From a virus (Duplodnaviria > Heunggongvirae > Uroviricota > Caudoviricetes), in the IMG/VR virus record IMGVR_UViG_3300032030_000021, positions 29,122 through 93,121 of that record: 64,000 nucleotides of DNA; one strand, written 5' to 3'. Positions 1 through 64,000 of this stretch are shown here, one piece after another. Below the pieces are notes generated by a model. That model did no database searches, was not told where the DNA came from, and saw nothing but the letters and a program-made list of their open reading frames with translations. How positions within the stretch are numbered: position 1 is the first letter of the stretch; each line of letters opens with the position of its first letter. A program made the position numbers and the translations under genes.

Positions 1-325
1 CATTAGCTCGGGCATGTTGCTGGATATGATATCATCCGATCCAAGCAAATATTTATTTATCCGAGTTAATTCTACACAGTCCAAAATAGATAATTCTACA
101 ATATATGATTTCAATATCTTAGGCAAGACATTAGAAGTCAGCCAATCTACGGGATATGGAGATACTCCCAAGGTATGTGTGTCTTATACGAGCTCTAAGA
201 ATAATGCGGAAATTCTAACTAAGAACACACCGGAGGTTACGGATGATCCGGTTGAGTGTTATTCCAGAACATCTAGCGAGTTCACAACCAGAACCGCCTG
301 GAGAAGCAATTTTTATTTAAGCTAA
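1..325 (+). CDS. hypothetical protein, probably the 3' end of a gene starting upstream of the window
   Basis: Open frame from the window edge (track ORF 14..325). No recognisable motif. Confidence 0.3.
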   Translation, partial: ISSGMLLDMISSDPSKYLFIRVNSTQSKIDNSTIYDFNILGKTLEVSQSTGYGDTPKVCVSYTSSKNNAEILTKNTPEVTDDPVECYSRTSSEFTTRTAWRSNFYLS

Positions 326-329
326 TATT

Positions 330-3300
330 ATGTCCATCATCCAGTCAATATCGGATCATAGAGCCGCTGTGATAGCATTACCGGCGGCTTCGTTATATAA
401 TGCACTTACCGTCAATAGCGTATACAAACTATATAAGACGGTTACCGCGGGTGTTATAGAATGTTATATTAAAATAACAAGCAAGACCCCTATAACTCTT
501 CCGGGAGAGCAAACACCATATGATTGCTCCATAACAGGACCGGCCGTATATATAGAGAAAACTAACACCGACGTAATTACAAAGGCTGAAATTGGTATCC
601 GGTCTATATCTAATCTGATTTCTAACAAGACACACCTTGCTTCCGATAATTGGCTGATATATACATCTAGCATTAGCGAATACAATTCTATGGTAGATCT
701 GGTTATTGATAATATGTCTTCCGGAGCCATAACAGGTCCGTCCGGAAAAATAGAATCTATATCGGATCATAGAGCCGCCGTTGAAAGTATGCCGGCTCCA
801 GCTCTTTATAATGCACTCGCCGTCAATAGTATATATATGCTACAAAAGCAATCTGGTAACAGAACTATAAAATGTTATATAAAGATTGCAAACAAGACAG
901 CGATAACCTATCCCAATACCTCCGATATCTATGATTGTACGATAACCGGACCCGCTGTGTATATAGAAACCGATTCGTCCGGCAATATAACGTTGGGAGA
1001 AATAGGCAAGCGAGAAATTACTAATTTAATATCTAGCAAGACACACCTAGCTTCGGATAATTGGACAATATATACATCCAATACATCCGAGTATAATGAT
1101 ATGGTAGATGATGTTATTAACTATATAACCTATACACCACCGGATCCTAATCACTTCAGCCTCACTTCTAAACATGCCGGAAGCTCGGTTTATATTAAAT
1201 CCAGAACTTCAACTGATACCCCACCAGATTTTGAATACTCATATGATACCGTAAATTGGATACCATGGAATTATACCACTACCGGCCCTGCTGGCAACAT
1301 ATATACCCATACGTTTTCTACGCTTACATTAAATTTTAATGAAAGAATATATATTAGAAGTCATTCAGATACACTAAATATTGGAGCTTCGACAAATACG
1401 AGTACTCAATTTTATATGACCGGGCGGTTTAATGCATCCGGAAATATTCAATCATTAATCAATTATTCAACATCTGTTCCGCCTTTTTGTTATTATCAAT
1501 TATTCACGAATTGCTCTTCTCTTATTACAACCCCAACACTTCCAGCAACAATACTGAGCCAATATTGCTATCAAGCAATGTTTACGGGTTGTTCTTCTCT
1601 TATTACGGCTCCGGCTCTTCCGGCAACAATACTGAATATATACTGTTATTCTTATATGTTTAGCGGTTGCACTTCTCTCACTACAGCTCCGGCGCTTCCG
1701 GCAACAAACATTGCGGAGGGATGTTATGGAAATATGTTCCAAGGTTGCACTTCTCTCACTACAGCTCCGGCGCTTCCGGCAACAAAAATTGCGAGATCTT
1801 GCTATCAATACATGTTTAGTAATTGCCGGAATCTTGCCATTCCTCCGGCACTTCCGGCAACATCCGTAAGTGGTAATTATTGCTATTGTGGAATGTTTCA
1901 AAATTGCATCTCACTTAAAACAACCCCAAAACTTCCATTAACATCACTAGGTGGTTATGATTATCAATATATGTTTCGAGGTTGTACATCACTTACGGAG
2001 GCTCCGGAACTTCCGGCGACCAACCTAACAAATGGGAATTATCAATACATGTTTGCCGACTGTAGCAATCTCACAAAGTGTGCTGATATGCAAAAAGTAA
2101 CTAATGTATCATCCAATGCATGCCAATACATGTATCTAAATTGCAGCAAATTAAACAATGCTATAACACCATATATATCTTCTTGGACCACATCCGCTTT
2201 TACAAATTGGCTTTCCGGAGTTGCTTCTACAGGTACACTATACAAGCCAAGTAGTCTTACAAATATTCCCACAAATAATGTCTCCGGATGTCCAACCGGG
2301 TGGTCTACATCTAATTCGACGGGCAAGGTACGTCTATCGGCACAAAATACTCCGGGATTTTCATATACATATAACGGAACTACAGGCACGGTAGCTTCCG
2401 GAGAGGTAATAGAACTTCAAATTACTGATCCGAAAACTATAACGATCAATGCCCCGAGTACATTATATCTTATTAAGATAGATAATAATTATGTTGGAGT
2501 ATCAAGTGCGGTTATAAATTACATTGACGCAGTTGGACATACTATCACATGTCCCGACTTAACAAGTCAGAACCCATTGTGTTTTACAGCTCAACAAGCC
2601 GGATCTACCATATCTATGACCCATACCGGAACGAACCAGACATCTACAAAGCCATCGATATATATATTGAGAAACGGCTCCGTAAGCACTTGGGATTTTT
2701 TATCAATAACTTTATCTAATGTGGGAGACAATGTATATATGTTCGGATTCAATTCAACTATGGGTGGATCTGGGACTAATGTCAGCGTTGGTGCTAATAG
2801 TAGTCGTTTTGTGATGACGGGAAGTATTGCCGCTTCTGGAAATACCCAATCACTAGTCGGTTTTTCTTCTACAGCATCACGCGGATGTTTCGCTAATTTA
2901 TTTTATGATTGCACTTCTCTCACTACAGCCCCCGAACTCCCTGCAATGACACTGGAATATGGGTGTTATGAATATATGTTTCGTGATTGCACTTCTCTTA
3001 CTATAGCTCCGGAACTTCCGGCAACAACACTACCTAGTTATTGTTATCAATCTATGTTTTATGGGTGCACGGCACTTGTTACTCCTCCAGAACTTCCCGC
3101 AACAACATTGGGTACATATTGTTATCAATACATGTTTCGTAATTGCACTTCTCTCATCGCAGCTCCGGAACTCCCGGCAACAGTATTGAAAAATTATTGT
3201 TATCAATCTATGTTTTATGGGTGCACGGCACTTGTTGCTCCTCCAGAACTTCCCGCAACAACATTGGCGCCAAATTGTTATTCTTCCATGTTTTATGGGT

Positions 3301-4016
3301 GCACTTCTCTCACTACAGCTCCGGAACTCCCTGCAACATCATTGGCATCAAATTGTTATTCTTCTATGTTTTATGGGTGCACTTCTCTTACTGCAGCTCC
3401 GGCACTTGATGCAACCACACTAGCTAGTAATTGCTATCAATATATGTTCCTAAATTGCACATCTATTACGGTTGCTCCGGATCTTCCGGCAACAACGATA
3501 CGAGCATCGTGTTATGCCGGCATGTTTCGTGGCTGCACTTCTCTCATCGCAGCTCCGGAACTCCCGGCAACATCATTATTGTCAAGTTGTTATTCTTCTA
3601 TGTTTCATGAGTGTACGGCACTTGTTACTCCTCCAGAACTTCCCGCAACAACATTGGGTACATATTGTTATCAAAATATGTTTCGTAATTGCACTTCTCT
3701 CACCACAGCTCCAGAACTCCCAGCAACAACATTGGCGTCAAATTGTTATTCTTCCATGTTTTATGGGTGTACTTCTCTTACCACAGCTCCAGAACTTCCG
3801 GCAACTACACTGGTAACAAATTGTTATCAATATATGTTCCAGATATGCAGTTCATTAAATTATATCAAAGTTGGTGCCACATCCTGGAATACAACATATG
3901 CATCAAATTGGGTCAGTGGTGTATCCGCTTCCGGAACATTTGAGAAGCCCTCGTCAACTAACATAGCCACCGGTGTTAATGGCATACCATCCGGTTGGAC
4001 AGTTGTAAATGTATAA
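330..4016 (+). CDS. giant modular tail fibre / receptor-binding protein with BspA-type leucine-rich repeats
   Basis: 1228 aa. The N-terminal ~130-aa domain occurs twice in tandem. Two blocks (8 and 14 copies) of a 23-aa repeat C-Y-x-x-M-F-x-G-C-T-S-L-T-x-A-P-E-L-P-A-T-x-L (LRR_5/BspA-like) are each followed by a conserved C-terminal module (ISSW..NW..GV..TG..KPS...P.GW). The architecture looks like a fusion of two fibre genes. Confidence 0.6.
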   Translation: MSIIQSISDHRAAVIALPAASLYNALTVNSVYKLYKTVTAGVIECYIKITSKTPITLPGEQTPYDCSITGPAVYIEKTNTDVITKAEIGIRSISNLISNKTHLASDNWLIYTSSISEYNSMVDLVIDNMSSGAITGPSGKIESISDHRAAVESMPAPALYNALAVNSIYMLQKQSGNRTIKCYIKIANKTAITYPNTSDIYDCTITGPAVYIETDSSGNITLGEIGKREITNLISSKTHLASDNWTIYTSNTSEYNDMVDDVINYITYTPPDPNHFSLTSKHAGSSVYIKSRTSTDTPPDFEYSYDTVNWIPWNYTTTGPAGNIYTHTFSTLTLNFNERIYIRSHSDTLNIGASTNTSTQFYMTGRFNASGNIQSLINYSTSVPPFCYYQLFTNCSSLITTPTLPATILSQYCYQAMFTGCSSLITAPALPATILNIYCYSYMFSGCTSLTTAPALPATNIAEGCYGNMFQGCTSLTTAPALPATKIARSCYQYMFSNCRNLAIPPALPATSVSGNYCYCGMFQNCISLKTTPKLPLTSLGGYDYQYMFRGCTSLTEAPELPATNLTNGNYQYMFADCSNLTKCADMQKVTNVSSNACQYMYLNCSKLNNAITPYISSWTTSAFTNWLSGVASTGTLYKPSSLTNIPTNNVSGCPTGWSTSNSTGKVRLSAQNTPGFSYTYNGTTGTVASGEVIELQITDPKTITINAPSTLYLIKIDNNYVGVSSAVINYIDAVGHTITCPDLTSQNPLCFTAQQAGSTISMTHTGTNQTSTKPSIYILRNGSVSTWDFLSITLSNVGDNVYMFGFNSTMGGSGTNVSVGANSSRFVMTGSIAASGNTQSLVGFSSTASRGCFANLFYDCTSLTTAPELPAMTLEYGCYEYMFRDCTSLTIAPELPATTLPSYCYQSMFYGCTALVTPPELPATTLGTYCYQYMFRNCTSLIAAPELPATVLKNYCYQSMFYGCTALVAPPELPATTLAPNCYSSMFYGCTSLTTAPELPATSLASNCYSSMFYGCTSLTAAPALDATTLASNCYQYMFLNCTSITVAPDLPATTIRASCYAGMFRGCTSLIAAPELPATSLLSSCYSSMFHECTALVTPPELPATTLGTYCYQNMFRNCTSLTTAPELPATTLASNCYSSMFYGCTSLTTAPELPATTLVTNCYQYMFQICSSLNYIKVGATSWNTTYASNWVSGVSASGTFEKPSSTNIATGVNGIPSGWTVVNV
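2890..3840 (+). repeat. 14 tandem 69-bp units encoding the 23-aa LRR
   Basis: Near-identical units are visible in the DNA (e.g. ttgcacttctctcactacagctccggaactcccggcaaca recurring). A smaller array lies at ~1490..2060 and another in the paralog at ~4780..5110. Confidence 0.85.
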
Positions 4017-4029
4017 ATAAAATGAAATT

Positions 4030-5373
4030 ATGGCATTAATAGAACCCGTATCCGAGCACAGGCTGGCGGTAGAAGATCTACCGGCACAAGATATAATAGA
4101 CGCCATTGTTGTCAATAATGTATATATGCTATACAAAACAGCGCCGGCATCTAAGATGTATTGCTATATTAAGGTAACAGACAAAACCCCCATAACTCTT
4201 CCCGGAGAGCAAACTCCATACGACTGCAATATAACCGGGCCAGCCGTGTATATAGAAACAACCAATGCAGGAGAAGTTAAAACCGGAGAAATAGGTATCC
4301 GGACCATATCCAACCTAATTTCCAATAAGACACATATTGCCTCTGATAATTGGCTGATATATACATCTAACATTACGGAGTATAATAGCATGGTAGATGA
4401 AGTCGTCAGCTGCATAATCTACACCCCTCCGGATCTAAATCATTTAAGTTTTACATCTAAACAAAATGGAAGCACCGTCCGGATAAATTCCCTAACCAAT
4501 ACGGGGGCACCACCCGATTTTGAATATTCATATGATGCCATAACCTGGACATCTTGGCCATACACTACAACGGGACCAAGTAGCAACATATATACACATA
4601 CTTTTTCTACCATTACATTAAATTATAATGAAAGAATATATGTTAGAAGTCATGCTACTACATTAAACATAGGGGCTTCGGCAAATACGTATTCAAGATT
4701 TTTTATAACCGGAAAAATTGCAGCAGCCGGCAACATTCAGTCATTGATTAATTATTCCAATACCGTACCGAGTTTTTGCTATTATAATCTATTCAATGGA
4801 TGTGAGGGTCTCATCGAGGCACCAGTACTTCCAGTAACCACATTAGCTGATTATTGTTACACATATATGTTTTATGGATGTTCCAACCTTACTACAACAC
4901 CGGCACTTCCAGCAACCACACTGGCTAATTTTTGTTATCGACATATGTTCCGAGGATGTACTTCTCTCACCGCAGCACCTGAGCTTCCAGCTACAACACT
5001 ACGTAATTATTGTTATCAATATATGTTCTACGGGTGCACAAGTCTTACTACAGTACCGAGGCTTCCGGCAACCGCATTAACCAACCATTGCTATCAATAT
5101 ATGTTTTATGGGTGTTCCCATATTACGGAAGGGGTCGATTTACAACACGTAATAAGTACAGCATTCGAGTGTTGCAACTATATGTATTATAATTGTTCTC
5201 AATTAAGCTCGGCGATAACGCCACGAATATCATCGTGGAATACTCAACAATTCGTCAATTGGCTTGGTGGAGTCGCACCAACCGGCATTGTATACAAACC
5301 TAATGATCTTATAATACCAACAGATAGTGCGAATGGTGTTCCTACAGGTTGGACGGTTGTAAATTATGAGTGA
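4030..5373 (+). CDS. tail fibre / receptor-binding protein paralog (single-module version of the upstream gene)
   Basis: 447 aa. Same N-terminal domain, middle domain, ~6 LRR units and C-terminal ISSWNT..NWLGGV..PTGWTVVN module as ORF 330..4016. Confidence 0.6.
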   Translation: MALIEPVSEHRLAVEDLPAQDIIDAIVVNNVYMLYKTAPASKMYCYIKVTDKTPITLPGEQTPYDCNITGPAVYIETTNAGEVKTGEIGIRTISNLISNKTHIASDNWLIYTSNITEYNSMVDEVVSCIIYTPPDLNHLSFTSKQNGSTVRINSLTNTGAPPDFEYSYDAITWTSWPYTTTGPSSNIYTHTFSTITLNYNERIYVRSHATTLNIGASANTYSRFFITGKIAAAGNIQSLINYSNTVPSFCYYNLFNGCEGLIEAPVLPVTTLADYCYTYMFYGCSNLTTTPALPATTLANFCYRHMFRGCTSLTAAPELPATTLRNYCYQYMFYGCTSLTTVPRLPATALTNHCYQYMFYGCSHITEGVDLQHVISTAFECCNYMYYNCSQLSSAITPRISSWNTQQFVNWLGGVAPTGIVYKPNDLIIPTDSANGVPTGWTVVNYE

Positions 5374-5490
5374 TAAGTAGGGGATTATGGACAGTATGCT
5401 CAAAATATATGATATGATCAAAAAAGTAAAAATATATAAGCTAGATTATCCTAATTAAATAATTATTATTAAAGAAAAAAAAATCAAATT

Positions 5491-5928
5491 ATGACTATAG
5501 AAGAATATTTTGGAACACTACAGCAGAGCTTTGTAGAGATCTGGAAGAATCATCTGCAGACCGACAAATACTCCGATCATAAAGCCCTGAATGAATATTA
5601 TGACGATATTGTGGATGCCGTTGACAAGCTCATCGAGGACTGGATGGGCATTCATGGCAAAGTGAAAGACCTCACTAATACTATATCCACGGAATATGAT
5701 GAACCTAAGGAATATCTGAAGGCTCTCAAGAAGTTTGCCAAAGAAGGCCGTCAAGAGCTCATTCCCGAAGAAGATACGGAGCTCTGGTCCGATGTAGACG
5801 ATATTCTGGGCCTGATTGATTCTACTCTGTATAAACTGGAAGAATTGGATGAATCCGTTAATACATCAAGCCTTTCTAAATATCTGAAAGAATCTTTGAA
5901 TAAATCATGTGGTATTAAAAATTCTTAA
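5491..5928 (+). CDS. hypothetical acidic protein
   Basis: 145-aa ORF immediately after an AT-rich intergenic region. No motif recognised. Confidence 0.4.
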   Translation: MTIEEYFGTLQQSFVEIWKNHLQTDKYSDHKALNEYYDDIVDAVDKLIEDWMGIHGKVKDLTNTISTEYDEPKEYLKALKKFAKEGRQELIPEEDTELWSDVDDILGLIDSTLYKLEELDESVNTSSLSKYLKESLNKSCGIKNS

Positions 5929-5932
5929 TTAG

Positions 5933-6385
5933 ATGAAATCTATAACAGAATCTATAATAGGGAGAAAAAACTCGTATAAAGGAAAAGACCTTAAACAACT
6001 AATTCTTAGTGAAATAGATATGAAGGACTTTCCGTATATTCGAGAAACGTCTAAGAACTATAAAAACAATCTTCTAGACGATAAATTCTTATATGCACTG
6101 GATAATATCCAAGGATGCGATAATGATTTCAAGATTGCTGCAGTTTATGATATGATGGGATATATAGAGGCTCAGTATGATATTAATGCCGGCGATGATG
6201 GTGTTGCGGATCAAGGTGCATATAATATGATAGAGATGATATCCGATCCCAATCGGAATCAAAATGACTTTTACGCCTTCATACATACTCCTAGCCGTGG
6301 TGGAAATCCCTCCTGGTCCGGACTATCTCAGCAATATGCGGAAATAGCCGAACTTTTCTTAGATCCGGATTTTGAATTAATATAA
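5933..6385 (+). CDS. N-terminal MK..ESIIGRKG-tagged family protein (putative capsid-targeted internal protein)
   Basis: Starts MKSITESIIGRKNSY. Lies directly upstream of the prohead protease gene. Confidence 0.6.
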   Translation: MKSITESIIGRKNSYKGKDLKQLILSEIDMKDFPYIRETSKNYKNNLLDDKFLYALDNIQGCDNDFKIAAVYDMMGYIEAQYDINAGDDGVADQGAYNMIEMISDPNRNQNDFYAFIHTPSRGGNPSWSGLSQQYAEIAELFLDPDFELI

Positions 6386-6390
6386 CTCAT

Positions 6391-6852
6391 ATGAAAACCA
6401 TAACCGAATCCATATTAGACCGCATTAACGGCAATCGTTTCGGAGGAAACAAGACACTTCGTGCCTCTCAACAGGAAGCGGATCTTTTCCTAGTGCAAAC
6501 CGACTTCAAAAACAGCTTTAAAGACTGGCAGCTTTCCAAGTGTACATGTGTAAGCAAGTTATCCGAAATCAAGTATCGGGAATGCTGGAAAGAATCTCTA
6601 ATAGTGCCCAATGCCGAACTTCCGTTAAGCCAAGAAGAAGTAGAGAAAGTGCTTAAAGAAGACTTTAAAGGAACAGTCTTGGTAGAAAAAGTCTATCCGG
6701 AAGATATATATCTGAAACTGCCGTACATAAAAATGATTCCCCTAAAGTCCGGAGAGTCAATTCCTAATGCCCAGGCTATGTGGTGGTTCGGGGATTGGTT
6801 CACCAAGACCGAAGTTATGAAAGCTATAAAACAATATATAAATAGTTTATAA
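6391..6852 (+). CDS. tagged-family protein, degenerate motif variant
   Basis: Starts MKTITESILDRINGN and retains I-T-E at residues 4-6. Confidence 0.5.
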   Translation: MKTITESILDRINGNRFGGNKTLRASQQEADLFLVQTDFKNSFKDWQLSKCTCVSKLSEIKYRECWKESLIVPNAELPLSQEEVEKVLKEDFKGTVLVEKVYPEDIYLKLPYIKMIPLKSGESIPNAQAMWWFGDWFTKTEVMKAIKQYINSL

Positions 6853-6874
6853 CTAATAACTTAAAAACTTATGC

Positions 6875-6900
6875 AAGCTCTCTCTTGGGAGCTTTTTTAT
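6875..6900 (+). terminator. rho-independent terminator
   Basis: AGCTCTCtcttGGGAGCT hairpin plus T-run. Confidence 0.6.
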
Positions 6901-6954
6901 TTCTTATAAGTTCTGATTTGAATTTTTAAAATTATTATATATTATTTTTTTCAG

Positions 6955-6970
6955 ATATCTATAAATAAAT
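6955..6970 (+). promoter_or_regulatory. late-promoter-like box TATAAATAAAT upstream of protease/scaffold gene
   Basis: Contains the T4 late consensus TATAAATA. The shared ATAAATAAAT also occurs at 8416..8426 (sheath); weaker AAATAAAT boxes precede the MCP (22132..22150) and queE (~60063..60071) genes. Confidence 0.4.
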
Positions 6971-6980
6971 ATTTTAAGAC

Positions 6981-8396
6981 ATGTCAAAAGTGCTGATATA
7001 TGAAAAGCTGAGCAATGTCACGGGTTTCAAGAAAGTAAGATCCGATGACGGCTTTATCAGATTATCGGGTGTCTTTGCCCAGAGTGGTGTTAAGAATCGT
7101 AATAATCGCACATACACCACGGAAAACTATTCTAAAATGATCGAAGGATTGAAAAAGAGAATCGTCGAAGAAGGTTGTCCTGGCGAATTAGAACACCCAA
7201 CAACTATGAACATTGATTACAACAACGTATCTCACATGGTAGAGTCCGTGGAGATTGATGAGAATGGTACGGTTACCGGCACTATCAAGCTTTTGGATAC
7301 CCCTAAGGGAAAGATTGCTCAAGCTCTAGTAGAAGGCGGATTGCCGCTATTTATTTCATCTCGCGCCACCGGCAATGTGGATAAAAACGGTATTGTAACC
7401 CTGGAGGAATTAAAAACTTATGATCTAGTAGGTACTCCGGGATTTGCTCAAGCCAGACTCCATTGTAATGAGGGTATGGTTGCCGAAAGCATCGATGATG
7501 ATATGTTCATCGTATATGAAAATGAAAATGACAATCAAAATAAACAAGAAAATACAATGGAAATCGAAGCCTTACATGAGGAATTACAAAACACCAGAGC
7601 GCTTCTTGAAGATATGACCAGCAAATATAAAGAATTGTTGGAATCTGTTAGAGAGTTGCGTGAAAAATCGTTTAATAACGATGTTGATGAACTTAGAAAC
7701 CTTGGCAATCAGAACAAGGGTCTGACCGAATCTCGGGTTCGTCAGATGATCGAGGAATCCGTAAATGGTGCGGTTACCGGTCTTATTGAAAAACTATCCG
7801 ATGGTATCGAGAAATGGATCGTGGAAGAGTACAGTCCCGAAATCGAGAAATGGATCGTGGAAGAGTACAGCCCCGAGATCGAGAAATGGATCGTGGAAGA
7901 GTATAGTCCCGAAATCGAGAAATGGATCGTGGAAGAATATTCACCGGAAGTTGAGAAATGGATCGTGGAAGAATATTCACCGGAAGTTGAAAACTGGCTT
8001 AATGAAGAATTCGCTCCCGAGACTCTTGGCGGCATGATTAAAGAAAGCAAACAAAGCAAGCTGGAAAATATTGATTCTATATTGGAGATGTTAGATGCCG
8101 ATAAAACCAAAAAGCCGGTTTTCGAAAGTTCTACTCCCAATGAACCGTATTTTATTGCCGCTATGCCGGAACATATCCGTCCGCTCTGGGAAAGCGCTTC
8201 CGATGAAATGAAATCTTATATTACGGAAAAAGCCCATATGTATACTTTGAATACCGATGAGAAAATCAAATACTTCTGGGAGAACAAAGTAGATTTCAAA
8301 AAAGAACTCCAGCCATCAAAGAATATCAATGAAGGATTGGATACCATTACGGACAATTTCGAGAAGAATCTGAGAATGGCTCTTCGTAAACGCTAA
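6981..8396 (+). CDS. prohead core protease (T4 gp21-like) fused to a scaffold-like coiled-coil/repeat domain
   Basis: The N-terminal ~170 aa aligns by eye with T4 gp21 ([52 protein letters not shown]). The C-terminal half is coiled-coil with five [12 protein letters not shown] repeats, each carrying I-x-E sites. An ATAAATAAAT box sits upstream. Confidence 0.7.
7806..7990 (+). repeat. 5 tandem copies of a 36-bp unit encoding ([13 protein letters not shown])
   Basis: Direct tandem repeats are visible in the DNA, with synonymous and near-synonymous variation between units. Confidence 0.85.
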
Positions 8397-8415
8397 TCTT
8401 AAATTTTGAAAAGAA

Positions 8416-8426
8416 TATAAATAAAT
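8416..8426 (+). promoter_or_regulatory. late-promoter-like box TATAAATAAAT upstream of tail sheath gene
   Basis: Same box as upstream of the protease gene, 11 nt before the ATG. Confidence 0.4.
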
Positions 8427-8436
8427 ATTAAAAATC

Positions 8437-11427
8437 ATGAGTTTACCCGCATATTTAGCCAATATAAAATCTTCGGGCATTTATCGTTTCGTATGGGATA
8501 AGTCCGAGATTCCTAACACCACTACCGAAATTTTAAGACTGGTGGTCGGCTATTCCGAGCGCGGGCCTTTCAATACTCCGGTGTACATCAAATCCCAAAC
8601 GGAGTTCAGAAGTGTTTTTGGAGATATCTCTAAAAAACTTGAACGCCAGGGATGCTGGTTTCATCGGATGGCATTGCAAGCATTGCGCAAGGGTCCCATC
8701 CTTTGTCTGAATCTTAAAAACTTCAAAAGCGAGAATGTTCGTGCTATTAGTTTTAAAACTCCCCAAGAATCTATGGTTGATAAGATTGACCTGGCGGTGA
8801 CGGATATTTATAATACTAATAGATTCTGGACACTGGAGCCTGAGCTTCTAGAAGAGATATCCGGCACTATTACTCCGGAATCCGGCGATTCTACGGTTGT
8901 AGATCTTTCTAAGAACTACATCACCATCACGGCCACCGATTCTAAAGAAGTTTCCAACACCGTGTTCATCCGTGGATACGAACCCAAGGGCTATGATGTT
9001 ACCTTCAAAGAATGGTATGCTTCCACTCTTAACGGTACCGAGATGCCTAGCTATCTGGAAGGATATGAGAATAAGAAACTTAAAAACTTCTGGGCCGAAA
9101 TTTATGTGTTCCGCGGAGAATTTACGACAGATATCGCCACTTCGGACGCATTATGCAAATACTTTGACGTGGTGGATGGCAAAGTCATGCTGAAACCGTT
9201 TATCACCAATGCATTCGGAGAGAAAAAGGATACATTGGATCTTTTGGCTTCCAATGACGCATCTAATTTCATCCGTAAATATCAAGGTATATTGCTTCCG
9301 GAATTTCAATCCGCAACAGGTTCTACCATCTCTTTGGATATTCTGTTTAACAACGATAACCAGCTTCACAAGATGATGATGCGTTTGAATCAGAATCTGC
9401 TTTATGAAGGAGATATCACGATTGACGATATCGATACCATGGGATGGAACCTCGAAAGTGGCGCTATTGAATATAATGACGGTATTGACTATAGCAACAT
9501 GACGAACAATATGCCGGAAGTTCTGTCTATTACTAAAAACGTCCCGGTAATCTACCAAGCCATGTATAATCAGTACAATGGAGAATGGATATATGGCGTA
9601 GTTCCTACCAAATCATTTGATCAGAATAATCCGATTGACATTGACGTTGATAAGATGAACGCCGATTTTTACACCTATAATCTCCATACACTCGGTAGTG
9701 ATACTCCCGCATCAGTGTCCACAACGGACCCATATTCTATCGAAATAACCGACGATATAATCAATGCCGGATTTACGAATAATGAAATCCAGTTCACTAA
9801 TGATTACATTACTACTCCCGGCAAGGTTAAGTATCTGGGTACCTCTACTCACAATGGCAGAAACTTTATGGATGTCAAAATCATCAGCAATGGTGATGGT
9901 CCTAGAGAATGGGTTGGTCGGATTGTACATGTTATGATCGCCGATCCTAATCTTCCGGATGCCGAAAATAGTGGATGCGTAAGCAACGATAATATTGAGA
10001 ATTTAATATTATTCGACGCTGCATATAATACAATTCCGGTTAGCGAAGGCAGCTCCGACAATATGACGGTTAACCTATTAGAAACCGGAATTATCAGTGA
10101 TGCCGGAATTATTGACACTTTCAATAAGATCGGTATCAAAGAAGGAGATGTTTTCTGGATCGACAACGCTAGAGATGCCGAGGGCATGCCATCATTCTTA
10201 TGCACCGTTACCAAGATGAAATATGAAGCGGCCAGCAGCGATACTCCCGCAAAACTCACTATCACATTTGACAAGGATCTTTTCGGTGTCACTTCTGTTG
10301 ATATGCTCGTCAAATGCGCCGGATCCGTTACCGCCACTTCTATTAATCTGAAACCGACTTATGTTACCGGTTATACTTATGCCGGTTCCAAGGTTAAAGA
10401 TATCGCTGGTTATGATCCTAATGCCGATCCTCAGATTGCTAAAAACAACTGGGTGAACTATCAGCTTGGAGTTTTGGATATGAAGGGAATCCGTACGGGC
10501 TTGACTAACCGCACGGATGTCGATTATCGTTATCTGGTAGACACATTCGAAGCATTTGCCGTTCCTGGAGAATGTCATTCTAAACTAGCCTTGATCTGCA
10601 AACTGAAATTCAATGTTTTGGGTCTTATCAACTTCCCGAACATGAAATCCTTCAGCAAGTGCAAATCTATGTCATTCCGCGACAGTAATGGCTTTGATAG
10701 CAAGTATATTGCTTTGGGCAACAACCCGATGATGGCATCCGATGGACAGTTCATGCTAGCTTCCGAAGACAATGGTGCAAGCTTCGTATCTTATAATACT
10801 CCGGTAATCCTTAAAGATCCGGAAACCGGTGTGAAAACTGCAGTACCTTCCGCTGCTTTGGTATCTAACGATTTCTTGGAGAAATTTGATAAGTTCTTGC
10901 CTTATTCTATTGTTGCCGGACCTAAGAGAGGCCGTATTACGGATCCTAATCTGATCGGACCGGAATTCAGCTTCGGCCGTGAGGATCTGGATAACTTGGA
11001 ACCTATGGGTGTTAACTGTATGGTTTATGTTCCGGGTAAGGGTACTTACATCAACTCTAACCAGACAGCTAAACAGAATCCGGTTTCCGCTCTGTCTAAG
11101 ATCCATATTCGTGAGCTCTGTACTTTCTTGCAGGATGAGATTGAAAAGATGATGGAATACTATCACTGGGATTTCAATACTCCTAATCTAAGACAGACTC
11201 TGAAGGATAAAGCTGATACAATCTGTGATACTTGCTACCGCAACCAAGGTATCTACGATTACATCAATGTATGCGATGAAAGCAATAATAATCAAGAAGT
11301 TATAGATGCGGAAATGATTGTGCTCAGCACAAGCATTGAACCGAGTAGAGGTGCAGGCAAGATGGTGCAAGAATTGACTCTGTATCGTACAGGTGGTTTG
11401 AGAGCTGCTATCCGTGATGCGCAATAA
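8437..11427 (+). CDS. contractile tail sheath protein (unusually large, 996 aa)
   Basis: The N-terminus GIYRF...ILRLVVGYSERGPFNTPVYIKSQTEFRSVFGD fits the sheath signature (pGvY...G.a.rGP.n.P.lvts..eF...FG). The C-terminus GVNCMVYVPGKGTYINS fits the sheath GVN.i..pG.G motif. A TATAAATAAAT box sits upstream. Confidence 0.7.
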   Translation: MSLPAYLANIKSSGIYRFVWDKSEIPNTTTEILRLVVGYSERGPFNTPVYIKSQTEFRSVFGDISKKLERQGCWFHRMALQALRKGPILCLNLKNFKSENVRAISFKTPQESMVDKIDLAVTDIYNTNRFWTLEPELLEEISGTITPESGDSTVVDLSKNYITITATDSKEVSNTVFIRGYEPKGYDVTFKEWYASTLNGTEMPSYLEGYENKKLKNFWAEIYVFRGEFTTDIATSDALCKYFDVVDGKVMLKPFITNAFGEKKDTLDLLASNDASNFIRKYQGILLPEFQSATGSTISLDILFNNDNQLHKMMMRLNQNLLYEGDITIDDIDTMGWNLESGAIEYNDGIDYSNMTNNMPEVLSITKNVPVIYQAMYNQYNGEWIYGVVPTKSFDQNNPIDIDVDKMNADFYTYNLHTLGSDTPASVSTTDPYSIEITDDIINAGFTNNEIQFTNDYITTPGKVKYLGTSTHNGRNFMDVKIISNGDGPREWVGRIVHVMIADPNLPDAENSGCVSNDNIENLILFDAAYNTIPVSEGSSDNMTVNLLETGIISDAGIIDTFNKIGIKEGDVFWIDNARDAEGMPSFLCTVTKMKYEAASSDTPAKLTITFDKDLFGVTSVDMLVKCAGSVTATSINLKPTYVTGYTYAGSKVKDIAGYDPNADPQIAKNNWVNYQLGVLDMKGIRTGLTNRTDVDYRYLVDTFEAFAVPGECHSKLALICKLKFNVLGLINFPNMKSFSKCKSMSFRDSNGFDSKYIALGNNPMMASDGQFMLASEDNGASFVSYNTPVILKDPETGVKTAVPSAALVSNDFLEKFDKFLPYSIVAGPKRGRITDPNLIGPEFSFGREDLDNLEPMGVNCMVYVPGKGTYINSNQTAKQNPVSALSKIHIRELCTFLQDEIEKMMEYYHWDFNTPNLRQTLKDKADTICDTCYRNQGIYDYINVCDESNNNQEVIDAEMIVLSTSIEPSRGAGKMVQELTLYRTGGLRAAIRDAQ

Positions 11428-11452
11428 ACCTTAATTGGTATTTAATACAAAA

Positions 11453-11479
11453 AGACCTCTTCGGGGGTCTTTTTTTTTG
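11453..11479 (+). terminator. rho-independent terminator after sheath gene
   Basis: GACCTCttcgGGGGTC (UUCG loop) plus T9. Confidence 0.75.
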
Positions 11480-11577
11480 AAAATTTATTAATAACACTAG
11501 AAGACGCAGGCTTATATATGATATACGATGCTGGGCAGACAAAATGACGTTGGAGTTATACATTTCAAATCCCACGA

Positions 11578-11651
11578 TAATTCGCGCAATCGGCATTATA
11601 TCTATATAAATGTATGTCAACAACAAGATCTCTTGTTATATCGCAAATATG
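11578..11651. repeat. conserved intergenic element copy 1 (AATTCGCGC ... CTTGTTATATCGCAAATATG)
   Basis: Shares the core CTTGTTA(T/A)ATCGCAAA with copies at 37541..37633 and 50235..50329. Upstream of the TGT-like gene. Confidence 0.6.
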
Positions 11652-11682
11652 TGCATTTTAACATTAATTTTTGAGCACCGGT

Positions 11683-11697
11683 GATTATATAATATCA
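11683..11697 (+). promoter_or_regulatory. RTTATATAW promoter-like box (GATTATATAATATCA) upstream of the TGT-like gene
   Basis: One of ~20 occurrences of G/A-TTATATA-T/A located 10-30 nt upstream of start codons, often directly after a terminator. Confidence 0.4.
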
Positions 11698-11713
11698 TAA
11701 AATATTTGAGAAT

Positions 11714-12517
11714 ATGAAAATAAGTCACGAAAGTCCGCTCGCTCTGCTTAAAATCAGCCGAGCTTACAATGATTACGATTACGCATTAGTACATCTTTTT
11801 GAGAAATATCCGAAGTATTATAAATTCTTTGAGGAATCTCTGGGTATGGGCCGCATAGTCATCCTGGATAATTCCATTTTCGAGCTCGGAACGGCATTCG
11901 ATACCGATGAGTTCTACAAATGGGTTCTCAAACTTAACCCGACATATTATATCATTCCGGATGTATTTGATAACTGTGCGGCCACTATCCGCAATGTAAT
12001 TGAGTGGCGAGTAAAATATGGTAGAAAAATTCATGATAGCAAGCCGATGGTAGTGGTTCAGGGTTCTACTCCGGAAGAATTTTTAGATTGTTATCAGACC
12101 CTTTATAAAATGGGTATGCCTATGATTGCGTTTCCGGTCAATTCCAAATCTTACCTTAATGGAAAAGAATACACCCCGCAAAATATGGCTGAGGGCAGAT
12201 ATATGATGATCAATACATGTCTGAACTGGCTCAAAGTGTATCATATCGATACTAATCCAATGCCTGTCAAACATCACCTGCTTGGTCTTTCTCTGCCACA
12301 AGAAGTCGGCTTGTATAAAGACATTCCGGAGATCGTGAGCATCGACACTAGTAATCCGGTGCTACACGGTATGGAAGGTATCTGGTACGACGAAGATGGA
12401 AATTTGTCCGATAAATCACACAACAAGATGCACGAAATGATGGAATGGGCAGTCACCGAAGATCAGTTTGATATTATCTGTCATAATATCACCAAGTTCA
12501 GAAGTCATATAAATTAG
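11714..12517 (+). CDS. tRNA-guanine transglycosylase (TGT) family protein, DpdA-like DNA 7-deazaguanine transglycosylase candidate
   Basis: PMVVVQGSTPEEF...MGMPMIAFPV aligns with TGT lfGIvQGg...GfdGyAiGG. KHHLLGLSLPQEV...IDTSNPVLHGMEG aligns with TGT PrYLMGVGkPddI...DcvlPtrsGrnG. Confidence 0.6.
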   Translation: MKISHESPLALLKISRAYNDYDYALVHLFEKYPKYYKFFEESLGMGRIVILDNSIFELGTAFDTDEFYKWVLKLNPTYYIIPDVFDNCAATIRNVIEWRVKYGRKIHDSKPMVVVQGSTPEEFLDCYQTLYKMGMPMIAFPVNSKSYLNGKEYTPQNMAEGRYMMINTCLNWLKVYHIDTNPMPVKHHLLGLSLPQEVGLYKDIPEIVSIDTSNPVLHGMEGIWYDEDGNLSDKSHNKMHEMMEWAVTEDQFDIICHNITKFRSHIN

Positions 12518-12521
12518 AAAT

Positions 12522-13307
12522 ATGAAAGCCGCAATATTTATAGAATGTGCCGGGGACGAGTTCTTCCAAAAAGAGGCTGACCTTATTGTAGATTCGTATA
12601 ATCGAGCCATATCCTCATATGGTTTGGATATGGAGGTATTCACTTATAAGAATTGCAATGATGGTATCGTACGCCTAGAGGATCATACGATCTTGGTTCC
12701 CGGAGAGGTGCGAGATGGCTGGGCGGATAGAATATATGGCGTATTGGATTATATTCAGGCACATATAGATTGCAAGTGGGTGATTAAGACCAATACTAGC
12801 ACATTGTTGAACCTGGTAGTATTAGATCGATTCATGGAGGATCGGGATCCGGAGTGGTATCATTGTTTTGATATGAAATTCTGGGGCAACGAATTCACTC
12901 TGAATATATTACCGGGCAAATTCTGGCTTTTTCCAAAAGAATTTATACCAGCCATAATCGAAGATTTTTATAATATGCTTCCGAGTATTGATGGCTGGTG
13001 GGATTGCAACTGGGGGACGGACCGGTCTCATCGTGCGCCGGATGATGCTATAATCAGTTATATTACCACCATGAAAAATGTACCGGCGAAAACAATACCT
13101 AGTAATATGGTCGTAGACGTATATCATGATTATTTTTCTAATTTAGATAATTTGAAACCCGGAGATTTACGATCGGCTATGGTTTTCATATTAAGAATGC
13201 ATGTATCCGATGTTATTGCCGTAGAAATGAAAATTCGAAATGAATTTGAAATCAAACTTATGATGTTTATGATCAAACTGGTAGAAGAATTTCAAAATTT
13301 AAATTAA
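12522..13307 (+). CDS. hypothetical protein (Trp/Asp-rich; possible transferase), translationally coupled to the upstream TGT-like gene
   Basis: 261 aa. Starts 5 nt after the TGT-like gene stops. No confident motif. Confidence 0.4.
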   Translation: MKAAIFIECAGDEFFQKEADLIVDSYNRAISSYGLDMEVFTYKNCNDGIVRLEDHTILVPGEVRDGWADRIYGVLDYIQAHIDCKWVIKTNTSTLLNLVVLDRFMEDRDPEWYHCFDMKFWGNEFTLNILPGKFWLFPKEFIPAIIEDFYNMLPSIDGWWDCNWGTDRSHRAPDDAIISYITTMKNVPAKTIPSNMVVDVYHDYFSNLDNLKPGDLRSAMVFILRMHVSDVIAVEMKIRNEFEIKLMMFMIKLVEEFQNLN

Positions 13308-13594
13308 TTGCATTAATTGTATATTTTATAACAATCATTTAAAATTTCATACACATGGTATACAACAAACCTTACAGAAAAGATTCCGGAATCAAGATCG
13401 ACAAAGACAATCCTTATTTTACTTATCCCGGCAGGAGATATCGCCAGGCACATGAAAGATCCATGCGACCCAGAAAAACTCCTTATTGTGGAGAATATTT
13501 GCAAATCGTAGCCGACTGGGATTCTGTACATAACAAGTGGGTTAACCAGAAACGGATTATCCATGCCAAGAAAACATTATGGGCATAAATTTCA

Positions 13595-13618
13595 AAAGGA
13601 ACCTCTGGTTCCTTTTTT
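13595..13618 (+). terminator. rho-independent terminator
   Basis: AAGGAACCtctGGTTCCTT plus T6. Confidence 0.65.
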
Positions 13619-13665
13619 AATTTAGATATCTCTCCCTTATATATTATAATATAAAACTTATAATT

Positions 13666-14187
13666 ATGCAGTTAACAGGAAAAGAAATTGTACAAGAAGG
13701 AATTATCACTAATTATGATCCGGAGAATGCCATCCAACAGCAAGGCATTGATGTCCGTCTTATGAAAGTCAACAAGTTTGCCGGTGTGGGTTATATCCCC
13801 GCATTTGGCAAGACCAAGCTTCCACAATATGAAGAAGTCGCACCGGAACCACATACGGATGTCTATAACCTGGACCACGATCTCTGGCACTTGCCTAAGG
13901 GATATTATGAGGTTATCATGATGGAAGGATGCAAGACCCCAGCTAACCGCGTGTTTGATCTCAAATCCAGAAGCTCGGTGGTTCGATGTGGAGCCGAAAT
14001 CGTCTGTGGACAATTTGACGGAGGATTCGAGACCGATCATATGGGCTGTTTCCTGAGAGTAGACAATCCGAAAGGCATCTTCATCGAAAAGGGAGCCCGC
14101 ATTGCCCAGGCCAGAGTTCATCAATCTTCGGATGTAGATAATCCATATAATGGACAATTCCAGAACGACAAACAAAGAGCCTCCTAA
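13666..14187 (+). CDS. dCTP deaminase / dUTPase superfamily protein
   Basis: GIDVRL...LPKGYY....FDLKSRSSVVRCGAEIVCGQFDGGFETDHMGCFLRVDNPKGIFIEKGARIAQARVH is the typical dcd/dut beta-jelly-roll signature. Confidence 0.65.
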   Translation: MQLTGKEIVQEGIITNYDPENAIQQQGIDVRLMKVNKFAGVGYIPAFGKTKLPQYEEVAPEPHTDVYNLDHDLWHLPKGYYEVIMMEGCKTPANRVFDLKSRSSVVRCGAEIVCGQFDGGFETDHMGCFLRVDNPKGIFIEKGARIAQARVHQSSDVDNPYNGQFQNDKQRAS

Positions 14188-14221
14188 AGATCTATGATCT
14201 ATTCTTATATGTTTTGATTAA

Positions 14222-14246
14222 GGGCCTTCTTCGGAAGGCCTTTTTT
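14222..14246 (+). terminator. rho-independent terminator after dCTP deaminase-like gene
   Basis: GGCCTTCttcgGAAGGCC plus T6. Confidence 0.75.
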
Positions 14247-14259
14247 ATGCTTAATATTT

Positions 14260-14280
14260 CAAAAATAGGATTATATAAGG
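14260..14280 (+). promoter_or_regulatory. terminator-coupled promoter-like module (CTTAATATTTCAAAAATAGGATTATATAAGG)
   Basis: The same arrangement (hairpin, T-run, G-Y-T-T-A-A-T-A-T-T-T, ~15 nt, GATTATATA) recurs at 14905..14935 and 16880..16910, and in a looser form at 30662..30700, 32808..32840 and 50168..50200. Confidence 0.4.
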
Positions 14281-14297
14281 ATAGAAATAATTATATT

Positions 14298-14552
14298 ATG
14301 GGAATGTTTAACAGATTTGAATTTAAAGTAGAGAATCCAAATGAGAGAATTGTACTTGAAATATCAAGATATGATTATGAGATAATCAAGCGTTCGTTGG
14401 AAGAAAGTTATAATAGCGAACTACATAAAACACCCTGGGAGCCGGAAAATCCAAATGAATATCCATTGCGGTACTGGTATAGAGGTAATAAGATAACCAA
14501 AAGAATAGATAGTGTTTTGAGATTTATCAAAAAACAAATAGAAAGATCATAA
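14298..14552 (+). CDS. small hypothetical protein
   Basis: The ORF-track start at 14214 runs through a terminator hairpin. ATG at 14298 follows the RTTATATAW promoter-like box. Confidence 0.35.
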   Translation: MGMFNRFEFKVENPNERIVLEISRYDYEIIKRSLEESYNSELHKTPWEPENPNEYPLRYWYRGNKITKRIDSVLRFIKKQIERS

Positions 14553-14576
14553 GTATTTTTTATAAAAAGCAAAAAT

Positions 14577-14855
14577 ATGAAAGGAATTAAGAAACATATG
14601 TATGAAGCCGTCAATAATGTAGCGGGATCTATCGGTAATATCCTCACCGGACATAGTGAGGAGCTAGCTGCTATCACCAACAAAGAAGACTTGCTACAAT
14701 TCTTGGAAGAGGTGATCCGTCCGGAGATTGCTCCCCGATTCCAAGACGACATGGATGATCTGATCAAGGAAGTCAACAAGATGAGACAATTTCCTCGCGC
14801 CTATCGGGTGGTATATAACTATATTCTAGCGGGGGACAACCTGAGAGCCATCTAA
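14577..14855 (+). CDS. small hypothetical protein
   Basis: 92-aa ORF between the previous gene and a terminator. Confidence 0.4.
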   Translation: MKGIKKHMYEAVNNVAGSIGNILTGHSEELAAITNKEDLLQFLEEVIRPEIAPRFQDDMDDLIKEVNKMRQFPRAYRVVYNYILAGDNLRAI

Positions 14856-14876
14856 AGATCATAAAAAATATTTATA

Positions 14877-14903
14877 AAGACCTTCTCCGGAAGGTCTTTT
14901 TTT
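14877..14903 (+). terminator. rho-independent terminator
   Basis: AAGACCTTCtccgGAAGGTCTT plus T7. Confidence 0.75.
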
Positions 14904-14953
14904 GTCTTAATATTTTTAAGTCCGGATTATATATAGATACAAGAATATCAATT

Positions 14954-15952
14954 ATGGAAGATAAAGAAACCGGATATATAATAGTACAAGACAGTCGCAT
15001 CACTCCGGATGTGCTGATGCTAGCGGACACCGCTTTAAATAACGGGATGAGATGGACGATAGATAAGAAAAAAGCGTTTATATTCTCCACCGAAGAAGAA
15101 GCCAATGCGGTGTGTGCTAATTTCAAATATAACAATCCTCGAGTGCTGCCTGCTTGGTTTCCATTGAATTATCTCGGGTTAGATAAAAAAGCCGAAGAAA
15201 TCGTGCAGCCTATCGTAGATCAGGTCTCCGAAATCTTTCAAAAAGAAAATTCAAAAACATCAATTAAACCCCAAAATTTTACCAATATGTTTGAAAATAT
15301 CACAAATCAATTCAACGGAATGTTCGGCAAGGTCGCTTCCGGAATGTGCCGCCTCACAATGAACGGCAACATCGCTGTCAAAACGAGCGATGGTTACAAG
15401 TCCTACAACGTGGAACGGAAGCGTCTGACCAATGTCAACAATTTCTGCTTCAACATCGGTGACGAGATGTTCTTCGTCATTCCCACCAACAAGGTGCAGG
15501 TCGGCGACATTATTCTCGTCAAGGGCAAACCCAAATGCGTTGTGAGCGCAACGAAGGAATGCATCAATGTCATTGACTACGAGAGTTCCGAAATGCGCCA
15601 AGTCATTCCCGAAAGACACATCTTCATGGGCTCTACCTACTTCTACGGCAAGATTGTCAGCTGCTTCGGCAATATGTTCTCTAATGGCAAGGGCCTCAAG
15701 AATGTCGTCAAGATGATGATGCTCTCCCAGCTGGGCGGCAAAGATTCCGGCATGGGCGGCCTGGGTCAGATGATGGCTATGTCCATGATGATGGGTGATG
15801 GCGGCAATATGTTCTCCGATATGTTTAATTTCGATTTTGATGATCCGGAAGATCCGGAAGAGTCGGATCTTATCTTAGAGAACATGGATGATAACGATCC
15901 GGAAGAAGAGGAAGTTCCGATCAAGAAAACCAAAAAATCAAGAAAGGAGTAA
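14954..15952 (+). CDS. hypothetical protein with Met/Gly-rich low-complexity region and acidic C-terminus
   Basis: 332 aa. Contains MMMLSQLGGKDSGMGGLGQMMAMSMMMGDGGNMF followed by a DPEDPEE tail. Preceded by a terminator plus a promoter-like box. Confidence 0.45.
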   Translation: MEDKETGYIIVQDSRITPDVLMLADTALNNGMRWTIDKKKAFIFSTEEEANAVCANFKYNNPRVLPAWFPLNYLGLDKKAEEIVQPIVDQVSEIFQKENSKTSIKPQNFTNMFENITNQFNGMFGKVASGMCRLTMNGNIAVKTSDGYKSYNVERKRLTNVNNFCFNIGDEMFFVIPTNKVQVGDIILVKGKPKCVVSATKECINVIDYESSEMRQVIPERHIFMGSTYFYGKIVSCFGNMFSNGKGLKNVVKMMMLSQLGGKDSGMGGLGQMMAMSMMMGDGGNMFSDMFNFDFDDPEDPEESDLILENMDDNDPEEEEVPIKKTKKSRKE

Positions 15953-15955
15953 ATT

Positions 15956-16828
15956 ATGGGTGCAGGTTCATGGGATGCACATGCATTCGCTAGCTACTCG
16001 GTAGCAAACAATAAGTCTTATGATGAGGACACTGGGCGGGTATTCGGACAGGTTTTTACTAAAAAAGGAATGGATGCCGGATTAGATCCTAAAAACTTTA
16101 AAATCAGAGAATGTCTGGATACGGAAGAGCACCCCAATACAATACCGGTAATACTGGCGTTAGATGTAACCGGAAGCATGGGCTCGAGTTGCAAGGAGAC
16201 TGCCGAGACTCTGGGAATCATCATGACCAATCTTTATAAGAAATATAAGGATATTGAGTTCTGCGTGATGGGCATCGGAGATCTGGCTTATGACTGGGCT
16301 CCTATCCAGATGTCACAATTCGAATCCGATATAAGAATCGCCGAGGCTCTCGATAATATATACATTGAAGGCGGTGGTGGTGGCAACCGATATGAGAGTT
16401 ATACTGCCGCTTGGTGGATGGCTCTGAACAGAACAAAGTTAGATTGCCATAAACGAGGCAAGAAAGGTATTATCATTACTCTCGGGGACGAGCCTATGAA
16501 TCCATATTTGCCAGAAGACAAGCTTAAAATAGCTACGGGAGATCCTATTCAAGCCGATGTTAATACTCCGGAGCTGTATGAGGAGGCATCTAAGAAATTT
16601 GATATCTACCACATTGCGGTAGGGGATCAGGCTAATATGTATAAATATTATGCTATGGAGATTGCCGGTACATTCGGGCAGCTACTAGGAGATCGTCTGA
16701 AGGTCTCTTCTATCAACGAACTATCCGGTACTATCGAGGATTGCATTGATGATTCACTGAACGAGGCCGATACTATTTCCGGGGATGCCGCTCCGAATGT
16801 TAATGAAAATGGAGAGATTTCCTGGTAA
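15956..16828 (+). CDS. von Willebrand factor A (vWA) domain protein
   Basis: MIDAS-type motif LALDVTGSMGSS. Translationally coupled to the upstream gene. Confidence 0.55.
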   Translation: MGAGSWDAHAFASYSVANNKSYDEDTGRVFGQVFTKKGMDAGLDPKNFKIRECLDTEEHPNTIPVILALDVTGSMGSSCKETAETLGIIMTNLYKKYKDIEFCVMGIGDLAYDWAPIQMSQFESDIRIAEALDNIYIEGGGGGNRYESYTAAWWMALNRTKLDCHKRGKKGIIITLGDEPMNPYLPEDKLKIATGDPIQADVNTPELYEEASKKFDIYHIAVGDQANMYKYYAMEIAGTFGQLLGDRLKVSSINELSGTIEDCIDDSLNEADTISGDAAPNVNENGEISW

Positions 16829-16852
16829 TTATTTGTTGTGAATAAATTTTTA

Positions 16853-16878
16853 AGGACCCGGTCGGGTCCTTTTTTTTT
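16853..16878 (+). terminator. rho-independent terminator after vWA gene
   Basis: GGACCCggtcGGGTCC plus T9. Confidence 0.75.
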
Positions 16879-16936
16879 GTTTAATTATTTTAAGAAACGT
16901 TTATATATCTATAGAAATCCTTAAAAATATAATGAA

Positions 16937-18043
16937 ATGGATGCACAAATCATCATAGGAGCCAATTATGGGGATGAAGGCAAAGGTACCGTCACTGCGC
17001 TGATCACGAATAAATATTTAGGAAACACTCTAAATGTACTGACTAACGGCGGATCTCAACGAGGTCATTCTATCCTCACCAAAGATGGATCTATCACTTA
17101 TCAGCACTTTGGATCCGGCACATATCATGATGCGGATTCTTTTTATTGTAATCGTTTCATCTTGAATCCGGCACAGTTCACTAAAGAATGGAATAATCTG
17201 ATAGAAAAACCCAATGTCTTTCGAGATCCAGGTTGCCTATGGACTACCGTTTGGGATATGATGGCTAATCGCATAGAAGAAGAACGGAAAAAAAGATTTG
17301 CGAGTTGTGGCATGGGTATCTGGAATACCATTAGGAGAAGCCGGAAAGTATATATGAGATTTGACGATTTCATGGCATTAACCAAAAAAGAGCAATCCGC
17401 CTTTCTCCGGAAGGTAAGGTCTTTTTATGAGAACCACTTAGATTTCTCCTCGTTCTGGAAAAAGATCTGGTACGATTATGATATTGAAACTCACTTTCTG
17501 GAAGATTGCCAATTCATGAAAGATCATACTATTTCCGGAACTATTCAAGAGCTCTTGGCTCTTAAAAGTTTATGTACAAATACATATGATAATATAGTGT
17601 TCGAAAACGGACAGGGACTTCTTCTTAAAGACACCGGAAGAGATACATTTGATACTACCCCGTCCGACACCGGAGCTACATATGCATTAGATATCATCAA
17701 AGATCTAGAAAAATGCGGAATGGAGTTTGACACTACTCTTCATTACGTCACTCGTCCATATCTTACCAGGCATGGAGATGGAAATATAAGCAATGAGAAC
17801 AAGAGAACTCACATTTCCGAATCTATCCGGGAGGATAGAACCAACCAATGGAATTCCAATCAAGGAGAGTTCCGGTATGGAAAATTAGATATGGGGGCAT
17901 TAAAAAGTCGCATCGAAGAAGATGCTCGTGGACACAAATATGTGTTAGATGTCACACACTGCGATGAGATGGATCGAAAAACGGAATTTGATAGGATTTT
18001 CGGACCGGAAAATATCCAATATATAGACACTCCAATGATTTAA
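16937..18043 (+). CDS. adenylosuccinate synthetase (PurA) family protein, short phage form (PurZ-like candidate)
   Basis: [20 protein letters not shown] matches PurA [31 protein letters not shown] matches QGGHNAGHTL. Later [11 protein letters not shown] matches FEGAQGTLLD. Length 368 aa versus ~430 aa for cellular PurA. Confidence 0.6.
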   Translation: [368 protein letters not shown]

Positions 18044-18047
18044 TTAC

Positions 18048-18076
18048 AGGTTCCTCCGGGAACCTTTATTATTTTT
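18048..18076 (+). terminator. rho-independent terminator after PurA-like gene
   Basis: AGGTTCCtccgGGAACCT plus T-rich tract. Confidence 0.6.
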
Positions 18077-18093
18077 AGAAAATTGATAGTCGT

Positions 18094-18558
18094 ATGAAGG
18101 ATCCGGAGAAAGTCGATGTAGTGCTTATAATGGAAGAACCACCCCGTATATATGAAGCAAAGGGTACCACGAAGCAATCCGGTTCTCTGGATCCCCGTAC
18201 CGACTACTCACCGGACTGGCTTCCGGATCATATAGAGTGGTTGAGGGGACTGGGCTCCGGATCTCAGAACAGCTTTGGCTATCAACTTCGAAATGCCCTG
18301 AGCCTGGGCGCTGGATATCAGGTAGAGGTTACGGATTTCAACGAAGCCATCTCTGTAAAGATCACTTATACTAATGTCCGGACTTGCAAGTCCGCCAGCT
18401 TGCACGCTTGTGTGGTGTTCCGTACTAAGTCCGGCGTATGCAATGCCTATATCAACGGACAAAGATTCCGGACTTGTAATAACGTCGGACAAGCCGCTTC
18501 TTATATACGGAATAAAGCTGCTGCCCTGATAGGTCGGACAACAACAATGGAGAGTTAG
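18094..18558 (+). CDS. hypothetical protein
   Basis: 154-aa ORF between a terminator and the tagged-family cluster. Confidence 0.4.
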   Translation: MKDPEKVDVVLIMEEPPRIYEAKGTTKQSGSLDPRTDYSPDWLPDHIEWLRGLGSGSQNSFGYQLRNALSLGAGYQVEVTDFNEAISVKITYTNVRTCKSASLHACVVFRTKSGVCNAYINGQRFRTCNNVGQAASYIRNKAAALIGRTTTMES

Positions 18559-18562
18559 GATT

Positions 18563-18976
18563 ATGAGGACATTACAGGAATCTATAATAGGGCGGCGAGG
18601 CTCTCAACATGGGCGTTCTAAATCAAAAGAGCTTAAGTGTTTTGAGGATTTGGAATATGGAGATATTGTAATTATCCAAAATCGCGCGCTTTCGGGCAGT
18701 AAATATTATATATATCTTCCTAAAGGAATATGTTACCTTCTATTCAATAGAACCCGGCTAAGAGAAGATGCATTTGTAACATGTAATCTGAATAACAATA
18801 TGGTACCATTATCTTATTGGAAGGCGGATGGGTTTAATCATTTTGATTTTCCGTTTTTCACAAGAAAAAGTGCGGAAATTGTAAGCTGCGAGGGACATGT
18901 TCAAGAATATTATTCTATAAAAACCGAAGAAGATGTTAAACGTATTTTTAATAAATACAATCTACCAATATCATGA
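18563..18976 (+). CDS. tagged-family protein (subfamily with DLEYGDIVIIQN core and IFNKYNLP C-terminus)
   Basis: Starts MRTLQESIIGRRGSQ. Overlaps the next gene by ATGA. Confidence 0.65.
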   Translation: MRTLQESIIGRRGSQHGRSKSKELKCFEDLEYGDIVIIQNRALSGSKYYIYLPKGICYLLFNRTRLREDAFVTCNLNNNMVPLSYWKADGFNHFDFPFFTRKSAEIVSCEGHVQEYYSIKTEEDVKRIFNKYNLPIS

Positions 18977-19377
18977 AAACACTGCAAGAATCTATAATAG
19001 GAAGAAAAGGATCTTCTATCCGTTCTAAATCAAAAGCGCTTAGGTGTTTTGGAGATTTGGAATATGGAGATATTGTAATTATCCAAAATTACTCACGTCG
19101 GGATAGCAAATATTATATATATCTTCCTAAAGAGATATGCTCGCCTCTATTTAATTTCTTAAGAGAAGATGCATTCGTAACATGTAATCTAAACGACAAA
19201 TTGGTACCATTATCTTATTGGAAGGCGGATGGCTTTAATTATTATGGTTTTCCGCTTTTCGCAGCAGGTGCCGCCGAAATTGTGAGTTATGAGGGGCATG
19301 TTCGAGAATACAATTCTATAAAAACCCAGGTAGATGTTAAACGCATTTTTGACAAATACAATCTACCAATATCATGA
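18973..19377 (+). CDS. tagged-family protein (same subfamily)
   Basis: Starts MKTLQESIIGRKGSS. C-terminus KRIFDKYNLPIS. Confidence 0.65.
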   Translation: MKTLQESIIGRKGSSIRSKSKALRCFGDLEYGDIVIIQNYSRRDSKYYIYLPKEICSPLFNFLREDAFVTCNLNDKLVPLSYWKADGFNYYGFPLFAAGAAEIVSYEGHVREYNSIKTQVDVKRIFDKYNLPIS

Positions 19378-19742
19378 GAACGTTGCAAGAATCCATAATA
19401 GGGCGAAAAGGCACACCATATCGAAAACCAATACCGAAAAGTTTTGATGATCTAGAATATGGGGATTTTATTGAGATAAGTGGAATTTTTGGCGGTACAT
19501 TTTTATATGTTCCGCATTCTGTGTCTGATATATATTTTAATAATAATGTGGATGCATTTATAAGACCTTCTGATTACTGGACGGCAGAAACCTTTAAATT
19601 TTCATTTCCATATCATAATACCGACAAAACTCATAAAATAGAAAAAATAATTGGGTCTGTTAGTGAAAATGAATATAGTAATTTGAAAACCAAAAAAGAC
19701 GTATCTCATCTTTTTAATAAATATAATATACCGAGCAAATGA
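19374..19742 (+). CDS. tagged-family protein (same subfamily)
   Basis: Starts MRTLQESIIGRKGTP. C-terminus SHLFNKYNIPSK. Confidence 0.65.
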   Translation: MRTLQESIIGRKGTPYRKPIPKSFDDLEYGDFIEISGIFGGTFLYVPHSVSDIYFNNNVDAFIRPSDYWTAETFKFSFPYHNTDKTHKIEKIIGSVSENEYSNLKTKKDVSHLFNKYNIPSK

Positions 19743-20392
19743 AAACACTTTATGAATCGATAATAGGAAGGAAAGGATCATATCTAGGTGGTGTCCCAGT
19801 AGTATTCTGGAATAAATATGACCCGACCGACATAAGTATCGTGATAGACATGCCCCGAAACGTCATAGGGGTTATAGAACAGTCAGATGAGGGTGATTGT
19901 ATTTTAGAAATAAAAAATCTTAATAGCATCCATATATTATATATGTCCGGCGAACCGGGTTGTACTGCTATCTTAGATACAAAATGCCGATTATTGAATG
20001 AATTTCAAAACAAGTTTGAATCGGAATATAATAGAGTTCTCTCCGGTGTAACCGTTCAAGATTTTATTAAAAGTTATTATAAATATGAATTACATGTGGG
20101 GGATGCATATATTCCCATAGGTAGTATATTGGTACGGGAAATAACAAAATCCATTCCCAGGACACACAAAATACTAGATATATTTGATCCGGATTATGCC
20201 TGGAATGCTTGGACAGAATTTATATGGAATATGCCGGATGCTACTTCTACTACCGGCCCATATTCATTCGGATATGCTATAGTGGATTTAGGGCATAAGA
20301 AAATAATTGAAAGTCCCCGTGGATATAATATTAATATAAGGATGGAAACTTTCAAAGAATTTGGACGGCATAATGAAAGATATGGGAATTAA
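19739..20392 (+). CDS. tagged-family protein, larger member
   Basis: Starts MKTLYESIIGRKGSY. 217 aa. Confidence 0.6.
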   Translation: MKTLYESIIGRKGSYLGGVPVVFWNKYDPTDISIVIDMPRNVIGVIEQSDEGDCILEIKNLNSIHILYMSGEPGCTAILDTKCRLLNEFQNKFESEYNRVLSGVTVQDFIKSYYKYELHVGDAYIPIGSILVREITKSIPRTHKILDIFDPDYAWNAWTEFIWNMPDATSTTGPYSFGYAIVDLGHKKIIESPRGYNINIRMETFKEFGRHNERYGN

Positions 20393-20401
20393 AAGAGACA
20401 C

Positions 20402-20758
20402 ATGAAGCATATCAGCGAATCTATAATAGGAAGAAAAGGAGGTACTTATAATTCATCTAAAATACCCGGAGATTGGTATCCGGGACAAGATCTGGAATAT
20501 GGGGATATTATAGTATCGAATTGGAAGAATATGTATTATATATGCCTTCCGGTTAAACAATGTATCGGATGGTGGGGTAGATATGACGGGCCAAGAGCTC
20601 AGACGGCCCTGATAAGATATAGTCCTTCTGGAGCTCGTTATACTAGTAACCTCGCAAGTGATTATCAATTTGTAAGATATATAAGAGAATATAAAAATAT
20701 AAAGACACCAGAAGATCTTAAACGCATTTTTGATAAATATAACATACCACACGAATGA
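20402..20758 (+). CDS. tagged-family protein (same subfamily)
   Basis: Starts MKHISESIIGRKGGT. C-terminus KRIFDKYNIPHE. Confidence 0.65.
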   Translation: MKHISESIIGRKGGTYNSSKIPGDWYPGQDLEYGDIIVSNWKNMYYICLPVKQCIGWWGRYDGPRAQTALIRYSPSGARYTSNLASDYQFVRYIREYKNIKTPEDLKRIFDKYNIPHE

Positions 20759-21330
20759 GAACACTTAGCGAATCTATAATAGGACGAAAGGGGAGTGTAG
20801 GATACCAATATGCTACACTAGGCCACCGAGACGAACTTATCTTGAGCGTCAATGCTATAGAACCTATTGGTAGTAAACCTACTAATTCCAATCCCCTACC
20901 TAAAGAAATTGTTTTTATATCCTGGGACGAAATCGGTATATATCCGGTAGTCACCGGATGTAGTACGGAAAACGAACTGAAACGGAAGATAATAAGCGTG
21001 TATGATGCACTGAAATCCACTAGCATGGAAGATATATGCAATCTGATGTGCATAGAATGGAAAGTTAAGTCCAATTGGTTCAAGTTTCCACTTTGGTGTG
21101 TGGTAGAATATTTCCGGGATGAGTGGGAGGATATGATGAATATAGATGTAACTGATCCACTAAGCAAATGGGCGTCTGATAGCGAATTGTATGATAAAAT
21201 TATTGCTTGGATAAAGGATACCCCATATCAATTTACTCCAGAAACCGAAATGTTTTGGTCTATAATAGATACTAATACCGGAAAGATAATAGCACGGAGC
21301 AGAACCGGCAAAATAATAATTGATAAATGA
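20755..21330 (+). CDS. tagged-family protein
   Basis: Starts MRTLSESIIGRKGSV. Confidence 0.6.
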   Translation: MRTLSESIIGRKGSVGYQYATLGHRDELILSVNAIEPIGSKPTNSNPLPKEIVFISWDEIGIYPVVTGCSTENELKRKIISVYDALKSTSMEDICNLMCIEWKVKSNWFKFPLWCVVEYFRDEWEDMMNIDVTDPLSKWASDSELYDKIIAWIKDTPYQFTPETEMFWSIIDTNTGKIIARSRTGKIIIDK

Positions 21331-21635
21331 GAACACTCAGCGAATCTATAATAGGACGGAAAGGAACTCGACCACAAACCAATATTATCAAGGATTGTCG
21401 CGATATGATTTCTAGAATAGACCATTCTCCATGGAAAGAAGCTATGGTGATGGCAACGAATTATTATGATGTCTTAATACAAAATAGATACCAATATCCC
21501 GAGGAAGTCCGGCAAATTATAGATGATTCTATAAACGAATGGTCCGGTAAGGTTTTATCTAAGATATCTAGCACCGACATTATGATACAGGCTATCAGGA
21601 GCATTTCCAATCTAGCTAAAAAACAAAGATCATGA
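21327..21635 (+). CDS. tagged-family protein
   Basis: Starts MRTLSESIIGRKGTR. Confidence 0.6.
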   Translation: MRTLSESIIGRKGTRPQTNIIKDCRDMISRIDHSPWKEAMVMATNYYDVLIQNRYQYPEEVRQIIDDSINEWSGKVLSKISSTDIMIQAIRSISNLAKKQRS

Positions 21636-22042
21636 AATCTATAACCGAATCTATAATAGGAAGAAGAGGAGTTTCCGGAAAACTACACAAATTCGACGAT
21701 TTAAAATACGGGGATTTTGTGGTTATTGATATGCCTGCCGAACAAAAAATGTTCGATTGCCTGTATGTACCGGAATATATTGCTATGAAAGTAATTTCTT
21801 ATCCTGGACCTACGGATGATTTTGGTCGATTTATATGTGTTGATCACAACGGTAAGGATATATCTTCTTTCCGGGCCGATAAGTTTGTAGATGACTTTCC
21901 GGATTGCCCCGAAGATGATGAATTTTTTTATAGTAAAATAGTAAATAAAATCGGCCATACGGAAGAATATGTTTCTTTAAAGGACAGAAAAGACGTGATA
22001 AATCTTTTTAAGAAATATAATTTAATAGGATTCCATCGCTAA
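21632..22042 (+). CDS. tagged-family protein (same subfamily)
   Basis: Starts MKSITESIIGRRGVS. C-terminus INLFKKYNL. Confidence 0.6.
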   Translation: MKSITESIIGRRGVSGKLHKFDDLKYGDFVVIDMPAEQKMFDCLYVPEYIAMKVISYPGPTDDFGRFICVDHNGKDISSFRADKFVDDFPDCPEDDEFFYSKIVNKIGHTEEYVSLKDRKDVINLFKKYNLIGFHR

Positions 22043-22077
22043 AAACCACGTCGTAACTTATTAAATATTAATAAATT

Positions 22078-22106
22078 AACCACCTCAAAAGGGTGGTTTT
22101 ATTTTT
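22078..22106 (+). terminator. rho-independent terminator after tagged-family cluster
   Basis: AACCACCtcaaaaGGGTGGTT plus T-run. Confidence 0.65.
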
Positions 22107-22158
22107 GAAGTATAATTTACACATAATCAACCAAATAAATTAAATAAATTTAGTTAAT

Positions 22159-24048
22159 ATGATTCTTAATGAAAACGAACAGAGATATCGCAATCTGATT
22201 TCCGAAGAATTGCATGTCACTGATGAAAGAAAACTGAACTGGATGGCTCAAATGGCCAATGTTCATGCCATCAAAGAAGGCTTGCAGCCCAATAATGTTA
22301 GTGCGGATCATGGCGGCATTTATGCTACTCCTCTGAACACATTAGGTATTGGCAATCCTTTCATGCCTCAGGGTCTTGGAATGAACAATCCTAATCTTGG
22401 TGATGGTATTGGCAACACCGGTGCCGATTTCCACAATCCTGCTTATGTTAATGGTTCCGGTGATGTTCCTATGTCTACTCTTTCTATGGCATTGGAAGTT
22501 GCAGCCGTTACCGTTGGTTTCGACTTGGTCGCTACCGTCGTGGCTACCGGCCCTATGGCTATGTTGACCTTCGTTGATTATCCTTATGCTGGTGGTAAAC
22601 TCGGTCACATTGGCGAGACCTGGCAAGATGGCATTGGTCCTGACAACGAGAACAAACCCATTTACATCATGTTGAAGGGTGACATGGAAACCTCTATGAA
22701 GTTCCGCGACAATGAAAACGTAGAACCCGGCCGTACTACCGTGACGATCACCGGTGACACCGGCAAGTTCATTGGTATCTATATGGGCAACTCCCGTATC
22801 GACGGTTCCGCAATCTTCCAAGTGAAGAGTGTGAAGGAAGACGATAAAGATATTTCTATCGCTCAAATGTTCCAGAAGGAAGGCGTGTTCACAACCGATG
22901 CTAAAGATAAAGATGGTAATGATATCGTATTCGGTAAAGCCGGTACGCCGGGTTCCGGTACCGAAGGTGAAGATGACTATGTTGCTCCTACCGAAGGTAC
23001 TAATGTGAGACTGATCCCGGAACTGGTGAAAGGTATCACCGATCACATCCAGTCATTCTCTAACTTCTTCGGAAACAGAGTTGAGAATGAAGATGGTTCT
23101 TATAGCGTTGTTCCTTCCGACGATCCTATGACCAGAGCTCAAAACGAAACCGGTACTGGTAACACTATTGGTGTTCGTATGTTCTCTAAGATGATCCAAA
23201 TGGGTAACTATGAAGTGACCGGTGCTGTTACTCGTCAGCAGCTTCAAGATATGCCTCTGTATGGCATCGATGTTATTGGTGGTGTATTGGAAGCTTGTCA
23301 GGCCGAGATTTCCCAGGCTCTGAACAACCGTATCATCGACCGCGTTATGAAACTTGGTGTTGAGAACTACAAAGTACAGAAAGCCGTTCAAGGCTGCGAC
23401 TTCAACCTCTACCTCGGCAACGTAGTTAAGGAAGATGGTTCCGCTAACCTGTACAAACCTCTTAACGAGTTCAAGGCATACAACAAGTTCCGCGATTTGA
23501 ATGGTAAAACCGTTCCTTCCGTGAACATTCCGAACGCTACTAAGAACTCCAGCGCCGAGAACGTTACTACTCACCAGAGACGTATTGCTTCTCGTTGTAT
23601 GGCCGCTTCTAACTTGATCTCCAGCGTTACCCGTAGAGGTCGTGCTCATTGGATCCTGACCAATGCTCAGATCCTGACCGCTCTGCAGGATTGCTCCGGT
23701 TATGTGGTAGCTCCTATGGTTAACAATCTGGTTCAAGGTGGTGAAGAGAGCTTGTACTACGCAGGTTCTATTGCCGGTATGCAGATCTATGTTGATCCTT
23801 ACATGCTGTGGGAAGACACTCGTATCTGCGTTGGCCGTAGAGCTACCGTTACTAACAACCAAGTTCAAGGTTCCGGTGTGGTCTTCATGCCGTACATCCT
23901 CGCAGACACTGTGCAAATCGTTGCAGAAGGCACCATGGCTCCTAAGATGCTGGTGAATAGTCGTTATGCAATTGTAGACGCAGGTTTCTATCCCGAGCAG
24001 AATTACTATACCTTCATGGTGGAAACTGATTCTGATTTCATTATCTAA
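22159..24048 (+). CDS. major capsid protein, T4 gp23-like
   Basis: SMALEVAAVTVGFDLVATVVATGPMAMLTFVDYPYAG resembles gp23 VMGMVRRAIPNLIAFDICGVQPMNSPTGQVFALRAVYG. C-terminal HWILTNAQILTALQDCSGY...YYAGSIAGMQIYVDPYM resembles gp23 NFIIASRNVVNVLASVDTGISY...VFAGVLGGKYRVYIDQYA. Upstream region has AAATAAAT boxes. Confidence 0.7.
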   Translation: MILNENEQRYRNLISEELHVTDERKLNWMAQMANVHAIKEGLQPNNVSADHGGIYATPLNTLGIGNPFMPQGLGMNNPNLGDGIGNTGADFHNPAYVNGSGDVPMSTLSMALEVAAVTVGFDLVATVVATGPMAMLTFVDYPYAGGKLGHIGETWQDGIGPDNENKPIYIMLKGDMETSMKFRDNENVEPGRTTVTITGDTGKFIGIYMGNSRIDGSAIFQVKSVKEDDKDISIAQMFQKEGVFTTDAKDKDGNDIVFGKAGTPGSGTEGEDDYVAPTEGTNVRLIPELVKGITDHIQSFSNFFGNRVENEDGSYSVVPSDDPMTRAQNETGTGNTIGVRMFSKMIQMGNYEVTGAVTRQQLQDMPLYGIDVIGGVLEACQAEISQALNNRIIDRVMKLGVENYKVQKAVQGCDFNLYLGNVVKEDGSANLYKPLNEFKAYNKFRDLNGKTVPSVNIPNATKNSSAENVTTHQRRIASRCMAASNLISSVTRRGRAHWILTNAQILTALQDCSGYVVAPMVNNLVQGGEESLYYAGSIAGMQIYVDPYMLWEDTRICVGRRATVTNNQVQGSGVVFMPYILADTVQIVAEGTMAPKMLVNSRYAIVDAGFYPEQNYYTFMVETDSDFII

Positions 24049-24082
24049 TTGAGATAACTACTTCTCTTAGTTGAGATTAAAG

Positions 24083-24108
24083 AAAAGGGATCTTCGGATC
24101 CCTTTTTT
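24083..24108 (+). terminator. rho-independent terminator after MCP gene
   Basis: AAAGGGATCttcgGATCCCTTT plus T-run. Confidence 0.75.
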
Positions 24109-24174
24109 ATTTTATTTTAAGTTACCTCCTTAAAAAAGAGCAAAAATCTTTTATTTTTTATAAAAAGATTTGAC

Positions 24175-25737
24175 ATGAAAGAATTAGATTTTGATTATCC
24201 GGAATTTGAAAAATTAAATCCATCTAATTGTAGAGAAGCATCTATTAGTATTCATTATCCCGAATTTAAGGAATATTTATACAACAAATATCCAGACATA
24301 CCGTTTCCTGAAAAAATATATTTATTTTATCATAACAAGGGCAATCCCGGGATTTGTAAGATGTGTGGAAATAAGACGAAATTTATTGGATTTAAGAAAG
24401 GATATAGGGAGTTTTGTTCTTACGAATGCATGAATTCTTGCGAAGAAATACAAGAACGCAAAAAAATTACATGTCGAAAAAATTATGGCACAGACAACCC
24501 TATGGGTAGTCTTGAGTTAAAAGAAAAAATAAAACGGACATGTTTAGAAAAATATGGAGTAGAGAATTGCTTTCAGTCACCGGAGCTCATGAAAAAAGCT
24601 CGAAAAACATGCAAAAGAAAATACGGGACGGAATATGCTACTCAGTCCCTGTCTGTAAAAGATAAAATATTAGAATCTAGAAGACAGAATATATTAAATA
24701 ATGATGACAGTATATTAGATATTATTCACACAGACAATCATTCCGATCTTTATATTATGAAGTGTCCGGATTCCGGATGCAATCTGTGTTCTAAAAAAAG
24801 ATATGAAATAAAATCTAATATATTATATGATCGTTGCAGATTAGGAGTAGACCCGTGCACTATAAGAACTCCAGTGGGGTCCCATATCAAAAATACGGGT
24901 CTTGAAAAATTTGTTCAAAATATATTAGATGAGTATCATATACATTATATAGCTAATGATAGAAGAATTTTGGATGGGAAAGAATTAGATTTATATATCC
25001 CGGATAGAAAAATAGCTATAGAATGCAATGGTGTATATTGGCATTCTAAATTAGATATGTTTTATCATTATAATAAGTGGCAATATTGTAAAGAAAAAGG
25101 AATTCAACTACTGTCGGTTTGGGAAGATTGGGTGACTAATAAACCGGATGTAATTAAAAATATTATATTGTCTAAGTTGAATATATATGATAATTTTATT
25201 GGTGCGCGAGAATGTGCGGTGGAGCCCGTATCCGCAAAAGAGGCGCGAGTGTTTTTAGATGAAAATCATATTCAAGGTTTTTGTAGTAGCACTATAAGAT
25301 ATGGATTATATTATAAAAATGAATTGGTGGCTTTAATGTGCTTCAAAAAAACTAATAATCCATCTTCTAAAAGGAATATTGGGTGGGAGTTATTAAGGTT
25401 TTGTTCGAAAATAGGATGGCACATAGCCGGGGGTGCTGGCAAGTTATTGAAATACTTCCGGGAAGATCATCCTGAACCAATTATATCATTTGCGTCTCAT
25501 GATATCTCTAATGGAAAATTATATGAAACACTCGGATTTCGGCATACTAGTGAAATTAAAACCTGCTATTGGTATGTCCATAACCAAACTCATAAAAGAT
25601 TTCATCGATCCTCATTTACTAAAAAAGAATTGGTAAGAAAAGGATATGATTCCAAGCTTACCGAAGAACAAATTATGATAAACTCAGATTATTTTAAAAT
25701 ATATGATTCCGGACAAACAAAATACATTTTGGAGTGA
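24175..25737 (+). CDS. free-standing homing-endonuclease-like protein (Vsr/DUF559-like nuclease domain plus zinc ribbon and tandem K-x-T-C-x-x-K-Y-G-x-E-N modules)
   Basis: Contains CKMCGNKTKF, three ~33-aa TC..KYG.EN repeats, and ELDLYIPDRKIAIECNGVYWHS (Vsr FVHGCFWHGH-like) followed by WEDW. Confidence 0.55.
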   Translation: MKELDFDYPEFEKLNPSNCREASISIHYPEFKEYLYNKYPDIPFPEKIYLFYHNKGNPGICKMCGNKTKFIGFKKGYREFCSYECMNSCEEIQERKKITCRKNYGTDNPMGSLELKEKIKRTCLEKYGVENCFQSPELMKKARKTCKRKYGTEYATQSLSVKDKILESRRQNILNNDDSILDIIHTDNHSDLYIMKCPDSGCNLCSKKRYEIKSNILYDRCRLGVDPCTIRTPVGSHIKNTGLEKFVQNILDEYHIHYIANDRRILDGKELDLYIPDRKIAIECNGVYWHSKLDMFYHYNKWQYCKEKGIQLLSVWEDWVTNKPDVIKNIILSKLNIYDNFIGARECAVEPVSAKEARVFLDENHIQGFCSSTIRYGLYYKNELVALMCFKKTNNPSSKRNIGWELLRFCSKIGWHIAGGAGKLLKYFREDHPEPIISFASHDISNGKLYETLGFRHTSEIKTCYWYVHNQTHKRFHRSSFTKKELVRKGYDSKLTEEQIMINSDYFKIYDSGQTKYILE

Positions 25738-27353
25738 TGGAGATACCAAATATTAGCAACCTTACATCCAAAGAACTTCAGGGTAAGTGGTTTGAAAAGA
25801 ATTATCTGGAGTTTTATCAGCATCTTGTAAATACATATCCAAATCTCCAAAAATTCACTGAAAAATTGTATTGGTATCTCCACGATATCAAAGAAACACC
25901 GAAATGTACTTGCGGAAAACCTCTGAAGTTCCGGAGTCTCAAGGTCGGATATTCCGAGTTCTGTTCGGCCAAATGTTCTAATTCTAATCCGGAAAAAATC
26001 AAAAAGACTAAAAATACATGTCAAGAACGATATAGATCCTCTTCTCCGGCCGGCAATAAAGACATCCAAGATAAAATGAGGAAAACATGTCTGGAAAAGT
26101 ATGGTGTAGAAAATTATCTAGAAATTTCCCATCGAACGGGAAGTCTTTCGGAAGAATCTAAGCAAAAAATGAAAGAAACCTGTATAGAAAGATACGGTGT
26201 GGAAAATGTGATGAAGCTTCCGGAATATCAAGTTATTGTCAATGGAAATAAAGATTATAAAAAACTATCGGAAAAAGCTCGAGAGGCTCGAAAAAACCGG
26301 GTTATGAATCAAAATCCGGATATAATATCTATAAAAAATGGTTTATGGACTTGCCGGTGTCCCCATCCCAATTGTACCAAATGCGATAAAAAATCATATG
26401 AAATAACGGCTCAAATGTATCATGATCGCCGAAGAGATCATACGGAGCCTTGTACTATACTTTTAGCACCTTCACCGAATAACAATAAAAATACTTCTTT
26501 AGAAATTTTTGTACGGTGTTTATTAGAAGAGCATAATATAGAATATATTGCAAATGATCGATCTATATTAGGAGGCAAAGAACTAGATATATACATTCCG
26601 GATCGGAAAATAGCCATAGAATGCAATGGTGTTTTTTCACATAGCTCTAGATATAAACCTAGAAATTATCATTATGAAAAATATAAAGCTTGTTCGGAGC
26701 GGAACATCCGTCTTATAAGTATCTGGGAGGACTGGGTTCGGAATAAGCCGGAAATTGTCCGGAGTCTGATTTTAAGCAAGCTGAACATATATGAGAACCG
26801 TATAATGGCTCGTAAATGTGAGGTGAAAGAGATAAATAGTAAAATAACAGGTAAATTTTTAGAAGAAAATCATATTCAAGGAAAAACTTCTTCAAATATA
26901 CATTTGGGCCTATATTATAAAAACGAATTGGTGGCGGTGATGCTGTTTGGAAAAAAACGAATGTGCTCCGGGAATAATAAAACAGCTGGGTGGGATTTAA
27001 GCAGATTTTGTACTAAAAGAAATATTTGTGTGATTGGGGGTGCGGGGAAGTTATTAAGTTATTTTATAAAACGGTGGTCTCCGGATATGATATATTCGTT
27101 TGCATCATGTGATATTTCTAATGGAAATCTTTATAAGTCTTTAGGGTTTGTAAATATAGGCCATTCCTCTTCATATTGGTATATAAACGAGCGCACCCTT
27201 CAAAGATATCATAGAAGTTCCTTTACTAAAAAATCCTTGATAAAACGAAACTGGGCTGATGGAACGGAAACTGAAACTGATGTAATGAATAATCATGGAT
27301 TCTTGCAAATCTATGATTCCGGTACGGAAAAGTGGATACTGAAGATTATCTAA
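25734..27353 (+). CDS. paralog of the upstream Vsr-like endonuclease
   Basis: Same architecture (ELDIYIPDRKIAIECNGVFSHS, ISIWEDWVRNKPE). ATGA overlap with the upstream paralog. Confidence 0.55.
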   Translation: MMEIPNISNLTSKELQGKWFEKNYLEFYQHLVNTYPNLQKFTEKLYWYLHDIKETPKCTCGKPLKFRSLKVGYSEFCSAKCSNSNPEKIKKTKNTCQERYRSSSPAGNKDIQDKMRKTCLEKYGVENYLEISHRTGSLSEESKQKMKETCIERYGVENVMKLPEYQVIVNGNKDYKKLSEKAREARKNRVMNQNPDIISIKNGLWTCRCPHPNCTKCDKKSYEITAQMYHDRRRDHTEPCTILLAPSPNNNKNTSLEIFVRCLLEEHNIEYIANDRSILGGKELDIYIPDRKIAIECNGVFSHSSRYKPRNYHYEKYKACSERNIRLISIWEDWVRNKPEIVRSLILSKLNIYENRIMARKCEVKEINSKITGKFLEENHIQGKTSSNIHLGLYYKNELVAVMLFGKKRMCSGNNKTAGWDLSRFCTKRNICVIGGAGKLLSYFIKRWSPDMIYSFASCDISNGNLYKSLGFVNIGHSSSYWYINERTLQRYHRSSFTKKSLIKRNWADGTETETDVMNNHGFLQIYDSGTEKWILKII

Positions 27354-27401
27354 GTCGAATTTTCAAATTATTATTGAATCAGACAAATTAATTAACACAA
27401 A

Positions 27402-28451
27402 ATGGGAAATTTAAATGATTTATACCTGCATAGCATGACCCACCCCGATGTGGCAGAAGCTTTTATCGAAGGTAAGAATGTGCCCGAAGCACTTCTCGTC
27501 AATGACGTACCTAATACTTCCGTTGCCGGAAACTACACCCCGACCCCGGGTCCCGGCCCCGAGCCTCAGCCAACCGACCCCGACTGGGTTGAAACCGGCA
27601 GAGAGCTTACTTCCACCGAGTGTGTGAAGGAAGATGGTGAGAACACCGGTATGGCTATCAAGACCTATGCCGTGACTTATGAAGATCAAAACGAACAGTC
27701 CGCAACCTATGGCGAGACTAAAGTCGAAACCGAAACCGAAACCGTAGAGGATACCGAATCCTGTCCTGTTCCCCAGCCCGAGCCCGAACCCGTAGAAGCC
27801 GACTGGGATTATATTCACGATGAACAATCCTGGAATGCCGCATATCAGGAAGACAGACCTCTCTATAAATACTATCAGAACAACCCGGAAGAGGATCTTT
27901 GGAATACTGCCGAGAACAGGGCCGTGAACTTTAATGATCGCCGGTATGCCGGTAATGTTGACGGGGAGAGTGTCGAATGTAGCGCAAAGTGGGAGAGCGA
28001 CACCGTTCAAAGTGTAGTTATTGATGGTGTTACCTATTATGGAGAGATTTTCTATGATACCAATTCTCACAGCCTCGAATTATTCAACGATGTGAATTTG
28101 ACCGAAACTACCGGCAAGACCTTCGAAATCTCCACAGTTTCTTTCTCCGAGGACTGCGTACATTGCTGGAAGGGTTCTATTAATGCCCCCGGTGCTAAAT
28201 ACCCATGGGCTGCCGTTGCGGTTCCCGAGCCATTTGCTGGTACTATCCAATTCATCTATGATGGCGGCACTCCCGTATATCCTTGGGGCGAATACAAAGA
28301 ATTCACTAAAGGCTACGGCATAGCCTCTATCCCAACCGAACTTGGAGATGAATATCTGCTAGACGAAAATGGCAATACTACATTTGACAACACTAAACTT
28401 CAGGTGTTATTAATTGCCGGTACCGGTGAACTTCCGGCCACCGAAGGTTAA
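27402..28451 (+). CDS. structural-like repeat protein with T-E-C-V-K-E-D-G-E-N-T-G-M-A...E-T-E-T-E-T-V-E-D module
   Basis: 349 aa. Contains P-x-P-E-P linkers and a ~60-aa module shared with the next gene. Confidence 0.45.
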   Translation: MGNLNDLYLHSMTHPDVAEAFIEGKNVPEALLVNDVPNTSVAGNYTPTPGPGPEPQPTDPDWVETGRELTSTECVKEDGENTGMAIKTYAVTYEDQNEQSATYGETKVETETETVEDTESCPVPQPEPEPVEADWDYIHDEQSWNAAYQEDRPLYKYYQNNPEEDLWNTAENRAVNFNDRRYAGNVDGESVECSAKWESDTVQSVVIDGVTYYGEIFYDTNSHSLELFNDVNLTETTGKTFEISTVSFSEDCVHCWKGSINAPGAKYPWAAVAVPEPFAGTIQFIYDGGTPVYPWGEYKEFTKGYGIASIPTELGDEYLLDENGNTTFDNTKLQVLLIAGTGELPATEG

Positions 28452-28484
28452 TGATCAACCAACTAAAAAAAATATAGTAATATA

Positions 28485-30611
28485 ATGATAAATACTAACC
28501 TTACCGCTATAAGATGGAAAAAGAATCTTTATTACATATCAGAAGGTGTTATTTTCGATATTCGAAATAAAGTAAGACCGGATGATAAAGATGAATGTGG
28601 TTCTTTTCTTATCGATTTTTCTAAGGCAGATGAGGTATCTAAAAATGCCGCAATAGGCGCCACCGTAAACCTCACCAATCAGACCGAACTCTTTTCCGGT
28701 CTGCCCTGGATTGAAGTACAGTTTAGCAATCCCGATTTAAACATTGCTGTGCCGTTACAATATCTTATTGAAGAAGGAGATGTCTTTGTAGATGATAATG
28801 TCGGTCAATCACACCCCAATGTTTATAATAAAGATTATCGCAATAAATTCAATCAGGAAATCTTTGAATATATCGGTGAATATGTTAATTCCAAAAATTC
28901 ATTAAATACCGCCGATTTTAATCAACTGATGTCTACATTACCAGCTTGGTTGACGTGCGATGCCGGTACGGAAATGACCGAGAGTTTTGTTCTCAATAAT
29001 TTCCTCAAAGGCAAACCCTGGGATGCTAATACCGCTATGCTCGGCACCGATGCCGTGGTTAGCCTTGTAGGAGTTACTCTTAAGACTCCGGCCGGTAATG
29101 CTAATATCTCCGATAGCTGGACGGAAGCTACTATTCGCAAGGCCGCTTTAGCATTCTATGCGGCTAAATCCATGTCCACTTTATGCATACCGGCGGATAT
29201 GAAGGAGGATATTGCTAATAGTATTATAGCAAAAGGCGAGATAGTAAATGCCGAAGATAATAAGCTAACCGCATTGCATCATATTGATTATACCGGAGAA
29301 GGTTCCGTAAGCGGATCCGAATTTGTGGATAAAGCTACAAATGCCGATACCTGGTGGGAATATGAAGGTGCCGATACCGCCCCCAAGTGGGAAGAACAAG
29401 GTAGAGAAACCATCACGGAGTGTGTTCAAGAGGACGGCGAAAATACCGGTATGGCAGTTAAAACCACTACTATAACTTATATAGATACTAACAAATACTC
29501 CGAAACCTACAATCAGACCAGAACCGAAACCGAAACCGAAACCGTAGAAGATCTGATTTCTTGTCCGCTGCCAGAACACGATACTACTCCTAACTGGGAA
29601 GAACAAGGTAGAGAAACTACTACCGAATGTGTCCAGAAAGACGGCGAAAATACCGGTATGGCAGTTAAGACTACTACTATAACCTATCTGGATACTAATA
29701 AGTACTCCGAAACCCACGACCAGACTAAAACGGAGACTGAAACCGAAACGGTAGAGGATCTGATTTCTTGTCCGCTGCCAGAGCCCGAACCTATTATTCC
29801 GGAGGATTATGTGGTTCCGGAATCCGCTGATCAGATCCCAACGGAAAACACCGAATCCGTTGATATGGCTCTTACCGGTGATGATGTAGTGAATTCATTC
29901 AATAGTGGTGCCGTTTTCAATAATCTGATAGTTGCAGATGCTAATGTTTCATCTAACATTTCTTTAAATGCTGTTGATACCGTAAAGGTTAATGGTATTG
30001 AAGTTAGTGGAACGAAAGGCGCAGGAAACGGAAAGATCATGATCAGCGCACCTAATGTAAACATCAAAGACGTAGATATTAATCCAGGTTGCACCGTATA
30101 TAATGTATTTGAAGGAGATCAGAAGCTGACCGGCAACGGACTTACCGTGTTTGTTGCGGATGGTATAACAGTTGATGATCCGGACCTCAAACACAATGTG
30201 TTCAACATCTATAATCCGGAAAATAATGCCGAGATTACAGTAAAGAATTCTTCATTCAATCTGAATATGAAGACTTCTAACGTGATGCGGTTGTCTAACC
30301 TCAAAAATGCCGAGAATGTAACGGTAATATTTGAGAACGTGGATTGGACGTATGAGAATGCCCCATATGCCGATGGAGATAAAGAATGGGCCGGATTGGT
30401 TATTTATCAACCGTTTGGAAATGATGCCGCTCATTCCGGTGACGATTCCGCTATTAATACCTGGACGTTCAAATTCAAGAACTGCCGATATAATGGTATG
30501 AATGTTGATGCTAATGAATTTGGCGAAGCTCATCAGGTCATTTATTTCTACGATATGGGTGGAAGAGGTGCATCCGAGAATCCGGTTGGGCCGACTATTC
30601 TCTTCGATTAA
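28485..30611 (+). CDS. large structural-like protein with two copies of the ETETETVED module and a C-terminal beta-helix-like region
   Basis: 708 aa. The module is repeated at aa ~300-365 and ~366-430. The C-terminal N/V/T-rich segments alternate like a parallel beta-helix (fibre/depolymerase-like). Confidence 0.45.
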   Translation: MINTNLTAIRWKKNLYYISEGVIFDIRNKVRPDDKDECGSFLIDFSKADEVSKNAAIGATVNLTNQTELFSGLPWIEVQFSNPDLNIAVPLQYLIEEGDVFVDDNVGQSHPNVYNKDYRNKFNQEIFEYIGEYVNSKNSLNTADFNQLMSTLPAWLTCDAGTEMTESFVLNNFLKGKPWDANTAMLGTDAVVSLVGVTLKTPAGNANISDSWTEATIRKAALAFYAAKSMSTLCIPADMKEDIANSIIAKGEIVNAEDNKLTALHHIDYTGEGSVSGSEFVDKATNADTWWEYEGADTAPKWEEQGRETITECVQEDGENTGMAVKTTTITYIDTNKYSETYNQTRTETETETVEDLISCPLPEHDTTPNWEEQGRETTTECVQKDGENTGMAVKTTTITYLDTNKYSETHDQTKTETETETVEDLISCPLPEPEPIIPEDYVVPESADQIPTENTESVDMALTGDDVVNSFNSGAVFNNLIVADANVSSNISLNAVDTVKVNGIEVSGTKGAGNGKIMISAPNVNIKDVDINPGCTVYNVFEGDQKLTGNGLTVFVADGITVDDPDLKHNVFNIYNPENNAEITVKNSSFNLNMKTSNVMRLSNLKNAENVTVIFENVDWTYENAPYADGDKEWAGLVIYQPFGNDAAHSGDDSAINTWTFKFKNCRYNGMNVDANEFGEAHQVIYFYDMGGRGASENPVGPTILFD

Positions 30612-30633
30612 TCGAAAATCAAAAATATTGGAA

Positions 30634-30661
30634 AAGACCTTCTTCGGAAGGTCTTTTTTTT
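30634..30661 (+). terminator. rho-independent terminator
   Basis: AAAGACCTTCttcgGAAGGTCTTT plus T8. Confidence 0.75.
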
Positions 30662-30711
30662 GCTTCATTTTTGCACATATCCGTTATATATAATTGTATA
30701 TATTAAAAGAT

Positions 30712-31167
30712 ATGAAAATTATTAAAAATACCAAGGAGCCAAAAACCCAAAAATGTCCGGCATGTGGAAGTGTCTGGGAGTTAGAAAACAACGAATCGGA
30801 ATTGAGCGAATGTCCCGTCTGCGGAGCATATATTGAGATCCGGGAGCCGAAGATATTTGTTAAAGAAAGAACCATCAATGCAGTTATGGATCAATTGGAT
30901 TTCGAAAAAATCCATACTATCATGGAGGTTCTAGACTGGACATGGTGGGATCAAGATGTGCCCTCGATAGAAACTCTTAAAAAACATGCATATGATTTGC
31001 TAGAATATGCCTGGGAACATAAATGTTCAACCGGTACTGGAGGATTCTGGGTGGAATATGAAGGCGAAACAGACGAAGACTATCCGATGTTAAAAATATC
31101 ATTCCAGGCTTCCTGGTCCAGTTCTTGTTGGGTGGATAAAAAAAGCAATAAAATGGAATATGCATAA
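30712..31167 (+). CDS. zinc-ribbon protein
   Basis: CPACGSVWELENNESELSECPVCG. The track ORF starts at a TTG at 30694 inside the promoter-like box; the first ATG is at 30712. Confidence 0.45.
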   Translation: MKIIKNTKEPKTQKCPACGSVWELENNESELSECPVCGAYIEIREPKIFVKERTINAVMDQLDFEKIHTIMEVLDWTWWDQDVPSIETLKKHAYDLLEYAWEHKCSTGTGGFWVEYEGETDEDYPMLKISFQASWSSSCWVDKKSNKMEYA

Positions 31168-31256
31168 ACTATTATAAATTCAAAAGGTCATAAAAATGTT
31201 ATTTACGGTTATATATGTTTAATAAACTTTATTTTTCATTTTAATTTTCAAAATCT

Positions 31257-32759
31257 ATGTCAACATTTATCATTATTGCGGGAGCTGTAGCTCTATTTCT
31301 GATTCTGATCTTCGCATCTTACGTGAAGACTCCTCCTCAAGTAGCCCTAATTATCTCGGGTATTTCTAAGACCCCCAGGGTTTTGATTGGTAAGGGAGGT
31401 ATTCGTGTTCCTTTCTTCGAGAGATTGGATAAAGTCTTTCTTGGGCAGACTTCAGTGGATATCAAGACCTCCGTACCGGTTCCTACTAAAGATTTTATTA
31501 ATGTTCGGGTAGATGCTGTTGCTAAGGTCCGGGTAATGAATACTCCGGAAGGTATTCGATTAGCTGCTAAGAACTTTCTTAATATGACAGAAAGAGATAT
31601 TGCTAATCAGATTCAGGATTCTCTAGAAGGTAACATGCGAGAGGTAATTGGTTCTATTGGACTAAGAGAGTTGAATACCGATCGTGATGGTTTCTCCGAT
31701 CAGATTGCTAAAAAGGCCGCTCCGGATATGGAGAAACTTGGTATTGAAATTCTTTCTTGCAATATTCAGAACATCACTGATGAAAAAGGTTTGATTTCCG
31801 ACTTGGGTGCTGATAATACATTTGCTATCAAGAAAACAGCGGCTATCACGAAGGCTAACGCGGAAAAGGAAATTGCTATTGCTCAATCAAATGCTAAGAA
31901 AGAAGCTAATGATGCTGAGGTTAAAAACGAAACCATAATTGCGGAACGTCAAACCGAGCTAGCTGTCAAGAAAGCTGACCTCCAAGTCAAGGCGGACACC
32001 CAGAAAGCCGTGGCGGACGCGGCATATCAGATCCAACAACAGGAACAGCAGAAAACCGTCAATGAGAAAACCGTAGAAGCCGAGATGGCTAAACAGTTAC
32101 TTACTCAACAGAAGCAAAAAGAGGTCAACGCGGCGGCAGTGGAGGCTCAGACTGAAAAAGCTCGTAAGGAACAAGAACTGACTGCTGAGCAAGTCAAAAT
32201 TCAACAGAATAAGTTAGAGGCCGTAATTCAGAAACAAGCGGATGCGGATAAGTATAAGCAAGAAATCGATGCCAAGGCCGAACTTGAACAGAGAAAACGT
32301 CGTGCTGAGGCCGAAGCATATGAGGCGGAGCAAAACGCTAAAGCTGTAATGGCTATGGCCGAAGCCGCTCAATTCAAGATGGAGCAGGAAGCCCTGGGTA
32401 AGAAAAAACTTGCGGATGCCGAAGCCTATAGTATTATGGAAAAGGGTAAAGCGGAAGCGGAAGCATTAAGACTCAAAGCGGAAGCCTATAAAGAATATGG
32501 CGATGCCGCCAAGGCCCAGATGGTCATCGAAAAACTTCCGGAAATTGCAGCCGCTGTTGCTCAGCCGATCTCAACCATCAAGGATGTCCGGATTTATGGT
32601 TCCGATGGAAGCGGTATCAACCAGCTCTCCGGCAATGTCCCAGCCGTGATCAAGCAGACGATGGATACCGTGAGCGATGCTACCGGTGTAGACATGAAGG
32701 AGATCGTGAAGAGCTCCACACTGGAAACCGCCGCCAAACGTCCTCTGGCTAACGAGTAA
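31257..32759 (+). CDS. flotillin / SPFH (band-7) domain protein
   Basis: N-terminal TM helix, SPFH-like core (GGIRVPFFERL...VDIKTSVPV..TKDFINVRVDAV), then a long A/E/K/Q-rich coiled coil (AEAEAYEAEQNAKA...) typical of the FloT/YqiK flotillin domain. Confidence 0.65.
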   Translation: MSTFIIIAGAVALFLILIFASYVKTPPQVALIISGISKTPRVLIGKGGIRVPFFERLDKVFLGQTSVDIKTSVPVPTKDFINVRVDAVAKVRVMNTPEGIRLAAKNFLNMTERDIANQIQDSLEGNMREVIGSIGLRELNTDRDGFSDQIAKKAAPDMEKLGIEILSCNIQNITDEKGLISDLGADNTFAIKKTAAITKANAEKEIAIAQSNAKKEANDAEVKNETIIAERQTELAVKKADLQVKADTQKAVADAAYQIQQQEQQKTVNEKTVEAEMAKQLLTQQKQKEVNAAAVEAQTEKARKEQELTAEQVKIQQNKLEAVIQKQADADKYKQEIDAKAELEQRKRRAEAEAYEAEQNAKAVMAMAEAAQFKMEQEALGKKKLADAEAYSIMEKGKAEAEALRLKAEAYKEYGDAAKAQMVIEKLPEIAAAVAQPISTIKDVRIYGSDGSGINQLSGNVPAVIKQTMDTVSDATGVDMKEIVKSSTLETAAKRPLANE

Positions 32760-32776
32760 TCATCATTTCAAGAACA

Positions 32777-32807
32777 AAAAAGACCTTCGGAGAAGGTCTT
32801 TTTTTTT
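32777..32807 (+). terminator. rho-independent terminator after flotillin gene
   Basis: AAAGACCTTCggagaaGGTCTTT plus T9. Confidence 0.7.
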
Positions 32808-32842
32808 GCTTTAAAATTTGATGTTTTAGATTATATAATAAC

Positions 32843-33589
32843 ATGATGAAATTATCAAAAAAAAATATGAGATATATACTGATACCGGATGTGCATGGCC
32901 GGGATTTCTGGAGATCGGCAATAGAAACTCGCCGAAATGATGATATGGTGATCTTTTTAGGAGACTATGTAGACCCATATTCTCATGAAAAAATCACTAA
33001 TGAAACCGCGCTGCATGGTCTGAAAGATATTATAGGACTTAAAAAATCCGATCCGGATCATATTGTTCTTCTTTTGGGCAATCACGACCTAGGGTATATA
33101 GCAGGTCAGGATTTCTGTTCTTCCAGACACTGGAGTGGCGGACACGCTAGTCTTCATGAAATATTCGGCAAAAATATAAAACTATTCGATATTTTCTATA
33201 TGGCCGAAGATATCTTGATAAGTCATGCTGGGGTCTATCCTTATTGGATGAATCATTGTAATCTCAATTTAGATACATTTAAGGATTTTAATAACGGGAT
33301 TCATAGTGAAGATCCAAGTATTGTAAATAAAACAATCCTCGATCTATATTACATAGATATGTGGCGCGGGGGGTGGTGCATGGCGGGTTCTCCAGTCTGG
33401 GCTGATATCCGGTGTGCTTTGAAAGGATATAATCTCGATCTGAAACAGATAGTAGGACATACTCAGCTAGAAAAGGATCCCGTCCGGGTTGGAGATATAA
33501 CCTGTATAGACTGCCGGAGAGCATTCTTGTTGGAAGACGGAGAATTGAAAGAATTGGACGGCAGCTCTCCAAATATTTCGGAATATTAA
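32843..33589 (+). CDS. PPP-family Ser/Thr protein phosphatase-like metallophosphoesterase
   Basis: IPDVHG ... GDYVDPYSHE ... LLGNHD, the calcineurin-like signature. Confidence 0.6.
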   Translation: MMKLSKKNMRYILIPDVHGRDFWRSAIETRRNDDMVIFLGDYVDPYSHEKITNETALHGLKDIIGLKKSDPDHIVLLLGNHDLGYIAGQDFCSSRHWSGGHASLHEIFGKNIKLFDIFYMAEDILISHAGVYPYWMNHCNLNLDTFKDFNNGIHSEDPSIVNKTILDLYYIDMWRGGWCMAGSPVWADIRCALKGYNLDLKQIVGHTQLEKDPVRVGDITCIDCRRAFLLEDGELKELDGSSPNISEY

Positions 33590-33702
33590 ATGGGTTGATT
33601 TCCAATGATTTATAATAAGATCCTTATAAGAATTTTTATAGGGATCTTTTGAGATGCTTGAAAATTTATCTTAACCTTTTCCGAAACCGATTATATATTA
33701 TC

Positions 33703-34338
33703 ATGAGAGATAAATATAAGAATATGAAAAACATCGAATTAGAAAAACTGAAGGCCGAGAAGAGCCAAGTATATCACAAGATCCACAACATGGAGAAGTC
33801 CGGCAAGGAAGTTCCGGATTCTCTCAGAGATCTTCTGAAGAATCTCAATAATCGGATCTCTGATGCTAAGAAGGATCCGACGGATTCTCCGGCAGAACCT
33901 GCTCCGGTAAAGGTTTCTAAAAAATCCAAAAAAGAGCCTAAGAAGTGGCCGGATCTCACCTATAAACAAGCCGAGAAGGCTCTGAAGGCCTGGCTGGATG
34001 AGAATGACTATGAAGACGGATACCAGTTCCGCCATTCCAACAACTTCTTCATGGTCAAACCGAAGGTCTCCCAGGATCGCAAGACTAAGATGCTCCGTTT
34101 CGATTTCCGCCTGAGTTTCCTCACTAAATCTAGAAAAGTCACCAAGGACATCGAATGGGAGGTGCCTTACGGACAATGGTCTCGGATCGGCAACAGACTG
34201 AATGCACTGGAGAAAGTCATCCTCACGGAAACCTCCGACCCAGACCGCTCCGATCAAGTCTTCGGATATGATCGCTTCCAGCGCAACCTCTTCTTCGAGA
34301 AAGGCTATGACAAACACGGGTGGAGAATCCGCAAGTAA
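33703..34338 (+). CDS. hypothetical basic (Lys-rich) protein
   Basis: ATG at 33703 lies just after the GATTATATATTATC box. The track ORF starts earlier at 33649. Confidence 0.4.
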   Translation: MRDKYKNMKNIELEKLKAEKSQVYHKIHNMEKSGKEVPDSLRDLLKNLNNRISDAKKDPTDSPAEPAPVKVSKKSKKEPKKWPDLTYKQAEKALKAWLDENDYEDGYQFRHSNNFFMVKPKVSQDRKTKMLRFDFRLSFLTKSRKVTKDIEWEVPYGQWSRIGNRLNALEKVILTETSDPDRSDQVFGYDRFQRNLFFEKGYDKHGWRIRK

Positions 34339-34364
34339 TCTAAAAAGATCTTGAAAGAATATAT

Positions 34365-34390
34365 AAGGACTCGAAAGAGTCCTTTATTAT
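34365..34390 (+). terminator. hairpin terminator (weak T-run)
   Basis: AAGGACTCgaaaGAGTCCTT (GAAA tetraloop). Confidence 0.5.
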
Positions 34391-34397
34391 TTATATT

Positions 34398-34856
34398 ATG
34401 AAACATATAAGCAAATCTATTACGGAGTCTATTATAGGAAAGAAAGGATCGGATAATATTGATATTATAGCCGATATATTTTTAAAATTTTTCGGAAGCT
34501 ATCTGAAAAAACCGGAAATTGGCGAAATAGCGTTGTATATAGATGTTGATAAAAGCCATTATACCGGCCAAGACTTCCAGTATGATTTCGCATTTGTGAG
34601 GAACGATATTGGTACATATAGGAAAATAGCGGCGTCTTTTGCTAATGCTATCAATGGAAATATCTATAAAGAATCTTCCGGATTCAAAGGTGGAGTTTGG
34701 TATTGGGATCCGGAAACTATTATAGAAATACCGAATGTGAAATTTTATATAGGGAGAAGGCTCGGAAACAGAAGACACCCTAAGGACATATCCAATACGA
34801 CTTATATCAGCATATCAAATAAGATGTTGTGGATGAAAATATATGAAATGTTATAA
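34398..34856 (+). CDS. tagged-family protein with 4-aa insertion in the tag
   Basis: Starts MKHISKSITESIIGKKGSD. Confidence 0.6.
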   Translation: MKHISKSITESIIGKKGSDNIDIIADIFLKFFGSYLKKPEIGEIALYIDVDKSHYTGQDFQYDFAFVRNDIGTYRKIAASFANAINGNIYKESSGFKGGVWYWDPETIIEIPNVKFYIGRRLGNRRHPKDISNTTYISISNKMLWMKIYEML

Positions 34857-34859
34857 AAC

Positions 34860-34904
34860 ATGAAACATATAAGCAAATCTATTGCGGGGTACCGACCGAT
34901 CTAG
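34860..34904 (+). pseudogene. duplicated 5' fragment of the tagged-family gene at 34398
   Basis: atgaaacatataagcaaatctatt is identical to the first 24 nt of 34398..34856, then diverges and hits a stop after 14 codons. It is followed by a second copy of the AAGGACTCGAAAGAGTCCTT terminator hairpin. Confidence 0.55.
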
Positions 34905-34934
34905 CCGGGAAAAACCGGATATTGTTGAAAAGAT

Positions 34935-34960
34935 AAGGGACTCGAAAGAGTCCTTTTTTA
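34935..34960 (+). terminator. hairpin terminator, duplicate of the 34365 hairpin
   Basis: AAGGGACTCgaaaGAGTCCTTTTTT. Confidence 0.6.
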
Positions 34961-34998
34961 ATATTTGATAGTTTCTTATATATAAACAAAAAATCCAC

Positions 34999-35769
34999 AT
35001 GGATATTTATGCAAAATACCTAGGTGAAACTCCGGAAATCATAAATCCTAACAAGAACGGTCGTCCGTTTTTTATACCGGAAGACGTTATTGATAATCTA
35101 GATTGGTCTTTACAAAACAATGGTTTTGATTCCATATGCTGGGAGGGAAACATAATAACCCAGATATGGGAGAATAAATATGGGTGGTTTGACTTTTCTA
35201 AAAATCTTATAGATATCGGAGCCGGATGCGGCGAATATCCGATATTTGCCGGATTTGCTCATTCGTATGCATTCGAACCCAATAAAACCAAGCAATGCTT
35301 CTTGTATGCCAATATGTTATGCCATGATAAAATTCATAACATAGATGTATTGCCATATTGTATAGGAGATGTAGAAAAATCGGAAACATTCAATGGCTGG
35401 ACTTCCGATAAAGATACCGATTTTGGCGATACCGGAGACCTGGTTGAGTATCGGACATTAGATAGTTTTAATTTTGAAAATATCGGGTTGATCAAAATAG
35501 ACATTGAGGGATTTGAATATTATGCTATAAAATCCGGATTAGGCACCATTATACGGAATAACTATCCTCCGTTGTTAATAGAAGTGTGGAATGATGCGGA
35601 TTTAGATGGTTATTTCGGAGAAAGGGCTCCGATATATAAAGAACGCCGGAATCATCTTTTAAATATATTAGCCCGACTGGGATATATAATGATCAATGAT
35701 CCGGACTTAGGCGATTGGGAAACCAGATTTTTTATACACCGCACTCAACCCGGAAGCTATAAACTATGA
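34999..35769 (+). CDS. FkbM-family SAM-dependent methyltransferase
   Basis: IDIGAGCGEY...FEPNK...TLDSF...IGLIKIDIEGFE is the FkbM signature. Confidence 0.6.
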   Translation: MDIYAKYLGETPEIINPNKNGRPFFIPEDVIDNLDWSLQNNGFDSICWEGNIITQIWENKYGWFDFSKNLIDIGAGCGEYPIFAGFAHSYAFEPNKTKQCFLYANMLCHDKIHNIDVLPYCIGDVEKSETFNGWTSDKDTDFGDTGDLVEYRTLDSFNFENIGLIKIDIEGFEYYAIKSGLGTIIRNNYPPLLIEVWNDADLDGYFGERAPIYKERRNHLLNILARLGYIMINDPDLGDWETRFFIHRTQPGSYKL

Positions 35770-37541
35770 TAGAATTATATTATAATCCAAAAGATTCCCG
35801 GCATATCCTAGTGATGCACGACGGGACTATGAAGGAAGTTTCCGATCGAAAAGGCACTCATCGGACATCCGAGATTCTTTTATTAGAAAAACATCTGAAC
35901 AAAATACCGGACTATCAGTTTCTGCCATCATTCACCGGCATACAAAGGCCGATGGTGTTTTTAGAAAAGAAGAAGATCAAGGACAAATGGGTATACTATT
36001 GTGTGAGGGGGTTATGGCATGAAATCAAGACTTGGTGCAAGGAATCCGGCATCATATGTAATGGGGTGTATAATATCTCCGATTACGGCAAGCTCGATAA
36101 AAAACCGGACACTTCTTTCCAGCTAACCAATTTTGATATGTCCGAAGAGTCTTTTATGGAGTATGTGAATAATTGGGGCCTGAATTTAGATCTGCGGCCA
36201 TATCAGTATAAAGCCATATGGACTATACTTCATTACCGGCAGTCTATGTCTCAACTAGCCACCCGAGCGGGCAAGACCCTGATAGCCTATGTCATATTCC
36301 GATATATGCTAGAGCACGGAGCTAAGAAGATTCTGATGGTGGTCCCGAATATCAATCTAGTAAGACAGGGTGTGAAAGATATGAAGGACTATCAGGAGTA
36401 TTTCAAGTCCGAAGAGGTCTGGGCGCAAGGCGAATACTGCCAATGCGCTAATCTGACCATCGGAACATTCCAGTCCCTGATCAAGAGATGCGTGCCCGGC
36501 AAGAAATATAAGCCGAATAAACATTACGATCCGCATTTTTTCGACGGATATGATGTAATATGTATAGATGAATGCCATAAGGCGGATTGCGATTCCATTA
36601 AGACCATCATGAAACAGGAATTTGTCCGCGATGCTAAGCTTATCTTCGGGTTTTCCGGAACCATTCCGGATGCTAATACTATCGAGAACTATGGTGTGCA
36701 GGCTATCCTAGGTCCGATGATACAAGATATCTCTACTATGGAATTGGTAGATGCCGGGTATCTAGCCAAACCCATTGTGAGGCAAATCAGAATGCACTAT
36801 GAAGATTCGCCGGAGTTATTGGATAAATATATTAAGTATGGAGAATACTTATGCGGCCGAGATACCGGAGAGAAACTAGAAAGTCCTGATATTGGAATTA
36901 ATAAAGTTAAATCCCTTCCTATTGTGCTCCGTGAATCTAAAGGTCTATATGAGAAAGAAGAATATAAGCAGATCTTAATAGATATGTGCAAGGCCAAAGG
37001 AGCCGCTCTCCTGAATCTGGAGCAGCTCCTGGCTATGAACTCTCGAGGAAAGATAGATACTATTATGCGGATATTGTCTGACTGGCCGGATAAGAACGGT
37101 ATCGTGTTTGCTCATAATGAAGAATACGTGGATTACTTATATAAATATCTATCAGAGACTCTAGATCGTCCGGTATATAAGATAAAAGGATCCACCACCA
37201 ACAAGAAACGGGAAGCTATTAAGAAGGCAATGAATGAAATCGATAAGAATGCGGTGTTGGTAGCTAGCTATGGATGTGTGGCTACCGGATTGACATTCTC
37301 CAATATCGATTGGTGTATCTTCGCCCAATCCTTCAAGTCTCCGATTCTGGTCATGCAGTCCATCGGAAGAGGACTGCTAAAGACCGAAGAGAAAGACCGG
37401 TTTATTGTTTATGACCTTATAGATGTATTTTCCACCGGAAGACTGGAGAAACATGGTAAGGAAAAAACTAAGCATTATGCCAAGGTCGGATATGAGCATT
37501 CTACTCGATCCGAGAACCTGAAATATATTCCTATATTTTAA
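35766..37541 (+). CDS. superfamily-2 DNA/RNA helicase (DEAH-box type)
   Basis: RPYQ (Q-motif), ATRAGKT (Walker A), ICIDECHKA (DECH), plus C-terminal helicase motifs. Confidence 0.7.
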   Translation: MIELYYNPKDSRHILVMHDGTMKEVSDRKGTHRTSEILLLEKHLNKIPDYQFLPSFTGIQRPMVFLEKKKIKDKWVYYCVRGLWHEIKTWCKESGIICNGVYNISDYGKLDKKPDTSFQLTNFDMSEESFMEYVNNWGLNLDLRPYQYKAIWTILHYRQSMSQLATRAGKTLIAYVIFRYMLEHGAKKILMVVPNINLVRQGVKDMKDYQEYFKSEEVWAQGEYCQCANLTIGTFQSLIKRCVPGKKYKPNKHYDPHFFDGYDVICIDECHKADCDSIKTIMKQEFVRDAKLIFGFSGTIPDANTIENYGVQAILGPMIQDISTMELVDAGYLAKPIVRQIRMHYEDSPELLDKYIKYGEYLCGRDTGEKLESPDIGINKVKSLPIVLRESKGLYEKEEYKQILIDMCKAKGAALLNLEQLLAMNSRGKIDTIMRILSDWPDKNGIVFAHNEEYVDYLYKYLSETLDRPVYKIKGSTTNKKREAIKKAMNEIDKNAVLVASYGCVATGLTFSNIDWCIFAQSFKSPILVMQSIGRGLLKTEEKDRFIVYDLIDVFSTGRLEKHGKEKTKHYAKVGYEHSTRSENLKYIPIF

Positions 37542-37633
37542 TGCGCAAATTCGCGCTAAATTCAAGCGATCGTATCTTAGATGACCAGTTATATCACTTA
37601 AAGTGTGATCGCTTGTTATATCGCAAATATGAG
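37541..37633. repeat. conserved intergenic element copy 2 (GCGCAAATTCGCGC..TTCAAGCGATCG..35 nt..GATCGCTTGTTATATCGCAAATATG)
   Basis: Inverted repeat AAGCGATC/GATCGCTT flanks a ~35-nt spacer. Lies between the helicase gene and a tagged-family gene. Confidence 0.6.
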
Positions 37634-37695
37634 AGTTTTTGAAAAATATTATATGATCCCGGAAAGATTTTGATTATTTAATCAAATATGTTAAT

Positions 37696-38520
37696 ATGAA
37701 GACAATAGTAGAATCTATAATAGGAAGAAGAGGGTCTAATAAAAAATTATATATAGTAAGTCCGAAAGGTTCGGATAACTATTTATATTGGAATAGTAAG
37801 TTTACTTATAATGGAGTTGCGGATAGTCGAGGGTACTTTTATTTTGTTTTGACAAAAGATGAACTCCAAAAATTTCTTCCGCAGGAGCCGGATACTAGCA
37901 TTTATTTAGTCGATGACGATACCGTAGATTATAAGAAATTGGAACAAGATGTGGAAAAAACAAAAGATCTTTTAAATAATCCTCTTATATACTTAAAAAA
38001 AGTAGACGTAATGTCTATCAGCGAATCTATAATAGGACGAAAAGGTGTGCCGAAAGAAAACGGGACCGTATGGGGAATGCTTTCCCCGCTTTTCGACCCG
38101 CATGTAGAAACCACACACGATATCAATCATTTGGTATATATATTTACGGCCCCGATTATGAAGGTTAAAAAAACATATACCAATATATTTAATATCATGT
38201 GTGATGCAATAACACTATTCAGACATTCCGCTTATTTATTTCCCACGGCAGCATGTGCCGAAAAAGATTACTTATATGTATTAAATGAGGTAAGTGTGAA
38301 TCTTAATGTAATTAGAGATGGGCGGATTGCCGGTTCTTGGACCGAATCTATCCAAAGACTGGAGGAACGGAAAGAAGTATCTTCTAAATTGAAAAAGATA
38401 AGCAGGAAACTCATCGATTTTGATCTCTCGGGAATAAATGAAATCGCATTCCGATACTATTTCGATAATAAGAAACAACCGATGACATTAGAAATGATTA
38501 ATATAGATATTGCTATATAA
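37696..38520 (+). CDS. tagged-family protein, in-frame tandem fusion of two tagged modules
   Basis: Starts MKTIVESIIGRRGSN. A second complete tag MSISESIIGRKGVPK starts in frame at nt 38011 with no stop between them. Confidence 0.55.
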   Translation: MKTIVESIIGRRGSNKKLYIVSPKGSDNYLYWNSKFTYNGVADSRGYFYFVLTKDELQKFLPQEPDTSIYLVDDDTVDYKKLEQDVEKTKDLLNNPLIYLKKVDVMSISESIIGRKGVPKENGTVWGMLSPLFDPHVETTHDINHLVYIFTAPIMKVKKTYTNIFNIMCDAITLFRHSAYLFPTAACAEKDYLYVLNEVSVNLNVIRDGRIAGSWTESIQRLEERKEVSSKLKKISRKLIDFDLSGINEIAFRYYFDNKKQPMTLEMINIDIAI

Positions 38521-38536
38521 CTTAAAAAGGATCGAT

Positions 38537-38920
38537 ATGAAATCTATAAAGGAATCTATAATAGGAAGAAGGAATACATCAATACAGAGGACATTAATAA
38601 TCATACCGGTACATGAAGATGCACATTTTATGTATGATTCGATTAATTCAAGTAATGGTATAATTCGAACAAGATCTAAGAATGGTTGGGATATTTTTGT
38701 TTTATCTATCCGGGATGCCACCTATGATTTAATCGTAAATATTAGAAGTAAATATACAAAAATATGTATTGCGGAGCTCCCTGTAAAAAATGTTATAGAT
38801 TTGTGTTATAAAATGCATGTGGGCATATTATTCAAGAGCAATGCTCTTAATAGCATTCCTCCGGAATTCAAAGAAATCACGAAAGAGGATTGTATAAAAT
38901 TATTAAAACAAAATAAATAA
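38537..38920 (+). CDS. tagged-family protein
   Basis: Starts MKSIKESIIGRRNTS. The track ORF starts upstream at 38510. Confidence 0.6.
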   Translation: MKSIKESIIGRRNTSIQRTLIIIPVHEDAHFMYDSINSSNGIIRTRSKNGWDIFVLSIRDATYDLIVNIRSKYTKICIAELPVKNVIDLCYKMHVGILFKSNALNSIPPEFKEITKEDCIKLLKQNK

Positions 38921-38924
38921 AAAC

Positions 38925-39326
38925 ATGAAACACATCAGCGAATCTATAATAGGGAGGAAAGGAGCGGGGCAGTTTCAGTCTATAATAATTGTTCCATTGG
39001 AATCGGATTATATGACTTTCAGTAATAATATATCTTATGTGGTCCCGTTTGATTTTGGGTCTGGTAATATATGGAAGGGGTTTGCTACGATATGGGATAA
39101 TGCGGAAGATATTTTCCGGAACATCATATGGCCACAAACTAAGATATTTATATCCGGCATGCCTGTGGATGATTTTATCAAAGAATTTACTCGCACCAAC
39201 AAACGTTCTCGATCTATAATGACAGTTAAAGTTAATGCTCAGAAAAGTTATCTTATAAATCCGCCGGAGGGAGCCAGACAGATAACCTTAGACGAACTTA
39301 GAAATATTGTCAAAAAATATAAATAG
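38925..39326 (+). CDS. tagged-family protein
   Basis: Starts MKHISESIIGRKGAG. Confidence 0.6.
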   Translation: MKHISESIIGRKGAGQFQSIIIVPLESDYMTFSNNISYVVPFDFGSGNIWKGFATIWDNAEDIFRNIIWPQTKIFISGMPVDDFIKEFTRTNKRSRSIMTVKVNAQKSYLINPPEGARQITLDELRNIVKKYK

Positions 39327-39330
39327 AAAA

Positions 39331-39777
39331 ATGAAAGACTTCAAAAAATATATAACCGATAAGAAAGAGATCTCCGCCGGATTCTTATTTGAGACTCCGG
39401 AGGGATTTTTGTTAGTCCATCCCACCGCTAGGGCTAAAAGCAAGGGTAATTGGGATATCCCTAAAGGACATATTGAAACCGGAGAATATCCGCTAGAGGC
39501 GGCTATTAGGGAATTAAAAGAAGAAACCGGACTGGATTATAATCCGGACTGGGAAACGGACTTTTTAGGACAATTCAACTATACTCTTACTAAAGATCTT
39601 TTATTATATCATCTTCATTGTCCGGTGGTACCAGATGTCAAGAAATGCAAGTGTACTTCTTATTTTGATCTTAACGGCAAAGAGACTCCGGAAAATGATG
39701 ATTTCATGATCACTAAGGAATTAGAATATACGTTTCATTCTATGCAGAAGATATTAAAAAAATTGGGACTGCTATGA
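39331..39777 (+). CDS. NUDIX hydrolase
   Basis: Nudix box GHIETGEYPLEAAIRELKEETGL. The first ATG is at 39331; the track ORF started at a TTG at 39307. Confidence 0.7.
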   Translation: MKDFKKYITDKKEISAGFLFETPEGFLLVHPTARAKSKGNWDIPKGHIETGEYPLEAAIRELKEETGLDYNPDWETDFLGQFNYTLTKDLLLYHLHCPVVPDVKKCKCTSYFDLNGKETPENDDFMITKELEYTFHSMQKILKKLGLL

Positions 39778-40127
39778 AAACTATAAAAGAATCTATAATA
39801 GGGAGGAAAGGAGTGCATTCTCCGGAGTTATATATATTTCATCCGTGTGCTGAAGATTATGATTTAGCTTTAGATATTTTGCCGAAGGAACATATGGTTA
39901 AAACAAAGGATGGGCCGTTTTTTTATTGTATAGATAAAATTGAATTAGAACGGTATCTTAGGAAAGTAGGACAACATAAACTTATCGGGCCTAATATACA
40001 CAGAAAATTAAACGGGTCCAGTACTCTGTATAAGGTAATAGGTTCCTCCGATCTCGATCAAATAAAGGATTTATTAAAAACTCACCCGTTTGTTGAATTA
40101 AAGAATTTGGTGATCCGTATTGCTTAA
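39774..40127 (+). CDS. tagged-family protein
   Basis: Starts MKTIKESIIGRKGVH. Confidence 0.6.
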   Translation: MKTIKESIIGRKGVHSPELYIFHPCAEDYDLALDILPKEHMVKTKDGPFFYCIDKIELERYLRKVGQHKLIGPNIHRKLNGSSTLYKVIGSSDLDQIKDLLKTHPFVELKNLVIRIA

Positions 40128-40142
40128 AATAAACATTGAAAT

Positions 40143-40670
40143 ATGCAAAATAAAATACTAACTATAGTCTTTATAATCTTATATGCGGCGGTAGCATTCG
40201 TCTCTACGTACCATGCCATCTTCTTCTTCGGACTTTCCAACCCTATGTGGTTGGCGGTGATCCTGGCGATCGCCTTCGAGGTAGGCCAGGCCGTGGTTCT
40301 GTTTACCATCCTGACTTCTAATATCAAGCAAGTGATGAGTTGGGTGCTAATGGGGATCTTAACAATCGTACAGTGTCTGGGTAACATTTTTAGTTCGTAT
40401 AAATGGATGCTTCTACATAATGCCGACCAGATACAATATTTTACCAAGTCCGTATTGTTTTTCGTACAATCTCCGAATCCGGAATATAATTATGTGATGA
40501 TCTCCTATATCACCGGAGCGATTCTTCCGATAGTAGCTCTCTGCTTGACTAGTATTGTGGCTAAGATGATCAAAGGATCTCCGGCGGAGTCTCCGGCGGA
40601 ACCTATTATAGAATCTCCGGCGGAACCTGAAAAAGACGTAGAAGAAGACGTATTTATACCGAGTAATTAA
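40143..40670 (+). CDS. integral membrane protein (about 4 TM) with C-terminal (E-S-P-A-E-P) repeats
   Basis: Hydrophobic segments ILTIVFIILYAAVAFV, WLAVILAIAFEVGQAVVLFTIL, WVLMGILTIVQCLGNIF and ILPIVALCLTSIVA. The tail is SPAESPAEPIIESPAEP. Confidence 0.5.
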   Translation: MQNKILTIVFIILYAAVAFVSTYHAIFFFGLSNPMWLAVILAIAFEVGQAVVLFTILTSNIKQVMSWVLMGILTIVQCLGNIFSSYKWMLLHNADQIQYFTKSVLFFVQSPNPEYNYVMISYITGAILPIVALCLTSIVAKMIKGSPAESPAEPIIESPAEPEKDVEEDVFIPSN

Positions 40671-40684
40671 ATATAATAAGGATT

Positions 40685-41074
40685 ATGAAACACATCCATG
40701 AATCTATAATAGGTAGAAAAGGTACAAATTCAATTAAATTATGGCTGCTATACCCTGTAGTCAAGGATTTTTATATCGCATTAGAAGTGTTGCCGAGGGA
40801 CTGTAGGATTTATTGGGATAATACGTCTTTGTTTTGTGTAAACCGCCAACAATTAAAAGAGTTTTTTGATAATCTTTCAAATGATAATATGTTTACCGAC
40901 CCGAATAGTGCTCTATTTGAGATAAATCCACACTATTTAAGAAATATTAAAGATGTGAAAGATTGGATAGTCGGTTTATCTTCCGATAATTGGAAAGATT
41001 TTGATTTAATATATAAAGCTGAAGAATTAAATCAGATAACTGTCGATATTCCAAAATATATTAAAAGTTTATGA
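40685..41074 (+). CDS. tagged-family protein
   Basis: Starts MKHIHESIIGRKGTN. Confidence 0.6.
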   Translation: MKHIHESIIGRKGTNSIKLWLLYPVVKDFYIALEVLPRDCRIYWDNTSLFCVNRQQLKEFFDNLSNDNMFTDPNSALFEINPHYLRNIKDVKDWIVGLSSDNWKDFDLIYKAEELNQITVDIPKYIKSL

Positions 41075-41592
41075 AACATATAAATGAATCTATAATAGGA
41101 CGGAAAGGATCTATGTGGTCATTGGATATACCAAAAAAGGCGGAAGATCTGGAGTACGTAAAATCATGGAAGACTCTTCCCGGATATGCCGCGGAATTCA
41201 ATATAGAAATTCCAAGAATCAAGCAAAAGGGATTGGATGATGTAACGGATTTCATATATAGTATGATATTCGAGAACCGGAAAAATATAGCTAACCCGAC
41301 ACAATGGATTATGAAAGATTTAGGCTTATCAAATTATGTTCATAATTTGTTATGTGATACTAGATTTCTTTATAATGATCCGAACAGCAGTACATATACA
41401 GTAAATCATCAATATTCTATTCAATATAGAAGTCCGTTGTTTGACAAAAAAGATAAAGATATCTGGTATGATATATACAAAATAGTTTGTAAATTTGATA
41501 ATAATATCGGCTTGGATGATATTAATCTTCGGATTATGTACGTATGGAATACTCATAATGAATTAGATCAAATAACAGTATTTTTAAATTAA
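41071..41592 (+). CDS. tagged-family protein
   Basis: Starts MKHINESIIGRKGSM. Confidence 0.6.
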   Translation: MKHINESIIGRKGSMWSLDIPKKAEDLEYVKSWKTLPGYAAEFNIEIPRIKQKGLDDVTDFIYSMIFENRKNIANPTQWIMKDLGLSNYVHNLLCDTRFLYNDPNSSTYTVNHQYSIQYRSPLFDKKDKDIWYDIYKIVCKFDNNIGLDDINLRIMYVWNTHNELDQITVFLN

Positions 41593-41701
41593 ACATGAAA
41601 GAAACCAAAGAATACGGTAATTGTGATATGATTTGCTGGGATTGCGAATCTTCCGCGCATTGTTGGTATTTTGAGTCTTTATTGAAAGAAAATGAAGAAT
41701 T

Positions 41702-42127
41702 ATGAAACATATAAATGAATCTATAATAGGAAGAAAAGGAATTACCAGTATTCCGAAGCTGGAAAATCATGATATTGTTAAATTAGACAATGATCATTAC
41801 TACATGGTTGTCTTAGATGAATATGAGATGAAACTCGCTAAACTAGATTTTTTTAAAAGCCAGGTCACGGAAGGGATCCTTTTAAGATATGAAGCATCTA
41901 GCCGGTCTTGGTCTTGGCAACCAATAAATGAATATAGTCTGCTGGACTTAAAAATAAACCCGAAATTTAAAAGCACAATATCACTAGACATATGTGAAGT
42001 ATATCGGAGTCTTTCGGCTATCACTACTAAATATAACAATCATCTATATATGTGGTGTGATGAAGAAAATATGAAAGAAAAAATCAAAAAAGGATACGGA
42101 GTTTATAAATTATTGTGGAAAAGATAA
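41702..42127 (+). CDS. tagged-family protein
   Basis: Starts MKHINESIIGRKGIT. Confidence 0.6.
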   Translation: MKHINESIIGRKGITSIPKLENHDIVKLDNDHYYMVVLDEYEMKLAKLDFFKSQVTEGILLRYEASSRSWSWQPINEYSLLDLKINPKFKSTISLDICEVYRSLSAITTKYNNHLYMWCDEENMKEKIKKGYGVYKLLWKR

Positions 42128-42151
42128 CTTATAAGAATCAATATAGAAGAT

Positions 42152-42577
42152 ATGAAGACATTACAAGAATCTATAATAGGAAGAAAGAATTCGAGCTCGG
42201 TTCTAAAACATGATCGCACGGGGCTTTATGAGGGTGATATAGTCTATTTTAAATGCCATCCGTATAAACCATATGTAGTTATATTAAATCCTGATATATA
42301 TAAAAAATTCCTGTTACCGAGATCATTGAAAGATTATGATTGTACGGAGGGGGTCCTCATAACCCCCGGTAGAGATGGTTCTTATGGATTTATGGTTCTA
42401 TCGGATTATGATAAAAATCTTAAATTTACGGAAAACTCCGATCCGTGGAACATAACTGAAGTAAAAAGAGGATATATTGGATCACATCGGCTTGATAAAT
42501 TATTAAATGATATAGATGGCATATATGACATATCGAGAGGTTTTAAAACCGTTTTTGAAAACGGGAAATGGCTATAA
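42152..42577 (+). CDS. tagged-family protein
   Basis: Starts MKTLQESIIGRKNSS. Confidence 0.6.
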   Translation: MKTLQESIIGRKNSSSVLKHDRTGLYEGDIVYFKCHPYKPYVVILNPDIYKKFLLPRSLKDYDCTEGVLITPGRDGSYGFMVLSDYDKNLKFTENSDPWNITEVKRGYIGSHRLDKLLNDIDGIYDISRGFKTVFENGKWL

Positions 42578-42650
42578 AACGGCAGCATAATCAATACCAC
42601 ATCTAAAAACATAGAATCTTCCAGATATATTTCTAAAAACCGGAAATTAT

Positions 42651-42872
42651 ATGGAAGATTCTATTATTGTTAAATATGCAGGCGGTCTGAATAACACCAG
42701 CAATCAGATAGAATTTACCGGGTCGCGTATTTCGGATACCGAATATCCTACTATTGGGCTACATGAAATCACTTGGATTAACAAAGATCGTGGATATTCG
42801 ATAACCTTGAAAATTCGTAAGCTCGATGATGATATCCAAGAGTTATTCAAGAATAATTCCGCCTTCGCATAA
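42651..42872 (+). CDS. small hypothetical protein
   Basis: 73-aa ORF upstream of the ParB-like gene. Confidence 0.3.
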   Translation: MEDSIIVKYAGGLNNTSNQIEFTGSRISDTEYPTIGLHEITWINKDRGYSITLKIRKLDDDIQELFKNNSAFA

Positions 42873-42884
42873 ATTAATCAATAT

Positions 42885-43337
42885 ATGGTAAGAGAAAAAA
42901 TAAACATCCCAAAACATCCTAAAGAATTCAGAACTGTAAAACTAAAAGATCTGAAACCTCACCCCGGAAACCCTCGCCACAATGAGCGAAGTGCCGAGAT
43001 GGTGGCGGAGTCAATCAAATCATATGGATACATCTCTCCGATAGTGGTATCCGAAGATAATACTATTCTGGCAGGACATACCAGATATAAAGCTCTTAAG
43101 ATCTTAGGACAGGATGAGGCTGAAGTTATAGTGGTGTTCGGACTCACTCCGGAAGAGATATTGGGTTTCGTTATTGCCGATAACCGTATCGGAGAATATT
43201 CCGGATGGAATTATGAAGCCGTCAATCGGATGATTGGAGACATCGAAGACAAATCTATGATGAACAAAATGGGAATGTCTACCTATGAAGACAATAAGAA
43301 AGAATTAGAGGATCTGATCAATGGAATCGAAACATAG
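42885..43337 (+). CDS. ParB/Srx-like nuclease domain protein (DpdB-like partner candidate)
   Basis: KLKDLKPHPGNPRHN...ISPIVVSEDNTILAGHTRYKALKILG is the ParB N-terminal domain signature. Overlaps the downstream TGT-like gene. Confidence 0.6.
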   Translation: MVREKINIPKHPKEFRTVKLKDLKPHPGNPRHNERSAEMVAESIKSYGYISPIVVSEDNTILAGHTRYKALKILGQDEAEVIVVFGLTPEEILGFVIADNRIGEYSGWNYEAVNRMIGDIEDKSMMNKMGMSTYEDNKKELEDLINGIET

Positions 43338-44142
43338 ATTTGTATATGGGCTTGGTGGGGGCCTGGTATATTCTACCGGTCAAGGCGGAAAATGGCAAGA
43401 AAATCTCCCTAAGATCTTGGCCACTTTTGATAATGCCGTTCTAGTAAGTCCGGTAGATATGCCTAAGAAGGCAGCTATTTTGATATACAATAGTGTAGGC
43501 ACAGATCGATTCTATTTGGACTCCGGGGGTTTCACACTCTTCAAGGATCAAGTCAAGCTCGGAGCGGATAACCCGGAATTCCACACCAAGTGCGAAAAGA
43601 TGAAAAATAAATTTCTCAATATCCTCAAAGAAGTCCGCCCAGTGGAAGTCTTTGAATTAGATAATGAATATTTCCGGCACGATCCTGATATGCTTTCTCC
43701 GAAGAACTATTGCCGGCAAGAAATCTATGATATTATAGGCAAGTATCCGACTCCGGTATTCAAGATGCACCAAGGTTTTGAATATTGGAAACGATTATGC
43801 GAGTGTGATCTATATCCCCGACTAGCTATCGGCGGTCTGGCTCAGACCCGGGAATGGAATAAGCATCCGGAGGAGTTTCGGAAGATGATGGCTTATGCCC
43901 GGCAATGTGGTAAGAAAGTCCACCTTCTGGGTTGCTATAATGTGGATGCCTTCAAGACTATCCGGCCGGATACCGCTGACTGGTCTATATTCGAGTTCAA
44001 GCAGAATATCAAGAGAGCCCGCCGGGAACATCCGGAACTTAAGACACATGCCGAGCTTTCTATACACGCGGCTCTTTATGCATTCGCTCGAGCCAGGTCT
44101 AAATCATTTCTTTATGATACATGCTTGGACGAAAACGAATAA
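43321..44142 (+). CDS. second TGT-family protein (DpdA-like DNA transglycosylase candidate)
   Basis: FYLDSGGFTLF matches TGT DSGGFQ (catalytic Asp region). RLAIGGLAQ matches GYAIGGLSVGE. KVHLLGCYNVDAF matches YLMGVGKPDDI. Confidence 0.55.
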   Translation: MESKHRFVYGLGGGLVYSTGQGGKWQENLPKILATFDNAVLVSPVDMPKKAAILIYNSVGTDRFYLDSGGFTLFKDQVKLGADNPEFHTKCEKMKNKFLNILKEVRPVEVFELDNEYFRHDPDMLSPKNYCRQEIYDIIGKYPTPVFKMHQGFEYWKRLCECDLYPRLAIGGLAQTREWNKHPEEFRKMMAYARQCGKKVHLLGCYNVDAFKTIRPDTADWSIFEFKQNIKRARREHPELKTHAELSIHAALYAFARARSKSFLYDTCLDENE

Positions 44143-44197
44143 TTGATTCTTAATATTTTTCCGATTCGTTTATATAACATCATAAGATCATAAAGAT

Positions 44198-44764
44198 ATG
44201 AATGTATATTTCACAGGCGCCCAAGGTACGGGCAAAACGACTTTAGCGAATCTTTTGGAAACTATTGGTTTCAAAAAGATCCCTTCCGTAACCAGATCTC
44301 TCATTGAGAAGGAGGAGTTATCTCCGGAGCGGACATCCCAAGGAGCTACCCCTGAAACTCAGAAGATCATCTTTGATGAATATTATAAAATCTTCCGGAC
44401 CCAAAAGGCCATTGTGAGCGACCGCTTTCTGACAGATGTATTTGCTTACACCAAATATCTCTATAAAAGAGATGAGGATGAGGATTCCTTAAGCGAACTT
44501 CATCGGGAAAGAGAAAAGATCGATGAAATAGCATTTTATCAAGGGCTACTCTATGGAGATGCGGATGCCGTAGTTTTCTATTGCCCTGTTGAATTCGAGG
44601 TGGAATCCGATGGAGTTCGGGATACGGATGAGGAATATAGGAAGACTATCGATGAATATATCAAAAAAGAATTAATCCGCCAAGGTATTCGTTTTCATGA
44701 GCTTCATGGATCCGTAGAAGAACGTATGAAAACTATCAAATCCGTTCTATATCAACACATTTAA
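44198..44764 (+). CDS. P-loop nucleotide/nucleoside kinase-like protein
   Basis: Walker A FTGAQGTGKTTLANLL at the N-terminus. Small (188 aa), consistent with (d)NMP or nucleoside kinase folds. Confidence 0.5.
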   Translation: MNVYFTGAQGTGKTTLANLLETIGFKKIPSVTRSLIEKEELSPERTSQGATPETQKIIFDEYYKIFRTQKAIVSDRFLTDVFAYTKYLYKRDEDEDSLSELHREREKIDEIAFYQGLLYGDADAVVFYCPVEFEVESDGVRDTDEEYRKTIDEYIKKELIRQGIRFHELHGSVEERMKTIKSVLYQHI

Positions 44765-44920
44765 TCATAGATTTTCTTTACAGTTTCATATAAAAAACTT
44801 ATTATTTATATGGGTGTTAAAAATCGTATACTAACATCTATATAATATCAATTAAGAACAACTGCGCAGAATTCTTAACAATTAACCTTTTCATAAATTA
44901 ACAAACAAACTTTACAGATT

Positions 44921-46015
44921 ATGGCAAAAGACACCAAAGACCAAGCATTCGTCGACGAACTTATGGATTTCAATCCTTCCGACGTATCTGCATTCAACGA
45001 ACCCGAACAGAAATCTTACACCGATCCGGATTTGTACAAGACCAATCCTCTGACGGTAGACCCCAAAATCTCCAAGGATGGTCACTATCATTCCAAAGTA
45101 AGAATTATCTACAATCCCTTTGACAAATCTCAATCTATCGTCAATAGCGCCAAATACGCTATGTTCGACCAAAATGGATTTTTCATGGTAGACTCTAAGC
45201 TCTCTATGGGTGATCGCAACTGCCCCATCTTCAAGTCTTGGAAGGCCTTGCACTTCTCTAAGGATGAGACTAAGTACGACATCGACGGCAAGCAGTACAC
45301 CAAGAAAGAATGGGGTGACCACATGTATGACAAGTCCGAATCCAGATATTGTCTGGTGCAAGTCATGGAAGATGAAAACCAGCCCGAATTTGTAGGCCGT
45401 TTCGTCGGCATGAAGCTTCCAAAGGCCATCTATGACGTGCTGGAGGCTAAGATGCACCCCAAGGATCCCAATAAAGCTCCTCAAGATTTGATGAATTACC
45501 TTTTCGGACCCGTCTTGGAAATGGATGTAACTCCCGGTCCCGATGATCCGGAACATCCCGAAAGAAAGCAAAGAGAAATCAAATACACGCTTTGCGCTTT
45601 CGAGTCCGACCCTACTCCCATCATGGCTATCGATGGAACCCAGCTCTTTAGTGAGGATGAGATGGATGCAATCACCGAATACGCCGAAAACAAGAAGAAA
45701 GCCACCGATCCCAAGGCATCCGCTAAAAAGAAAGAGGAAGCTATTGCTAAATGTAAATCTCTTGTGGATACTCTGAAGGATTGTATGCAACGCGCTATCG
45801 ATTATGTCAAGGAAAACGCTATCGACCTGGTTGAAAAGTACGGTTACCACGAACCGGACGAGGCTCTCCGCGAGCGTATCCGGAACTGGATTGACTCGGT
45901 AGCCAATCTGACGGATCCGGCACAACTGGCCACTCCAGTGATTTCTAGTGAAGATAAAATTATCGACACAGATGACAGCGAAAACGATTCCGATAATAGC
46001 GATTTGCCATTCTAA
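44921..46015 (+). CDS. single-stranded DNA-binding protein (gp32-like) candidate with acidic C-terminal tail ending DLPF
   Basis: The C-terminus ..TDDSENDSDNSDLPF resembles the SSB acidic tip (E. coli ...DDDIPF). DGHYHSKVRIIYNPFD is loosely like gp32 GQAVIRFLPSKND. Confidence 0.45.
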   Translation: MAKDTKDQAFVDELMDFNPSDVSAFNEPEQKSYTDPDLYKTNPLTVDPKISKDGHYHSKVRIIYNPFDKSQSIVNSAKYAMFDQNGFFMVDSKLSMGDRNCPIFKSWKALHFSKDETKYDIDGKQYTKKEWGDHMYDKSESRYCLVQVMEDENQPEFVGRFVGMKLPKAIYDVLEAKMHPKDPNKAPQDLMNYLFGPVLEMDVTPGPDDPEHPERKQREIKYTLCAFESDPTPIMAIDGTQLFSEDEMDAITEYAENKKKATDPKASAKKKEEAIAKCKSLVDTLKDCMQRAIDYVKENAIDLVEKYGYHEPDEALRERIRNWIDSVANLTDPAQLATPVISSEDKIIDTDDSENDSDNSDLPF

Positions 46016-46040
46016 GTCGGCTCACAATGCATGAAAAGAT

Positions 46041-46069
46041 AAAGCTCTCTTCGGAGAGCTTTATTTTTT
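46041..46069 (+). terminator. rho-independent terminator after SSB-like gene
   Basis: AAAGCTCTCttcgGAGAGCTTT plus T-run. Confidence 0.7.
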
Positions 46070-46078
46070 ATACAATCA

Positions 46079-47767
46079 ATGGTAATAATGAAGCTATTTA
46101 ATCTTATATCGGTCAAATACGATCAATTCATAAATACGGTACACGCACACTTAGCCAAAGTACTAGGTGAATATGATACCCCATATACAATATCCAGCAT
46201 ATTCGGTCAGCTTGTCAATGTTTTAGGAAGCGCCATTCAAAATGTATTTACATATATAGAAGACGCTATTATGGAGCAATCGAAAGCAACGGCTACTCGT
46301 AAGAACTCCATATATGGTATTGCCCAGATGTCGGGATACAATCCCAGTTTGGGTACAGCAAGCACGGCAACCATCCGGATAAGCTACATCCCTAATAACG
46401 AATCCGTTTCTAACATACTTCTGCCTAATAAGACAAAGGTAAGATGTTCTTATAATGGAATGACATATAACATCATATTTTCACAAGAAGCTATTGTATT
46501 AGATGTATCCAGAGATAATACATATAAATATCTCAATATAGTAGAAGGGAATTTTGAATCTCAAACATTCCAGCCAGCCGGAGGAGCATTATATACTATA
46601 CCCGTTAAATTCAAGGGAGATTGCGATATAGATTATCTAGAGGTATTTGTTAATGGTGAAAAATGGTCTAGTGTCGCCTGCTTATATGATATGGCTCCGG
46701 AAGGAAATGAATATGTAGTTCGGACATCTATCAAAGATGGATTTGATCTTGTGTTTGGAAACGGCCAATTTGGCAAGCAGCTTAAAGACGGAGATGTCGT
46801 GGAAGTGAGTTACCTTATCCATAATGGAGAATATGGTAATATCCCCATTTCCGACGATGTTGTGTTTGAGTTTATAGATTCCATGAAAGATACTCTTGGA
46901 AATGAAATATCGGCTAACAATATTGTGAACATGACTTTAGAGTCCGACGATAATGTATCATCCGGAACCTTTTCGGAGGCCGCATCCAAGGTTAAAGAAA
47001 TGATAGGATATAATTCTAGGAGTCTGGTATTATCCGACCCTAAAAATTATAAATTATTTCTCTCTAGATTTAGCTTTGTCGGATATAATCGGACATGGTC
47101 GGAAGAAGGAAGCCTGGTTATCAACTCACTGGTCACGCGCAATAATGTTTTAGATAAAGGAAGGGATTATTTCACTCTTCAAGAATCCGACTTTGTATTA
47201 TCAAAAGAACAAAAAAATTCCATTCGAACAGCAATTGAAAAAAGCGGACAGCAATTAGCCGGTGCGGTATATAATATATTTGATCCGGAACTAGTCAAAT
47301 ATGCTATGTTTGTATATATTAAACTTAAAGAAACCACGTATGATACGGATTATATATCCAATAGAATTAAGGACTTAGTTGGTAACTTTTTCCATGATAT
47401 TCATAATGATATATTCATACCAAAATCGGATATTATCCAGATTATCAAAAATAATATTCCGGAAATAGATAGTGTGGATATTTACATATTGTGCGAACAA
47501 AATGAAAGAGCTATAAAGGATGGGCATTATACGGAAAAGACGTATAGATATAATCCATCAAGGGAAACATATGATATTTCTAAAAAGGAAATATATTTAT
47601 ATACCGGAGAGAACCCGATGTTGGGTTTAGATGAACATGGCAATATATTTCTTGATAATGCTGATCAGATTCCTGTATTGATGGGTGGATGGAATTATAG
47701 AGATGATGAAAATCCGGATACCACAATCGCTGTTGTTGAACCGTTGTCAATAATATATACATATTAG
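46079..47767 (+). CDS. hypothetical protein (possibly virion structural/baseplate)
   Basis: 562-aa ORF preceded by a terminator. No confident motif. Confidence 0.4.
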   Translation: MVIMKLFNLISVKYDQFINTVHAHLAKVLGEYDTPYTISSIFGQLVNVLGSAIQNVFTYIEDAIMEQSKATATRKNSIYGIAQMSGYNPSLGTASTATIRISYIPNNESVSNILLPNKTKVRCSYNGMTYNIIFSQEAIVLDVSRDNTYKYLNIVEGNFESQTFQPAGGALYTIPVKFKGDCDIDYLEVFVNGEKWSSVACLYDMAPEGNEYVVRTSIKDGFDLVFGNGQFGKQLKDGDVVEVSYLIHNGEYGNIPISDDVVFEFIDSMKDTLGNEISANNIVNMTLESDDNVSSGTFSEAASKVKEMIGYNSRSLVLSDPKNYKLFLSRFSFVGYNRTWSEEGSLVINSLVTRNNVLDKGRDYFTLQESDFVLSKEQKNSIRTAIEKSGQQLAGAVYNIFDPELVKYAMFVYIKLKETTYDTDYISNRIKDLVGNFFHDIHNDIFIPKSDIIQIIKNNIPEIDSVDIYILCEQNERAIKDGHYTEKTYRYNPSRETYDISKKEIYLYTGENPMLGLDEHGNIFLDNADQIPVLMGGWNYRDDENPDTTIAVVEPLSIIYTY

Positions 47768-47770
47768 CAT

Positions 47771-48169
47771 ATGAAACATATACATGAATCTATAATAGGG
47801 AGAAAAGGAATCGATAAAAACCGAACAGATATGTTAATGCCCGGGGATATTGTGGAATATGACTTTCGAGACACACATTTTTGGAGATTTATTCCGAAAC
47901 GATATATACCCGATGGTGTTTGGAAAGATATCTTAAAAGCAAACCCCCCAAAAAACTCCAATTTATTGGTAGCTCTGGCTTGGAGCAATAATAAATCCTA
48001 TTATTGTACTTGGGTAGATCTTGGAAATATTATCAGACCCGACGAATTGGTTGGTAATAGATTTGGACAGGTATGGAGACAGAAAGATGTATGGGTGTAT
48101 GAAAAACCGGAGGACTTGCGCATAATGTTAAATGATCTGGAAACGGCTAGAATAATCAAAGAAGATTAA
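47771..48169 (+). CDS. tagged-family protein
   Basis: Starts MKHIHESIIGRKGID. Confidence 0.6.
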   Translation: MKHIHESIIGRKGIDKNRTDMLMPGDIVEYDFRDTHFWRFIPKRYIPDGVWKDILKANPPKNSNLLVALAWSNNKSYYCTWVDLGNIIRPDELVGNRFGQVWRQKDVWVYEKPEDLRIMLNDLETARIIKED

Positions 48170-48170
48170 A

Positions 48171-48575
48171 ATGATATCTATCAAAGAATCCATCATAGGA
48201 AAAAAGGGGTATATCAGTGTACCTACATTGCAACAAGGAGATATTATAATTACTCGGCGTGATGATATATACATGGTACTGACGGATCAAGATTGTTTGA
48301 AAAAAATTCTAAATCCGGATAGTTTCAGATATTATGATATGTCAAAAGGGGCATATGTGCGCGGCGGTGGTGGAGGCGCAGGTTTCATGGATCTTAGTTC
48401 CTTTAATGACAAATTAGAAAATACCGATGGTTCTGACGTTTACGACATATTCCAAGTATGGAGGAATCCCCGGAAACAGAATAATATCACTTCCAATGAT
48501 GATATTAATCAAATTATTCAAACAGAAAATTTAAAACTCTTAAAAAAATCTTATAAATTAATCTGGGAGAGATGA
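48171..48575 (+). CDS. tagged-family protein
   Basis: Starts MISIKESIIGKKGYI. Confidence 0.55.
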   Translation: MISIKESIIGKKGYISVPTLQQGDIIITRRDDIYMVLTDQDCLKKILNPDSFRYYDMSKGAYVRGGGGGAGFMDLSSFNDKLENTDGSDVYDIFQVWRNPRKQNNITSNDDINQIIQTENLKLLKKSYKLIWER

Positions 48576-48919
48576 GACATATCAGCGAATCTATAATAGG
48601 GAGAAAAAATGCGCCTGTTGCCGAATATTGGATAGAATTCGGTGGATTGGATCCCAAGTTACTTAAGCAATATGCGAAAGGCGATATATCTTTCACGGAT
48701 CTGACTATGGGATTAGTAGCGGAAGAGATCACATACACCGATCCAAAAGACAATTTCACGGAAACCGATATGCTTCAATTCGCTAAACAATTTATAAACA
48801 AGAAGTATAAATTCCCGAAAATGGTATATGCTCGCGTTATGGATAAACATAAAGAAGTAATAGATACTATCTATGGCCGGGATTTTCAATACGATTTAGA
48901 TAAATATTGCAAGAAATAA
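48572..48919 (+). CDS. tagged-family protein
   Basis: Starts MRHISESIIGRKNAP. Confidence 0.6.
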   Translation: MRHISESIIGRKNAPVAEYWIEFGGLDPKLLKQYAKGDISFTDLTMGLVAEEITYTDPKDNFTETDMLQFAKQFINKKYKFPKMVYARVMDKHKEVIDTIYGRDFQYDLDKYCKK

Positions 48920-49332
48920 TGAAACACATACAGGAATCTATAATAGGAAGAAAATCGGCTTCGATAAGCAAATCGTCTATATCGGATGGGGATATTTTAG
49001 AAACCCGAGCCGGAGTGGCATTTGTATATATATCCGAAGATACTTGGGATAAAAATCTGAGCGGTCATTTTCCTGGTGGAGCTCTCGTTAATCCGGATGA
49101 TCCCAATTTTGATTTTGACTCGGTTACCAATAAATTTGATTATTGGCATGATGACCTGACGGGATCCGAAAGACATTTTGATATTGTCAAGATATACAAA
49201 GTTGATAATGATCAAAAACAGGCATATTATACGGCACTCAAAATAAAAGTCCTCCGGATTAAACGGTCTATATTAAAATCATATATCGAGAATATTATAA
49301 GTCATGCAACCCCAGTATCTATAAATAAATAG
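48919..49332 (+). CDS. tagged-family protein
   Basis: ATG at 48919 gives MKHIQESIIGRKSAS. The track ORF starts 4 codons earlier. Confidence 0.6.
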   Translation: MKHIQESIIGRKSASISKSSISDGDILETRAGVAFVYISEDTWDKNLSGHFPGGALVNPDDPNFDFDSVTNKFDYWHDDLTGSERHFDIVKIYKVDNDQKQAYYTALKIKVLRIKRSILKSYIENIISHATPVSINK

Positions 49333-49368
49333 AGAGAATTATATACTCGAATATTAAAAGTTGTTCAC

Positions 49369-50154
49369 ATGGAGAACATGGTGCTTTTTGATTTCAGTAA
49401 AAATGAAATCATAGATGTAGGCGGAATGACCGGCCAATATTCAGGATGCTATTTCGATAGGGAAAATAATGCTTATATGTGCAAATCTCAAGGGTGTCAG
49501 AATCCCGAATGGTATATCCAGCAGAAGATAGCAATCAATCAAGAAAAATATTTTGATTTCTCAAAAAATATGATTGATGTCGGGGCTTACATCGGCATTT
49601 ATAGATGGAATCTACCTTTTCAAAAGGCCTGGCTGTTTGAACCGAATAGAGAATCCTATATGTATTGCTGTGCCAATGCTGTACTACACAATCGAGTAGA
49701 AGATACCTTTATATATAATGAAATTCTTTCTCGAACCCATGAAGTTATAAGGTTTAACGGATATGAGAGCGTAACGGAAAATATGGTCGGTGCTAAACAT
49801 ATGAAAGGACAATTGTTTTATTTGAATGATGATACAATAATGATATCTAAGACACTGGACGATTTCTTGCCGGATTTCGATAATATCGGATTTATCAAAA
49901 TAGATTGTGAGGGTATGGATTGGAAAGTTATAGACGGCGGAAGAAAAACTATAAAATATTTTAACTATCCGCCAATATTGTTTGAGAATTGGCCGCCTCA
50001 AGACCATCCAAGATACCCGGTTTGGCTTAATGAATCCGGAGATGCCGCACAAGAGAGAAATAAAAATGTCCGGAGGGTATTAGAAGAACTGGGATATGAT
50101 ATATTGTGGGAATGGGGAGATTTCGAAACACATCTCGCAATACATAGGCCGTAA
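49369..50154 (+). CDS. FkbM-family SAM-dependent methyltransferase (second paralog)
   Basis: MIDVGAYIGIY...FEPNRESY...TLDDFLPDFDNIGFIKIDCEGMDW. Confidence 0.6.
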   Translation: MENMVLFDFSKNEIIDVGGMTGQYSGCYFDRENNAYMCKSQGCQNPEWYIQQKIAINQEKYFDFSKNMIDVGAYIGIYRWNLPFQKAWLFEPNRESYMYCCANAVLHNRVEDTFIYNEILSRTHEVIRFNGYESVTENMVGAKHMKGQLFYLNDDTIMISKTLDDFLPDFDNIGFIKIDCEGMDWKVIDGGRKTIKYFNYPPILFENWPPQDHPRYPVWLNESGDAAQERNKNVRRVLEELGYDILWEWGDFETHLAIHRP

Positions 50155-50167
50155 GGCCTTTTTTTAT
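50146..50167 (+). terminator. rho-independent terminator overlapping the stop codon of the FkbM gene
   Basis: AGGCCgtaaGGCCT plus T7. Confidence 0.6.
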
Positions 50168-50234
50168 GCTTAATTATTTCATATCTGGATTAATATAAAT
50201 CCATAAAAATATATTAGCATGAGATGTTTTTATA

Positions 50235-50329
50235 AAAATCGCATAAATCTTGTTAATTCAAGCGATCTTGCTTTGAGTGATATAAATGGTCATACGAGAT
50301 ACGATCGCTTGTTAAATCGCAAAAAACCG
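50235..50329. repeat. conserved intergenic element copy 3 (TTCAAGCGATC..35 nt..GATCGCTTGTTAAATCGCAAAAAA)
   Basis: Perfect 9-bp inverted repeat CAAGCGATC/GATCGCTTG. Upstream of the DNA polymerase gene. Confidence 0.6.
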
Positions 50330-50417
50330 TGCTTAAATAAGAAATTATAATCATGGTTTGATTTTTCAAAAATCATCTATGCTCTTCTATATAAATATTG
50401 GATAAAATTAATAATAT

Positions 50418-53369
50418 ATGATATTAGATTACGGGTACGATAAGAACATCAAACAAATGTCCATCTCCTATATTGATGAAGATGGCAACAAGAAGATATT
50501 GCATTATGACAACCTCCAGAGATTCCGGACCTATTATTATACTCCTTCCGGAAGATATAATACCTGGGATGAAGCTAAATGCGATGTCAAGATGACTTCC
50601 GATCCAAGCAAGTTTGATCTTAAAGAATTCATATATAATCTGGATGAAGAAACCCAGAAGAAGATCAACGGAAAGACTTTTCCTAAGTTATATTCCTGGG
50701 ATATTGAGACTCAGATCAAGTCCAAGACCGAATTTACGGATCCTACGATAGCGGACATGCCGATTCTGACTATATCTGTCGTGGCTCCGAATCTGAGTGC
50801 TATCGTTCTAGGTACCCGGACCTTGGAAGATCCGGCGGTGGAGAATATCCGGAGGCAATATTTCGATTATCTGGAGAGCATTCCGTTCTACCGGGAGAAC
50901 CGCGACCTGTTCCAGCCGAAATTCCAATATATATACTTCGAGACGGAGGAGGCCATGCTCAAGTGGTTCTTGAAGAACATCGTAGCCAAGGTTCCAATCC
51001 TGGCCGGATGGAACTCTATCGGGTACGACTGGTGTTATGTCACTTCCCGGATCCGGAATTTCTACCCCAATATCTCCATCAAAGATTCTTCCTGGACCAA
51101 GACGCTCACCTTCAAGAACTATACTAACCAGCGCAAGGAAGACATCCGCCTTCCTCACCCCATGCATACACTGGTGCTGGATATGATGGATATTATCGAT
51201 ACTGAGGATGCCGTAGTAATGCCCATCAAAGAATCTCTGAATCTGGATTATATTGCTCATGAATCATTAGGTGCAAACAAGATCGAATATTCCGGAAGTC
51301 TGCAAGACCTATACAATACGGATTATCCGCGATATGTGTTCTATAACTGTATCGATAGCGTACTGGTGCAGCTTATTGACAAGCGATTCAAGACCATGGA
51401 CCATATCTATATGTACTCTATCTATTGCACGGAGAAAATTGGAAGCTGTTTTTCGAAGATCGCCTTAACGGAAGCATTGATTTTAAGAAACTTCCGCGAG
51501 CGAAATATCAAGATCGTATATGAAAAGAAAGAGCAGCCGGAAAGAGGCAGACTGGTCGGAGCATATGTCAAGATGCCGGTAGCCGGACTGTGGGAGCTGG
51601 TATGTTGTAATGACTTTTCCGGACTGTATCCCACTACGGGTATTGTCACTAATGTAAGTTTTGATAACTTCGTCGGCACCTTTTATAATGAAGCGGCTCT
51701 GGATAAATATAGAGGCGATCCTAAATATATTGTGGTTTGTGCTAGTGTATATAAAAACAAAGGCACCATAGACAAGCCGGAGTTGGGAGAGTTTGTAGCC
51801 CAGTATCTGGATGAGGAAGCATTGGAACCCTACCGCAAGGATAAAAACTATTTCGTATCTATCAACGGGCATGTCTATAAAAATGACAAGGACTATACTT
51901 TGAAAACCGTATGGAATAATCTGAGAATGGAAAGAGCATTCAGCAAGTATCTTTCTAAGAAAATGGATGCTCAGATCATTTCCGATATAGATCACATTCT
52001 CCGGTGTTATAAGGACCACCCCCAATTAGGATTGTCCGAGCTTAATCATGATATTCTCCATAAATACGAGAAAGATGAAATTGATGTCCTGAAGAGTGTG
52101 GGATATAGTATTACTTCCGGTGAGAATCTGGTTAAAATGTCCGAAAAAGACCTCAAAGAACTCAAACGGAAGGTCAAGACGGAGATTACCTATCATTCCA
52201 ACCTGGAACAAGCTATCAAGCTTATGATGAACTCTATCTACGGGGGAACCTCGCACCAGGCATTCTATTGGTTCAATATTGCTTTGGCTAACGACATCAC
52301 CGGAGAAGGTCGCAACCTTACTCACCACATGGAGCGCCACCTCAATGAGTTCTGGAGAGATGCTTGGCAGACTAATCCGGACTTGAAAAAGATCCAAGAC
52401 GAACTCGACCTGAAGCTGAAACCGGAAAGTGCAATTAAAGCAATACTTGAGGCGTCACATGATAACTCCTTGGTTACCACGGTATACGGAGACACCGATA
52501 GTTTGTATCTTTCCTATAAGGATCTTATTGATACCATTGAAGGATCCGAGAAATTCACATTAGATGAGAAACTTAAGATCATTCTCAAGATCAATACGGA
52601 ATTCTTGGATAAACATAATGAAGATCACCTGAGAGAATACTTCTTATCTAGAAATGCCCGTCCGGATACCGCCGGATTGGAGGCATTCGAATTGGAGACC
52701 GTCAACAAGCGTGGCGTATGGCTTCGGGATACCAAGAAGAGATATGCTCAGATCCTGCTCTGGAAGGAAGGAAAATTCTATGATCTGGACGATCTACCTA
52801 TGAAAGTCAAGGGTTTGGAGGTGATCAAGTCTTCTTATCCGACCCTATCCCGGAATCTGCTGAAAAATATGTTCCGGTTCATGCTAGAATACGACGGCAA
52901 ATATCTTTCTCAGGAGCTGAACTTGCTTAACATAAAACAGAGGGAAGAATGGAACAGTGCCCCGATTGAGGATATCTGTGCTAATGTCCGATGCAATAAA
53001 TATACCGATTATGTAGCGGATGATACCAAGGAGCTCATACTCAAGCCCAAGTGTCCGCCTAATGTCCAGGCATTGGCGAGATACAACTGGCTCAACAATA
53101 CCCATAAGTTCGGGTCGGAACCACTGTATGGCGGAAAGATCAAGCAATATATTGTCAAGCAGATGATTCGAAAGACCAAGTCTACTCAAGTGGATCAGTT
53201 CTTTGGCTACGAGAGTAACAAATACCCGAAGTGGGCAGATCAATATGCTCCGATAGACCGGACCCGGATGTATCAAAACTATGTGTTGGATCCTATTAAT
53301 AGAATCTTGGAGGCTGTTGGTATGCCTAAGCTCATGATTGACGGATCTATACAGATGGGATTGTTTTAA
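50418..53369 (+). CDS. family-B DNA polymerase with 3'-5' exonuclease domain
   Basis: Exo I YSWDIETQ. Motif A DFSGLYPT. KLMMNSIYGG. Motif C YGDTDSLYL. Confidence 0.9.
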   Translation: MILDYGYDKNIKQMSISYIDEDGNKKILHYDNLQRFRTYYYTPSGRYNTWDEAKCDVKMTSDPSKFDLKEFIYNLDEETQKKINGKTFPKLYSWDIETQIKSKTEFTDPTIADMPILTISVVAPNLSAIVLGTRTLEDPAVENIRRQYFDYLESIPFYRENRDLFQPKFQYIYFETEEAMLKWFLKNIVAKVPILAGWNSIGYDWCYVTSRIRNFYPNISIKDSSWTKTLTFKNYTNQRKEDIRLPHPMHTLVLDMMDIIDTEDAVVMPIKESLNLDYIAHESLGANKIEYSGSLQDLYNTDYPRYVFYNCIDSVLVQLIDKRFKTMDHIYMYSIYCTEKIGSCFSKIALTEALILRNFRERNIKIVYEKKEQPERGRLVGAYVKMPVAGLWELVCCNDFSGLYPTTGIVTNVSFDNFVGTFYNEAALDKYRGDPKYIVVCASVYKNKGTIDKPELGEFVAQYLDEEALEPYRKDKNYFVSINGHVYKNDKDYTLKTVWNNLRMERAFSKYLSKKMDAQIISDIDHILRCYKDHPQLGLSELNHDILHKYEKDEIDVLKSVGYSITSGENLVKMSEKDLKELKRKVKTEITYHSNLEQAIKLMMNSIYGGTSHQAFYWFNIALANDITGEGRNLTHHMERHLNEFWRDAWQTNPDLKKIQDELDLKLKPESAIKAILEASHDNSLVTTVYGDTDSLYLSYKDLIDTIEGSEKFTLDEKLKIILKINTEFLDKHNEDHLREYFLSRNARPDTAGLEAFELETVNKRGVWLRDTKKRYAQILLWKEGKFYDLDDLPMKVKGLEVIKSSYPTLSRNLLKNMFRFMLEYDGKYLSQELNLLNIKQREEWNSAPIEDICANVRCNKYTDYVADDTKELILKPKCPPNVQALARYNWLNNTHKFGSEPLYGGKIKQYIVKQMIRKTKSTQVDQFFGYESNKYPKWADQYAPIDRTRMYQNYVLDPINRILEAVGMPKLMIDGSIQMGLF

Positions 53370-54466
53370 TTGACCTGCTCTAATCCGCTACTACCGTTGG
53401 TTTTATACAATAAACCGGTATGTACTAATAAACATTTATATTCGTATCCTTCCGTATCTATATTAACCCCATCATTTTTATTGCCTATATAAATTAAAGC
53501 ATCATTTCTATTTTTAAATGCTCTAGATGGAACAGTATTATATAAGAACCTATTACGGTATGGCCTGTTTCCACCTTTAGACTTGTAAGTTATATAATAT
53601 GCCAGATATATCGCATAACTTCCATCTGCGGATATTTCCGCTTCTTCTCCTCCGGGAAGAGGAAGTTCTAATATTGATGAAGAATCTTCAGCAATTCCAG
53701 CAACATTTGCGGCGCCACCCCTTGTATCGGAAACCCCCATCCACACAACATTGCTTTCACGAGCATTTAATATTTGTCTACGGCCACCCACATATATTTT
53801 AGTAATAGGTTCTCCGGTTGCAATAGAATCATTGACTACATCGAATACCATATTTAATGGGACTTGTATGGGACCATACCATTCGAGAGTTGGTGTATCC
53901 GCTTGAGCACCTATATACTCTTCAGCCGCCGACTCGTTGGTAAATATAACAGGTATACCCCATCCGGTATAATGATGATTATCGTCAAATAATTCATAAT
54001 ACAATATGTATATATAGTCTTGATCCGTAGGTATGCTTATATTGTATGTATTCATACCGGATGAAGAAGGCCACGGATTGTTTATACCGGAATCCGTTGC
54101 TAATAGCTGATGTTGCGAATTATTTCCCGGAGTATCTCTTCTATATATAGTTATAGTACGCTCCTCATACACAATCGGGTTTCCGCCCGGGTCGTCGGGA
54201 TTTCCGTGAGTACCTTGATCGTCATCTTGAATTAAAGCCTCCGATATATCCACAATATCTCCGTCTATCATTCCGGTTAATATTTCTATTATATCTTCTA
54301 ATCGGCTTAATACGGTTACTCTATGGTTCTCATAATATATATCAGTACAATCTTTCATATGCCCGTCATAGAGCCTGGAGACCGGCTCCATAGTTTTGAC
54401 TATGTCCATATTAATAGTAATCCTTCCAAGGTCTACCAATTTATTAAATGTTATAAATTTTGCCAT
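53366..54466 (-). CDS. hypothetical protein (possible baseplate component)
   Basis: 366-aa ORF downstream (in transcription order) of the gp25-like gene. A TTATATAAT box lies upstream on the minus strand. Confidence 0.4.
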   Translation of the reverse strand: MAKFITFNKLVDLGRITINMDIVKTMEPVSRLYDGHMKDCTDIYYENHRVTVLSRLEDIIEILTGMIDGDIVDISEALIQDDDQGTHGNPDDPGGNPIVYEERTITIYRRDTPGNNSQHQLLATDSGINNPWPSSSGMNTYNISIPTDQDYIYILYYELFDDNHHYTGWGIPVIFTNESAAEEYIGAQADTPTLEWYGPIQVPLNMVFDVVNDSIATGEPITKIYVGGRRQILNARESNVVWMGVSDTRGGAANVAGIAEDSSSILELPLPGGEEAEISADGSYAIYLAYYITYKSKGGNRPYRNRFLYNTVPSRAFKNRNDALIYIGNKNDGVNIDTEGYEYKCLLVHTGLLYKTNGSSGLEQVN

Positions 54467-54655
54467 ATTTTGATTATATTATATAAATAATCAAAACGAA
54501 AATATGGAAAATATGTCCCAAGATTTGCTTGAATTGGAAGAAAATGAAAAGCCTGTTACCGATTTAGACATTGAATCCGAAAAAGATTCGCAGTCGTCTC
54601 CGGTGGATTGGAGTACAACCTGCACATTAGGATGTGATGTGAACTGGATTCATGT

Positions 54656-55018
54656 TTAATAAACGGGAGAGACCGAACCTTCCGCCATCTTGTAATTTTT
54701 GATATATACATCATCACCATTGGATAGTATCATATGGATGACCATGATATCATTATAGTCTCCCATAATAAAAGATACTTTCACGGTTAAATTCCAACCG
54801 GCGAGATCTACTTTACCCCGAATAGAATTTTCTATATATTTTGAGGCGAACTCATTACCTATGTTTACATCAAATAGGAATCTATCAAAATTATTGCCAA
54901 AGTCCTCGCCCAATACTTCATCATCATGAGTATCTAAGAATATTTCTATCTGCTGGAGAATATTATCTATATCCGATGTCAATTGGATAGCACTATTGTT
55001 ATTGCAAAAATCAACCAT
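54656..55018 (-). CDS. baseplate wedge protein, gp25 / GPW family
   Basis: 120 aa. SDIDNILQQIEIFLDTHDDEVLGEDFGNNF...YIENSIRGKVDLAGWNL resembles T4 gp25 SDIDPEM...RPFDPEFGCDL...NIESAVRNYEPRI. Confidence 0.55.
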   Translation of the reverse strand: MVDFCNNNSAIQLTSDIDNILQQIEIFLDTHDDEVLGEDFGNNFDRFLFDVNIGNEFASKYIENSIRGKVDLAGWNLTVKVSFIMGDYNDIMVIHMILSNGDDVYIKNYKMAEGSVSPVY

Positions 55019-55021
55019 ATC

Positions 55022-56905
55022 TTATTGTATATATTTGAAATTGCCTGTAGTGACTAATTCCTTATCTTTATTTAATACATATAATATACCATCACTTACT
55101 TTATTAGGAAGAATATTTCCTTGTACTTTAAATATGACACCATTTGGATTCCTGCCAATTTCCGGAAATACCGCTCCTTCAATTTTTAGATAAAAAAAAT
55201 CAACTTTTGATTTATATGCATTGAGATTCAAGCATATATTTTCCGTTACTAAGGGATGTACAATTACATCATTGATTTTGTGTGCTTGAAAAAATACCGG
55301 TTTTATAATATTAGTCTTATATTCTTTGGCGTTCTCAACTTGCACAACATTTTTATTAATTTTATTAACTGCGTGTATAATATAATTTAACATTTCTGCT
55401 GTATTTAATTTTACCGGAGTATCTTCAAATTCCGGACTATCTAAATCTGTTAATATTAAGTATTTATAAACATCCGGAGTTAGCGGGACCAAGTTTGATG
55501 ATATGGTTGTTATGGCTTCGGTATCATCCATTATAACGGCGGATGCTACCATATACATTCCGGGTACATATTCTATCCAATTTTCTATACCTAAACTCGA
55601 TTTCTTAAAAATATGAGTCTCTATAGACTTAACAGGATCTCCTTCGAAATCTTCGGGAACGATTGCTTCCTCCGGCATAAGAATACCCAGGTCTTCATCG
55701 TCCGGATTGATTATGGATAATATATATTCTATTTTGAATCTATTCGGTGGAATATTCACATTATATGTTTCTAATAAGTATTCTAATATGTTAGAATATG
55801 TCCGATTGTATTCAAGTTCTACTAATATGTTCGATTTATACGGAACAAATCCTATATTGAGGTGTAGATAGTCGGATATAGCATCGGATATCAATAGATT
55901 ATAAGTCCCTATGCTTGAATTGCTGATTATATTAAAATGATCATCCGCCGCTTCTACGGGTGTAATACTTATTGCTACGGATGAACCGGTGTTGTTTAAC
56001 ACATCCGCTTCCCCACATACGCTTATACGCCAGTCTTTCCAATCATCATCATAAATCAGAGACCACGGATCGATTATATATAAATCCACATATTCCGCGT
56101 ACCTGTGTTCTTTATATACGTGATATGGAGATGCTTTATACATATCGGGGGTTACAAGATAACAGCCCAGCACTACTTCTATACCAGATATCCAAGTTGT
56201 GAATTTTACGGCATAATTGCATTTCCGATAGTTGTCTATTTTAAACCAAGGAATATTCAGGCGCAGTTTTCTCGTTTTAATGTTCTCCGGCGGAACCGGA
56301 TCCGGTTTTTCCGGATCTATATAATCCGGAAGGAACTTATCGCTATAGTTATTCTCGATTATTCTTACCAAAATACCATCTATGTGTGTGATATTGGTAA
56401 TATTACCTTCACTATCCACCTCATAATCATATATATCTTGTTTAGAAGATGTAATCTTGTCGGTTTTAACCATAACATTTCTGCCTACCCAGCTTTCATC
56501 CGCCGGATTATCTATTATAGTTACATAGGCACATCCGCCGGATATTTTATTGACCGATATATAACCTTCCCCATACTTTTCGGTCCAATCATTGCCGGGT
56601 CCGTATGATACGAATCTATATGTATCGTATTGAAAAGGAATATTATAATATAAGTTCGTATCTTTTCTGAGATTATAAACATTATCTTCTATCAGGCTGC
56701 TTACGAATTGTATGTAATCAATACTGTGACGGTATCTTAGATTATAATCGTCCTCGTGCTGATGCCCTTCCGGAATCTCCGGCGGAACTTTATCATAAAC
56801 TATATATCTATAAGAGCGGTCATCAACGATCGCCTCATCACTTACGGATATAGCATATTGAAATCCCTTATTATCCCAGATTATATTTATAGGTATATTT
56901 AACAT
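55022..56905 (-). CDS. hypothetical large structural protein (baseplate/tail module)
   Basis: 627-aa ORF immediately upstream (minus strand) of the gp25-like gene. Confidence 0.4.
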   Translation of the reverse strand: MLNIPINIIWDNKGFQYAISVSDEAIVDDRSYRYIVYDKVPPEIPEGHQHEDDYNLRYRHSIDYIQFVSSLIEDNVYNLRKDTNLYYNIPFQYDTYRFVSYGPGNDWTEKYGEGYISVNKISGGCAYVTIIDNPADESWVGRNVMVKTDKITSSKQDIYDYEVDSEGNITNITHIDGILVRIIENNYSDKFLPDYIDPEKPDPVPPENIKTRKLRLNIPWFKIDNYRKCNYAVKFTTWISGIEVVLGCYLVTPDMYKASPYHVYKEHRYAEYVDLYIIDPWSLIYDDDWKDWRISVCGEADVLNNTGSSVAISITPVEAADDHFNIISNSSIGTYNLLISDAISDYLHLNIGFVPYKSNILVELEYNRTYSNILEYLLETYNVNIPPNRFKIEYILSIINPDDEDLGILMPEEAIVPEDFEGDPVKSIETHIFKKSSLGIENWIEYVPGMYMVASAVIMDDTEAITTISSNLVPLTPDVYKYLILTDLDSPEFEDTPVKLNTAEMLNYIIHAVNKINKNVVQVENAKEYKTNIIKPVFFQAHKINDVIVHPLVTENICLNLNAYKSKVDFFYLKIEGAVFPEIGRNPNGVIFKVQGNILPNKVSDGILYVLNKDKELVTTGNFKYIQ

Positions 56906-56914
56906 GTCTAACTA

Positions 56915-57562
56915 TTAATCAACGCAAAAATCAATATCAATATTATTAAAACGAAATGTAACCTCAAACGTCTCTTTTTGCCGCTCTATTTTGTCATAAG
57001 AAAAATCCAATCCATCTATACCGGAGATCTCCGGCTGCATTAATATAACCTTAACCATTGGCTCTCCGATTTCGTTTAGAATGAAAAGAGTAAAATTATC
57101 TTTATAGCTTCCGAATAATTCCGGCTTGACATATCTATAAAATATAGTTTCATACATCATCCAATAATTCAAAAGACCTTGGTTTTGCCGGAAAGATATT
57201 CTAAATTCATTATCAATTTTATCTAGCGGGTTGCCGGAGTTCATAGAGCTATGAATATGGTGCGGCTCTACATTGATTTTGCCACCAATACCCGGTATAT
57301 GCTTCATAGAATTATGCCCGACTTGTTCTTGTTCTTGTATCAGATCTTGTATGCCCGGAAAAGACACGCCCGTAATGGATTCATTAAGATAATTTATACT
57401 GCTAGTCAAGACTCCCTGATTTTTACTCAAAACGGTATCGTACTTGTCCAAAACCTCTTTTGGAAAGTAGTCTTTAGGTAACAGAATGCGGAAAAGATCA
57501 AATCTCGGAGCAAGACTTAACATGGTTTGTTTTTTTTTTATAAAAAATAAATTCCGACACAA
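56915..57562 (-). CDS. hypothetical protein (tail module)
   Basis: 215-aa ORF, first gene of the minus-strand cluster. Confidence 0.4.
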   Translation of the reverse strand: MCRNLFFIKKKQTMLSLAPRFDLFRILLPKDYFPKEVLDKYDTVLSKNQGVLTSSINYLNESITGVSFPGIQDLIQEQEQVGHNSMKHIPGIGGKINVEPHHIHSSMNSGNPLDKIDNEFRISFRQNQGLLNYWMMYETIFYRYVKPELFGSYKDNFTLFILNEIGEPMVKVILMQPEISGIDGLDFSYDKIERQKETFEVTFRFNNIDIDFCVD

Positions 57563-57617
57563 TCAGGCTTAAGAAAATCCGTTAATAGATTATATATATT
57601 CAAAATAATTATACTCT

Positions 57618-58337
57618 ATGAAAATCATTGGAATATCGGATATGCATGGACAGTTGCCGGATCCCGGAGTCTTTCCGGAAGGGGATGTTCTCTGCATCGC
57701 CGGCGACATATCTCCACTGAAGGCACAACGTAACCCACCGCAGATGATATCCTGGCTTAGAAAGAGATTTATTAATTGGATTGAAGATCTTCCGATTAAA
57801 AAAGTGTTTTTGGTGGCCGGAAATCATGATTTTGTGTTTGAAAATCCGGAGTTTAAAGAAGAGGCCATATCTTCTTTAAATATCCTTAGTACTAAAATTA
57901 CATATTTAGAAGATTCGTCCGCCGAGTATGAAGGGAAAGTTTTTTACGGGTCTCCCTGGGTAATCGGACCCAAGGGATGGGCATTTTATGATGAAGATCT
58001 AGATAATATTGTTAAAACTATGCCGATTGATGCGGATGTCTGCATTTTCCATCAACCGTTGTGCTTTGGGAATAATGGGCGAGTCTTGCAAGTACCCTCT
58101 TGGATGATAGGCAAGACTATCTCATTTCCGGTTACTGATGAATTTTTCCATCCGGATTATGGAAGTGCCATATTAGACGAATTAGCTATATTAAGACATC
58201 CTAAAATCATACTTACCGGACATGTGCATTCCGGAAATCATAATATTTCGGAACTTTTTAATACTAAAATCATTAATGTTTCTATTTTAGATGAAGATTA
58301 TAAGATCAAATATAATCCATTCGAAATTTCTATATAA
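57618..58337 (+). CDS. calcineurin-like metallophosphoesterase
   Basis: IGISDMHGQ ... CIAGDIS ... LVAGNHDF ... GHVH. Confidence 0.6.
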   Translation: MKIIGISDMHGQLPDPGVFPEGDVLCIAGDISPLKAQRNPPQMISWLRKRFINWIEDLPIKKVFLVAGNHDFVFENPEFKEEAISSLNILSTKITYLEDSSAEYEGKVFYGSPWVIGPKGWAFYDEDLDNIVKTMPIDADVCIFHQPLCFGNNGRVLQVPSWMIGKTISFPVTDEFFHPDYGSAILDELAILRHPKIILTGHVHSGNHNISELFNTKIINVSILDEDYKIKYNPFEISI

Positions 58338-58387
58338 TCTTAATAAAAACGGAAACGGATTATATAATATCATAAAAATATAAGATT

Positions 58388-59011
58388 ATGGGATATCAGA
58401 TTACCTTTAAACCACCTAAAGAGTTTGTAGACGCAAAGTTAAAAAAAGTTTCTAATTCCGGCCCTATGATTAACGACCTTAAAGATATTCATATGGAGCT
58501 GTTATTACTCTGCATGAAGCCTGCGGATGATTCGATTTATAAAACCATAAATAAGCTAAGATATTTACTCCGGTCATTATACAACACGATTCGCTTAAAT
58601 ACGTTCGCTGATGCGGTCTCTAGATTTGAAGAAGAGGGATATATATGGTATTGTGGTTGGAATTTCTCACGAGATGAATGCGACTGGGATTTAGAAGAAA
58701 CCATATCGAACCAAATGGAGGCTTTTATCATACTCAAGGAGTTAGTGAATACACCAGATTGGTTTGACGATCATGAAAAATTCTACGAAAAGCTCAATAC
58801 GATCAAAGAGGAGATTTCCGGATTTAAAGAAATCTGTGAGGAAATCGCTATTTATGAAGTAATGGATCTGCTCCGCGAATTTGATATATCAAACAAGCCG
58901 GACCCGGATGAAGTCTCCGATGAGTCCGATAAAGTCTCTGATGAGTCCGATAAAGTCTCCGATGAGTCCGATAAAGTCTCCGATGAGTCCGATGAAGCAC
59001 TCGTGAAGTAA
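58388..59011 (+). CDS. hypothetical protein with C-terminal (D-E-S-D-K-V-S) x4 tandem repeats
   Basis: Four 21-bp tandem DNA repeats at 58921..58992. Confidence 0.45.
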   Translation: MGYQITFKPPKEFVDAKLKKVSNSGPMINDLKDIHMELLLLCMKPADDSIYKTINKLRYLLRSLYNTIRLNTFADAVSRFEEEGYIWYCGWNFSRDECDWDLEETISNQMEAFIILKELVNTPDWFDDHEKFYEKLNTIKEEISGFKEICEEIAIYEVMDLLREFDISNKPDPDEVSDESDKVSDESDKVSDESDKVSDESDEALVK

Positions 59012-59039
59012 CCGGATATAATATTTAATTTTAATCAAT

Positions 59040-59444
59040 ATGAATAAAGAGCTTAAAAAAGAATTTGAGTCCGTTGTTCAAAAATACACGGACCTATTTT
59101 GTGAAAAAATGTACGGCGCCCCTAGAGATCCCGAGGATTATTGGGCTGGGGAAGACGTCGGTGGTATCATCAGTATCGGAGATGAATTTTGGGGATTTGA
59201 TCAGATTCGCGAGACGATTGATAATGATTATGATCCCAAACAGGTATTTGCTTGGTATGATTATTGTGTGAGACTCGGATCTATTGATCCCGGCATTTCA
59301 ACCCCTAATCTATCTCAATGGATGAGGGGGTGTCCTAGATATACCGAGGAGCAGATATCCGCTATGGAAGGCTTAATCAAACAGCATATTGCGTCTATTG
59401 AATCATTCAAAAGGGATCTCCCCGGAAAGGAGGCGGAATGTTAA
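59040..59444 (+). CDS. hypothetical protein
   Basis: 134-aa ORF whose end overlaps the start of the sigma gene. Confidence 0.4.
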   Translation: MNKELKKEFESVVQKYTDLFCEKMYGAPRDPEDYWAGEDVGGIISIGDEFWGFDQIRETIDNDYDPKQVFAWYDYCVRLGSIDPGISTPNLSQWMRGCPRYTEEQISAMEGLIKQHIASIESFKRDLPGKEAEC

Positions 59445-60040
59445 ATATAACAAATGAAGACATTCGTCCATATAAATATTTAGTAGACAAAATTGCCTGG
59501 CAGGAATATAAGAATAGTCAGGTTTTATTAGAAGACCTTAAAGGATATGGTTATGAGGGGTTATTAGATGCCTTTCAAACATACGATCCCAATAAAGGCC
59601 AGACATTCAAGCAGTATGCCGCATATCGGATATACTATTTTATTCGGAATAACATATATAAAGAAGGTACTACGGTAAGGATGAACTCGTATGTAGTTAA
59701 AGAGCGCAAAACACAAAATCAATCTCTTTATATCATGTCACCAATTGAGTATGAGAAGGGTGGCGAAATTATGTATAGAAACGAACCATCGGAAGATCCG
59801 GCAAATTTTGATAATATATGGGAGCTGGTCCGAAAGGAGATCCGTGCCAAATACAAAGAAAGAGACTTCAAAATTTTCGCCAAATCATTTGGCCTCTATG
59901 GAGAATCCGTAGTTAAGAAATGTGAGGTAGCTAAAGAGTATCACATCACACCGGCGGCGGTTACTCTAAATAACCAGAAGATTATCAAGTTCTTGAAGAC
60001 CAAACCGGAAATTATAGACTCATTGAGAGATCTGTTATAA
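59438..60040 (+). CDS. sigma-70 family RNA polymerase sigma factor (compact, regions 2 and 4)
   Basis: Region 2-like YGYEGLLDAFQTYDPNKGQTFKQYAAYRIYYFIRN. Region 4 HTH CEVAKEYHITPAAVTLNNQKIIKFLK. Strong GGAAAGGAGG RBS. Confidence 0.6.
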   Translation: MLNITNEDIRPYKYLVDKIAWQEYKNSQVLLEDLKGYGYEGLLDAFQTYDPNKGQTFKQYAAYRIYYFIRNNIYKEGTTVRMNSYVVKERKTQNQSLYIMSPIEYEKGGEIMYRNEPSEDPANFDNIWELVRKEIRAKYKERDFKIFAKSFGLYGESVVKKCEVAKEYHITPAAVTLNNQKIIKFLKTKPEIIDSLRDLL

Positions 60041-60080
60041 TTAAAAACATATCGAATAAACAAATAAATAACATAATAAT

Positions 60081-60986
60081 ATGTCGAAACCCAAATTACC
60101 CATTATCGAATTATTCACTAGTATCCAAGGTGAGGGTATGTATGCCGGAGTACCATCCGTATTTGTGAGAGTAACCGGCTGTAATCTCCGGTGTATCTTC
60201 AAGAATTCTATCTGTGATACACCTTATAGTTCTTTTAATCCGGAAAAACCAAAGTTCACTGTAGAAGATGTAGCTAAAGAGTTTATTAACCATCCAAAAG
60301 TCAATCATCTGGTAATTACTGGCGGAGAACCCACATTATATGATCTAGATGGTTTCATAGAGGAACTAAATAGTATCTTGTTTAAAGAAACTGGAATTGA
60401 TCGTGCTTATAATATAGAGGTCACTATTGAAACTAATGGTACCAATGAGATTTCGAAAAAACTTTTGAATACATTAGAATTAATTTCCGTTTCACCTAAG
60501 CTTTCCGCCTCATGCCTTTCGGATCGTGTTATAAAAGAACTAGAAGATCCGAATGGTAATGTGGGTATACAGATCAATGACGGTATTGATGAAAAAGGAA
60601 ATTGTAAAAAGAAAGATGTCTGGGCATCTGCCGAACAACTCCGTAATCATAACAAAAACCGCATCAATATTGATGTTCTGACGGATTTTGCGGATGCATT
60701 TGCCGACGTACAATACAAATTTGTATATTCGGGACCGGAATCTGAAAAAGAGATCTTAGAGATCCGCGATAAGATTGCAGACAAATTACAATTGAGATAT
60801 CCGGATGTAGGATCAGAAGATCTTCGTGAAGTCATCGATGAATATATCTGGTTGATGCCGGAAGGGATAGACTCCGAAAGATTATCCGAGACCGCCAAAG
60901 AAGCGGTAGAGGTATGTATCCGTAACGGATGGCACTATACCGACCGATTGCATATTCGGATCTGGGGTAACGAGCGTAATAAATAA
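60081..60986 (+). CDS. queE: 7-carboxy-7-deazaguanine synthase (QueE, radical SAM)
   Basis: IELFTSIQGEGMYAGVPSVFVRVTGCNLRCIFKNSICDTPYS matches the QueE signature (QGEG...P.vFvRl.GCnLrC..CDTpy). AAATAAATA box upstream. Confidence 0.65.
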   Translation: MSKPKLPIIELFTSIQGEGMYAGVPSVFVRVTGCNLRCIFKNSICDTPYSSFNPEKPKFTVEDVAKEFINHPKVNHLVITGGEPTLYDLDGFIEELNSILFKETGIDRAYNIEVTIETNGTNEISKKLLNTLELISVSPKLSASCLSDRVIKELEDPNGNVGIQINDGIDEKGNCKKKDVWASAEQLRNHNKNRINIDVLTDFADAFADVQYKFVYSGPESEKEILEIRDKIADKLQLRYPDVGSEDLREVIDEYIWLMPEGIDSERLSETAKEAVEVCIRNGWHYTDRLHIRIWGNERNK

Positions 60987-60991
60987 CAATT

Positions 60992-61018
60992 AAGGACCTC
61001 CGATGAGGTCCTTTTTTA
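60992..61018. terminator. bidirectional terminator between queE (+) and the minus-strand tagged-family cluster
   Basis: AAGGACCTCcgatGAGGTCCTT has T-runs on both sides and sits between convergent stops at 60986 and 61016. Confidence 0.7.
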
Positions 61019-61279
61019 TTGGTTGATTCTTATTGGTTTAACACCTTTTATAAGATCCTTTAATTGATTTTGAGTCAAAAAATCCGGTTTTGCTTTGATA
61101 GGATATACTTCAATTATATCAAATTTATGATCCTCGGGACATTCCATATTTTTGGAATAGCTTGATATAGGCATCCAGGTGGGAATATTGTCATATATAT
61201 ACCCGGGTTTGAGCATATCTTTAGTAAACCTTGCCAGGGATCCTTTCCTTCCTATTATAGATTCTTGAAGCGTTTTCAT
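61016..61279 (-). CDS. tagged-family protein (FTKDMLKPGYI subfamily)
   Basis: Starts MKTLQESIIGRKGSLARFTKDMLKPGYI. C-terminus IRINQ. Confidence 0.6.
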   Translation of the reverse strand: MKTLQESIIGRKGSLARFTKDMLKPGYIYDNIPTWMPISSYSKNMECPEDHKFDIIEVYPIKAKPDFLTQNQLKDLIKGVKPIRINQ

Positions 61280-61698
61280 TGATTGATCTTTAATGGATTA
61301 ATATTCCTTACGAGCTTCCCCAATTCTTGGCTGGATAAAAACTCCGGTTTCATTTTAATAGGATACACCTCAATTATATCAAAATCAGAGCCTCCCTTTT
61401 CAGAACATAAATCCTCCGAATAATAAGACAATGGAGACCATCCGGGATGGTCTTCATACTTTTCTTTTGTTATAAATGCACCCATATCATTATTTTTTCG
61501 CAAATGGGTAATAACATGAGATATTGTAAGCGTTTTAGTATCTTGATATTTTTCTATATCTTCAAGACTGAAATACATGCTAAATTCATTATATAGATTA
61601 TATCTATATTTTACAATATATCCGGGTTTGAGCATATCCTTAGTGAACTTTATTGGAGTTCCTTTCCTTCCTATTATGGATTCCTGAAGCGTTTTCAT
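61276..61698 (-). CDS. tagged-family protein (same subfamily)
   Basis: Starts MKTLQESIIGRKGTPIKFTKDMLKPGYI. C-terminus LKINQ. Confidence 0.6.
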   Translation of the reverse strand: MKTLQESIIGRKGTPIKFTKDMLKPGYIVKYRYNLYNEFSMYFSLEDIEKYQDTKTLTISHVITHLRKNNDMGAFITKEKYEDHPGWSPLSYYSEDLCSEKGGSDFDIIEVYPIKMKPEFLSSQELGKLVRNINPLKINQ

Positions 61699-62078
61699 TG
61701 ATTGATTTTTATTGGAGCAACTCCTTTTGTAAGATGTTTTAAATATTCTTGATCCAGGAGTTGGGGTTGTGTTTTAACTGGCCACACTGTTATGATGTCT
61801 AAATTTTTATTACCTCTAGTATGTTTTAGGTCATCATTATATGCACCTACTGGCATCCAAGATAAATCGACATGTTTCATTGAAAAAAATCCACCTTCTC
61901 CGTTCATACGAGGACCCAAGGATCTAGTTCGAGATATTCTTACTGCATCTTCATAATCCAAATACATACCTAACTCACCATCCCGATATTGGACTATATA
62001 CCCCGGCTTGAGCATATCTTTGGTGAACCTTGCCGGAACTCCTTTTCTCCCTATTATAGATTCTTGCAATGTTTTCAT
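61695..62078 (-). CDS. tagged-family protein (same subfamily)
   Basis: Starts MKTLQESIIGRKGVPARFTKDMLKPGYI. C-terminus IKINQ. Confidence 0.6.
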   Translation of the reverse strand: MKTLQESIIGRKGVPARFTKDMLKPGYIVQYRDGELGMYLDYEDAVRISRTRSLGPRMNGEGGFFSMKHVDLSWMPVGAYNDDLKHTRGNKNLDIITVWPVKTQPQLLDQEYLKHLTKGVAPIKINQ

Positions 62079-62081
62079 GTC

Positions 62082-62450
62082 CTATCTGATTTGCATGAAC
62101 ATCCAATTGCCGATGTCATCTATAATATCTTTTAAAATTTCTTTATCTCCACCAATTTCCCTTGCAATCTTATCCAAACTTTGATCATTTAATATTTCAT
62201 CCGGAGCATTTTCTAAAAATTCGTCTATCCACTCCGCTCTTTCCCGGTCGCTAATATCGTGATTTCCCGCTTCCGTTACGGCATTTTTAATTTTATTAAA
62301 AACATCTCTCATAGCATTAAAAGAAACACCATGTTTTTCCGCTAATTCTTCTATTTCAGTATTATTATCAAGAGCCTTTTCTAGTTTAGGGACGATTCTG
62401 CTATAATTAATGCCTTTTCTGCCAATTATGGATTCCGTCAGAGTTTTCAT
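62082..62450 (-). CDS. tagged-family protein, acidic helical member divergent from the sigma gene
   Basis: Starts MKTLTESIIGRKGINYS. Confidence 0.55.
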   Translation of the reverse strand: MKTLTESIIGRKGINYSRIVPKLEKALDNNTEIEELAEKHGVSFNAMRDVFNKIKNAVTEAGNHDISDRERAEWIDEFLENAPDEILNDQSLDKIAREIGGDKEILKDIIDDIGNWMFMQIR

Positions 62451-62517
62451 ATAATTTTATTTTCTTTTTAAAAAAATAAAAAAGTCCGGTTATATATATC
62501 AAAATTAATGGTTCAAA

Positions 62518-63495
62518 ATGTCCGGAAAGAAAAAGAAAAAAATTCCCCGATACATAGCGGATACCGACGATAAAAACATATTGCAACGATATTTTGAAGA
62601 AGTAGGCAAGATTTATGAGGATAATGATAATGAGTTTGATATTGAATATTGCGAAGAAAATCGAGATAAACTTTTGAAGATGAATTTAAAATGCGTTATC
62701 AAGACCGCTAAAGGATATCGAGGAAGAGGTTTATCATTAGAGGAATTGATTTCCGCGGGAAACGAAGGATTATGCATTGCCTGGGATAAATATAATCCTA
62801 AACGCAATAAAATCAGGGAAAAGATTTTTAATGATATTAATGCTTGTAATGATATGATTCCTAAACAGTGGATCATAGAGCATATTGGCGAATATTGTGA
62901 GTACGGGAGGTATAAAGAAAAATTCTCAAAGAAATTCGTTAACGTTAAAAAAACCGAGTTTACAAAAGAAGAAGTCTTATCCTGGGTAGATAAAAATATC
63001 ACCAAAGCCACATTTAATTCGGTAGCTATGCTTTGGGTCAATGCATACATCCGCCAAGAATTAAATAAGAACTCCCGCATGGTAAAGAAACCGATCAAAG
63101 ACATCCAGGCGGAAATCCGGGGCGATGCACCAAAAGAATTCCTATTAGATATATCTTCTCCATTAGATGTCGGGTCCAATAACATCACCCTAGATGAAAA
63201 ACTAGACCTAGCTGATAGCGAACACATGGATATAGATGATGAGGATACTTTTGTTATGCTTCATGACACCCTTAAAACATTATTTACAAATATCAATATA
63301 AGAGACCGGCGACTGGTGCTGCAAAGATTTGGTGTAGGATATGTAAGACCATTTCAACCGCGAGAGATTGCGGAAAGGGAAAATATATCGGTTGCCCGAG
63401 TCAGTCAAATATTATCCGACACTATCAAGAAAATGCAAAAGAATGCCGAAATATACGGATTAAAAGGAGAAGATATATTATCATATTTTGAATAA
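62518..63495 (+). CDS. sigma-70 family sigma factor-like protein (second copy)
   Basis: Region 2-like LEELISAGNEGLCIAWDKYNPKRN. C-terminal region 4.2-like REIAERENISVARVSQILSDTIKKMQK. GGTTATATATATC box upstream. Confidence 0.55.
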   Translation: MSGKKKKKIPRYIADTDDKNILQRYFEEVGKIYEDNDNEFDIEYCEENRDKLLKMNLKCVIKTAKGYRGRGLSLEELISAGNEGLCIAWDKYNPKRNKIREKIFNDINACNDMIPKQWIIEHIGEYCEYGRYKEKFSKKFVNVKKTEFTKEEVLSWVDKNITKATFNSVAMLWVNAYIRQELNKNSRMVKKPIKDIQAEIRGDAPKEFLLDISSPLDVGSNNITLDEKLDLADSEHMDIDDEDTFVMLHDTLKTLFTNINIRDRRLVLQRFGVGYVRPFQPREIAERENISVARVSQILSDTIKKMQKNAEIYGLKGEDILSYFE

Positions 63496-63506
63496 AAAGA
63501 TTAATT

Positions 63507-63695
63507 ATGGAAAACGGTGACTTTATAGCGGAAATTATCGCGATAATGCCACCTGATCATCACATAACTCCGGTGTACGACGAGGAGTCCGGAAATGTAT
63601 ATGGGTGGGTAATAATGGAAGGCAATAAAGAGATTACAAGTGTAATAGAATCTATTGAGGATCTTAAAAATTGGGAAAAATTTATCATAGTATGA
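63507..63695 (+). CDS. small hypothetical protein
   Basis: 62-aa ORF after the sigma gene. Confidence 0.3.
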   Translation: MENGDFIAEIIAIMPPDHHITPVYDEESGNVYGWVIMEGNKEITSVIESIEDLKNWEKFIIV

Positions 63696-63773
63696 TAACA
63701 CCTAAGCCGGTTTTATTATGGTCTTAAATATTATATGCTGACCGAATATATTCTCTAAAAGGGTTTATTAAAA

Positions 63774-64000
63774 ATGAATAGAGATTATATATCATATAAA
63801 AAACACATCGTATTGTGGGTAATTATATTGATTATATTTCTTATTTTTGCCGCACATCAAGCTAACGGGCAAGAAATCAAAGAGTATTATAAGACAAATG
63901 TGTGCCTGACATTCACAAATGGTGATATTATGGAGGATATCTGGGAGATGCGGCATGACTTTGATAACATCAATGATTTGGTATTTTTCAATATGCGTCC
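63774..64000 (+). CDS. hypothetical membrane protein, 5' partial (runs off window end)
   Basis: MNRDYISYKKHIVLWVIILIIFLIFAAH has a TM helix. A GATTATATATCAT box overlaps the start. Confidence 0.3.
   Translation, partial: MNRDYISYKKHIVLWVIILIIFLIFAAHQANGQEIKEYYKTNVCLTFTNGDIMEDIWEMRHDFDNINDLVFFNMR

Follow-up and report, generated by a model that had tools for sequence, protein, structure and literature searches.

Does a single gene of this phage encode both the protease that matures its head and the scaffold on which that head is built? The gene in question lies in a 64,000-nucleotide stretch of DNA (the window) from a virus of the Caudoviricetes, IMG/VR record IMGVR_UViG_3300032030_000021. 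A preliminary description had read it as a T4 gp21-like prohead protease fused to a scaffold region, and had seen in the tandem repeats of that region chiefly a means of multiplying cleavage sites. Here we examine the gene, its surroundings in the window and its relatives, and weigh what its C-terminal part may do in head assembly.

Results

A single reading frame beside the tail sheath gene

6875..6894 (+): terminator-like hairpin followed by a T-run, from a consensus scan, between the upstream gene (end 6852) and the protease gene
6960..6967 (+): TATAAATA, an octamer resembling a T4 late promoter, 14 nt 5' of the start codon; putative promoter
6981..8396 (+): whole open reading frame (ORF), putative protease-scaffold polyprotein; 54.3 kDa, pI 4.7

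The protease-scaffold gene starts with ATG and encodes 471 aa without an internal stop. No frameshift separating two genes, an outcome that would have undone the preliminary description, is present in 6981..8396. The hairpin at 6875..6894 suggests from its sequence that the gene is the first of a new transcription unit. The octamer TATAAATA is found 26 times in the window, against 13.2 +/- 3.9 copies expected, and one further copy (8416..8423) again sits 14 nt 5' of a gene, that of the tail sheath. The sheath gene lies directly 3' of the protease-scaffold gene, and the major capsid protein (MCP) gene is 13.8 kb off, at 22159..24048. No Rfam family was found in 6000..9000.

Arrays of 36-bp repeats are prone to miscounting by short-read assemblers, and in one relative (L035) the ORF is broken within the repeat region. 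It might therefore be supposed that the fusion or the repeat array arose in assembly or sequencing, through a missed frameshift or a mis-assembled repeat. However, exact copies of the 471-aa protein are present in three independent public assemblies, which shows that the assembly of the window created neither the ORF nor its number of repeats. The single-ORF layout is moreover common to thousands of homologues, and synonymous differences tell the repeat units apart. We give an artefact of this kind almost no credence.

An S77 protease domain

6981..7535 (+): Peptidase S77 (T4 gp21-type) prohead serine protease domain, residues 1-185, from profiles and fold
7194..7196 (+): CAC, codon of His72, equivalent to T4 gp21 His85 and at the His-to-Ala site of the 5JBL construct
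7356..7358 (+): TCA, codon of Ser126, equivalent to T4 gp21 Ser140 and at the Ala site of the 5JBL construct
7422..7424 (+): GAT, codon of Asp148, candidate third triad residue, invariant in alignments A1 and A2

On sequence grounds, the N-terminal domain belongs to the S77 (gp21-type) proteases and has its catalytic residues in place. The Pfam Peptidase_S77 profile (PF03420) matches residues 26-146 with 43.3 bits against a cut-off of 27 (E=3.7e-11), PHROG 207 (phrog_207, 'head maturation protease') matches at 8.8e-45, and the best sequence match in the PDB is T4 gp21 (5JBL, E=0.006). The AF2 model of the domain is beta-rich and of moderate confidence (pLDDT about 70-83). Foldseek with the AF2 model returns 5JBL chains first, with E=1.2e-8, probability 1.0 and a TM (target) of 0.59-0.61; herpesvirus proteases are the next fold matches, and weak ones. 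The Pfam S80 profile, of the phiKZ/SPN3US type, also matches above its cut-off (E=2e-6).

The conserved blocks on which the gp21 assignment was first made were found where expected: VKNRNNRTY (37-45), GELEHP (68-73) and SSRATGNV (126-133) align with VVNRNKRLY, GELNHP and SSRGLGSL of T4 gp21. The catalytic triad of gp21 is His/Ser/Asp (PMC5694885), and the residues His72, Ser126 and Asp148 do not vary among T4, a cyanophage, PAU, PTm1, pT24 and 29 family members. The protease would be predicted to cut head proteins after Glu in [LI]-x-E, as is suggested indirectly by conserved [LIV]-x-E sites in the protein itself, in the MCP N-terminus and in 25 leaders described below.

A helical, acidic region and a conserved C-terminal domain

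7557..7805 (+): long helical, probably coiled-coil region, residues 193-275, with an acidic, heptad-like sequence
8022..8108 (+): helical spacer, residues 348-376 (AF2 helix 346-373)
8109..8324 (+): conserved C-terminal helical domain (MP-x6-W ... K ... FW), residues 377-448
8334..8393 (+): basic amphipathic C-terminal tail, 20 residues, pI 10; candidate capsid-protein-binding tail

The proposed fusion is borne out: within one ORF, the protease is continued by a long region that is helical and acidic. Residues 193-471 are acidic and helical (33 kDa, pI 4.6), and AF2 places helices at 192-244 and from 250 onward, with a modest pLDDT of about 60-69 for the helical part. The C-terminal domain, at pLDDT 84-88, is common to the Tenacibaculum phages and the megaphage clade, and its residues M395, P396, F432 and W433 are invariant or nearly so. 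Its fold has no match in the PDB, and a comparison with BFVD returned homologous phage proteins only. The tail corresponds to helix 83-94 of the AF2 domain model, and by analogy with the scaffolds of P22 and herpesviruses it would bind capsid protein.

The term scaffold, for its part, is drawn from position, composition and analogy, because no homology to T4 gp22 was detected. The gp22 Pfam family PF25623 gave no hmmscan match to the protein at E<=1, BLASTP against T4 gp22 gave E=2.6, and hhalign against a gp22 profile gave a probability of 0.3%, although that profile is shallow, with most members at least 70% identical. With BLASTP, Pfam/PHROG scans and hhalign all negative, residues 193-471 were rejected as a gp22 homologue.

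The gp22 homologues retrieved are too alike for a deep profile. A resemblance between the W-unit described below and the gp22 motifs KEWLAEN and EQWMKEN is kept as a lead only. PAU was considered as a split version of the gene (gp151 protease, gp152 'scaffolding') and set aside because gp152 has no similarity to the scaffold-like region, which is likewise unrelated to the scaffolds of PA5oct and of one Vibrio and one Yersinia phage.

A conserved methionine at the linker junction

7521..7556 (+): low-complexity Asn/Asp/Glu/Lys/Gln linker, in very A-rich DNA
7557..7559 (+): in-frame ATG encoding Met193, where linker and helix join; candidate internal start of a 279-aa (33.0 kDa) scaffold-only product

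The linker between protease and helical region appears disordered (AF2 pLDDT <50 for residues 184-193) and is variable in length: between the GxPGF motif and the junction Met, a stretch that takes in the linker and the C-terminal strand of the protease, 120 homologues have from 27 to 99 residues. None of these 120 lacks the Met itself, and all 46 distinct IMG/VR genes, in which the flanking positions are less than 60% conserved, have it too. With a start-context matrix built from 70 gene starts of the window itself, ATG 7557 ranks third among the 431 internal ATGs, scoring 5.33 as against 7.65 +/- 4.85 for true starts and -9.40 +/- 5.76 for internal ATGs. In the 12 codons 5' of the junction, 21.0% of two-fold-degenerate codons end in G or C, compared to 34.7% elsewhere in the gene, and this bias towards A/T-ending codons has a paired Wilcoxon p=4.6e-6 when related genes are counted as independent.

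Other observations count against a nested start. The linker DNA is A-rich because its amino acid composition is rich in Asn and Lys. Within the subgroup L017-L026 the junction Met is kept and the sequence upstream of it is G+C-richer, and the junction in PTm1 and pT24 reads I/V-T-E-S, like the C-terminus of T4 gp21, instead of Met.

In favour of a nested start, an in-frame TGA in one relative, L095, follows the protease domain and the scaffold ORF starts exactly at the junction Met, an anecdotal case in which the TGA could be a sequencing error. Stand-alone scaffold genes of 250-340 aa starting at this Met, sought exhaustively with residues 193-471, proved to be mostly artefacts, arising from an N-gap (L094), a contig edge (L097) or a garbled contig start (L096).

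A conserved junction Met in a start-like context suggests, both from the sequences and by analogy with herpesvirus UL26/UL26.5, a nested scaffold-only product. Inside the protease-scaffold gene there is no copy of TATAAATA 5' of 7557. As no internal promoter motif was seen, internal translation initiation on the same mRNA is the route that we propose.

Tandem W-repeats of variable number

7806..8021 (+): six 36-bp / 12-aa W-repeats, five near-identical units and one degenerate; net charge -19

Tandem Repeats Finder reports a period of 36 bp at 7806..7972 (4.6 copies, 90% matches, score 257). In register, the repeats make up four identical units, one variant and one degenerate unit. The preliminary description counted five repeats at 7806..7990, and the five near-identical units are indeed there, but with a sixth, degenerate unit the array continues about 30 bp past the end given there. 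Each unit was further said to hold two [LI]-x-E motifs, I-V-E and E-I-E. I-V-E is one; E-I-E is not, because its P3 residue is Glu and not Leu or Ile.

Judged from 934 units in 121 proteins, the W-unit is an old, family-wide module, with the consensus [VIL][QE][NK]W[IV][VT]E[EQH][YF][SA]PE and 3-11 copies across the family. Its Trp is conserved in 100% of the units, Tyr/Phe in 82% and Pro in 62%, compared to 79% for the Glu of I-x-E. Since Trp, Tyr/Phe and Pro match I-x-E in conservation, the unit is probably an interaction module that can also be cleaved. The whole W-unit peptide appears to be under selection, as the units in the window differ almost only synonymously (30 synonymous vs 4 non-synonymous codon differences among units 1-5). 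Both patterns speak against the earlier claim that the repeats mainly multiply I-x-E sites. A sister clade carries an analogous 14-aa array, YSEY[IL]AENLDKNI[AS], at the same position.

The expectation that repeat number varies between isolates proved correct. Two family proteins, P0007 and P0008, are identical but for a 24-aa (2-unit) indel, and the window protein differs from another, P0001, by one unit and 6 substitutions. Among relatives at >=67% identity the number of units ranges from 3 to 7, these copy-number differences being derived from short-read assemblies.

Candidate cleavage sites and leader-bearing proteins

7464..7472 (+): C162-N163-E164, directly behind the protease fold; candidate site of self-release
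8325..8333 (+): I449-N450-E451, best conserved [ILV]-x-E within the scaffold part; candidate site of tail release

The whole protein contains 23 [LI]-x-E motifs, against 10.4 +/- 2.8 in composition-preserving shuffles. For the scaffold part the count is 18 vs 8.1 +/- 2.3 expected, and without the repeats it is 12 vs 4.6 +/- 1.8. Helical heptad composition could account for part of such an enrichment. [LIV]-x-E motifs conserved in the family are found at residues 6-8 (93%), at 162-164 (79%), in each repeat (63-87%) and at 449-451 (96%). Of the 121 homologues, 119 have E164; the P3 residue of this site is Cys in the window protein. The site at 449-451 is followed by Gly, Asn or Ser, and E451 is conserved to >=90% in alignment A1.

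Similar motifs are present in other proteins of the window. The N-terminus of the MCP has a conserved I-K-E / I-H-E at about residues 36-42, and 25 ORFs share a leader of net charge +2 with [LI]-x-E at residues 4-6. Similar leaders are encoded near the protease gene in relatives. PHROG gave no match for the 10 of these 25 proteins that were scanned, nor for two leader-bearing proteins encoded just upstream of the protease gene.

Distribution of the architecture and its neighbours

The fused architecture was at first considered unusual. It does differ from T4, but it is the norm in a very large clade: the full architecture, with full-length coverage, is found in at least 2,459 protein clusters, as well as in the cultured Tenacibaculum phages PTm1 and pT24 and in megaphages of 630-735 kb. 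The closest cultured homologues, PTm1 ORF-300 (564 aa) and pT24 BPT24_140 (527 aa), are 34-36% identical to the window protein over residues 3-352. They have the same order of parts, namely protease, helical region, Trp-containing repeats and a C-terminal MP...W...FW domain. Unlike the window protein, they contain an inserted acidic Lys/Asp/Glu stretch, and their longer, degenerate repeats measure about 16-17 aa (SEGIEKWILESILPKQAEITESWIKYDFTKEL is one). Their annotations are 'prohead core scaffolding protein and protease' and 'prohead core scaffold', with a generic gp21 label.

In both Tenacibaculum phages the homologue follows the portal gene and precedes the next large gene, which is annotated as MCP in PTm1 and encodes an unannotated 590-aa protein in pT24. 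No other scaffold candidate is present between the homologue and that gene. The MCP starts 77-146 nt downstream in roughly half of the family loci from IMG/VR, and also in a megaphage of 634 kb. The positional argument for a scaffold comes from these relatives only, because in the window the sheath gene is next and the MCP lies at a distance.

No near-identical DNA was found in cultured phages. A tblastn search with the repeat-containing part gave no match, for which low-complexity filtering is the probable cause. The jumbo-phage literature that we searched does not mention a protease-scaffold architecture, and literature searches for the W-repeat or for the leader peptides gave no hits.

Discussion

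We think it probable that this gene encodes a protease-scaffold polyprotein of a jumbo myovirus, with the part in head assembly and cleavage that we propose here. What the data show are the identities of the domains, the patterns of conservation and the surroundings of the gene in different genomes; its role in assembly, the internal start and the cleavage sites are inferred. In our model, the protease is followed by a disordered Asn/Lys/Glu-rich linker, a helical and probably coiled-coil segment, six acidic W-repeats, a spacer, the helical domain and the basic tail. The scaffold part would co-assemble into the prohead core and so bring a sub-stoichiometric amount of protease inside the shell. 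Most of the scaffold is probably made on its own, as 279 aa translated from the internal ATG at 7557, on the pattern of UL26/UL26.5 and lambda C/Nu3. Upon completion of the shell, the protease would cut after Glu in [LIV]-x-E, freeing itself near E164, removing the C-terminal tail at E451 and chopping the helical part, with one site in each repeat included. It would also trim the MCP propeptide, and it probably strips MK-x-[IL]-x-E leaders from about 25 small proteins of the window. We propose that the W-repeats are primarily a conserved interaction module that tolerates changes in copy number, binding the shell, each other or cargo, and that they serve as cleavage sites secondarily.

The model borrows from several known systems. 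T4 gp21 is homologous to the protease domain in sequence, fold and catalytic residues. Its processing sites, at the protease ends, in the MCP propeptide and behind short N-terminal leaders, are analogous in position to the [LIV]-x-E sites here, and the helical acidic partner would be degraded here as well. Internal initiation is even annotated within gene 21 in the T4 record. In contrast to the single ORF seen here, however, the protease (212 aa) and scaffold (269 aa) of T4 are encoded by separate adjacent genes. Also, gp22 has at most one element like the W-motif (KEWLAEN; EQWMKEN in gp22 of cyanophage P-RSM4), where the window protein has six tandem units.

The arrangement itself is closer to that of herpesvirus UL26/UL26.5, in which the N-terminal protease belongs to the same fold superfamily and is continued by a scaffold, the role that we propose for the C-terminal part here. 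Counterparts of three herpesvirus features can be named as candidates: an in-frame internal start, a release site behind the protease, and a site for removal of a C-terminal capsid-binding tail. The parallel has its limits, as the host belongs to a different domain of life, the scaffold parts have no sequence similarity, and herpesvirus scaffolds lack tandem W-repeats. Herpesvirus cleavage has Ala/Ser at P1, versus Glu here. The herpesvirus short form comes from a separate transcript, whereas we propose internal translation initiation. In herpesviruses, the embedded scaffold-only ORF is expressed about ten times more than the protease-scaffold fusion (PMC11565193).

Among other phages, the scaffold sequence of lambda C/Nu3 and of P2 gpO is the C-terminal part of the protease ORF; lambda has a nested in-frame scaffold gene, while in P2 one protein is both protease and scaffold. 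These phages differ from the present one in having proteases of families unrelated to S77, much smaller capsids and no tandem repeats. The proteases phiKZ gp175 and SPN3US gp245 (MEROPS S80) are distant homologues without the W-repeat or the MP...FW domain, and their cleavage consensus is S/A/G-x-E. They process the MCP and many internal or ejection proteins after Glu, the reported sites ending in Ser-Gln-Glu (SQE), and these phages have no confirmed scaffold counterpart (PMC5694885). The P2 internal scaffold is gpO (PMC10945586).

A different reading of the C-terminal 280 residues is that they merely target or anchor the protease, and that most of the scaffold is supplied by another protein, with its gene outside the window, or by propeptides of other head proteins, as discussed for phages of the phiKZ/SPN3US type. 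A separate scaffold gene elsewhere is possible, as the window is part of a genome. The failure to find gp22 homology, the distance of the gene from the MCP in the window and the many leader-bearing small proteins encoded there would all agree with this, and PAU, whose protease is 46% identical, does have a separate gene annotated 'scaffolding'. In PTm1 and pT24, however, no other gene stands before the next large gene, and in many IMG/VR loci and the megaphage none stands before the MCP. Other S77 proteases need far less than an acidic helical region of 33 kDa that ends in a conserved domain, and the conserved junction Met in its start-like context points to an abundant separate product. We therefore judge a purely anchoring extension unlikely, though it is the alternative that we take most seriously.

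The repeats allow two further explanations, each of which we consider improbable and neither better placed than the other. They might exist chiefly to multiply [LI]-x-E sites, the scaffold being chopped into tiny, exit-ready peptides. In T4, gp22 is broken down into short fragments (PMC5694885); here, the protein has more [LI]-x-E motifs than expected, and each unit offers a W-[IV]-x-E in 63-87% of homologues. Yet cleavage needs P3 and P1 alone, while Trp, Tyr/Phe, Pro and a strict 12-residue spacing are kept across proteins 35-48% identical. The sister-clade Y-repeat contains [IL]-A-E and is nonetheless conserved as a whole, [LI]-x-E is already enriched outside the repeats, and the E-I-E cited in the preliminary description does not belong to the motif. 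Alternatively, the acidic W-repeats could be docking sites for basic MKTLQESIIGRKG-type leaders, making of the scaffold a cargo rack whose load is tuned by repeat number. The strongly negative array, the shared positive leader of the 25 window ORFs and the similar leaders near the protease gene in relatives would fit such a role, but these points are purely circumstantial, the leader could have another purpose, and the leader-bearing proteins scanned had no PHROG match.

It is tempting to speculate, and we hold this wider scenario more doubtful than the polyprotein model itself, that a large clade, from phages of about 200 kb with Flavobacteriia-type hosts to megaphages of 735 kb, builds its heads the herpesvirus way. 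The T4-type protease would be the minor, read-through form, the bulk of the scaffold would come from the internal start, and the tail would be clipped at [ILV]-x-E. Added to this would be a previously undescribed tandem aromatic-acidic module of plastic copy number (the 12-aa W- and 14-aa Y-repeats), which may offer the shell, or leader-tagged cargo, a multivalent docking rack.

Annotation pipelines call these proteins of 450-850 aa just 'prohead protease', and the scaffold part is thereby hidden. Its features are open to direct study in the cultured Tenacibaculum phages or by co-expression with capsid protein. For the scaffolding of giant-phage heads, this gene family provides a concrete candidate in a large, mostly uncultured clade that includes the largest known phages: a scaffold fused to the maturation protease, with a conserved possible internal start, conserved candidate processing sites and repeats that vary in number between near-identical genomes. 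Because the proteases have one fold, the parallel with UL26/UL26.5 is relevant to the age of the gene arrangement. If the scenario is true, the protein would be the missing gp22 counterpart of giant phages, and a protease-scaffold polyprotein may be ancestral to the lineage of tailed phages and herpesviruses rather than a herpesvirus invention.

A protease and a scaffold-like part in one reading frame

The gene at 6981..8396 (+) is one ORF of 471 codons with an ATG start and no internal stop, and no frameshift divides it into two genes. The identical 471-aa protein, with the same neighbours, is found in three independent public assemblies, so neither the fusion nor the repeat count is an artefact of the window. 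Opposite-strand ORFs over the repeat (for example 7742..8140) are by-products of it.

The protease domain matches Pfam Peptidase_S77 over residues 26-146 (E=3.7e-11, 43.3 bits, cut-off 27), PHROG 207 'head maturation protease' over residues 6-218 (8.8e-45) and, also in Pfam, S80, the phiKZ gp175 family (2e-6). T4 gp21 (5JBL) is its sole sequence match in the PDB, and His72 and Ser126 align with the two catalytic positions mutated to Ala in that crystal construct. An AlphaFold model, built from a 29-sequence alignment, has a mean pLDDT of 67.5 (about 70-83 in the protease part); a fold search with it returns 5JBL first (E=1e-8, probability 1.0, TM about 0.6), with herpesvirus proteases as the next, weak matches. 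The catalytic triad of gp21 is His/Ser/Asp (PMC5694885), and aligning the protein with T4 gp21, cyanophage P-RSM4 gp21, Sphingomonas phage PAU gp151 and the Tenacibaculum phages PTm1 and pT24 shows no variation at His72, Ser126 or Asp148. Together, the profile and structural matches and the invariant triad bear out the likeness to gp21 that the preliminary description had drawn by eye.

The remainder is modelled as long helices (192-244; 250-343, through the repeats, pLDDT about 60-69; 346-373) and a small domain, also helical, around residues 390-440 (pLDDT about 85). This C-terminal domain, with the motif MP-x6-W ... K ... FW, is common to all three clades (that of the window protein, the Tenacibaculum phages and the megaphage clade); by fold it has no match in the PDB, and in BFVD it matches only homologous phage proteins. 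Sequence and profile comparison detected no similarity of the C-terminal part to T4 gp22, so that, within the reach of these tools, it falls outside the gp22 family. We infer its scaffold role from its position in relatives, its physico-chemical character and analogy.

Genomic setting

6875..6894 (+), terminator-like hairpin preceding the protease gene
6960-6967, TATAAATA octamer, T4 late-promoter consensus, 14 nt 5' of the protease ATG
7557 (+), ATG of the junction Met (at the border of linker and helix), candidate internal start
7806..8021, W-repeat array (12-aa Trp-containing units), in register: four alike units, one variant and one degenerate
8416-8423, TATAAATA octamer, 14 nt 5' of the sheath start codon
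8437..11427, tail sheath, 996 aa, next gene after the protease (phrog_34521, 6e-93)
22159..24048, major capsid protein, MCP (phrog_28442, 1.6e-97; phrog_138 'major head protein', 1.2e-13)

Including the protease and sheath sites and 24 others, the octamer occurs 26 times in the window against 13.2 +/- 3.9 expected. Gene starts in the window are preceded by A-rich sequence and lack a Shine-Dalgarno motif. DNA polymerase, helicase and a baseplate wedge protein are also encoded, and the genome to which the window belongs is of the jumbo myovirus type. The sheath is unusually long, with sheath-family matches confined to its C-terminal ~320 residues; family-profile searches returned no family match for the first ~670. 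An ORF at 16937-18043 matches phrog_1211, a PurZ-like adenylosuccinate-synthetase family (8.7e-38), which hints at modified-base (2-aminoadenine) DNA metabolism. Directly 3' of the MCP lie tandem homing-endonuclease paralogues (24175-25737 and 25734-27353; phrog_3339, 1e-113 and 3e-111); a Hef-like homing endonuclease follows the MCP in PTm1 and PA5oct as well.

The fused state is widespread

The fusion had been thought unusual; it is instead very widespread beside the separate-gene state, which is that of T4, cyanophage, PA5oct, Vibrio and Yersinia jumbo phages and PAU. At E<=1e-5, a word-indexed search with 8,000 candidates scored gave at least 2,459 protein clusters. Lengths among the top 120 run from 435 to 581 aa, query coverage is 93-100% in almost every case, and their contigs reach 293 kb. 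The closest cultured homologues belong to PTm1/PTm5 (564 aa, 36% identical across residues 3-352) and pT24 (527 aa). A more distant sister clade (L051-L081, L098) has proteins of 700-850 aa with the parts in the same order, in which about 8-12 tandem copies of a 14-residue unit, YSEY[IL]AENLDKNI[AS], replace the W-repeats, followed by a long acidic stretch and then a C-terminal domain as in the window protein. One such ORF, of 707 aa, lies in the 634,780-bp megaphage record LR745206.1 (L098 547-2670), with the MCP directly downstream.

In the window the fusion gene is not adjacent to the MCP, and a separate scaffold gene may lie elsewhere in the genome. Among relatives, the MCP starts 77-146 nt downstream of the fusion gene in about half of the recovered IMG/VR loci. 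In PTm1 and pT24 the gene follows the portal and stands directly 5' of another large gene, and between them there is no second scaffold candidate; that large gene is annotated as major capsid protein in PTm1 and is an unannotated 590-aa protein in pT24. For giant phages, no gp22 counterpart has been confirmed (PMC5694885).

Family members already stand in GenBank, labelled generically as gp21. Within the literature that could be searched, neither the fusion of S77 protease and scaffold as an architecture, nor the W/Y tandem repeat module, nor the conserved junction Met was found described. Protease-scaffold fusions and nested scaffold genes are known from herpesviruses, lambda (C/Nu3) and P2 (gpO).

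The W-repeat as a conserved module

The period found by Tandem Repeats Finder, beginning at 7806, is 36 bp (90% matches, score 257). Pairwise codon differences among units 1-5 are 30 synonymous against 4 non-synonymous, and each of these 4 exchanges Ile and Val at unit position 1; the peptide is thus maintained while the DNA drifts. Defined by Trp residues exactly 12 apart, 934 W-units were collected from 121 proteins (3-11 per protein, median 8), with the consensus [VIL][QE][NK]W[IV][VT]E[EQH][YF][SA]PE and conservation of Trp at 100%, Glu7 at 79%, Tyr/Phe at 82% and Pro at 62%. Copy number varies, as predicted earlier, between nearly identical proteins, albeit in short-read assemblies: the homologues P0007 and P0008 differ by one 24-residue indel and no substitution, the window protein and its homologue P0001 by one 12-residue indel and six substitutions, and relatives at least 67% identical carry 3-7 units each.

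The repeats had been proposed to multiply cleavage sites. The 471-aa protein does contain 23 [LI]-x-E motifs, against 10.4 +/- 2.8 in shuffles; the scaffold part minus the repeats is likewise enriched (12 against 4.6 +/- 1.8), and helical periodicity may contribute to the excess. A cleavage site requires only P3 and P1, and the units keep their aromatics, an S-P-E helix-cap-like motif and a strict period, which fits poorly with a pure site multiplier. We therefore read the unit as a module for interaction, amphipathic and strongly acidic (net charge of the array -19), in which [IV]-x-E occurs incidentally; the shell, the repeat itself or cargo are candidate partners. Separately, the most conserved stretch of gp22 contains a single element, KEWLAEN in T4 gp22 (gene at L082 12118-12927) or EQWMKEN in P-RSM4 gp22 (gene at L087 3188-4234), that resembles both EY[IL]AEN of the sister clade and the W-unit core [QE][NK]W[IV]xE[EQ]. 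Profile comparison showed no similarity, and the likeness is only a lead.

A possible nested scaffold product

Protease and helix are joined by a variable linker of low complexity (27-99 residues from a GxPGF motif to the junction Met), and yet a Met stands exactly at its end in 120/120 homologues inspected. Among distinct IMG/VR genes it is present in 46/46, with neighbouring positions below 60% conserved. A start-context position-weight matrix derived from 70 gene starts of the window itself gives ATG 7557 a score of 5.33 (true starts 7.65 +/- 4.85; 431 internal in-frame ATGs -9.40 +/- 5.76), third among the 431; the gene's other internal ATGs all fall below -5. In the 46 genes, Lys/Glu/Gln/Asn/Asp codons end in G/C in 21.0% of cases within the 12 upstream codons against 34.7% elsewhere (paired Wilcoxon p=4.6e-6, the genes being related and non-independent). 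The 36 nt upstream are 56% A, which follows partly from linker composition, and one homologue subgroup is G+C-richer there. In one relative (L095), an in-frame TGA (3338-3340) just after the protease domain, where relatives carry a Cys codon, leaves a protease of 172 aa and, beginning with the junction Met, a scaffold ORF of 296 aa; the stop may reflect a natural split, recoding or an error in sequencing. Other apparent stand-alone scaffold genes were artefacts.

PTm1 and pT24 have I/V-T-E-S and no Met at the junction, a sequence that suggests release by cleavage there. For the window gene, the conserved Met, its start-like context, the codon bias, L095 and internal initiation in T4 gene 21 suggest a nested scaffold product, and we lean slightly towards ATG 7557 starting a scaffold-only protein of 279 aa (33.0 kDa). 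Such a product would match the herpesvirus UL26/UL26.5 arrangement, in which the embedded ORF for the scaffold exceeds the fusion about tenfold in expression (PMC11565193).

Candidate processing sites and possible cargo

Conserved [LIV]-x-E sites (121-sequence alignment)
Residues 6-8, 93%
Residues 162-164, directly after the protease fold, 79%; Cys at P3 in the window
Each repeat, 63-87%
Residues 449-451, 96%; Gly/Asn/Ser next

The last site lies 20 residues before the C-terminus and is followed by a basic amphipathic tail (pI 10).

In 25 small window ORFs (87-274 aa, diverse bodies) the N-terminus is a 13-residue leader that hardly varies, M-[KR]-[TSH]-[IL]-x-E-S-I-I-G-R-[KR]-[GNS]:

5933, 6391, 18563-22042 (8 genes), 37696-42577 (8) and 47771-49332 (3)
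61016-62450 (4), minus strand

Leader residues 4-6 are [LI]-x-E. A PHROG scan of 10 of the 25 gave no match, and weaker versions lie near the protease gene in relatives. The leader resembles the capsid targeting sequence of T4 internal proteins, whose role has been described (PMC5694885), and the leader proteins may be protease-processed, capsid-loaded cargo. The MCP has a conserved I-K-E/I-H-E at about residues 36-42, which, like the 25 leaders, is consistent with T4-like protease specificity. By analogy, the protease would use conserved [LIV]-x-E sites of the fusion protein to free itself, and at one of them maturation would cut off a capsid-binding tail.

Follow-up and report, generated by a model that had tools for sequence, protein, structure and literature searches.

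We propose that a 64,000-nucleotide stretch of a Caudoviricetes genome (IMG/VR record IMGVR_UViG_3300032030_000021; hereafter the window) probably contains the scattered pieces of a conserved phage module that exchanges guanine in DNA for a 7-deazaguanine derivative. The module consists of an enzyme of the known DpdA3 subfamily (ORF A) and a second TGT-fold enzyme (ORF B) with a small ParB-like partner, a pairing that is seen in dozens of phages. We demonstrate the homology, the fold, the retained catalytic positions and the gene linkage of these parts. The original prediction, that QueE, two different DpdA-type transglycosylases and a ParB-like partner form a system for 7-deazaguanine modification of DNA, is supported by the que-gene clusters of relatives, and the presence of ORF B and its ParB-like partner in such clusters beside DpdA3 strengthens the 7-deazaguanine reading considerably. 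The four ORFs on which the prediction was built were all found exactly where it had placed them and in the superfamilies it had named (Table 1). When 8 kb of the window was searched for near-identical DNA among 50,697 phage genomes, no match appeared.

Table 1. Genes of the window assigned to the putative guanine-exchange module
Feature	Position in window	Strand	Properties and matches
DpdA3-subfamily TGT-fold protein (ORF A)	11714..12517	+	267 aa, acidic, pI 5.6
dUTPase/dCTP-deaminase-fold protein	13666..14187	+	Pfam DCD 2.7e-10; PDB 9w59 8.6e-15
Small ParB N-terminal-domain protein	42885..43337	+	150 aa; ParB_N 8.9e-7, phrog_620 3.4e-37
Second DpdA-like TGT-fold protein (ORF B)	43321..44142	+	273 aa, basic, pI 8.7
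AAA_28 P-loop protein	44198..44764	+	Pfam AAA_28 5.3e-21; phrog_2107 1.7e-25
QueE-like radical-SAM enzyme	60081..60986	+	301 aa; phrog_2076 1.8e-45, Radical_SAM 1.2e-10

ORF A belongs to the DpdA3 subfamily

DpdA3 is the subfamily tied to complete guanine replacement, and in CP220-type phages 100% of G is replaced by dADG, yet activity has never been shown for any DpdA3 (PMC10516641). By sequence, we assign ORF A specifically to this subfamily and not as the partner of the ParB-like protein. In tblastn searches it was 41% identical to the immuto DpdA3 gene over 100% of its length (6e-49), 41% identical to DpdA3 of CP220, CP21 and CPt10 (about 1e-45) and 24% identical to DpdA3 of phiST (1e-8), and it matched phrog_19058 over its full length (6e-50). 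ORF A is thus a full-length homologue in the DpdA3 system of Cellulophaga phiST CGPG_00065, Campylobacter CP220 gp056 and Flavobacterium immuto gp64 (Hutinet et al. 2023, PMC10516641), with the same length, conserved motifs and TGT-like barrel; its own motifs read LDNSIF, VVQG, HHLLG.S.P and DTSNP, and its predicted model is a TIM barrel of the TGT/DpdA type. As in CP220, the gene lies directly after the tail-sheath gene. DpdA3 is linked to 7-deazaguanine genes both in the window, by QueE, and in relatives, where QueC, QueD, QueE and FolE occur alongside. The proteins of this subfamily are acidic, with a median pI of 5.3.

Three active-site aspartates of ORF A, D52, D83 and D211 (acid/base, base recognition and nucleophile), are invariant in 47 homologues. 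The spacing D52-x3-F56 equals D95-x3-F99 of bDpdA, and the distance from HHLLG to D211 matches that from HLLG to D256, a correspondence based on the register of the motifs and on weak profile matches (NCBIfam DpdA, 0.011; 7ui4, E 1.5) and not on superposed structures. Single-sequence and profile searches of PDB sequences with ORF A and ORF B gave nothing usable. A PurA-like gene near DpdA3 was considered as PurZ of the 2-aminoadenine pathway and rejected, as the NCBIfam PurZ match (13 bits, E 0.035) ranked below the PurA models.

ORF B represents a separate family of DpdA-like enzymes

Profile comparisons place ORF B in a tight family that is a remote sister of phage DpdA1/DpdA2 and for which we found no description in the literature searched. 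ORF B matches phrog_887, labelled 'queuine tRNA-ribosyltransferase', at 8.8e-14, and its family aligns with 50 phrog_887-type phage DpdAs with an hhalign probability of 99.7% (E 3e-26) and the invariant motifs in register. Residues D67, D114, H201/L203/G204 and D220 are invariant in the family, F71 is kept in at least 90% of the sequences, and the invariant residues align with D53, D94, H178/L180/G181 and D197 of the distant phrog_887-type relatives (group A4). In these relatives, D53 with F57, the leucine of HGLG and D197 align in turn with D95/F99, L236 and D256 of bDpdA, and D94 would, from its position, correspond to D130. Active-site positions, aspartates included, are hence conserved in both TGT-like ORFs, in agreement with their proposed DpdA-like character. 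Of the TGT-fold sequence blocks that had been reported, ORF B contains DSGGF, HQG, AIGGLA and VHLLG...P..D, whereas AIGG, reported for both ORFs, is missing from ORF A. The A4 relatives all match phrog_887. Among cultured phages, they have homologues in, for example, the 9g-type JenP2/BRET and in Pseudomonas phage Iggy, the DpdA of which was characterised experimentally (PMC10484667).

ORF B resembles phage DpdA1/DpdA2 (phrog_887; for example Enterobacteria phage 9g, Vibrio phage VH7D and Pseudomonas phage Iggy) in its barrel core and in every invariant motif (DSG.F, ELD, H.LG and the nucleophilic D), and both groups are basic or near-neutral and linked to preQ0-pathway genes. Unlike DpdA1/DpdA2, ORF B co-occurs with DpdA3 and nearly always follows a ParB_N gene that overlaps it. 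An exhaustive profile search showed a gap that would set ORF B outside both the DpdA1 and the DpdA2 clade: seven representatives scored 1e-68 or better, one 161-aa partial sequence followed at 1.6e-28, and the next full-length relatives started from 1e-16. Invariants specific to the family are PVFKMHQG and YWK.LC. At 1e-5, ORF B matched a single record among the 50,697 phage genomes, Campylobacter phage CC_R7, and its family comprises about 200 protein-database clusters versus about 3,200 for DpdA3. The median pI of the family is near neutral (7.6) and that of DpdA1/2-like proteins is 9.2, with the basic window copy in between.

The fold match of the ORF B model to TGT/DpdA did not stand apart from generic TIM barrels, and its family membership therefore rests on profiles, motifs and context. 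Alignment of the ORF B and DpdA3 families reached an hhalign probability of 34%, over the HLLGC motif only, and that of DpdA3 with DpdA1/2-like proteins 1.5%; ORF A and ORF B are thus not linkable through sequence profiles alone. By our inference, ORF B would act as a DNA-guanine transglycosylase.

Conserved linkage of ORF B, ParB and DpdA3 in related phages

Of 55 IMG/VR loci that encode an ORF B homologue, 44 have a ParB-like gene immediately upstream of it, 43 have DpdA3 within 10 kb and 34 have AAA_28 within the same distance. The same loci also hold QueC (41), FolE (32), QueE (30) and QueD (30), and 32 of them a dUTPase-fold or other NTP-pyrophosphatase gene. A typical gene order is QueD-QueE-FolE-ParB-ORF B-dUTPase-fold-AAA_28-QueC-DpdA3, and about 40 independent contigs have ORF B within que-gene clusters. 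One locus (L008) combines QueD, QueE, a DpdA3-like gene, ParB_N, the ORF B homologue and FolE2 inside 13 kb, and another (L011) has QueD-FolE2-ParB-ORF B with QueE further on. Related contigs extend to about 150 kb for a DpdA3 relative and to about 210 kb for ORF B relatives. CC_R7, a cultured phage with a complete genome, encodes FolE, QueD, QueE, QueC, a DpdA3-like protein followed by an AAA_28 homologue, ParB and ORF B. DpdA3 and ORF B are separated by 31 kb in the window and by 75 kb in CC_R7. In 41 pairs the end of the ParB gene runs into the start of ORF B, with 8 nt as the commonest overlap; in the window, where the ParB-like ORF had been noted as lying upstream of and overlapping the second TGT-like gene, the overlap amounts to 17 nt. 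Some phages (L033-L040, L012) have a second ORF B copy without an adjoining ParB. Nothing relevant on a phage DpdA paired with ParB was found in the literature searched.

Eighty DpdA3 loci have neither ORF B nor ParB, and in 63 of these AAA_28 lies within 6 kb of DpdA3, compared with 28 for any que gene. The ORF B/ParB pair thus appears as an add-on to a DpdA3/AAA_28 core. CP220-type phages are also without ORF B or ParB and, given their complete replacement, the pair is dispensable for complete replacement.

Pathway genes and other neighbours

All three elements of the QueE signature that had been reported for the radical-SAM ORF (QGEG, GCNLRC and CDTPYS) were found. Its cluster motif is C-x3-C-x6-C in place of the usual C-x3-C-x2-C. 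Five NCBIfam QueE models match the ORF at 3e-18 to 9e-15, with scores of 55-66 bits where the cut-offs are 200-300 and with alignments mostly in its N-terminal half, and it is 40% identical to the QueE adjoining QueD in L008. As predicted, queE is the only pathway gene visible in the window: FolE, QueD and QueC were absent from Pfam scans of 27 window ORFs, tblastn with the genes of relatives detected no QueD or FolE2 in the window, and HMM searches gave no match to QueD, FolE/FolE2 or QueC in the window and its flanks (about 6.5 kb left and about 10 kb right, represented by contigs that share the window's proteins). The pathway of this phage is therefore incomplete as seen. A phosphoribosyltransferase was likewise not found in the window or these flanks.

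The AAA_28 protein, annotated as 'thymidylate kinase'-like, is 31% identical to CP220 gp057, which follows DpdA3 in that phage. Unlike in most other DpdA3 loci, DpdA3 of the window lies apart from AAA_28, which here follows ORF B, and the window encodes a second DpdA-like enzyme that is missing from all three characterised DpdA3 phages. The PDB entry matched by the dUTPase-fold ORF (9w59) is a 'probable dUTPase'. This gene lies 1.1 kb downstream of DpdA3, a position comparable to that of the NTP-pyrophosphatase-type genes next to DpdA3 in other phages (MazG in phiST, NTP-PPase in immuto, HD in CP220); its homologues in L042, L022 and L053 either separate ORF B from the AAA_28 gene or lie beside DpdA3, and a dUTPase-DpdA3 fusion protein exists (P0206). 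In immuto, in L053 and in several DpdA3 loci the module includes a phosphoribosyltransferase gene, and CC_R7 encodes one elsewhere in its genome.

Proposed mechanism and alternative explanations

The mechanism that we propose is inferred as regards the enzyme activities, the DNA substrate, the role of the ParB-like protein, and which modified base arises and how far it replaces G. QueE would produce 7-carboxy-7-deazaguanine, and FolE, QueD and probably a QueC-type enzyme would be encoded elsewhere in the genome, as in relatives. Two highly dissimilar TGT-fold enzymes, DpdA3 and ORF B, would then install the base, and the latter is translationally coupled to the small ParB N-terminal-domain protein. 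Insertion of preQ0 by bacterial DpdA requires the ATPase of the ParB-like DpdB (PMC10164549), and by analogy the ParB-like partner may provide NTP-dependent loading onto, or opening of, DNA for ORF B. ORF B and ParB would constitute an accessory second insertion route on top of the DpdA3/AAA_28 core. The earlier suggestion that the two paralogues insert different bases or work in different sequence contexts found neither support nor contradiction.

The neighbouring genes also allow an alternative, rather unlikely hypothesis, in which complete replacement is reached mainly before replication at the nucleotide level. Here, dGTP would be removed by the dUTPase-fold, MazG or HD enzyme, the 7-deaza nucleotide would be generated by a phosphoribosyltransferase or by DpdA3 acting on dGMP, AAA_28 would phosphorylate it for the phage polymerase, and ORF B with its NTP-driven ParB_N partner would be the sole transglycosylase at the DNA level, clearing residual G once replication is over. 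The frequent proximity of AAA_28, more than of any que gene, to DpdA3, the NTP-pyrophosphatase-type genes beside DpdA3 (in the window the dUTPase-fold gene), the dUTPase-DpdA3 fusion, the phosphoribosyltransferase genes in or outside the module of relatives, and the acidic nature of DpdA3, which differs from DNA-acting DpdA1/2, all point in this direction. However, no TGT-fold enzyme is known that acts on mononucleotides, many phages carry dNMP kinases and dUTPases as general genes, AAA_28 could equally serve as ATPase partner of DpdA3, and the window yielded no phosphoribosyltransferase. For Campylobacter phages a route through modified dGTP has been proposed, and free ADG nucleoside was reported from infected cells (PMC6884629, PMC10516641), whereas in the work that defined DpdA3 insertion after replication is the favoured route (PMC10516641). 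If replacement were divided in this way, DpdA3 would not, or not solely, be a DNA transglycosylase, and ORF B/ParB would represent a fifth phage DpdA subfamily that converged on the bacterial DpdA-DpdB design.

Insertion into DNA by both enzymes, our preferred reading, also has to be weighed against other roles of the TGT-fold proteins. The strict linkage of the two genes in most loci, and the appearance of QTRT2 among the structural matches of both models, would suit a heteromer in which ORF B, as a paralogue of DpdA3, has a regulatory or otherwise non-catalytic part, comparable to QTRT2-QTRT1 of eukaryotic TGT. We strongly doubt this, as every catalytic position is invariant in the ORF B family, ORF B possesses its own coupled partner in ParB, the genes are far apart in the window and in CC_R7, and CP220-type phages have DpdA3 without ORF B. 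The PHROG label of ORF B and the occurrence of TGT and ArcTGT among the fold matches could suggest that one or both proteins modify host or phage tRNA, thereby boosting queuosine-type modification, and not DNA. This is highly improbable: neither ORF matches the Pfam model of tRNA TGT/ArcTGT (PF01702) at E<=1 or carries the CxCxxC...H zinc motif, and both are barrel cores of about 270 aa that stop about 100 residues ahead of the TGT zinc subdomain, leaving no room for C-terminal zinc/RNA-binding modules. Furthermore, their closest characterised relatives act on DNA, a ParB-domain partner is present, and the window is without tRNA genes. We give scarcely any credence to a merely superficial TGT resemblance of ORF B as an unrelated TIM-barrel enzyme; although its family profile matches nothing in PDB sequences, both the in-register alignment with phrog_887-type DpdAs and the recurrent position within que-gene clusters argue against it.

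Implications for guanine replacement in phages

Phage DNA with 7-deazaguanine is a major counter-defence, and no assay has yet detected DpdA3 activity that would explain how some phages reach 100% G replacement. One sub-lineage of the DpdA3 phages carries a further DpdA-like enzyme, which is of a more conventional kind and is accompanied by a ParB-domain protein of its own. The constant companion of DpdA3 is the AAA_28 P-loop protein and not the que genes, and the module also includes dUTPase-fold and phosphoribosyltransferase genes. AAA_28, ParB, dUTPase-fold and phosphoribosyltransferase proteins are thus concrete partners for co-expression in the assays that earlier failed, and pre- versus post-replicative installation becomes directly testable, with CC_R7 and its close relative CP220 as a natural pair with and without ORF B/ParB.

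Relationship of the ParB-like protein to known systems

The match of the ParB-like ORF to Pfam ParB_N (29.3 bits, cut-off 26.3) covers residues 14-83 only, and Pfam detected no DNA-binding domain in the rest of the protein. Family members have 140-174 aa and share the invariant motifs N29-P-R31 and G64-x-T-R67-x-x-A70; the latter reads G64-H-T-R67-Y-K-A70 in the window, and G64, T66, R67 and A70 show no variation among 16 members of the family. The nearest solved relatives of the family profile in PDB are Noc/ParB/Spo0J CTPase N-domains (3e-6).

Bacterial DpdA-DpdB (Salmonella Montevideo; PMC10164549, PDB 7ui4) likewise combines a TGT-fold transglycosylase with a ParB-superfamily NTPase-type protein, and its catalytic Asp/Phe/Leu positions are equivalent to those of the window enzymes. 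The parallel to DpdB that had been drawn holds as a functional analogy but not as orthology, and we rejected the ParB-like protein as a DpdB: it has no DpdB match in PADLOC or NCBIfam, carries GxxRxxA in place of DGQQR and is only 150 aa long. DpdB is a larger, two-domain protein with DGQQR and a C-terminal helical domain (PMC10164549), whereas the window partner is a ParB/Noc-type N-domain. The transglycosylases differ as well, ORF A and ORF B being about 140 residues shorter than bDpdA. The NCBIfam DpdA model NF041059 gives 14.6 bits for ORF A against a cut-off of 200 and no match for ORF B, and the PADLOC DpdA model matches ORF A at E 0.0098 and ORF B not at all. None of the bacterial dpdC-K restriction genes was noticed in Pfam and PHROG scans of the window ORFs. 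Compared with bacterial Dpd, which is a host defence, the window would encode an anti-restriction module of a lytic phage.

The ParB-like ORF also matches the ParB_N part of ParB_N-methyltransferase fusions from phages and plasmids (phrog_498, 3e-31; PADLOC MTase_II, 6e-18). In these fusions the domain is attached to a methyltransferase, whereas in the window it is a separate protein with a putative base-exchange partner; the combination of a ParB N-domain with a DNA-modifying enzyme thus appears to be a recurring design.

Gene content and context of the module

The window encodes two proteins of the TGT fold whose catalytic positions are intact (ORF A and ORF B), a ParB N-domain partner with an intact nucleotide-binding motif and a QueE-like enzyme, and this set shows tight, conserved linkage to the preQ0 pathway. 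The decisive evidence for a 7-deazaguanine module is the gene context in relatives. All four ORFs of the original prediction were found at exactly its coordinates (Table), with the ParB-like gene directly 5' of, and overlapping, the second TGT-like gene as it had claimed. The window, at 38.5% GC, resembles DNA of a large tailed phage: among its products are a tail sheath, baseplate proteins, a Gp23-like capsid protein, sigma-like factors and a family B DNA polymerase. A near-identity DNA search with 8 kb of it found no close relative among 50,697 phage genomes.

Table. Module genes and further features of the window and of Campylobacter phage CC_R7
Genome	Feature	Position	Strand	Remark
Window	ORF A	11714-12517	+	267 aa
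Window	Acidic ORF	12522-13307	+	261 aa
Window	PurA-like gene	16937-18043	+	
Window	ORF after capsid gene	24175-25737	+	
Window	ORF after capsid gene	25734-27353	+	
Window	FkbM-family paralogue	34999-35769	+	
Window	ParB-like ORF	42885-43337	+	150 aa
Window	ORF B	43321-44142	+	273 aa; start overlaps ParB-like stop by 17 nt
Window	FkbM-family paralogue	49369-50154	+	
Window	QueE-like ORF	60081-60986	+	301 aa
CC_R7	QueE	13.8 kb		
CC_R7	QueD	67.7 kb		
CC_R7	QueC, DpdA3-like, AAA_28	102.7-104.7 kb		
CC_R7	FolE	113 kb		
CC_R7	ParB + ORF B	178 kb		ORF B 57% identical

On a related 209-kb contig (L008), QueD, QueE, a DpdA3-like gene, ParB_N, ORF B (71% identical) and FolE2 lie within 13 kb, and at locus L011 QueD-FolE2-ParB-ORF B stand in a row with QueE farther along. 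Among 55 ORF B loci from an IMG/VR scan, annotated with HMMs built for this analysis, ParB lies directly 5' of ORF B in 44 and DpdA3 at most 10 kb away in 43, with QueC (41), an AAA_28 'thymidylate kinase-like' gene (34), FolE (32), a dUTPase-fold or other NTP-pyrophosphatase gene (32), QueE (30) and QueD (30) nearby. In 41 pairs the end of ParB runs into the start of ORF B, most commonly with an 8-nt overlap. The order QueD-QueE-FolE-ParB-ORF B-DCD-like-AAA_28-QueC-DpdA3 of locus L042 is typical, and Pfam upheld the QueC, DCD and AAA_28 calls. DpdA3 is out of range in 12 of the 55 loci: eight ParB-less copies (L033-L040), of which four are second copies, sharing a contig with a first copy in a full module, and four lie on short contigs, and four close relatives of the window that share its scattered layout. 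In the window itself, DpdA3 (11.7 kb) and the DCD-like gene (13.7 kb) are separated from ParB, ORF B and AAA_28 (together at 42.9-44.8 kb) and from QueE (60.1 kb). QueD, FolE and QueC were not found in the window or in the ~6.5 kb and 10 kb that flank it, which bears out the statement that only queE is visible. The QueE-like protein has the cluster motif C-x3-C-x6-C and a divergent C-terminal half and is otherwise ordinary.

Long QueC-like ORFs (~595-630 aa) occur in the module of L042, L046, L049, L054, L057, L060, L065, L068 and L071; in the L042 one, checked with Pfam, there is an intein that includes a LAGLIDADG domain. Just beyond the right edge of the window, the anaerobic ribonucleotide reductase NrdD (L073, 16411-19776) has an intein as well.

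ORF A, a DpdA3-subfamily protein

Judged by its sequence, ORF A adds a new member to DpdA3, the subfamily defined by Hutinet et al. 2023 in the immuto, Campylobacter CP220-type and phiST groups and tied to complete G replacement by dADG, dDG or fdPreQ1 (PMC10516641). It matches phrog_19058 over its full length (PHROG, 6e-50), and tblastn against phage genomes gave 41% identity to a Flavobacterium phage immuto gene annotated 'DNA guanine transglycosylase' (E 6e-49), 41% to a hypothetical protein of Campylobacter phages CP220, CP21 and CPt10, and 24% to Cellulophaga phiST. Pfam yielded no significant match, only a faint one to DUF6610, the family of archaeal-virus DpdA4 (PMC10516641). Invariant are D52-N-S, P82-D83, Q116-G117, H188/L190/G191 and D211-x-S-x-P; at least 90% of sequences also have F56. 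By motif register and weak profile matches rather than superposition, their spacing matches Asp95/Phe99, Asp130, Leu236 and Asp256 of bacterial DpdA (bDpdA), which are its acid/base, base-recognition, stacking and nucleophile residues (PMC10164549).

ORF B and its ParB-like partner

ORF B is predicted to be a second, very different DpdA-like enzyme. It matches phrog_887 ('queuine tRNA-ribosyltransferase'; PHROG, 9e-14) and nothing in Pfam, NCBIfam or PADLOC. Its family, ~200 clusters in a set of 5.8 billion proteins, none usefully named, is tight: an exhaustive profile search returned only seven 50%-identity representatives at 1e-68 or better, past which came one 161-aa partial match at 1.6e-28 and the next full-length relatives from 1e-16. 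Fifty of these distant relatives were all assigned to phrog_887 (E-values as low as 1e-55); they have homologues in, among others, 9g-type coliphages and Pseudomonas phage Iggy, whose gene is annotated DpdA, and hhalign aligns the relatives with the ORF B profile at 99.7% probability (E 3e-26). The invariants D67-S-G-G, FELD114N, Q151-G152, G171-G172-x-A174, H201/L203/G204 and D220 (F71 in at least 90% of sequences) are in register with those of these relatives, whose LDSGAF, HGLG and VDST align in turn to GDCGAF (Asp95, Phe99), HLLG (Leu236) and IDST (Asp256) of bDpdA (chain numbering of PDB entry 7ui4 is offset by 20). The catalytic aspartates that the original prediction singled out for checking are invariant in both proteins: D52, D83 and D211 in ORF A, and D67, D114 and D220 in ORF B.

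Its view of two distinct TGT-family proteins also holds. Profiles cannot link the two (hhalign 34% probability between the two families, one motif only; 1.5% for DpdA3 against DpdA1/2-like profiles). ORF B is a member of neither bDpdA/DpdB nor tRNA TGT, and in profile searches it falls outside the DpdA1/2 core. Neither protein carries the CxCxxC zinc motif, and both are too short for the C-terminal modules of tRNA TGTs. At pI 8.7 the window's ORF B is basic (its family has a median of 7.6), and DpdA3 proteins are acidic (median 5.3); the median of DNA-acting DpdA1/2-like proteins is 9.2. Some phages have two ORF B paralogues, in tandem after a single ParB gene (L041, L061-L063) or with the second copy ~15 kb away and no adjoining ParB (L033-L040; L022, L024, L027 and L029 on the same contigs).

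The ParB-like partner is a ParB N-domain protein, as predicted, and is not a DpdB orthologue: both the DGQQR motif and a match to the DpdB model are absent. Pfam ParB_N is barely above cut-off (29.3 against 26.3 bits) and phrog_620 matches at 3e-37; the ParB_N part of phage DNA methyltransferases also matches strongly (phrog_498, 3e-31; PADLOC MTase_II, 6e-18). Family members measure 140-174 aa, and N-P-R and G-x-T-R-x-x-A are invariant in 16 aligned members. Among solved structures the profile best matches the CTP-binding N-domain of Noc, ParB and Spo0J (3e-6), and beyond the ParB_N match no helix-turn-helix DNA-binding domain was detected.

An accessory pair added to a DpdA3 core

In a reverse sample of 80 IMG/VR loci chosen by DpdA3 (±6 kb), ORF B or ParB occurred in none and AAA_28 in 63, mostly immediately downstream; the core is therefore DpdA3 plus AAA_28, to which ORF B and ParB are an add-on of a sub-lineage. 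Any que gene was present in only 28 of the 80, and ORF B forms ~200 clusters against ~3,200 for DpdA3. The pair is accessory, because CP220 replaces all G without it, and it may deal with other sequence contexts, another base or residual G. The cultured Campylobacter coli phage CC_R7, a Firehammervirus with a complete 180.6-kb genome (PMC12398825), carries the pair under the database labels 'hypothetical protein' and 'DNA binding protein'; CP220, CP21 and CPt10 of the same genus lack ORF B and differ from CC_R7 in their DpdA3. Where CP220 has an HD/AAA gene, DpdA3 and TMK after its tail-sheath genes (53542-56035), CC_R7 (PQ092953.1) has an unannotated 1.2-kb gap (57348-58539) and no gp056-type DpdA3; its own DpdA3-like gene, only 27% identical to that of CP220, adjoins QueC instead, which points to a cassette exchange inside a single genus.

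The ORF B family, its small ParB_N partner and their systematic co-occurrence with DpdA3 were not found in the literature searched. The combination is a recurrent architecture rather than a new principle, and provides partner proteins for testing enzymes on which assays have so far failed.

Proposed function and alternatives

We propose that QueE makes CDG, that preQ0 or ADG would be made by a QueC-type enzyme encoded elsewhere, and that DpdA3 and ORF B would exchange guanine for the deazapurine. ParB_N may aid ORF B on DNA in an NTP-dependent manner, by analogy with DpdB, whose ATPase bacterial DpdA requires (PMC10164549).

An unlikely alternative is a split pathway, in which the 7-deaza nucleotide would be made at the nucleotide level, before replication, and ORF B with ParB would exchange residual G in the DNA afterwards. 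Pre-replicative hypermodification pathways are known for T4 hydroxymethylcytosine and Z-genome phages, and the DpdA3 neighbourhood resembles them in that its most constant members are of nucleotide-metabolism type. Besides AAA_28 at the 63 loci, these include MazG in phiST, an NTP-pyrophosphatase in immuto, an HD protein in CP220, the dUTPase-fold gene 1.1 kb downstream of DpdA3 in the window, and a phosphoribosyltransferase in immuto, L053 and several other loci (also elsewhere in the CC_R7 genome). In one metagenomic protein (P0206, 408 aa), a complete dUTPase domain of the trimeric type is naturally fused to a full-length DpdA3. Such a pathway would also fit an older proposal of modified dGTP in Campylobacter phages, mentioned in PMC6884629. 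Alternatively, AAA_28 may be an ATPase partner of DpdA3, as ParB_N would be for ORF B.

Other genes in the window

Neither Pfam nor PHROG gave a match for the acidic ORF starting 4 nt past the DpdA3 stop. Another contig of the same phage (L072) also carries this ORF; in phage L003, 79% related, a 76-aa ORF takes its place. At 4.4 kb downstream of DpdA3 lies a divergent, PurA-like homologue of adenylosuccinate synthetase (Pfam 5e-21, phrog_1211). Relatives L003 and L079 keep it at this position, and cluster C mycobacteriophages and Rhizobium phages have similar genes. It was rejected as PurZ (model score only 13 bits), and NCBIfam PurA cut-offs are also far from reached. Two FkbM-family methyltransferase paralogues (Pfam Methyltransf_21, 2e-8 and 2e-10; phrog_8156) possibly serve further DNA or sugar modification. 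Of the two adjacent ORFs (~520-540 aa) just past the capsid gene, the first is homing-endonuclease/HNH-like (phrog_3339, 2e-113); CP220 likewise has a homing endonuclease adjoining its DpdA3 locus.

A very large paralogous family of small ORFs (~90-275 aa) shares the near-identical start M[KR][TSH][IL].ESIIGR[KR]G followed by divergent bodies, at 5933-6852, 18563-22042, 34398-34856, 37696-42577, 47771-49332 and 61016-62450 (-). Five members checked had no PHROG match. The ESIIGR-type motif occurs 28 times in the 64 kb; its ORFs often follow one another in tandem, the stop codon of one overlapping the start of the next, and relative L003 has similar runs of small ORFs.

Follow-up and report, generated by a model that had tools for sequence, protein, structure and literature searches.

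The internal proteins of phage T4 include an inhibitor of a host restriction enzyme. In phiKZ-like giant phages, the head, inner-body and ejection proteins are processed by an S80 protease at S/A/G-x-E, and we know of no common N-terminal tag described for their head-internal proteins. The capsid-targeting sequence (CTS) of T4 is MKTYQEFIAE, and the T4 internal proteins IPI-III are small and highly basic (PMC8442874). The CTS consensus is M-K-T-x-x-E-aromatic-I-x-E, where residues 4 and 7 serve targeting and residues 8 and 10 serve processing; gp21 cleaves after L/I-X-E, and Asp at position 10 stops processing but not targeting (PMC9026906). T-even internal proteins form a very varied group of more than 30 variants with the CTS alone in common (PMC3012670, PMC2839356), each phage having a handful of the genes in two small loci (PMC2839356). 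Promoter-stem-loop (PeSL) cassettes allow modular shuffling in T4-like phages, and analogous elements are found at T-even internal-protein loci (PMC2839356, PMC4122927).

The stretch of DNA analyzed here, 64 kb long and called the window below, belongs to an uncultivated, T4-related jumbo phage known from metagenomes only. It holds 27 genes that begin with a short tag, together with one internal copy and one remnant of that tag. Going by sequence, we consider it fairly probable that the tag is a lineage-specific "class 2" derivative of the T4-type capsid-targeting propeptide and that it is also a DNA homology joint. The first-pass annotation of the window knew of no description of such a family. 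Any claim of novelty on that ground is wrong or overstated, since diverse CTS-tagged internal proteins of T-even phages are already in the literature (PMC3012670, PMC2839356).

Tagged genes and their bodies

The tag is 13 residues long with the consensus M-[KR]-x-[LI]-x-E-S-I-I-G-[RK]-[KR]-G in the window; written out, the peptide has the form MKTLQESIIGRKG. A strict six-frame search for M[KR]xxxExIIG[RK] at ORF starts returned 24 ORFs. Looser scans added the genes at 34398 (MKHISKSITESIIGKKG) and 48171 (MISIKESIIGKKG), the divergent gene at 6391 (MKTITESILDRING), the internal copy and the remnant, which brings the tag occurrences to 29 (Table 1). About 29 paralogous genes in seven clusters had been annotated earlier; the number of occurrences and the seven clusters stand, but the bodies are not one family. 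Five of the seven clusters are located amid genes for replication and nucleotide metabolism. Neighboring genes of the arrays adjoin each other directly or share 4 nt, which leaves no room between them, and terminator-like hairpins are found at the array ends only (18048-18065 and 22078-22098).

Table 1. Positions of the tagged genes, the tag remnant and the head and tail genes in the window.
Position	Strand	Feature	Basis or remark
5933..6385	+	Class 2 tagged gene, 150 aa, acidic; just 5' of prohead protease	Placed like PAU gp149-150
6391..6852	+	Divergent tagged gene (MKTITESILDRING), 153 aa	Looser scan
6981..8396	+	Prohead protease, gp21/S77 family (residues about 1-220), fused to scaffold-like C-terminal half	
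8437-11427		Tail sheath, large ORF adjoining protease	
18563..18976	+	Tagged gene, subfamily A1, beta-barrel body	Strict scan, model
18973..19377	+	Tagged gene, subfamily A1	
19374..19742	+	Tagged gene, subfamily A1	
19739..20392	+	Tagged gene, 217 aa singleton; homologs in close relatives only	
20402..20758	+	Tagged gene, subfamily A1	
20755..21330	+	Tagged gene, 191 aa singleton	
21327..21635	+	Tagged gene, 102 aa	
21632..22042	+	Tagged gene, subfamily A1; final array member ahead of capsid gene	
22159..24048	+	Major capsid protein, gp23 family	Pfam Gp23
34398..34856	+	Tagged gene, variant tag (MKHISKSITESIIGKKG)	Looser scan
34860..34904	+	Tag remnant, 15 codons (MKHISKSIAGYRPI*), non-coding	
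37696..38520	+	Fused two-module tagged gene, 274 aa; N-terminal tag and internal tag (38008-38046)	
38537..38920	+	Tagged gene, alpha/beta 'LYIVxP..DY' body type	
38925..39326	+	Tagged gene, 'LYIVxP..DY' body type	
39774..40127	+	Tagged gene, 'LYIVxP..DY' body type, member modelled	
40685..41074	+	Tagged gene, 'LYIVxP..DY' body type	
41071..41592	+	Tagged gene, 173 aa singleton	
41702..42127	+	Tagged gene, subfamily A2 ('GDIV')	
42152..42577	+	Tagged gene, subfamily A2	
47771..48169	+	Tagged gene	
48171..48575	+	Tagged gene (MISIKESIIGKKG), subfamily A2	Looser scan
48572..48919	+	Tagged gene	
48919..49332	+	Tagged gene, subfamily A2	
61016..61279	-	Tagged gene, subfamily A2, 87 aa	
61276..61698	-	Tagged gene, subfamily A2	
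61695..62078	-	Tagged gene, subfamily A2	
62082..62450	-	Tagged gene, acidic helical singleton	

The bodies in the window are 87-274 aa long and highly diverse, as annotated before. One subfamily there has 7 members and another has 5, and about 15 genes stand alone as BLAST singletons. Tagged bodies as a whole form at least 39 BLAST-unrelated clusters. Two AlphaFold models differ in fold, one being a beta-barrel and the other alpha/beta, and the tagged bodies as modelled span at least two folds. In both models the tag is mostly of low confidence (pLDDT <50 at residues 1-4 and 6-18 of 1-18, and at 5-7 and 10-14 of 1-14). The median pI of the bodies is 6.4, with values <6 in 11/26; the high basicity characteristic of T4 IPI-III is not a trait of the window's proteins, of which 9/26 are basic (pI >8). 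A profile and structure search of the bodies for anti-defence folds had been proposed, and it matched no known family or fold with an assigned function: Pfam and PHROGs searches with ten members and a Pfam search with 89 tagged representatives gave nothing meaningful, and phmmer found no match to four singletons among PDB sequences.

In public protein data from genomes and metagenomes, an exhaustive HMMER scan gave 107 representatives, that is, clusters at <=50% identity. For 104 of these the match begins with residue 1, and for the other three it begins at residues 8-10. We collected 328 distinct tagged proteins. The [LI]-x-E at positions 4-6 that had been noted for all members holds in 327/328, with I or L at position 4 in the same proportion (327/328) and with position 5 the most variable of the tag. 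Position 7 is Ser or Ala in class 2 tags, and position 10 is Gly in all collected tags, as the pattern used to collect them demanded. Conservation of the S-I-I-G-[RK]-[KR]-G stretch is far above anything in class 1 tags, and past residue 13 the entropy rises sharply from about 1 bit to about 3-4 bits. As in a T4-type CTS, small proteins with nothing else in common thus carry a short propeptide-like tag at their extreme N-terminus. The tag, MKxLxESIIGRKG, leads into a polar linker rich in Ser, Lys and Pro. It has no hydrophobic stretch, Cys or twin-Arg of the kind that marks Sec, Tat or lipoprotein signals; export signals are therefore excluded, and the earlier argument against a signal peptide or lipobox is sound.

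Head genes and relatives

By sequence, the head module of the window is T4-type, with genes for a gp21-family protease and a gp23-family capsid protein and a scaffold-like region fused to the protease. The protease matches Peptidase_S77 at 43.3 bits (cut-off 27), better than its S80 score, so the gp21 homolog recognized at first pass is borne out. The scaffold-like half consists of coiled-coil and repeats and is rich in I-V-E repeats; within this C-terminal half, 4.6 tandem copies of a 36-nt unit (7806-7972) translate as five repeats. A gp23-like capsid protein is likewise present, though it needed to be relocated: the Gp23 match (81.1 bits, cut-off 24.4) belongs to 22159-24048, and the large ORF beside the protease encodes the tail sheath. 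No tRNA genes were found in the window. A megablast search of GenBank phages with the head genes and the array gave no match, nor did tblastn with the tagged N-terminus. The tag DNA is absent from the bacteria and archaea searched (one genome per species) and thus offers no clue to the host. A late-promoter-like motif, TATAAATAAATAT, precedes the protease and sheath genes, and none was found directly upstream of the tagged clusters. Another motif, TTATATATA, comes after many terminators. Neither motif places the tagged clusters in a temporal class.

Relatives carry tags closer to that of T4. In contig L018, whose capsid protein is 59% identical, small ORFs beside the capsid gene start with MKTLVEYITE, MKTLFEYIIE and MKSLMDFINE, which closely resemble MKTYQEFIAE. 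Contig L019 has class 1 and class 2 tags side by side, and class 1-like tags also persist in the lineage of the window. On L019 bodies of the A1 family, class 2 tags are kept in the form MKQLKEALIG[RK], in which the substitutions are conservative and the codons differ; the E-A-L-I-G codons vary between GCT and GCA and among TTG, CTT and CTA. The cultured Sphingomonas phage PAU has, as we recognized from its GenBank record, 19 tagged genes with the tag MK[TS][LI]xxL[YF]E. This tag is found on the scaffold and on 4/5 internal capsid proteins annotated by the depositors (Fisher P = 6e-5). The tagged genes of PAU and those of the window agree in where they lie relative to the protease and capsid genes.

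The L018, L019 and PAU tags all fit the CTS consensus. The window tag fits at positions 1-4, 6 and 8 but departs at position 7, with Ser or Ala, and at position 10, with Gly. For want of Glu at position 10, class 2 has lost the T4 processing site. The gp21 motif L/I-x-E is nonetheless present within the tag, at positions 4-6 with x free. The difference of class 2 from T4 and class 1 at positions 7 and 10 is a counterpoint to head packaging (PMC9026906). Further counterpoints are that basic proteins do not predominate, that five clusters sit amid replication and nucleotide-metabolism genes, and that the late-promoter-like motif was not found directly upstream of the clusters. The first-pass reading of the tag as a T4-type CTS is thus sustained in part, by comparison: the protease, the capsid protein, the CTS-like tags of relatives and PAU and the near-universal [LI]-x-E speak for it, and the missing aromatic residue at position 7 and Glu at position 10 speak against it.

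Tag DNA and mosaic junctions

It had been held that the peptide, and not a DNA element, is conserved in the tag. This proved wrong, as the tag is conserved in both peptide and DNA: its 14-nt core, GAATCTATAATAGG, shows fixation even where synonymous change is open to it, and the flanking tag codons are used at background frequency. With <=2 mismatches the 14-mer occurs 31 times vs 1.67 expected, a number reached in no shuffle. Matches with 0-1 mismatch are all at tags, in frame at a gene start or internally, but for one on the minus strand at 40602 within another ORF. The Ile codons at tag positions 8-9 are ATA in 51/54 cases, vs 9/16 at position 4 (Fisher P = 8e-4), and TCT makes up 22/27 of the tag Ser codons, vs 0.30 expected.

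Other candidate explanations were rejected. An internal promoter formed by the TATAAT of the tag would give only a truncated gene transcript, and a hairpin does not suit a non-palindromic sequence. If AU-richness were behind the codon fixation, ATT would do equally well as ATA. Mimicry of the L27/Prp cleavage motif was dismissed since the phage has no Shine-Dalgarno sequences and its relatives infect Bacteroidota, which to our knowledge are without the L27/Prp cleavage system.

Comparison between related phages places 33/56 homology-block ends within tags, which make up 10% of the clusters, a statistic expected under any body-replacing mechanism in which tags are conserved. P0078 shares the first module and the internal tag of the window gene 37696-38520 and then has another body. 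The first 24 nt of the remnant are identical to the start of 34398, so that direct repeats of tag DNA flank the body of this gene. Because the core is fixed synonymously and homology blocks break at tags, the tag DNA looks, at the level of sequence, like a cassette-exchange joint between related phages.

Proposed role and described systems

In the explanation we favor, the flexible N-terminal tag would attach every one of the small proteins to the scaffold core while the prohead assembles, and the gp21-family protease probably makes its cut behind Glu6 in the invariant [LI]-x-E. Thereafter the mature proteins would remain in the head and enter the cell along with the DNA. The tag-coding sequence of about 40 nt, which with its core is the sole sequence common to otherwise unrelated genes, would be the homology joint for gain, loss and swapping of bodies between related phages, and by this joint the phage would hold an exchangeable set of cargo genes. 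The sequences themselves show the N-terminal tag with its conservation as peptide and as DNA, the T4-type protease and capsid genes, the canonical CTS-like tags of relatives and the mosaic junctions at tags; we infer head targeting, the position of cleavage, ejection and any anti-defence role. As a tentative extension, the tag may be two-in-one, with a peptide that loads any downstream protein into the prohead and a DNA sequence that serves the jumbo-phage clade as a recombination joint for cargo trading.

The conserved element could instead be mainly a nucleic-acid signal, with the peptide arising largely because the signal happens to lie in frame; candidates are a site of recombination, a site bound by a phage protein and an mRNA operator co-regulating all members. 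Such a signal would be in keeping with synonymous fixation of GAATCTATAATAGG between codons at background usage, with the TATAAT it includes, with homology blocks that end at tags and with the non-coding remnant. We nevertheless judge it improbable, given that the L019 lineage keeps the peptide as E-A-L-I-G with varied codons, that the residues beyond the core (M, K/R, L/I, E, R/K, K/R, G) stay conserved although their codons change synonymously, that close matches are out of place at 40602 only, and that PAU tags show ordinary codon variation. A still poorer prospect, in our opinion very improbable, is an ordinary family of fast-evolving paralogs whose N-terminus is the slowest-evolving structural piece and has no separate role as a tag. 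Several members do group in subfamilies, and a GD[IV]V element recurs past the tag in many bodies. However, the two confidently modelled bodies differ in fold with the tag mostly at low confidence in both, at least 39 clusters are unrelated, and conservation falls abruptly past residue 13.

The tag might also direct proteins elsewhere than the capsid, its CTS likeness being due to common descent and not to retained function. A common host or phage partner, another virion compartment and a common regulatory or turnover pathway are candidate destinations. Class 2 is unlike class 1 and T4 at the functional positions 7 and 10 (PMC9026906), most clusters lie amid non-structural genes, and S-I-I-G-[RK]-[KR]-G is much more conserved than class 1 tags. 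In addition, both classes occur together in L019 and in the lineage of the window, which suggests functional divergence, so the two may differ in destination or fate. We still regard a non-capsid tag as rather unlikely, for class 1 has the first six residues and the [LI]-x-E rule in common with it, two clusters occupy the exact head-module positions of the PAU class 1 genes, and export signals are excluded.

If the tag is a packaging signal, as we favor, a simple sequence rule lists the injected-protein repertoire of a whole uncultivated jumbo-phage clade; we collected over 300 distinct proteins, with no match to a known family among them. Since the T4 internal proteins include a restriction-enzyme inhibitor, the tagged set would be a pre-sorted pool for anti-defence and host-takeover functions. 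If the dual role is true, the tag would belong to an integron-like exchange system for injected proteins, and this 13-residue address label would define cargo proteins by the hundred, all uncharacterised and perhaps effectors of anti-defence or host takeover. A coding sequence that doubles as an exchange joint would let phages evolve their cargo quickly and compactly. The tag could also serve to load foreign proteins into large capsids.

Each described system resembles the window in part. Like the phiKZ-like phages, with their many head-internal proteins cut after Glu by a gp21-related protease, the window has a protease of this kind, but it scores better on S77 than on S80, and the capsid protein is of the gp23 family. 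With PeSL cassettes the window shares a short conserved repeat between small variable genes, which coincides with the junctions of insertion, deletion and replacement among close relatives. Here, however, the repeat lies within the coding region, in the first 13 codons, and no intergenic promoter with a GC-rich stem-loop hairpin flanking each ORF was found in the array. PAU belongs to the same phage clade (about 34% capsid-protein identity over 86% of the query aligned), and its tagged genes, some annotated by the depositors as internal capsid proteins, also flank the protease and capsid genes. In PAU the tag resembles class 1, has an L-[YF]-E site and shows ordinary codon usage, whereas that of the window has the derived class 2 form, is fixed in its nucleotides and occurs in greater number. 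T4 and the T-even phages likewise have small unrelated proteins with only a short N-terminal tag in common, starting M-K-T, an L/I-x-E motif, a gp21-family protease, a gp23-family capsid protein, and genes in variable loci that differ between close relatives. Unlike theirs, the window tag has 13 residues, with an invariant E-S-I-I-G followed by a basic [RK][KR]G, a non-aromatic position 7, a position 10 that is not Glu and its sole [LI]-x-E at positions 4-6. Its proteins are not mainly basic, and the scale differs: seven dispersed clusters hold 27 genes within 64 kb, and public protein data contain at least 107 clusters at 50% identity. What is unusual in the set of the window is its scale, its tag sequence and the position of its junctions.

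Tagged genes in a T4-related jumbo phage

The window has a G+C content of 38.5%, and no GenBank phage matches it closely at the DNA level. Since the closest deposited phages by capsid protein, each at about 30% identity, are the Prevotella Lak megaphages, other huge metagenomic phages, Sphingomonas phage PAU, Tenacibaculum pT24 and Chryseobacterium MA9V, we class the window phage by its sequence as a divergent T4-related jumbo phage. Judging from these relatives, and from genes that lack upstream Shine-Dalgarno sequences, the phage probably infects a member of the Bacteroidota. The gp21 homolog and the gp23-like capsid protein named in the first-pass annotation are both borne out by Pfam (table). 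The C-terminal half of the protease ORF is scaffold-like, with a coiled coil, and holds 4.6 tandem 36-nt copies at 7806-7972, translated as five 11-residue repeats; taken over 7806-8010, the repeat encodes about five units of the 11 residues plus (I/V). Every unit contains I-V-E, which fits the gp21 cleavage rule.

A six-frame scan of the window returned 24 ORFs opening M-[KR]-x-x-x-E-x-I-I-G-[RK]. Looser scans and inspection added 5 further occurrences of the tag, the shared 13-residue N-terminus, bringing the window total to 27 genes with 29 tag occurrences in 7 clusters. About 29 tagged ORFs had been proposed, in the same clusters. The nucleotide core of the tag, the 14-mer GAATCTATAATAGG, occurs 31 times with up to 2 mismatches against 1.67 expected, and none of the shuffles attained 31.

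Features of the window
Feature	Position	Basis or remark
Prohead protease	6981-8396	Pfam Peptidase_S77 (T4 gp21 family), 43 bits, cut-off 27; protease domain 6981 to about 7640
Major capsid protein	22159-24048	Pfam Gp23, 81 bits
Tail sheath	8437-11427	not capsid protein
Baseplate wedge	46079-47767	
gp32-like ssDNA-binding protein	44921-46015	
Helicase	35766-37541	
DNA polymerase	50418-53369	
Tagged gene, variant tag MKHISKSITESIIGKKG	34398	looser scan
Tagged gene, tag MISIKESIIGKKG	48171	looser scan
Gene with divergent tag MKTITESILDRING	6391	looser scan
Internal tag copy, in frame	38008-38046	within ORF 37696-38520
Tag remnant, 15 codons	34860-34904	
Homology block	17005-18591	ends at last base of first 14-mer
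Homology block	19389-20440	from one tag core into next tag
Homology block	21326-21663	from tag to next tag
NUDIX hydrolase, N-terminus MKDFKKYITDKKE	39328-39777	lies within tagged array 37696-42577
Multi-pass membrane protein	40143-40670	lies within the same array
FkbM-family methyltransferases, two paralogs	34999-35769, 49369-50154	each directly downstream of a tagged cluster
Sigma-factor-like gene	62518-63495	Sigma70 regions 2 and 4 score slightly under Pfam cut-offs; divergent from minus-strand tagged cluster
Motif TATAAATAAATAT, T4-late-promoter-like	6960-6972, 8416-8428	precedes the start codons of protease and tail sheath by about 10 nt
Tandem paralogs, about 520-540 aa	24175-25737, 25734-27353	directly after capsid gene; PHROGs label homing/HNH endonuclease, Pfam DUF7487 only
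Large proteins with BspA-type leucine-rich repeats (LRR_5)	330-4016, 4030-5373	upstream of protease region, where the portal gene might be expected
Adenylosuccinate-synthetase family	16937-18043	PHROGs label '2-aminooxy adenylosuccinate synthetase', read as PurZ-like
Radical-SAM gene	60081-60986	QueE-like in appearance
dCTP-deaminase-like gene	13666-14187	

Promoter-like motifs gave no temporal class for the tagged clusters of the window. Many other intergenic regions carry a terminator hairpin and then TTATATATA in place of the late-promoter-like motif. The two LRR_5 proteins may be host-recognition proteins, and the PurZ-like, QueE-like and dCTP-deaminase-like genes together suggest modified bases in the phage DNA.

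Relation of the tag to the T4 capsid-targeting sequence

The T4 capsid-targeting sequence (CTS), MKTYQEFIAE, is taken off by a single cleavage, and about 1000 internal-protein molecules are retained in the T4 head (PMC8442874). The protease gp21 cuts after L/I-X-E. Residues 4 and 7 of the CTS are the main determinants of targeting and residues 8 and 10 those of processing; Asp10 blocks processing and still permits packaging (PMC9026906).

Tags of this kind are found in relatives of the window. The related contig L018, with a capsid protein 59% identical to the window's, has small ORFs adjoining the capsid gene that open MKPLQEYLNE, MKTLVEYITE, MKTLQEHISE, MKTLFEYIIE, MKSLHEYLDE and MKSLMDFINE. 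These tags, which we call class 1, follow the T4 pattern: position 7 is aromatic and positions 8-10 read [LI]-x-E. A second contig, L019, retrieved via homologs of the tagged subfamily A1 of array 18563-22042, carries class 1 tags (MKSLLEYVNES, MKNLHEFIMES, MKDLIEYINEG) beside tags of the window's form, class 2 (MKTLKEALIGRHN, MKSLSEALIGRHN, MRQLKEALIGKSN). Class 1 tags are rare but present in the window's lineage: about 397 kb of loci hold about 10 class 1-like and 166 class 2 ORFs, a ratio that is biased by the choice of loci for class 2 DNA. The window itself has a gene of 92 aa (14577-14855), kept in the relatives L017 and L050, that opens MKGIKKHMYEA in class 1-like fashion and could encode a canonical CTS-bearing head protein.

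In the cultured phage PAU (NC_019521), 19 of about 295 genes open MK[TSG][LI]xxL[YF]E, including the annotated scaffold gp152. The tag is present in four of the five genes that carry the depositors' GenBank note 'internal capsid protein' (gp142, gp154, gp199 and gp270) and absent from gp70 (Fisher P = 6e-5); the literature searched gave no source for this note. The tagged genes lie in two intervals, portal to protease and protease to capsid gene, which correspond to the positions of window genes 5933/6391 and 18563-22042. Many of them run on as KLNEA, giving a second L-x-E site. The literature searched contains no description of this PAU family, and PAU, being cultured, is a practical system for testing the tag.

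Because of the tags of L018, L019 and PAU and this synteny, we regard the window's tag as a derived form within the broader set of CTS-like N-termini of this clade. Class 2 retains the first six positions, M-K-[THS]-[LI]-x-E. At position 7 it has Ser (Ala in the L019 lineage), and the T4-like class 1 tags have an aromatic residue. Position 10 is Gly followed by basic [RK]-[KR]-G, and the T4-type processing site is absent. The [LI]-x-E at positions 4-6 is invariant, its x is free and a small residue follows it, as would be expected of a gp21-type site; cleavage after Glu6 by a gp21-type protease is thus plausible. The mature protein would then begin with SIIGRKG, whereas T4 processing leaves no such stretch.

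Diverse bodies, tag DNA and possible exchange junctions

Without their tags, 95 distinct proteins of the window and close relatives group into 39 clusters (BLAST E < 1e-3). The window bodies comprise a subfamily of 7, another of 5 and about 15 singletons. A profile built on the first 40 residues of tagged proteins was run exhaustively with HMMER against 1.84 billion cluster representatives and gave 107 at E <= 0.001, all of 30-275 aa; in 104 of them the match begins at residue 1, and in three it begins at residues 8-10. Of 328 distinct tagged proteins, 327 have I or L at position 4, in line with the [LI]-x-E noted at positions 4-6 in the first pass. Within the tag, variability peaks at position 5 (2.85 bits), and conservation falls away beyond residue 13. 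Pfam on 89 representatives, and Pfam and PHROGs on ten window members, gave nothing meaningful. An anti-defence role is an idea that takes its sole precedent from T4 IPI.

Conservation of the tag extends to its DNA. The codon usage of its core is sharply unlike that of the gene bodies: ATA encodes Ile 8-9 in 51 of 54 cases (background in member bodies 0.54, binomial 4e-11), TCT encodes Ser 7 in 22 of 27 (0.30, 5e-8) and GGR encodes Gly 10 in 25 of 27 (0.55, 2e-5). The other tag codons behave normally: Ile at position 4 is written ATA 9, ATC 6 and ATT 1 times, unlike positions 8-9 (Fisher P = 8e-4), and Leu, Arg and Lys codons follow background usage. The same fixation is seen in L017, retrieved through its capsid gene and not the tag; L019 and PAU show it less strongly or not at all. 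The first-pass statement that the peptide and not a DNA element is conserved is therefore incomplete.

When the window is aligned with eight independent relatives, blocks of homology tend to stop at tags. Inside clusters, 33 of 56 block ends lie in tag intervals, which span 10.4% of cluster length. In the related contig L056, homology is lost in the tag of 37696 and picks up again at 38023, in the core of the internal tag, and one tagged protein, P0078, has the first module and internal tag of 37696-38520 and then an unrelated body. The body of 34398 is flanked by direct repeats of tag DNA. Read most simply, the tags would supply the homology through which bodies are exchanged unequally and between phages. 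The pattern is consistent with tag-mediated recombination but is not proof of it, since any replacement of bodies under conservation of the tag also ends alignments at tags.

Comparison with T-even internal proteins

The first-pass annotation was aware of no such family. T-even internal proteins, however, comprise more than 30 variants, restricted to two small loci where shuffling is ascribed to flanking promoter/stem-loop elements (PMC2839356, PMC4122927). Our finding is a variant of this already described diversity. The literature searched holds no CTS-like tagged families in the PAU/Lak-related jumbo clade, no class 2 tag, no tagged-gene expansion of the window's size and no coding-sequence tag coinciding with exchange junctions. 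The shuffling of T-even internal proteins is ascribed to elements that flank the genes, whereas in the window it is a tag within the coding sequence that lies at the junctions.
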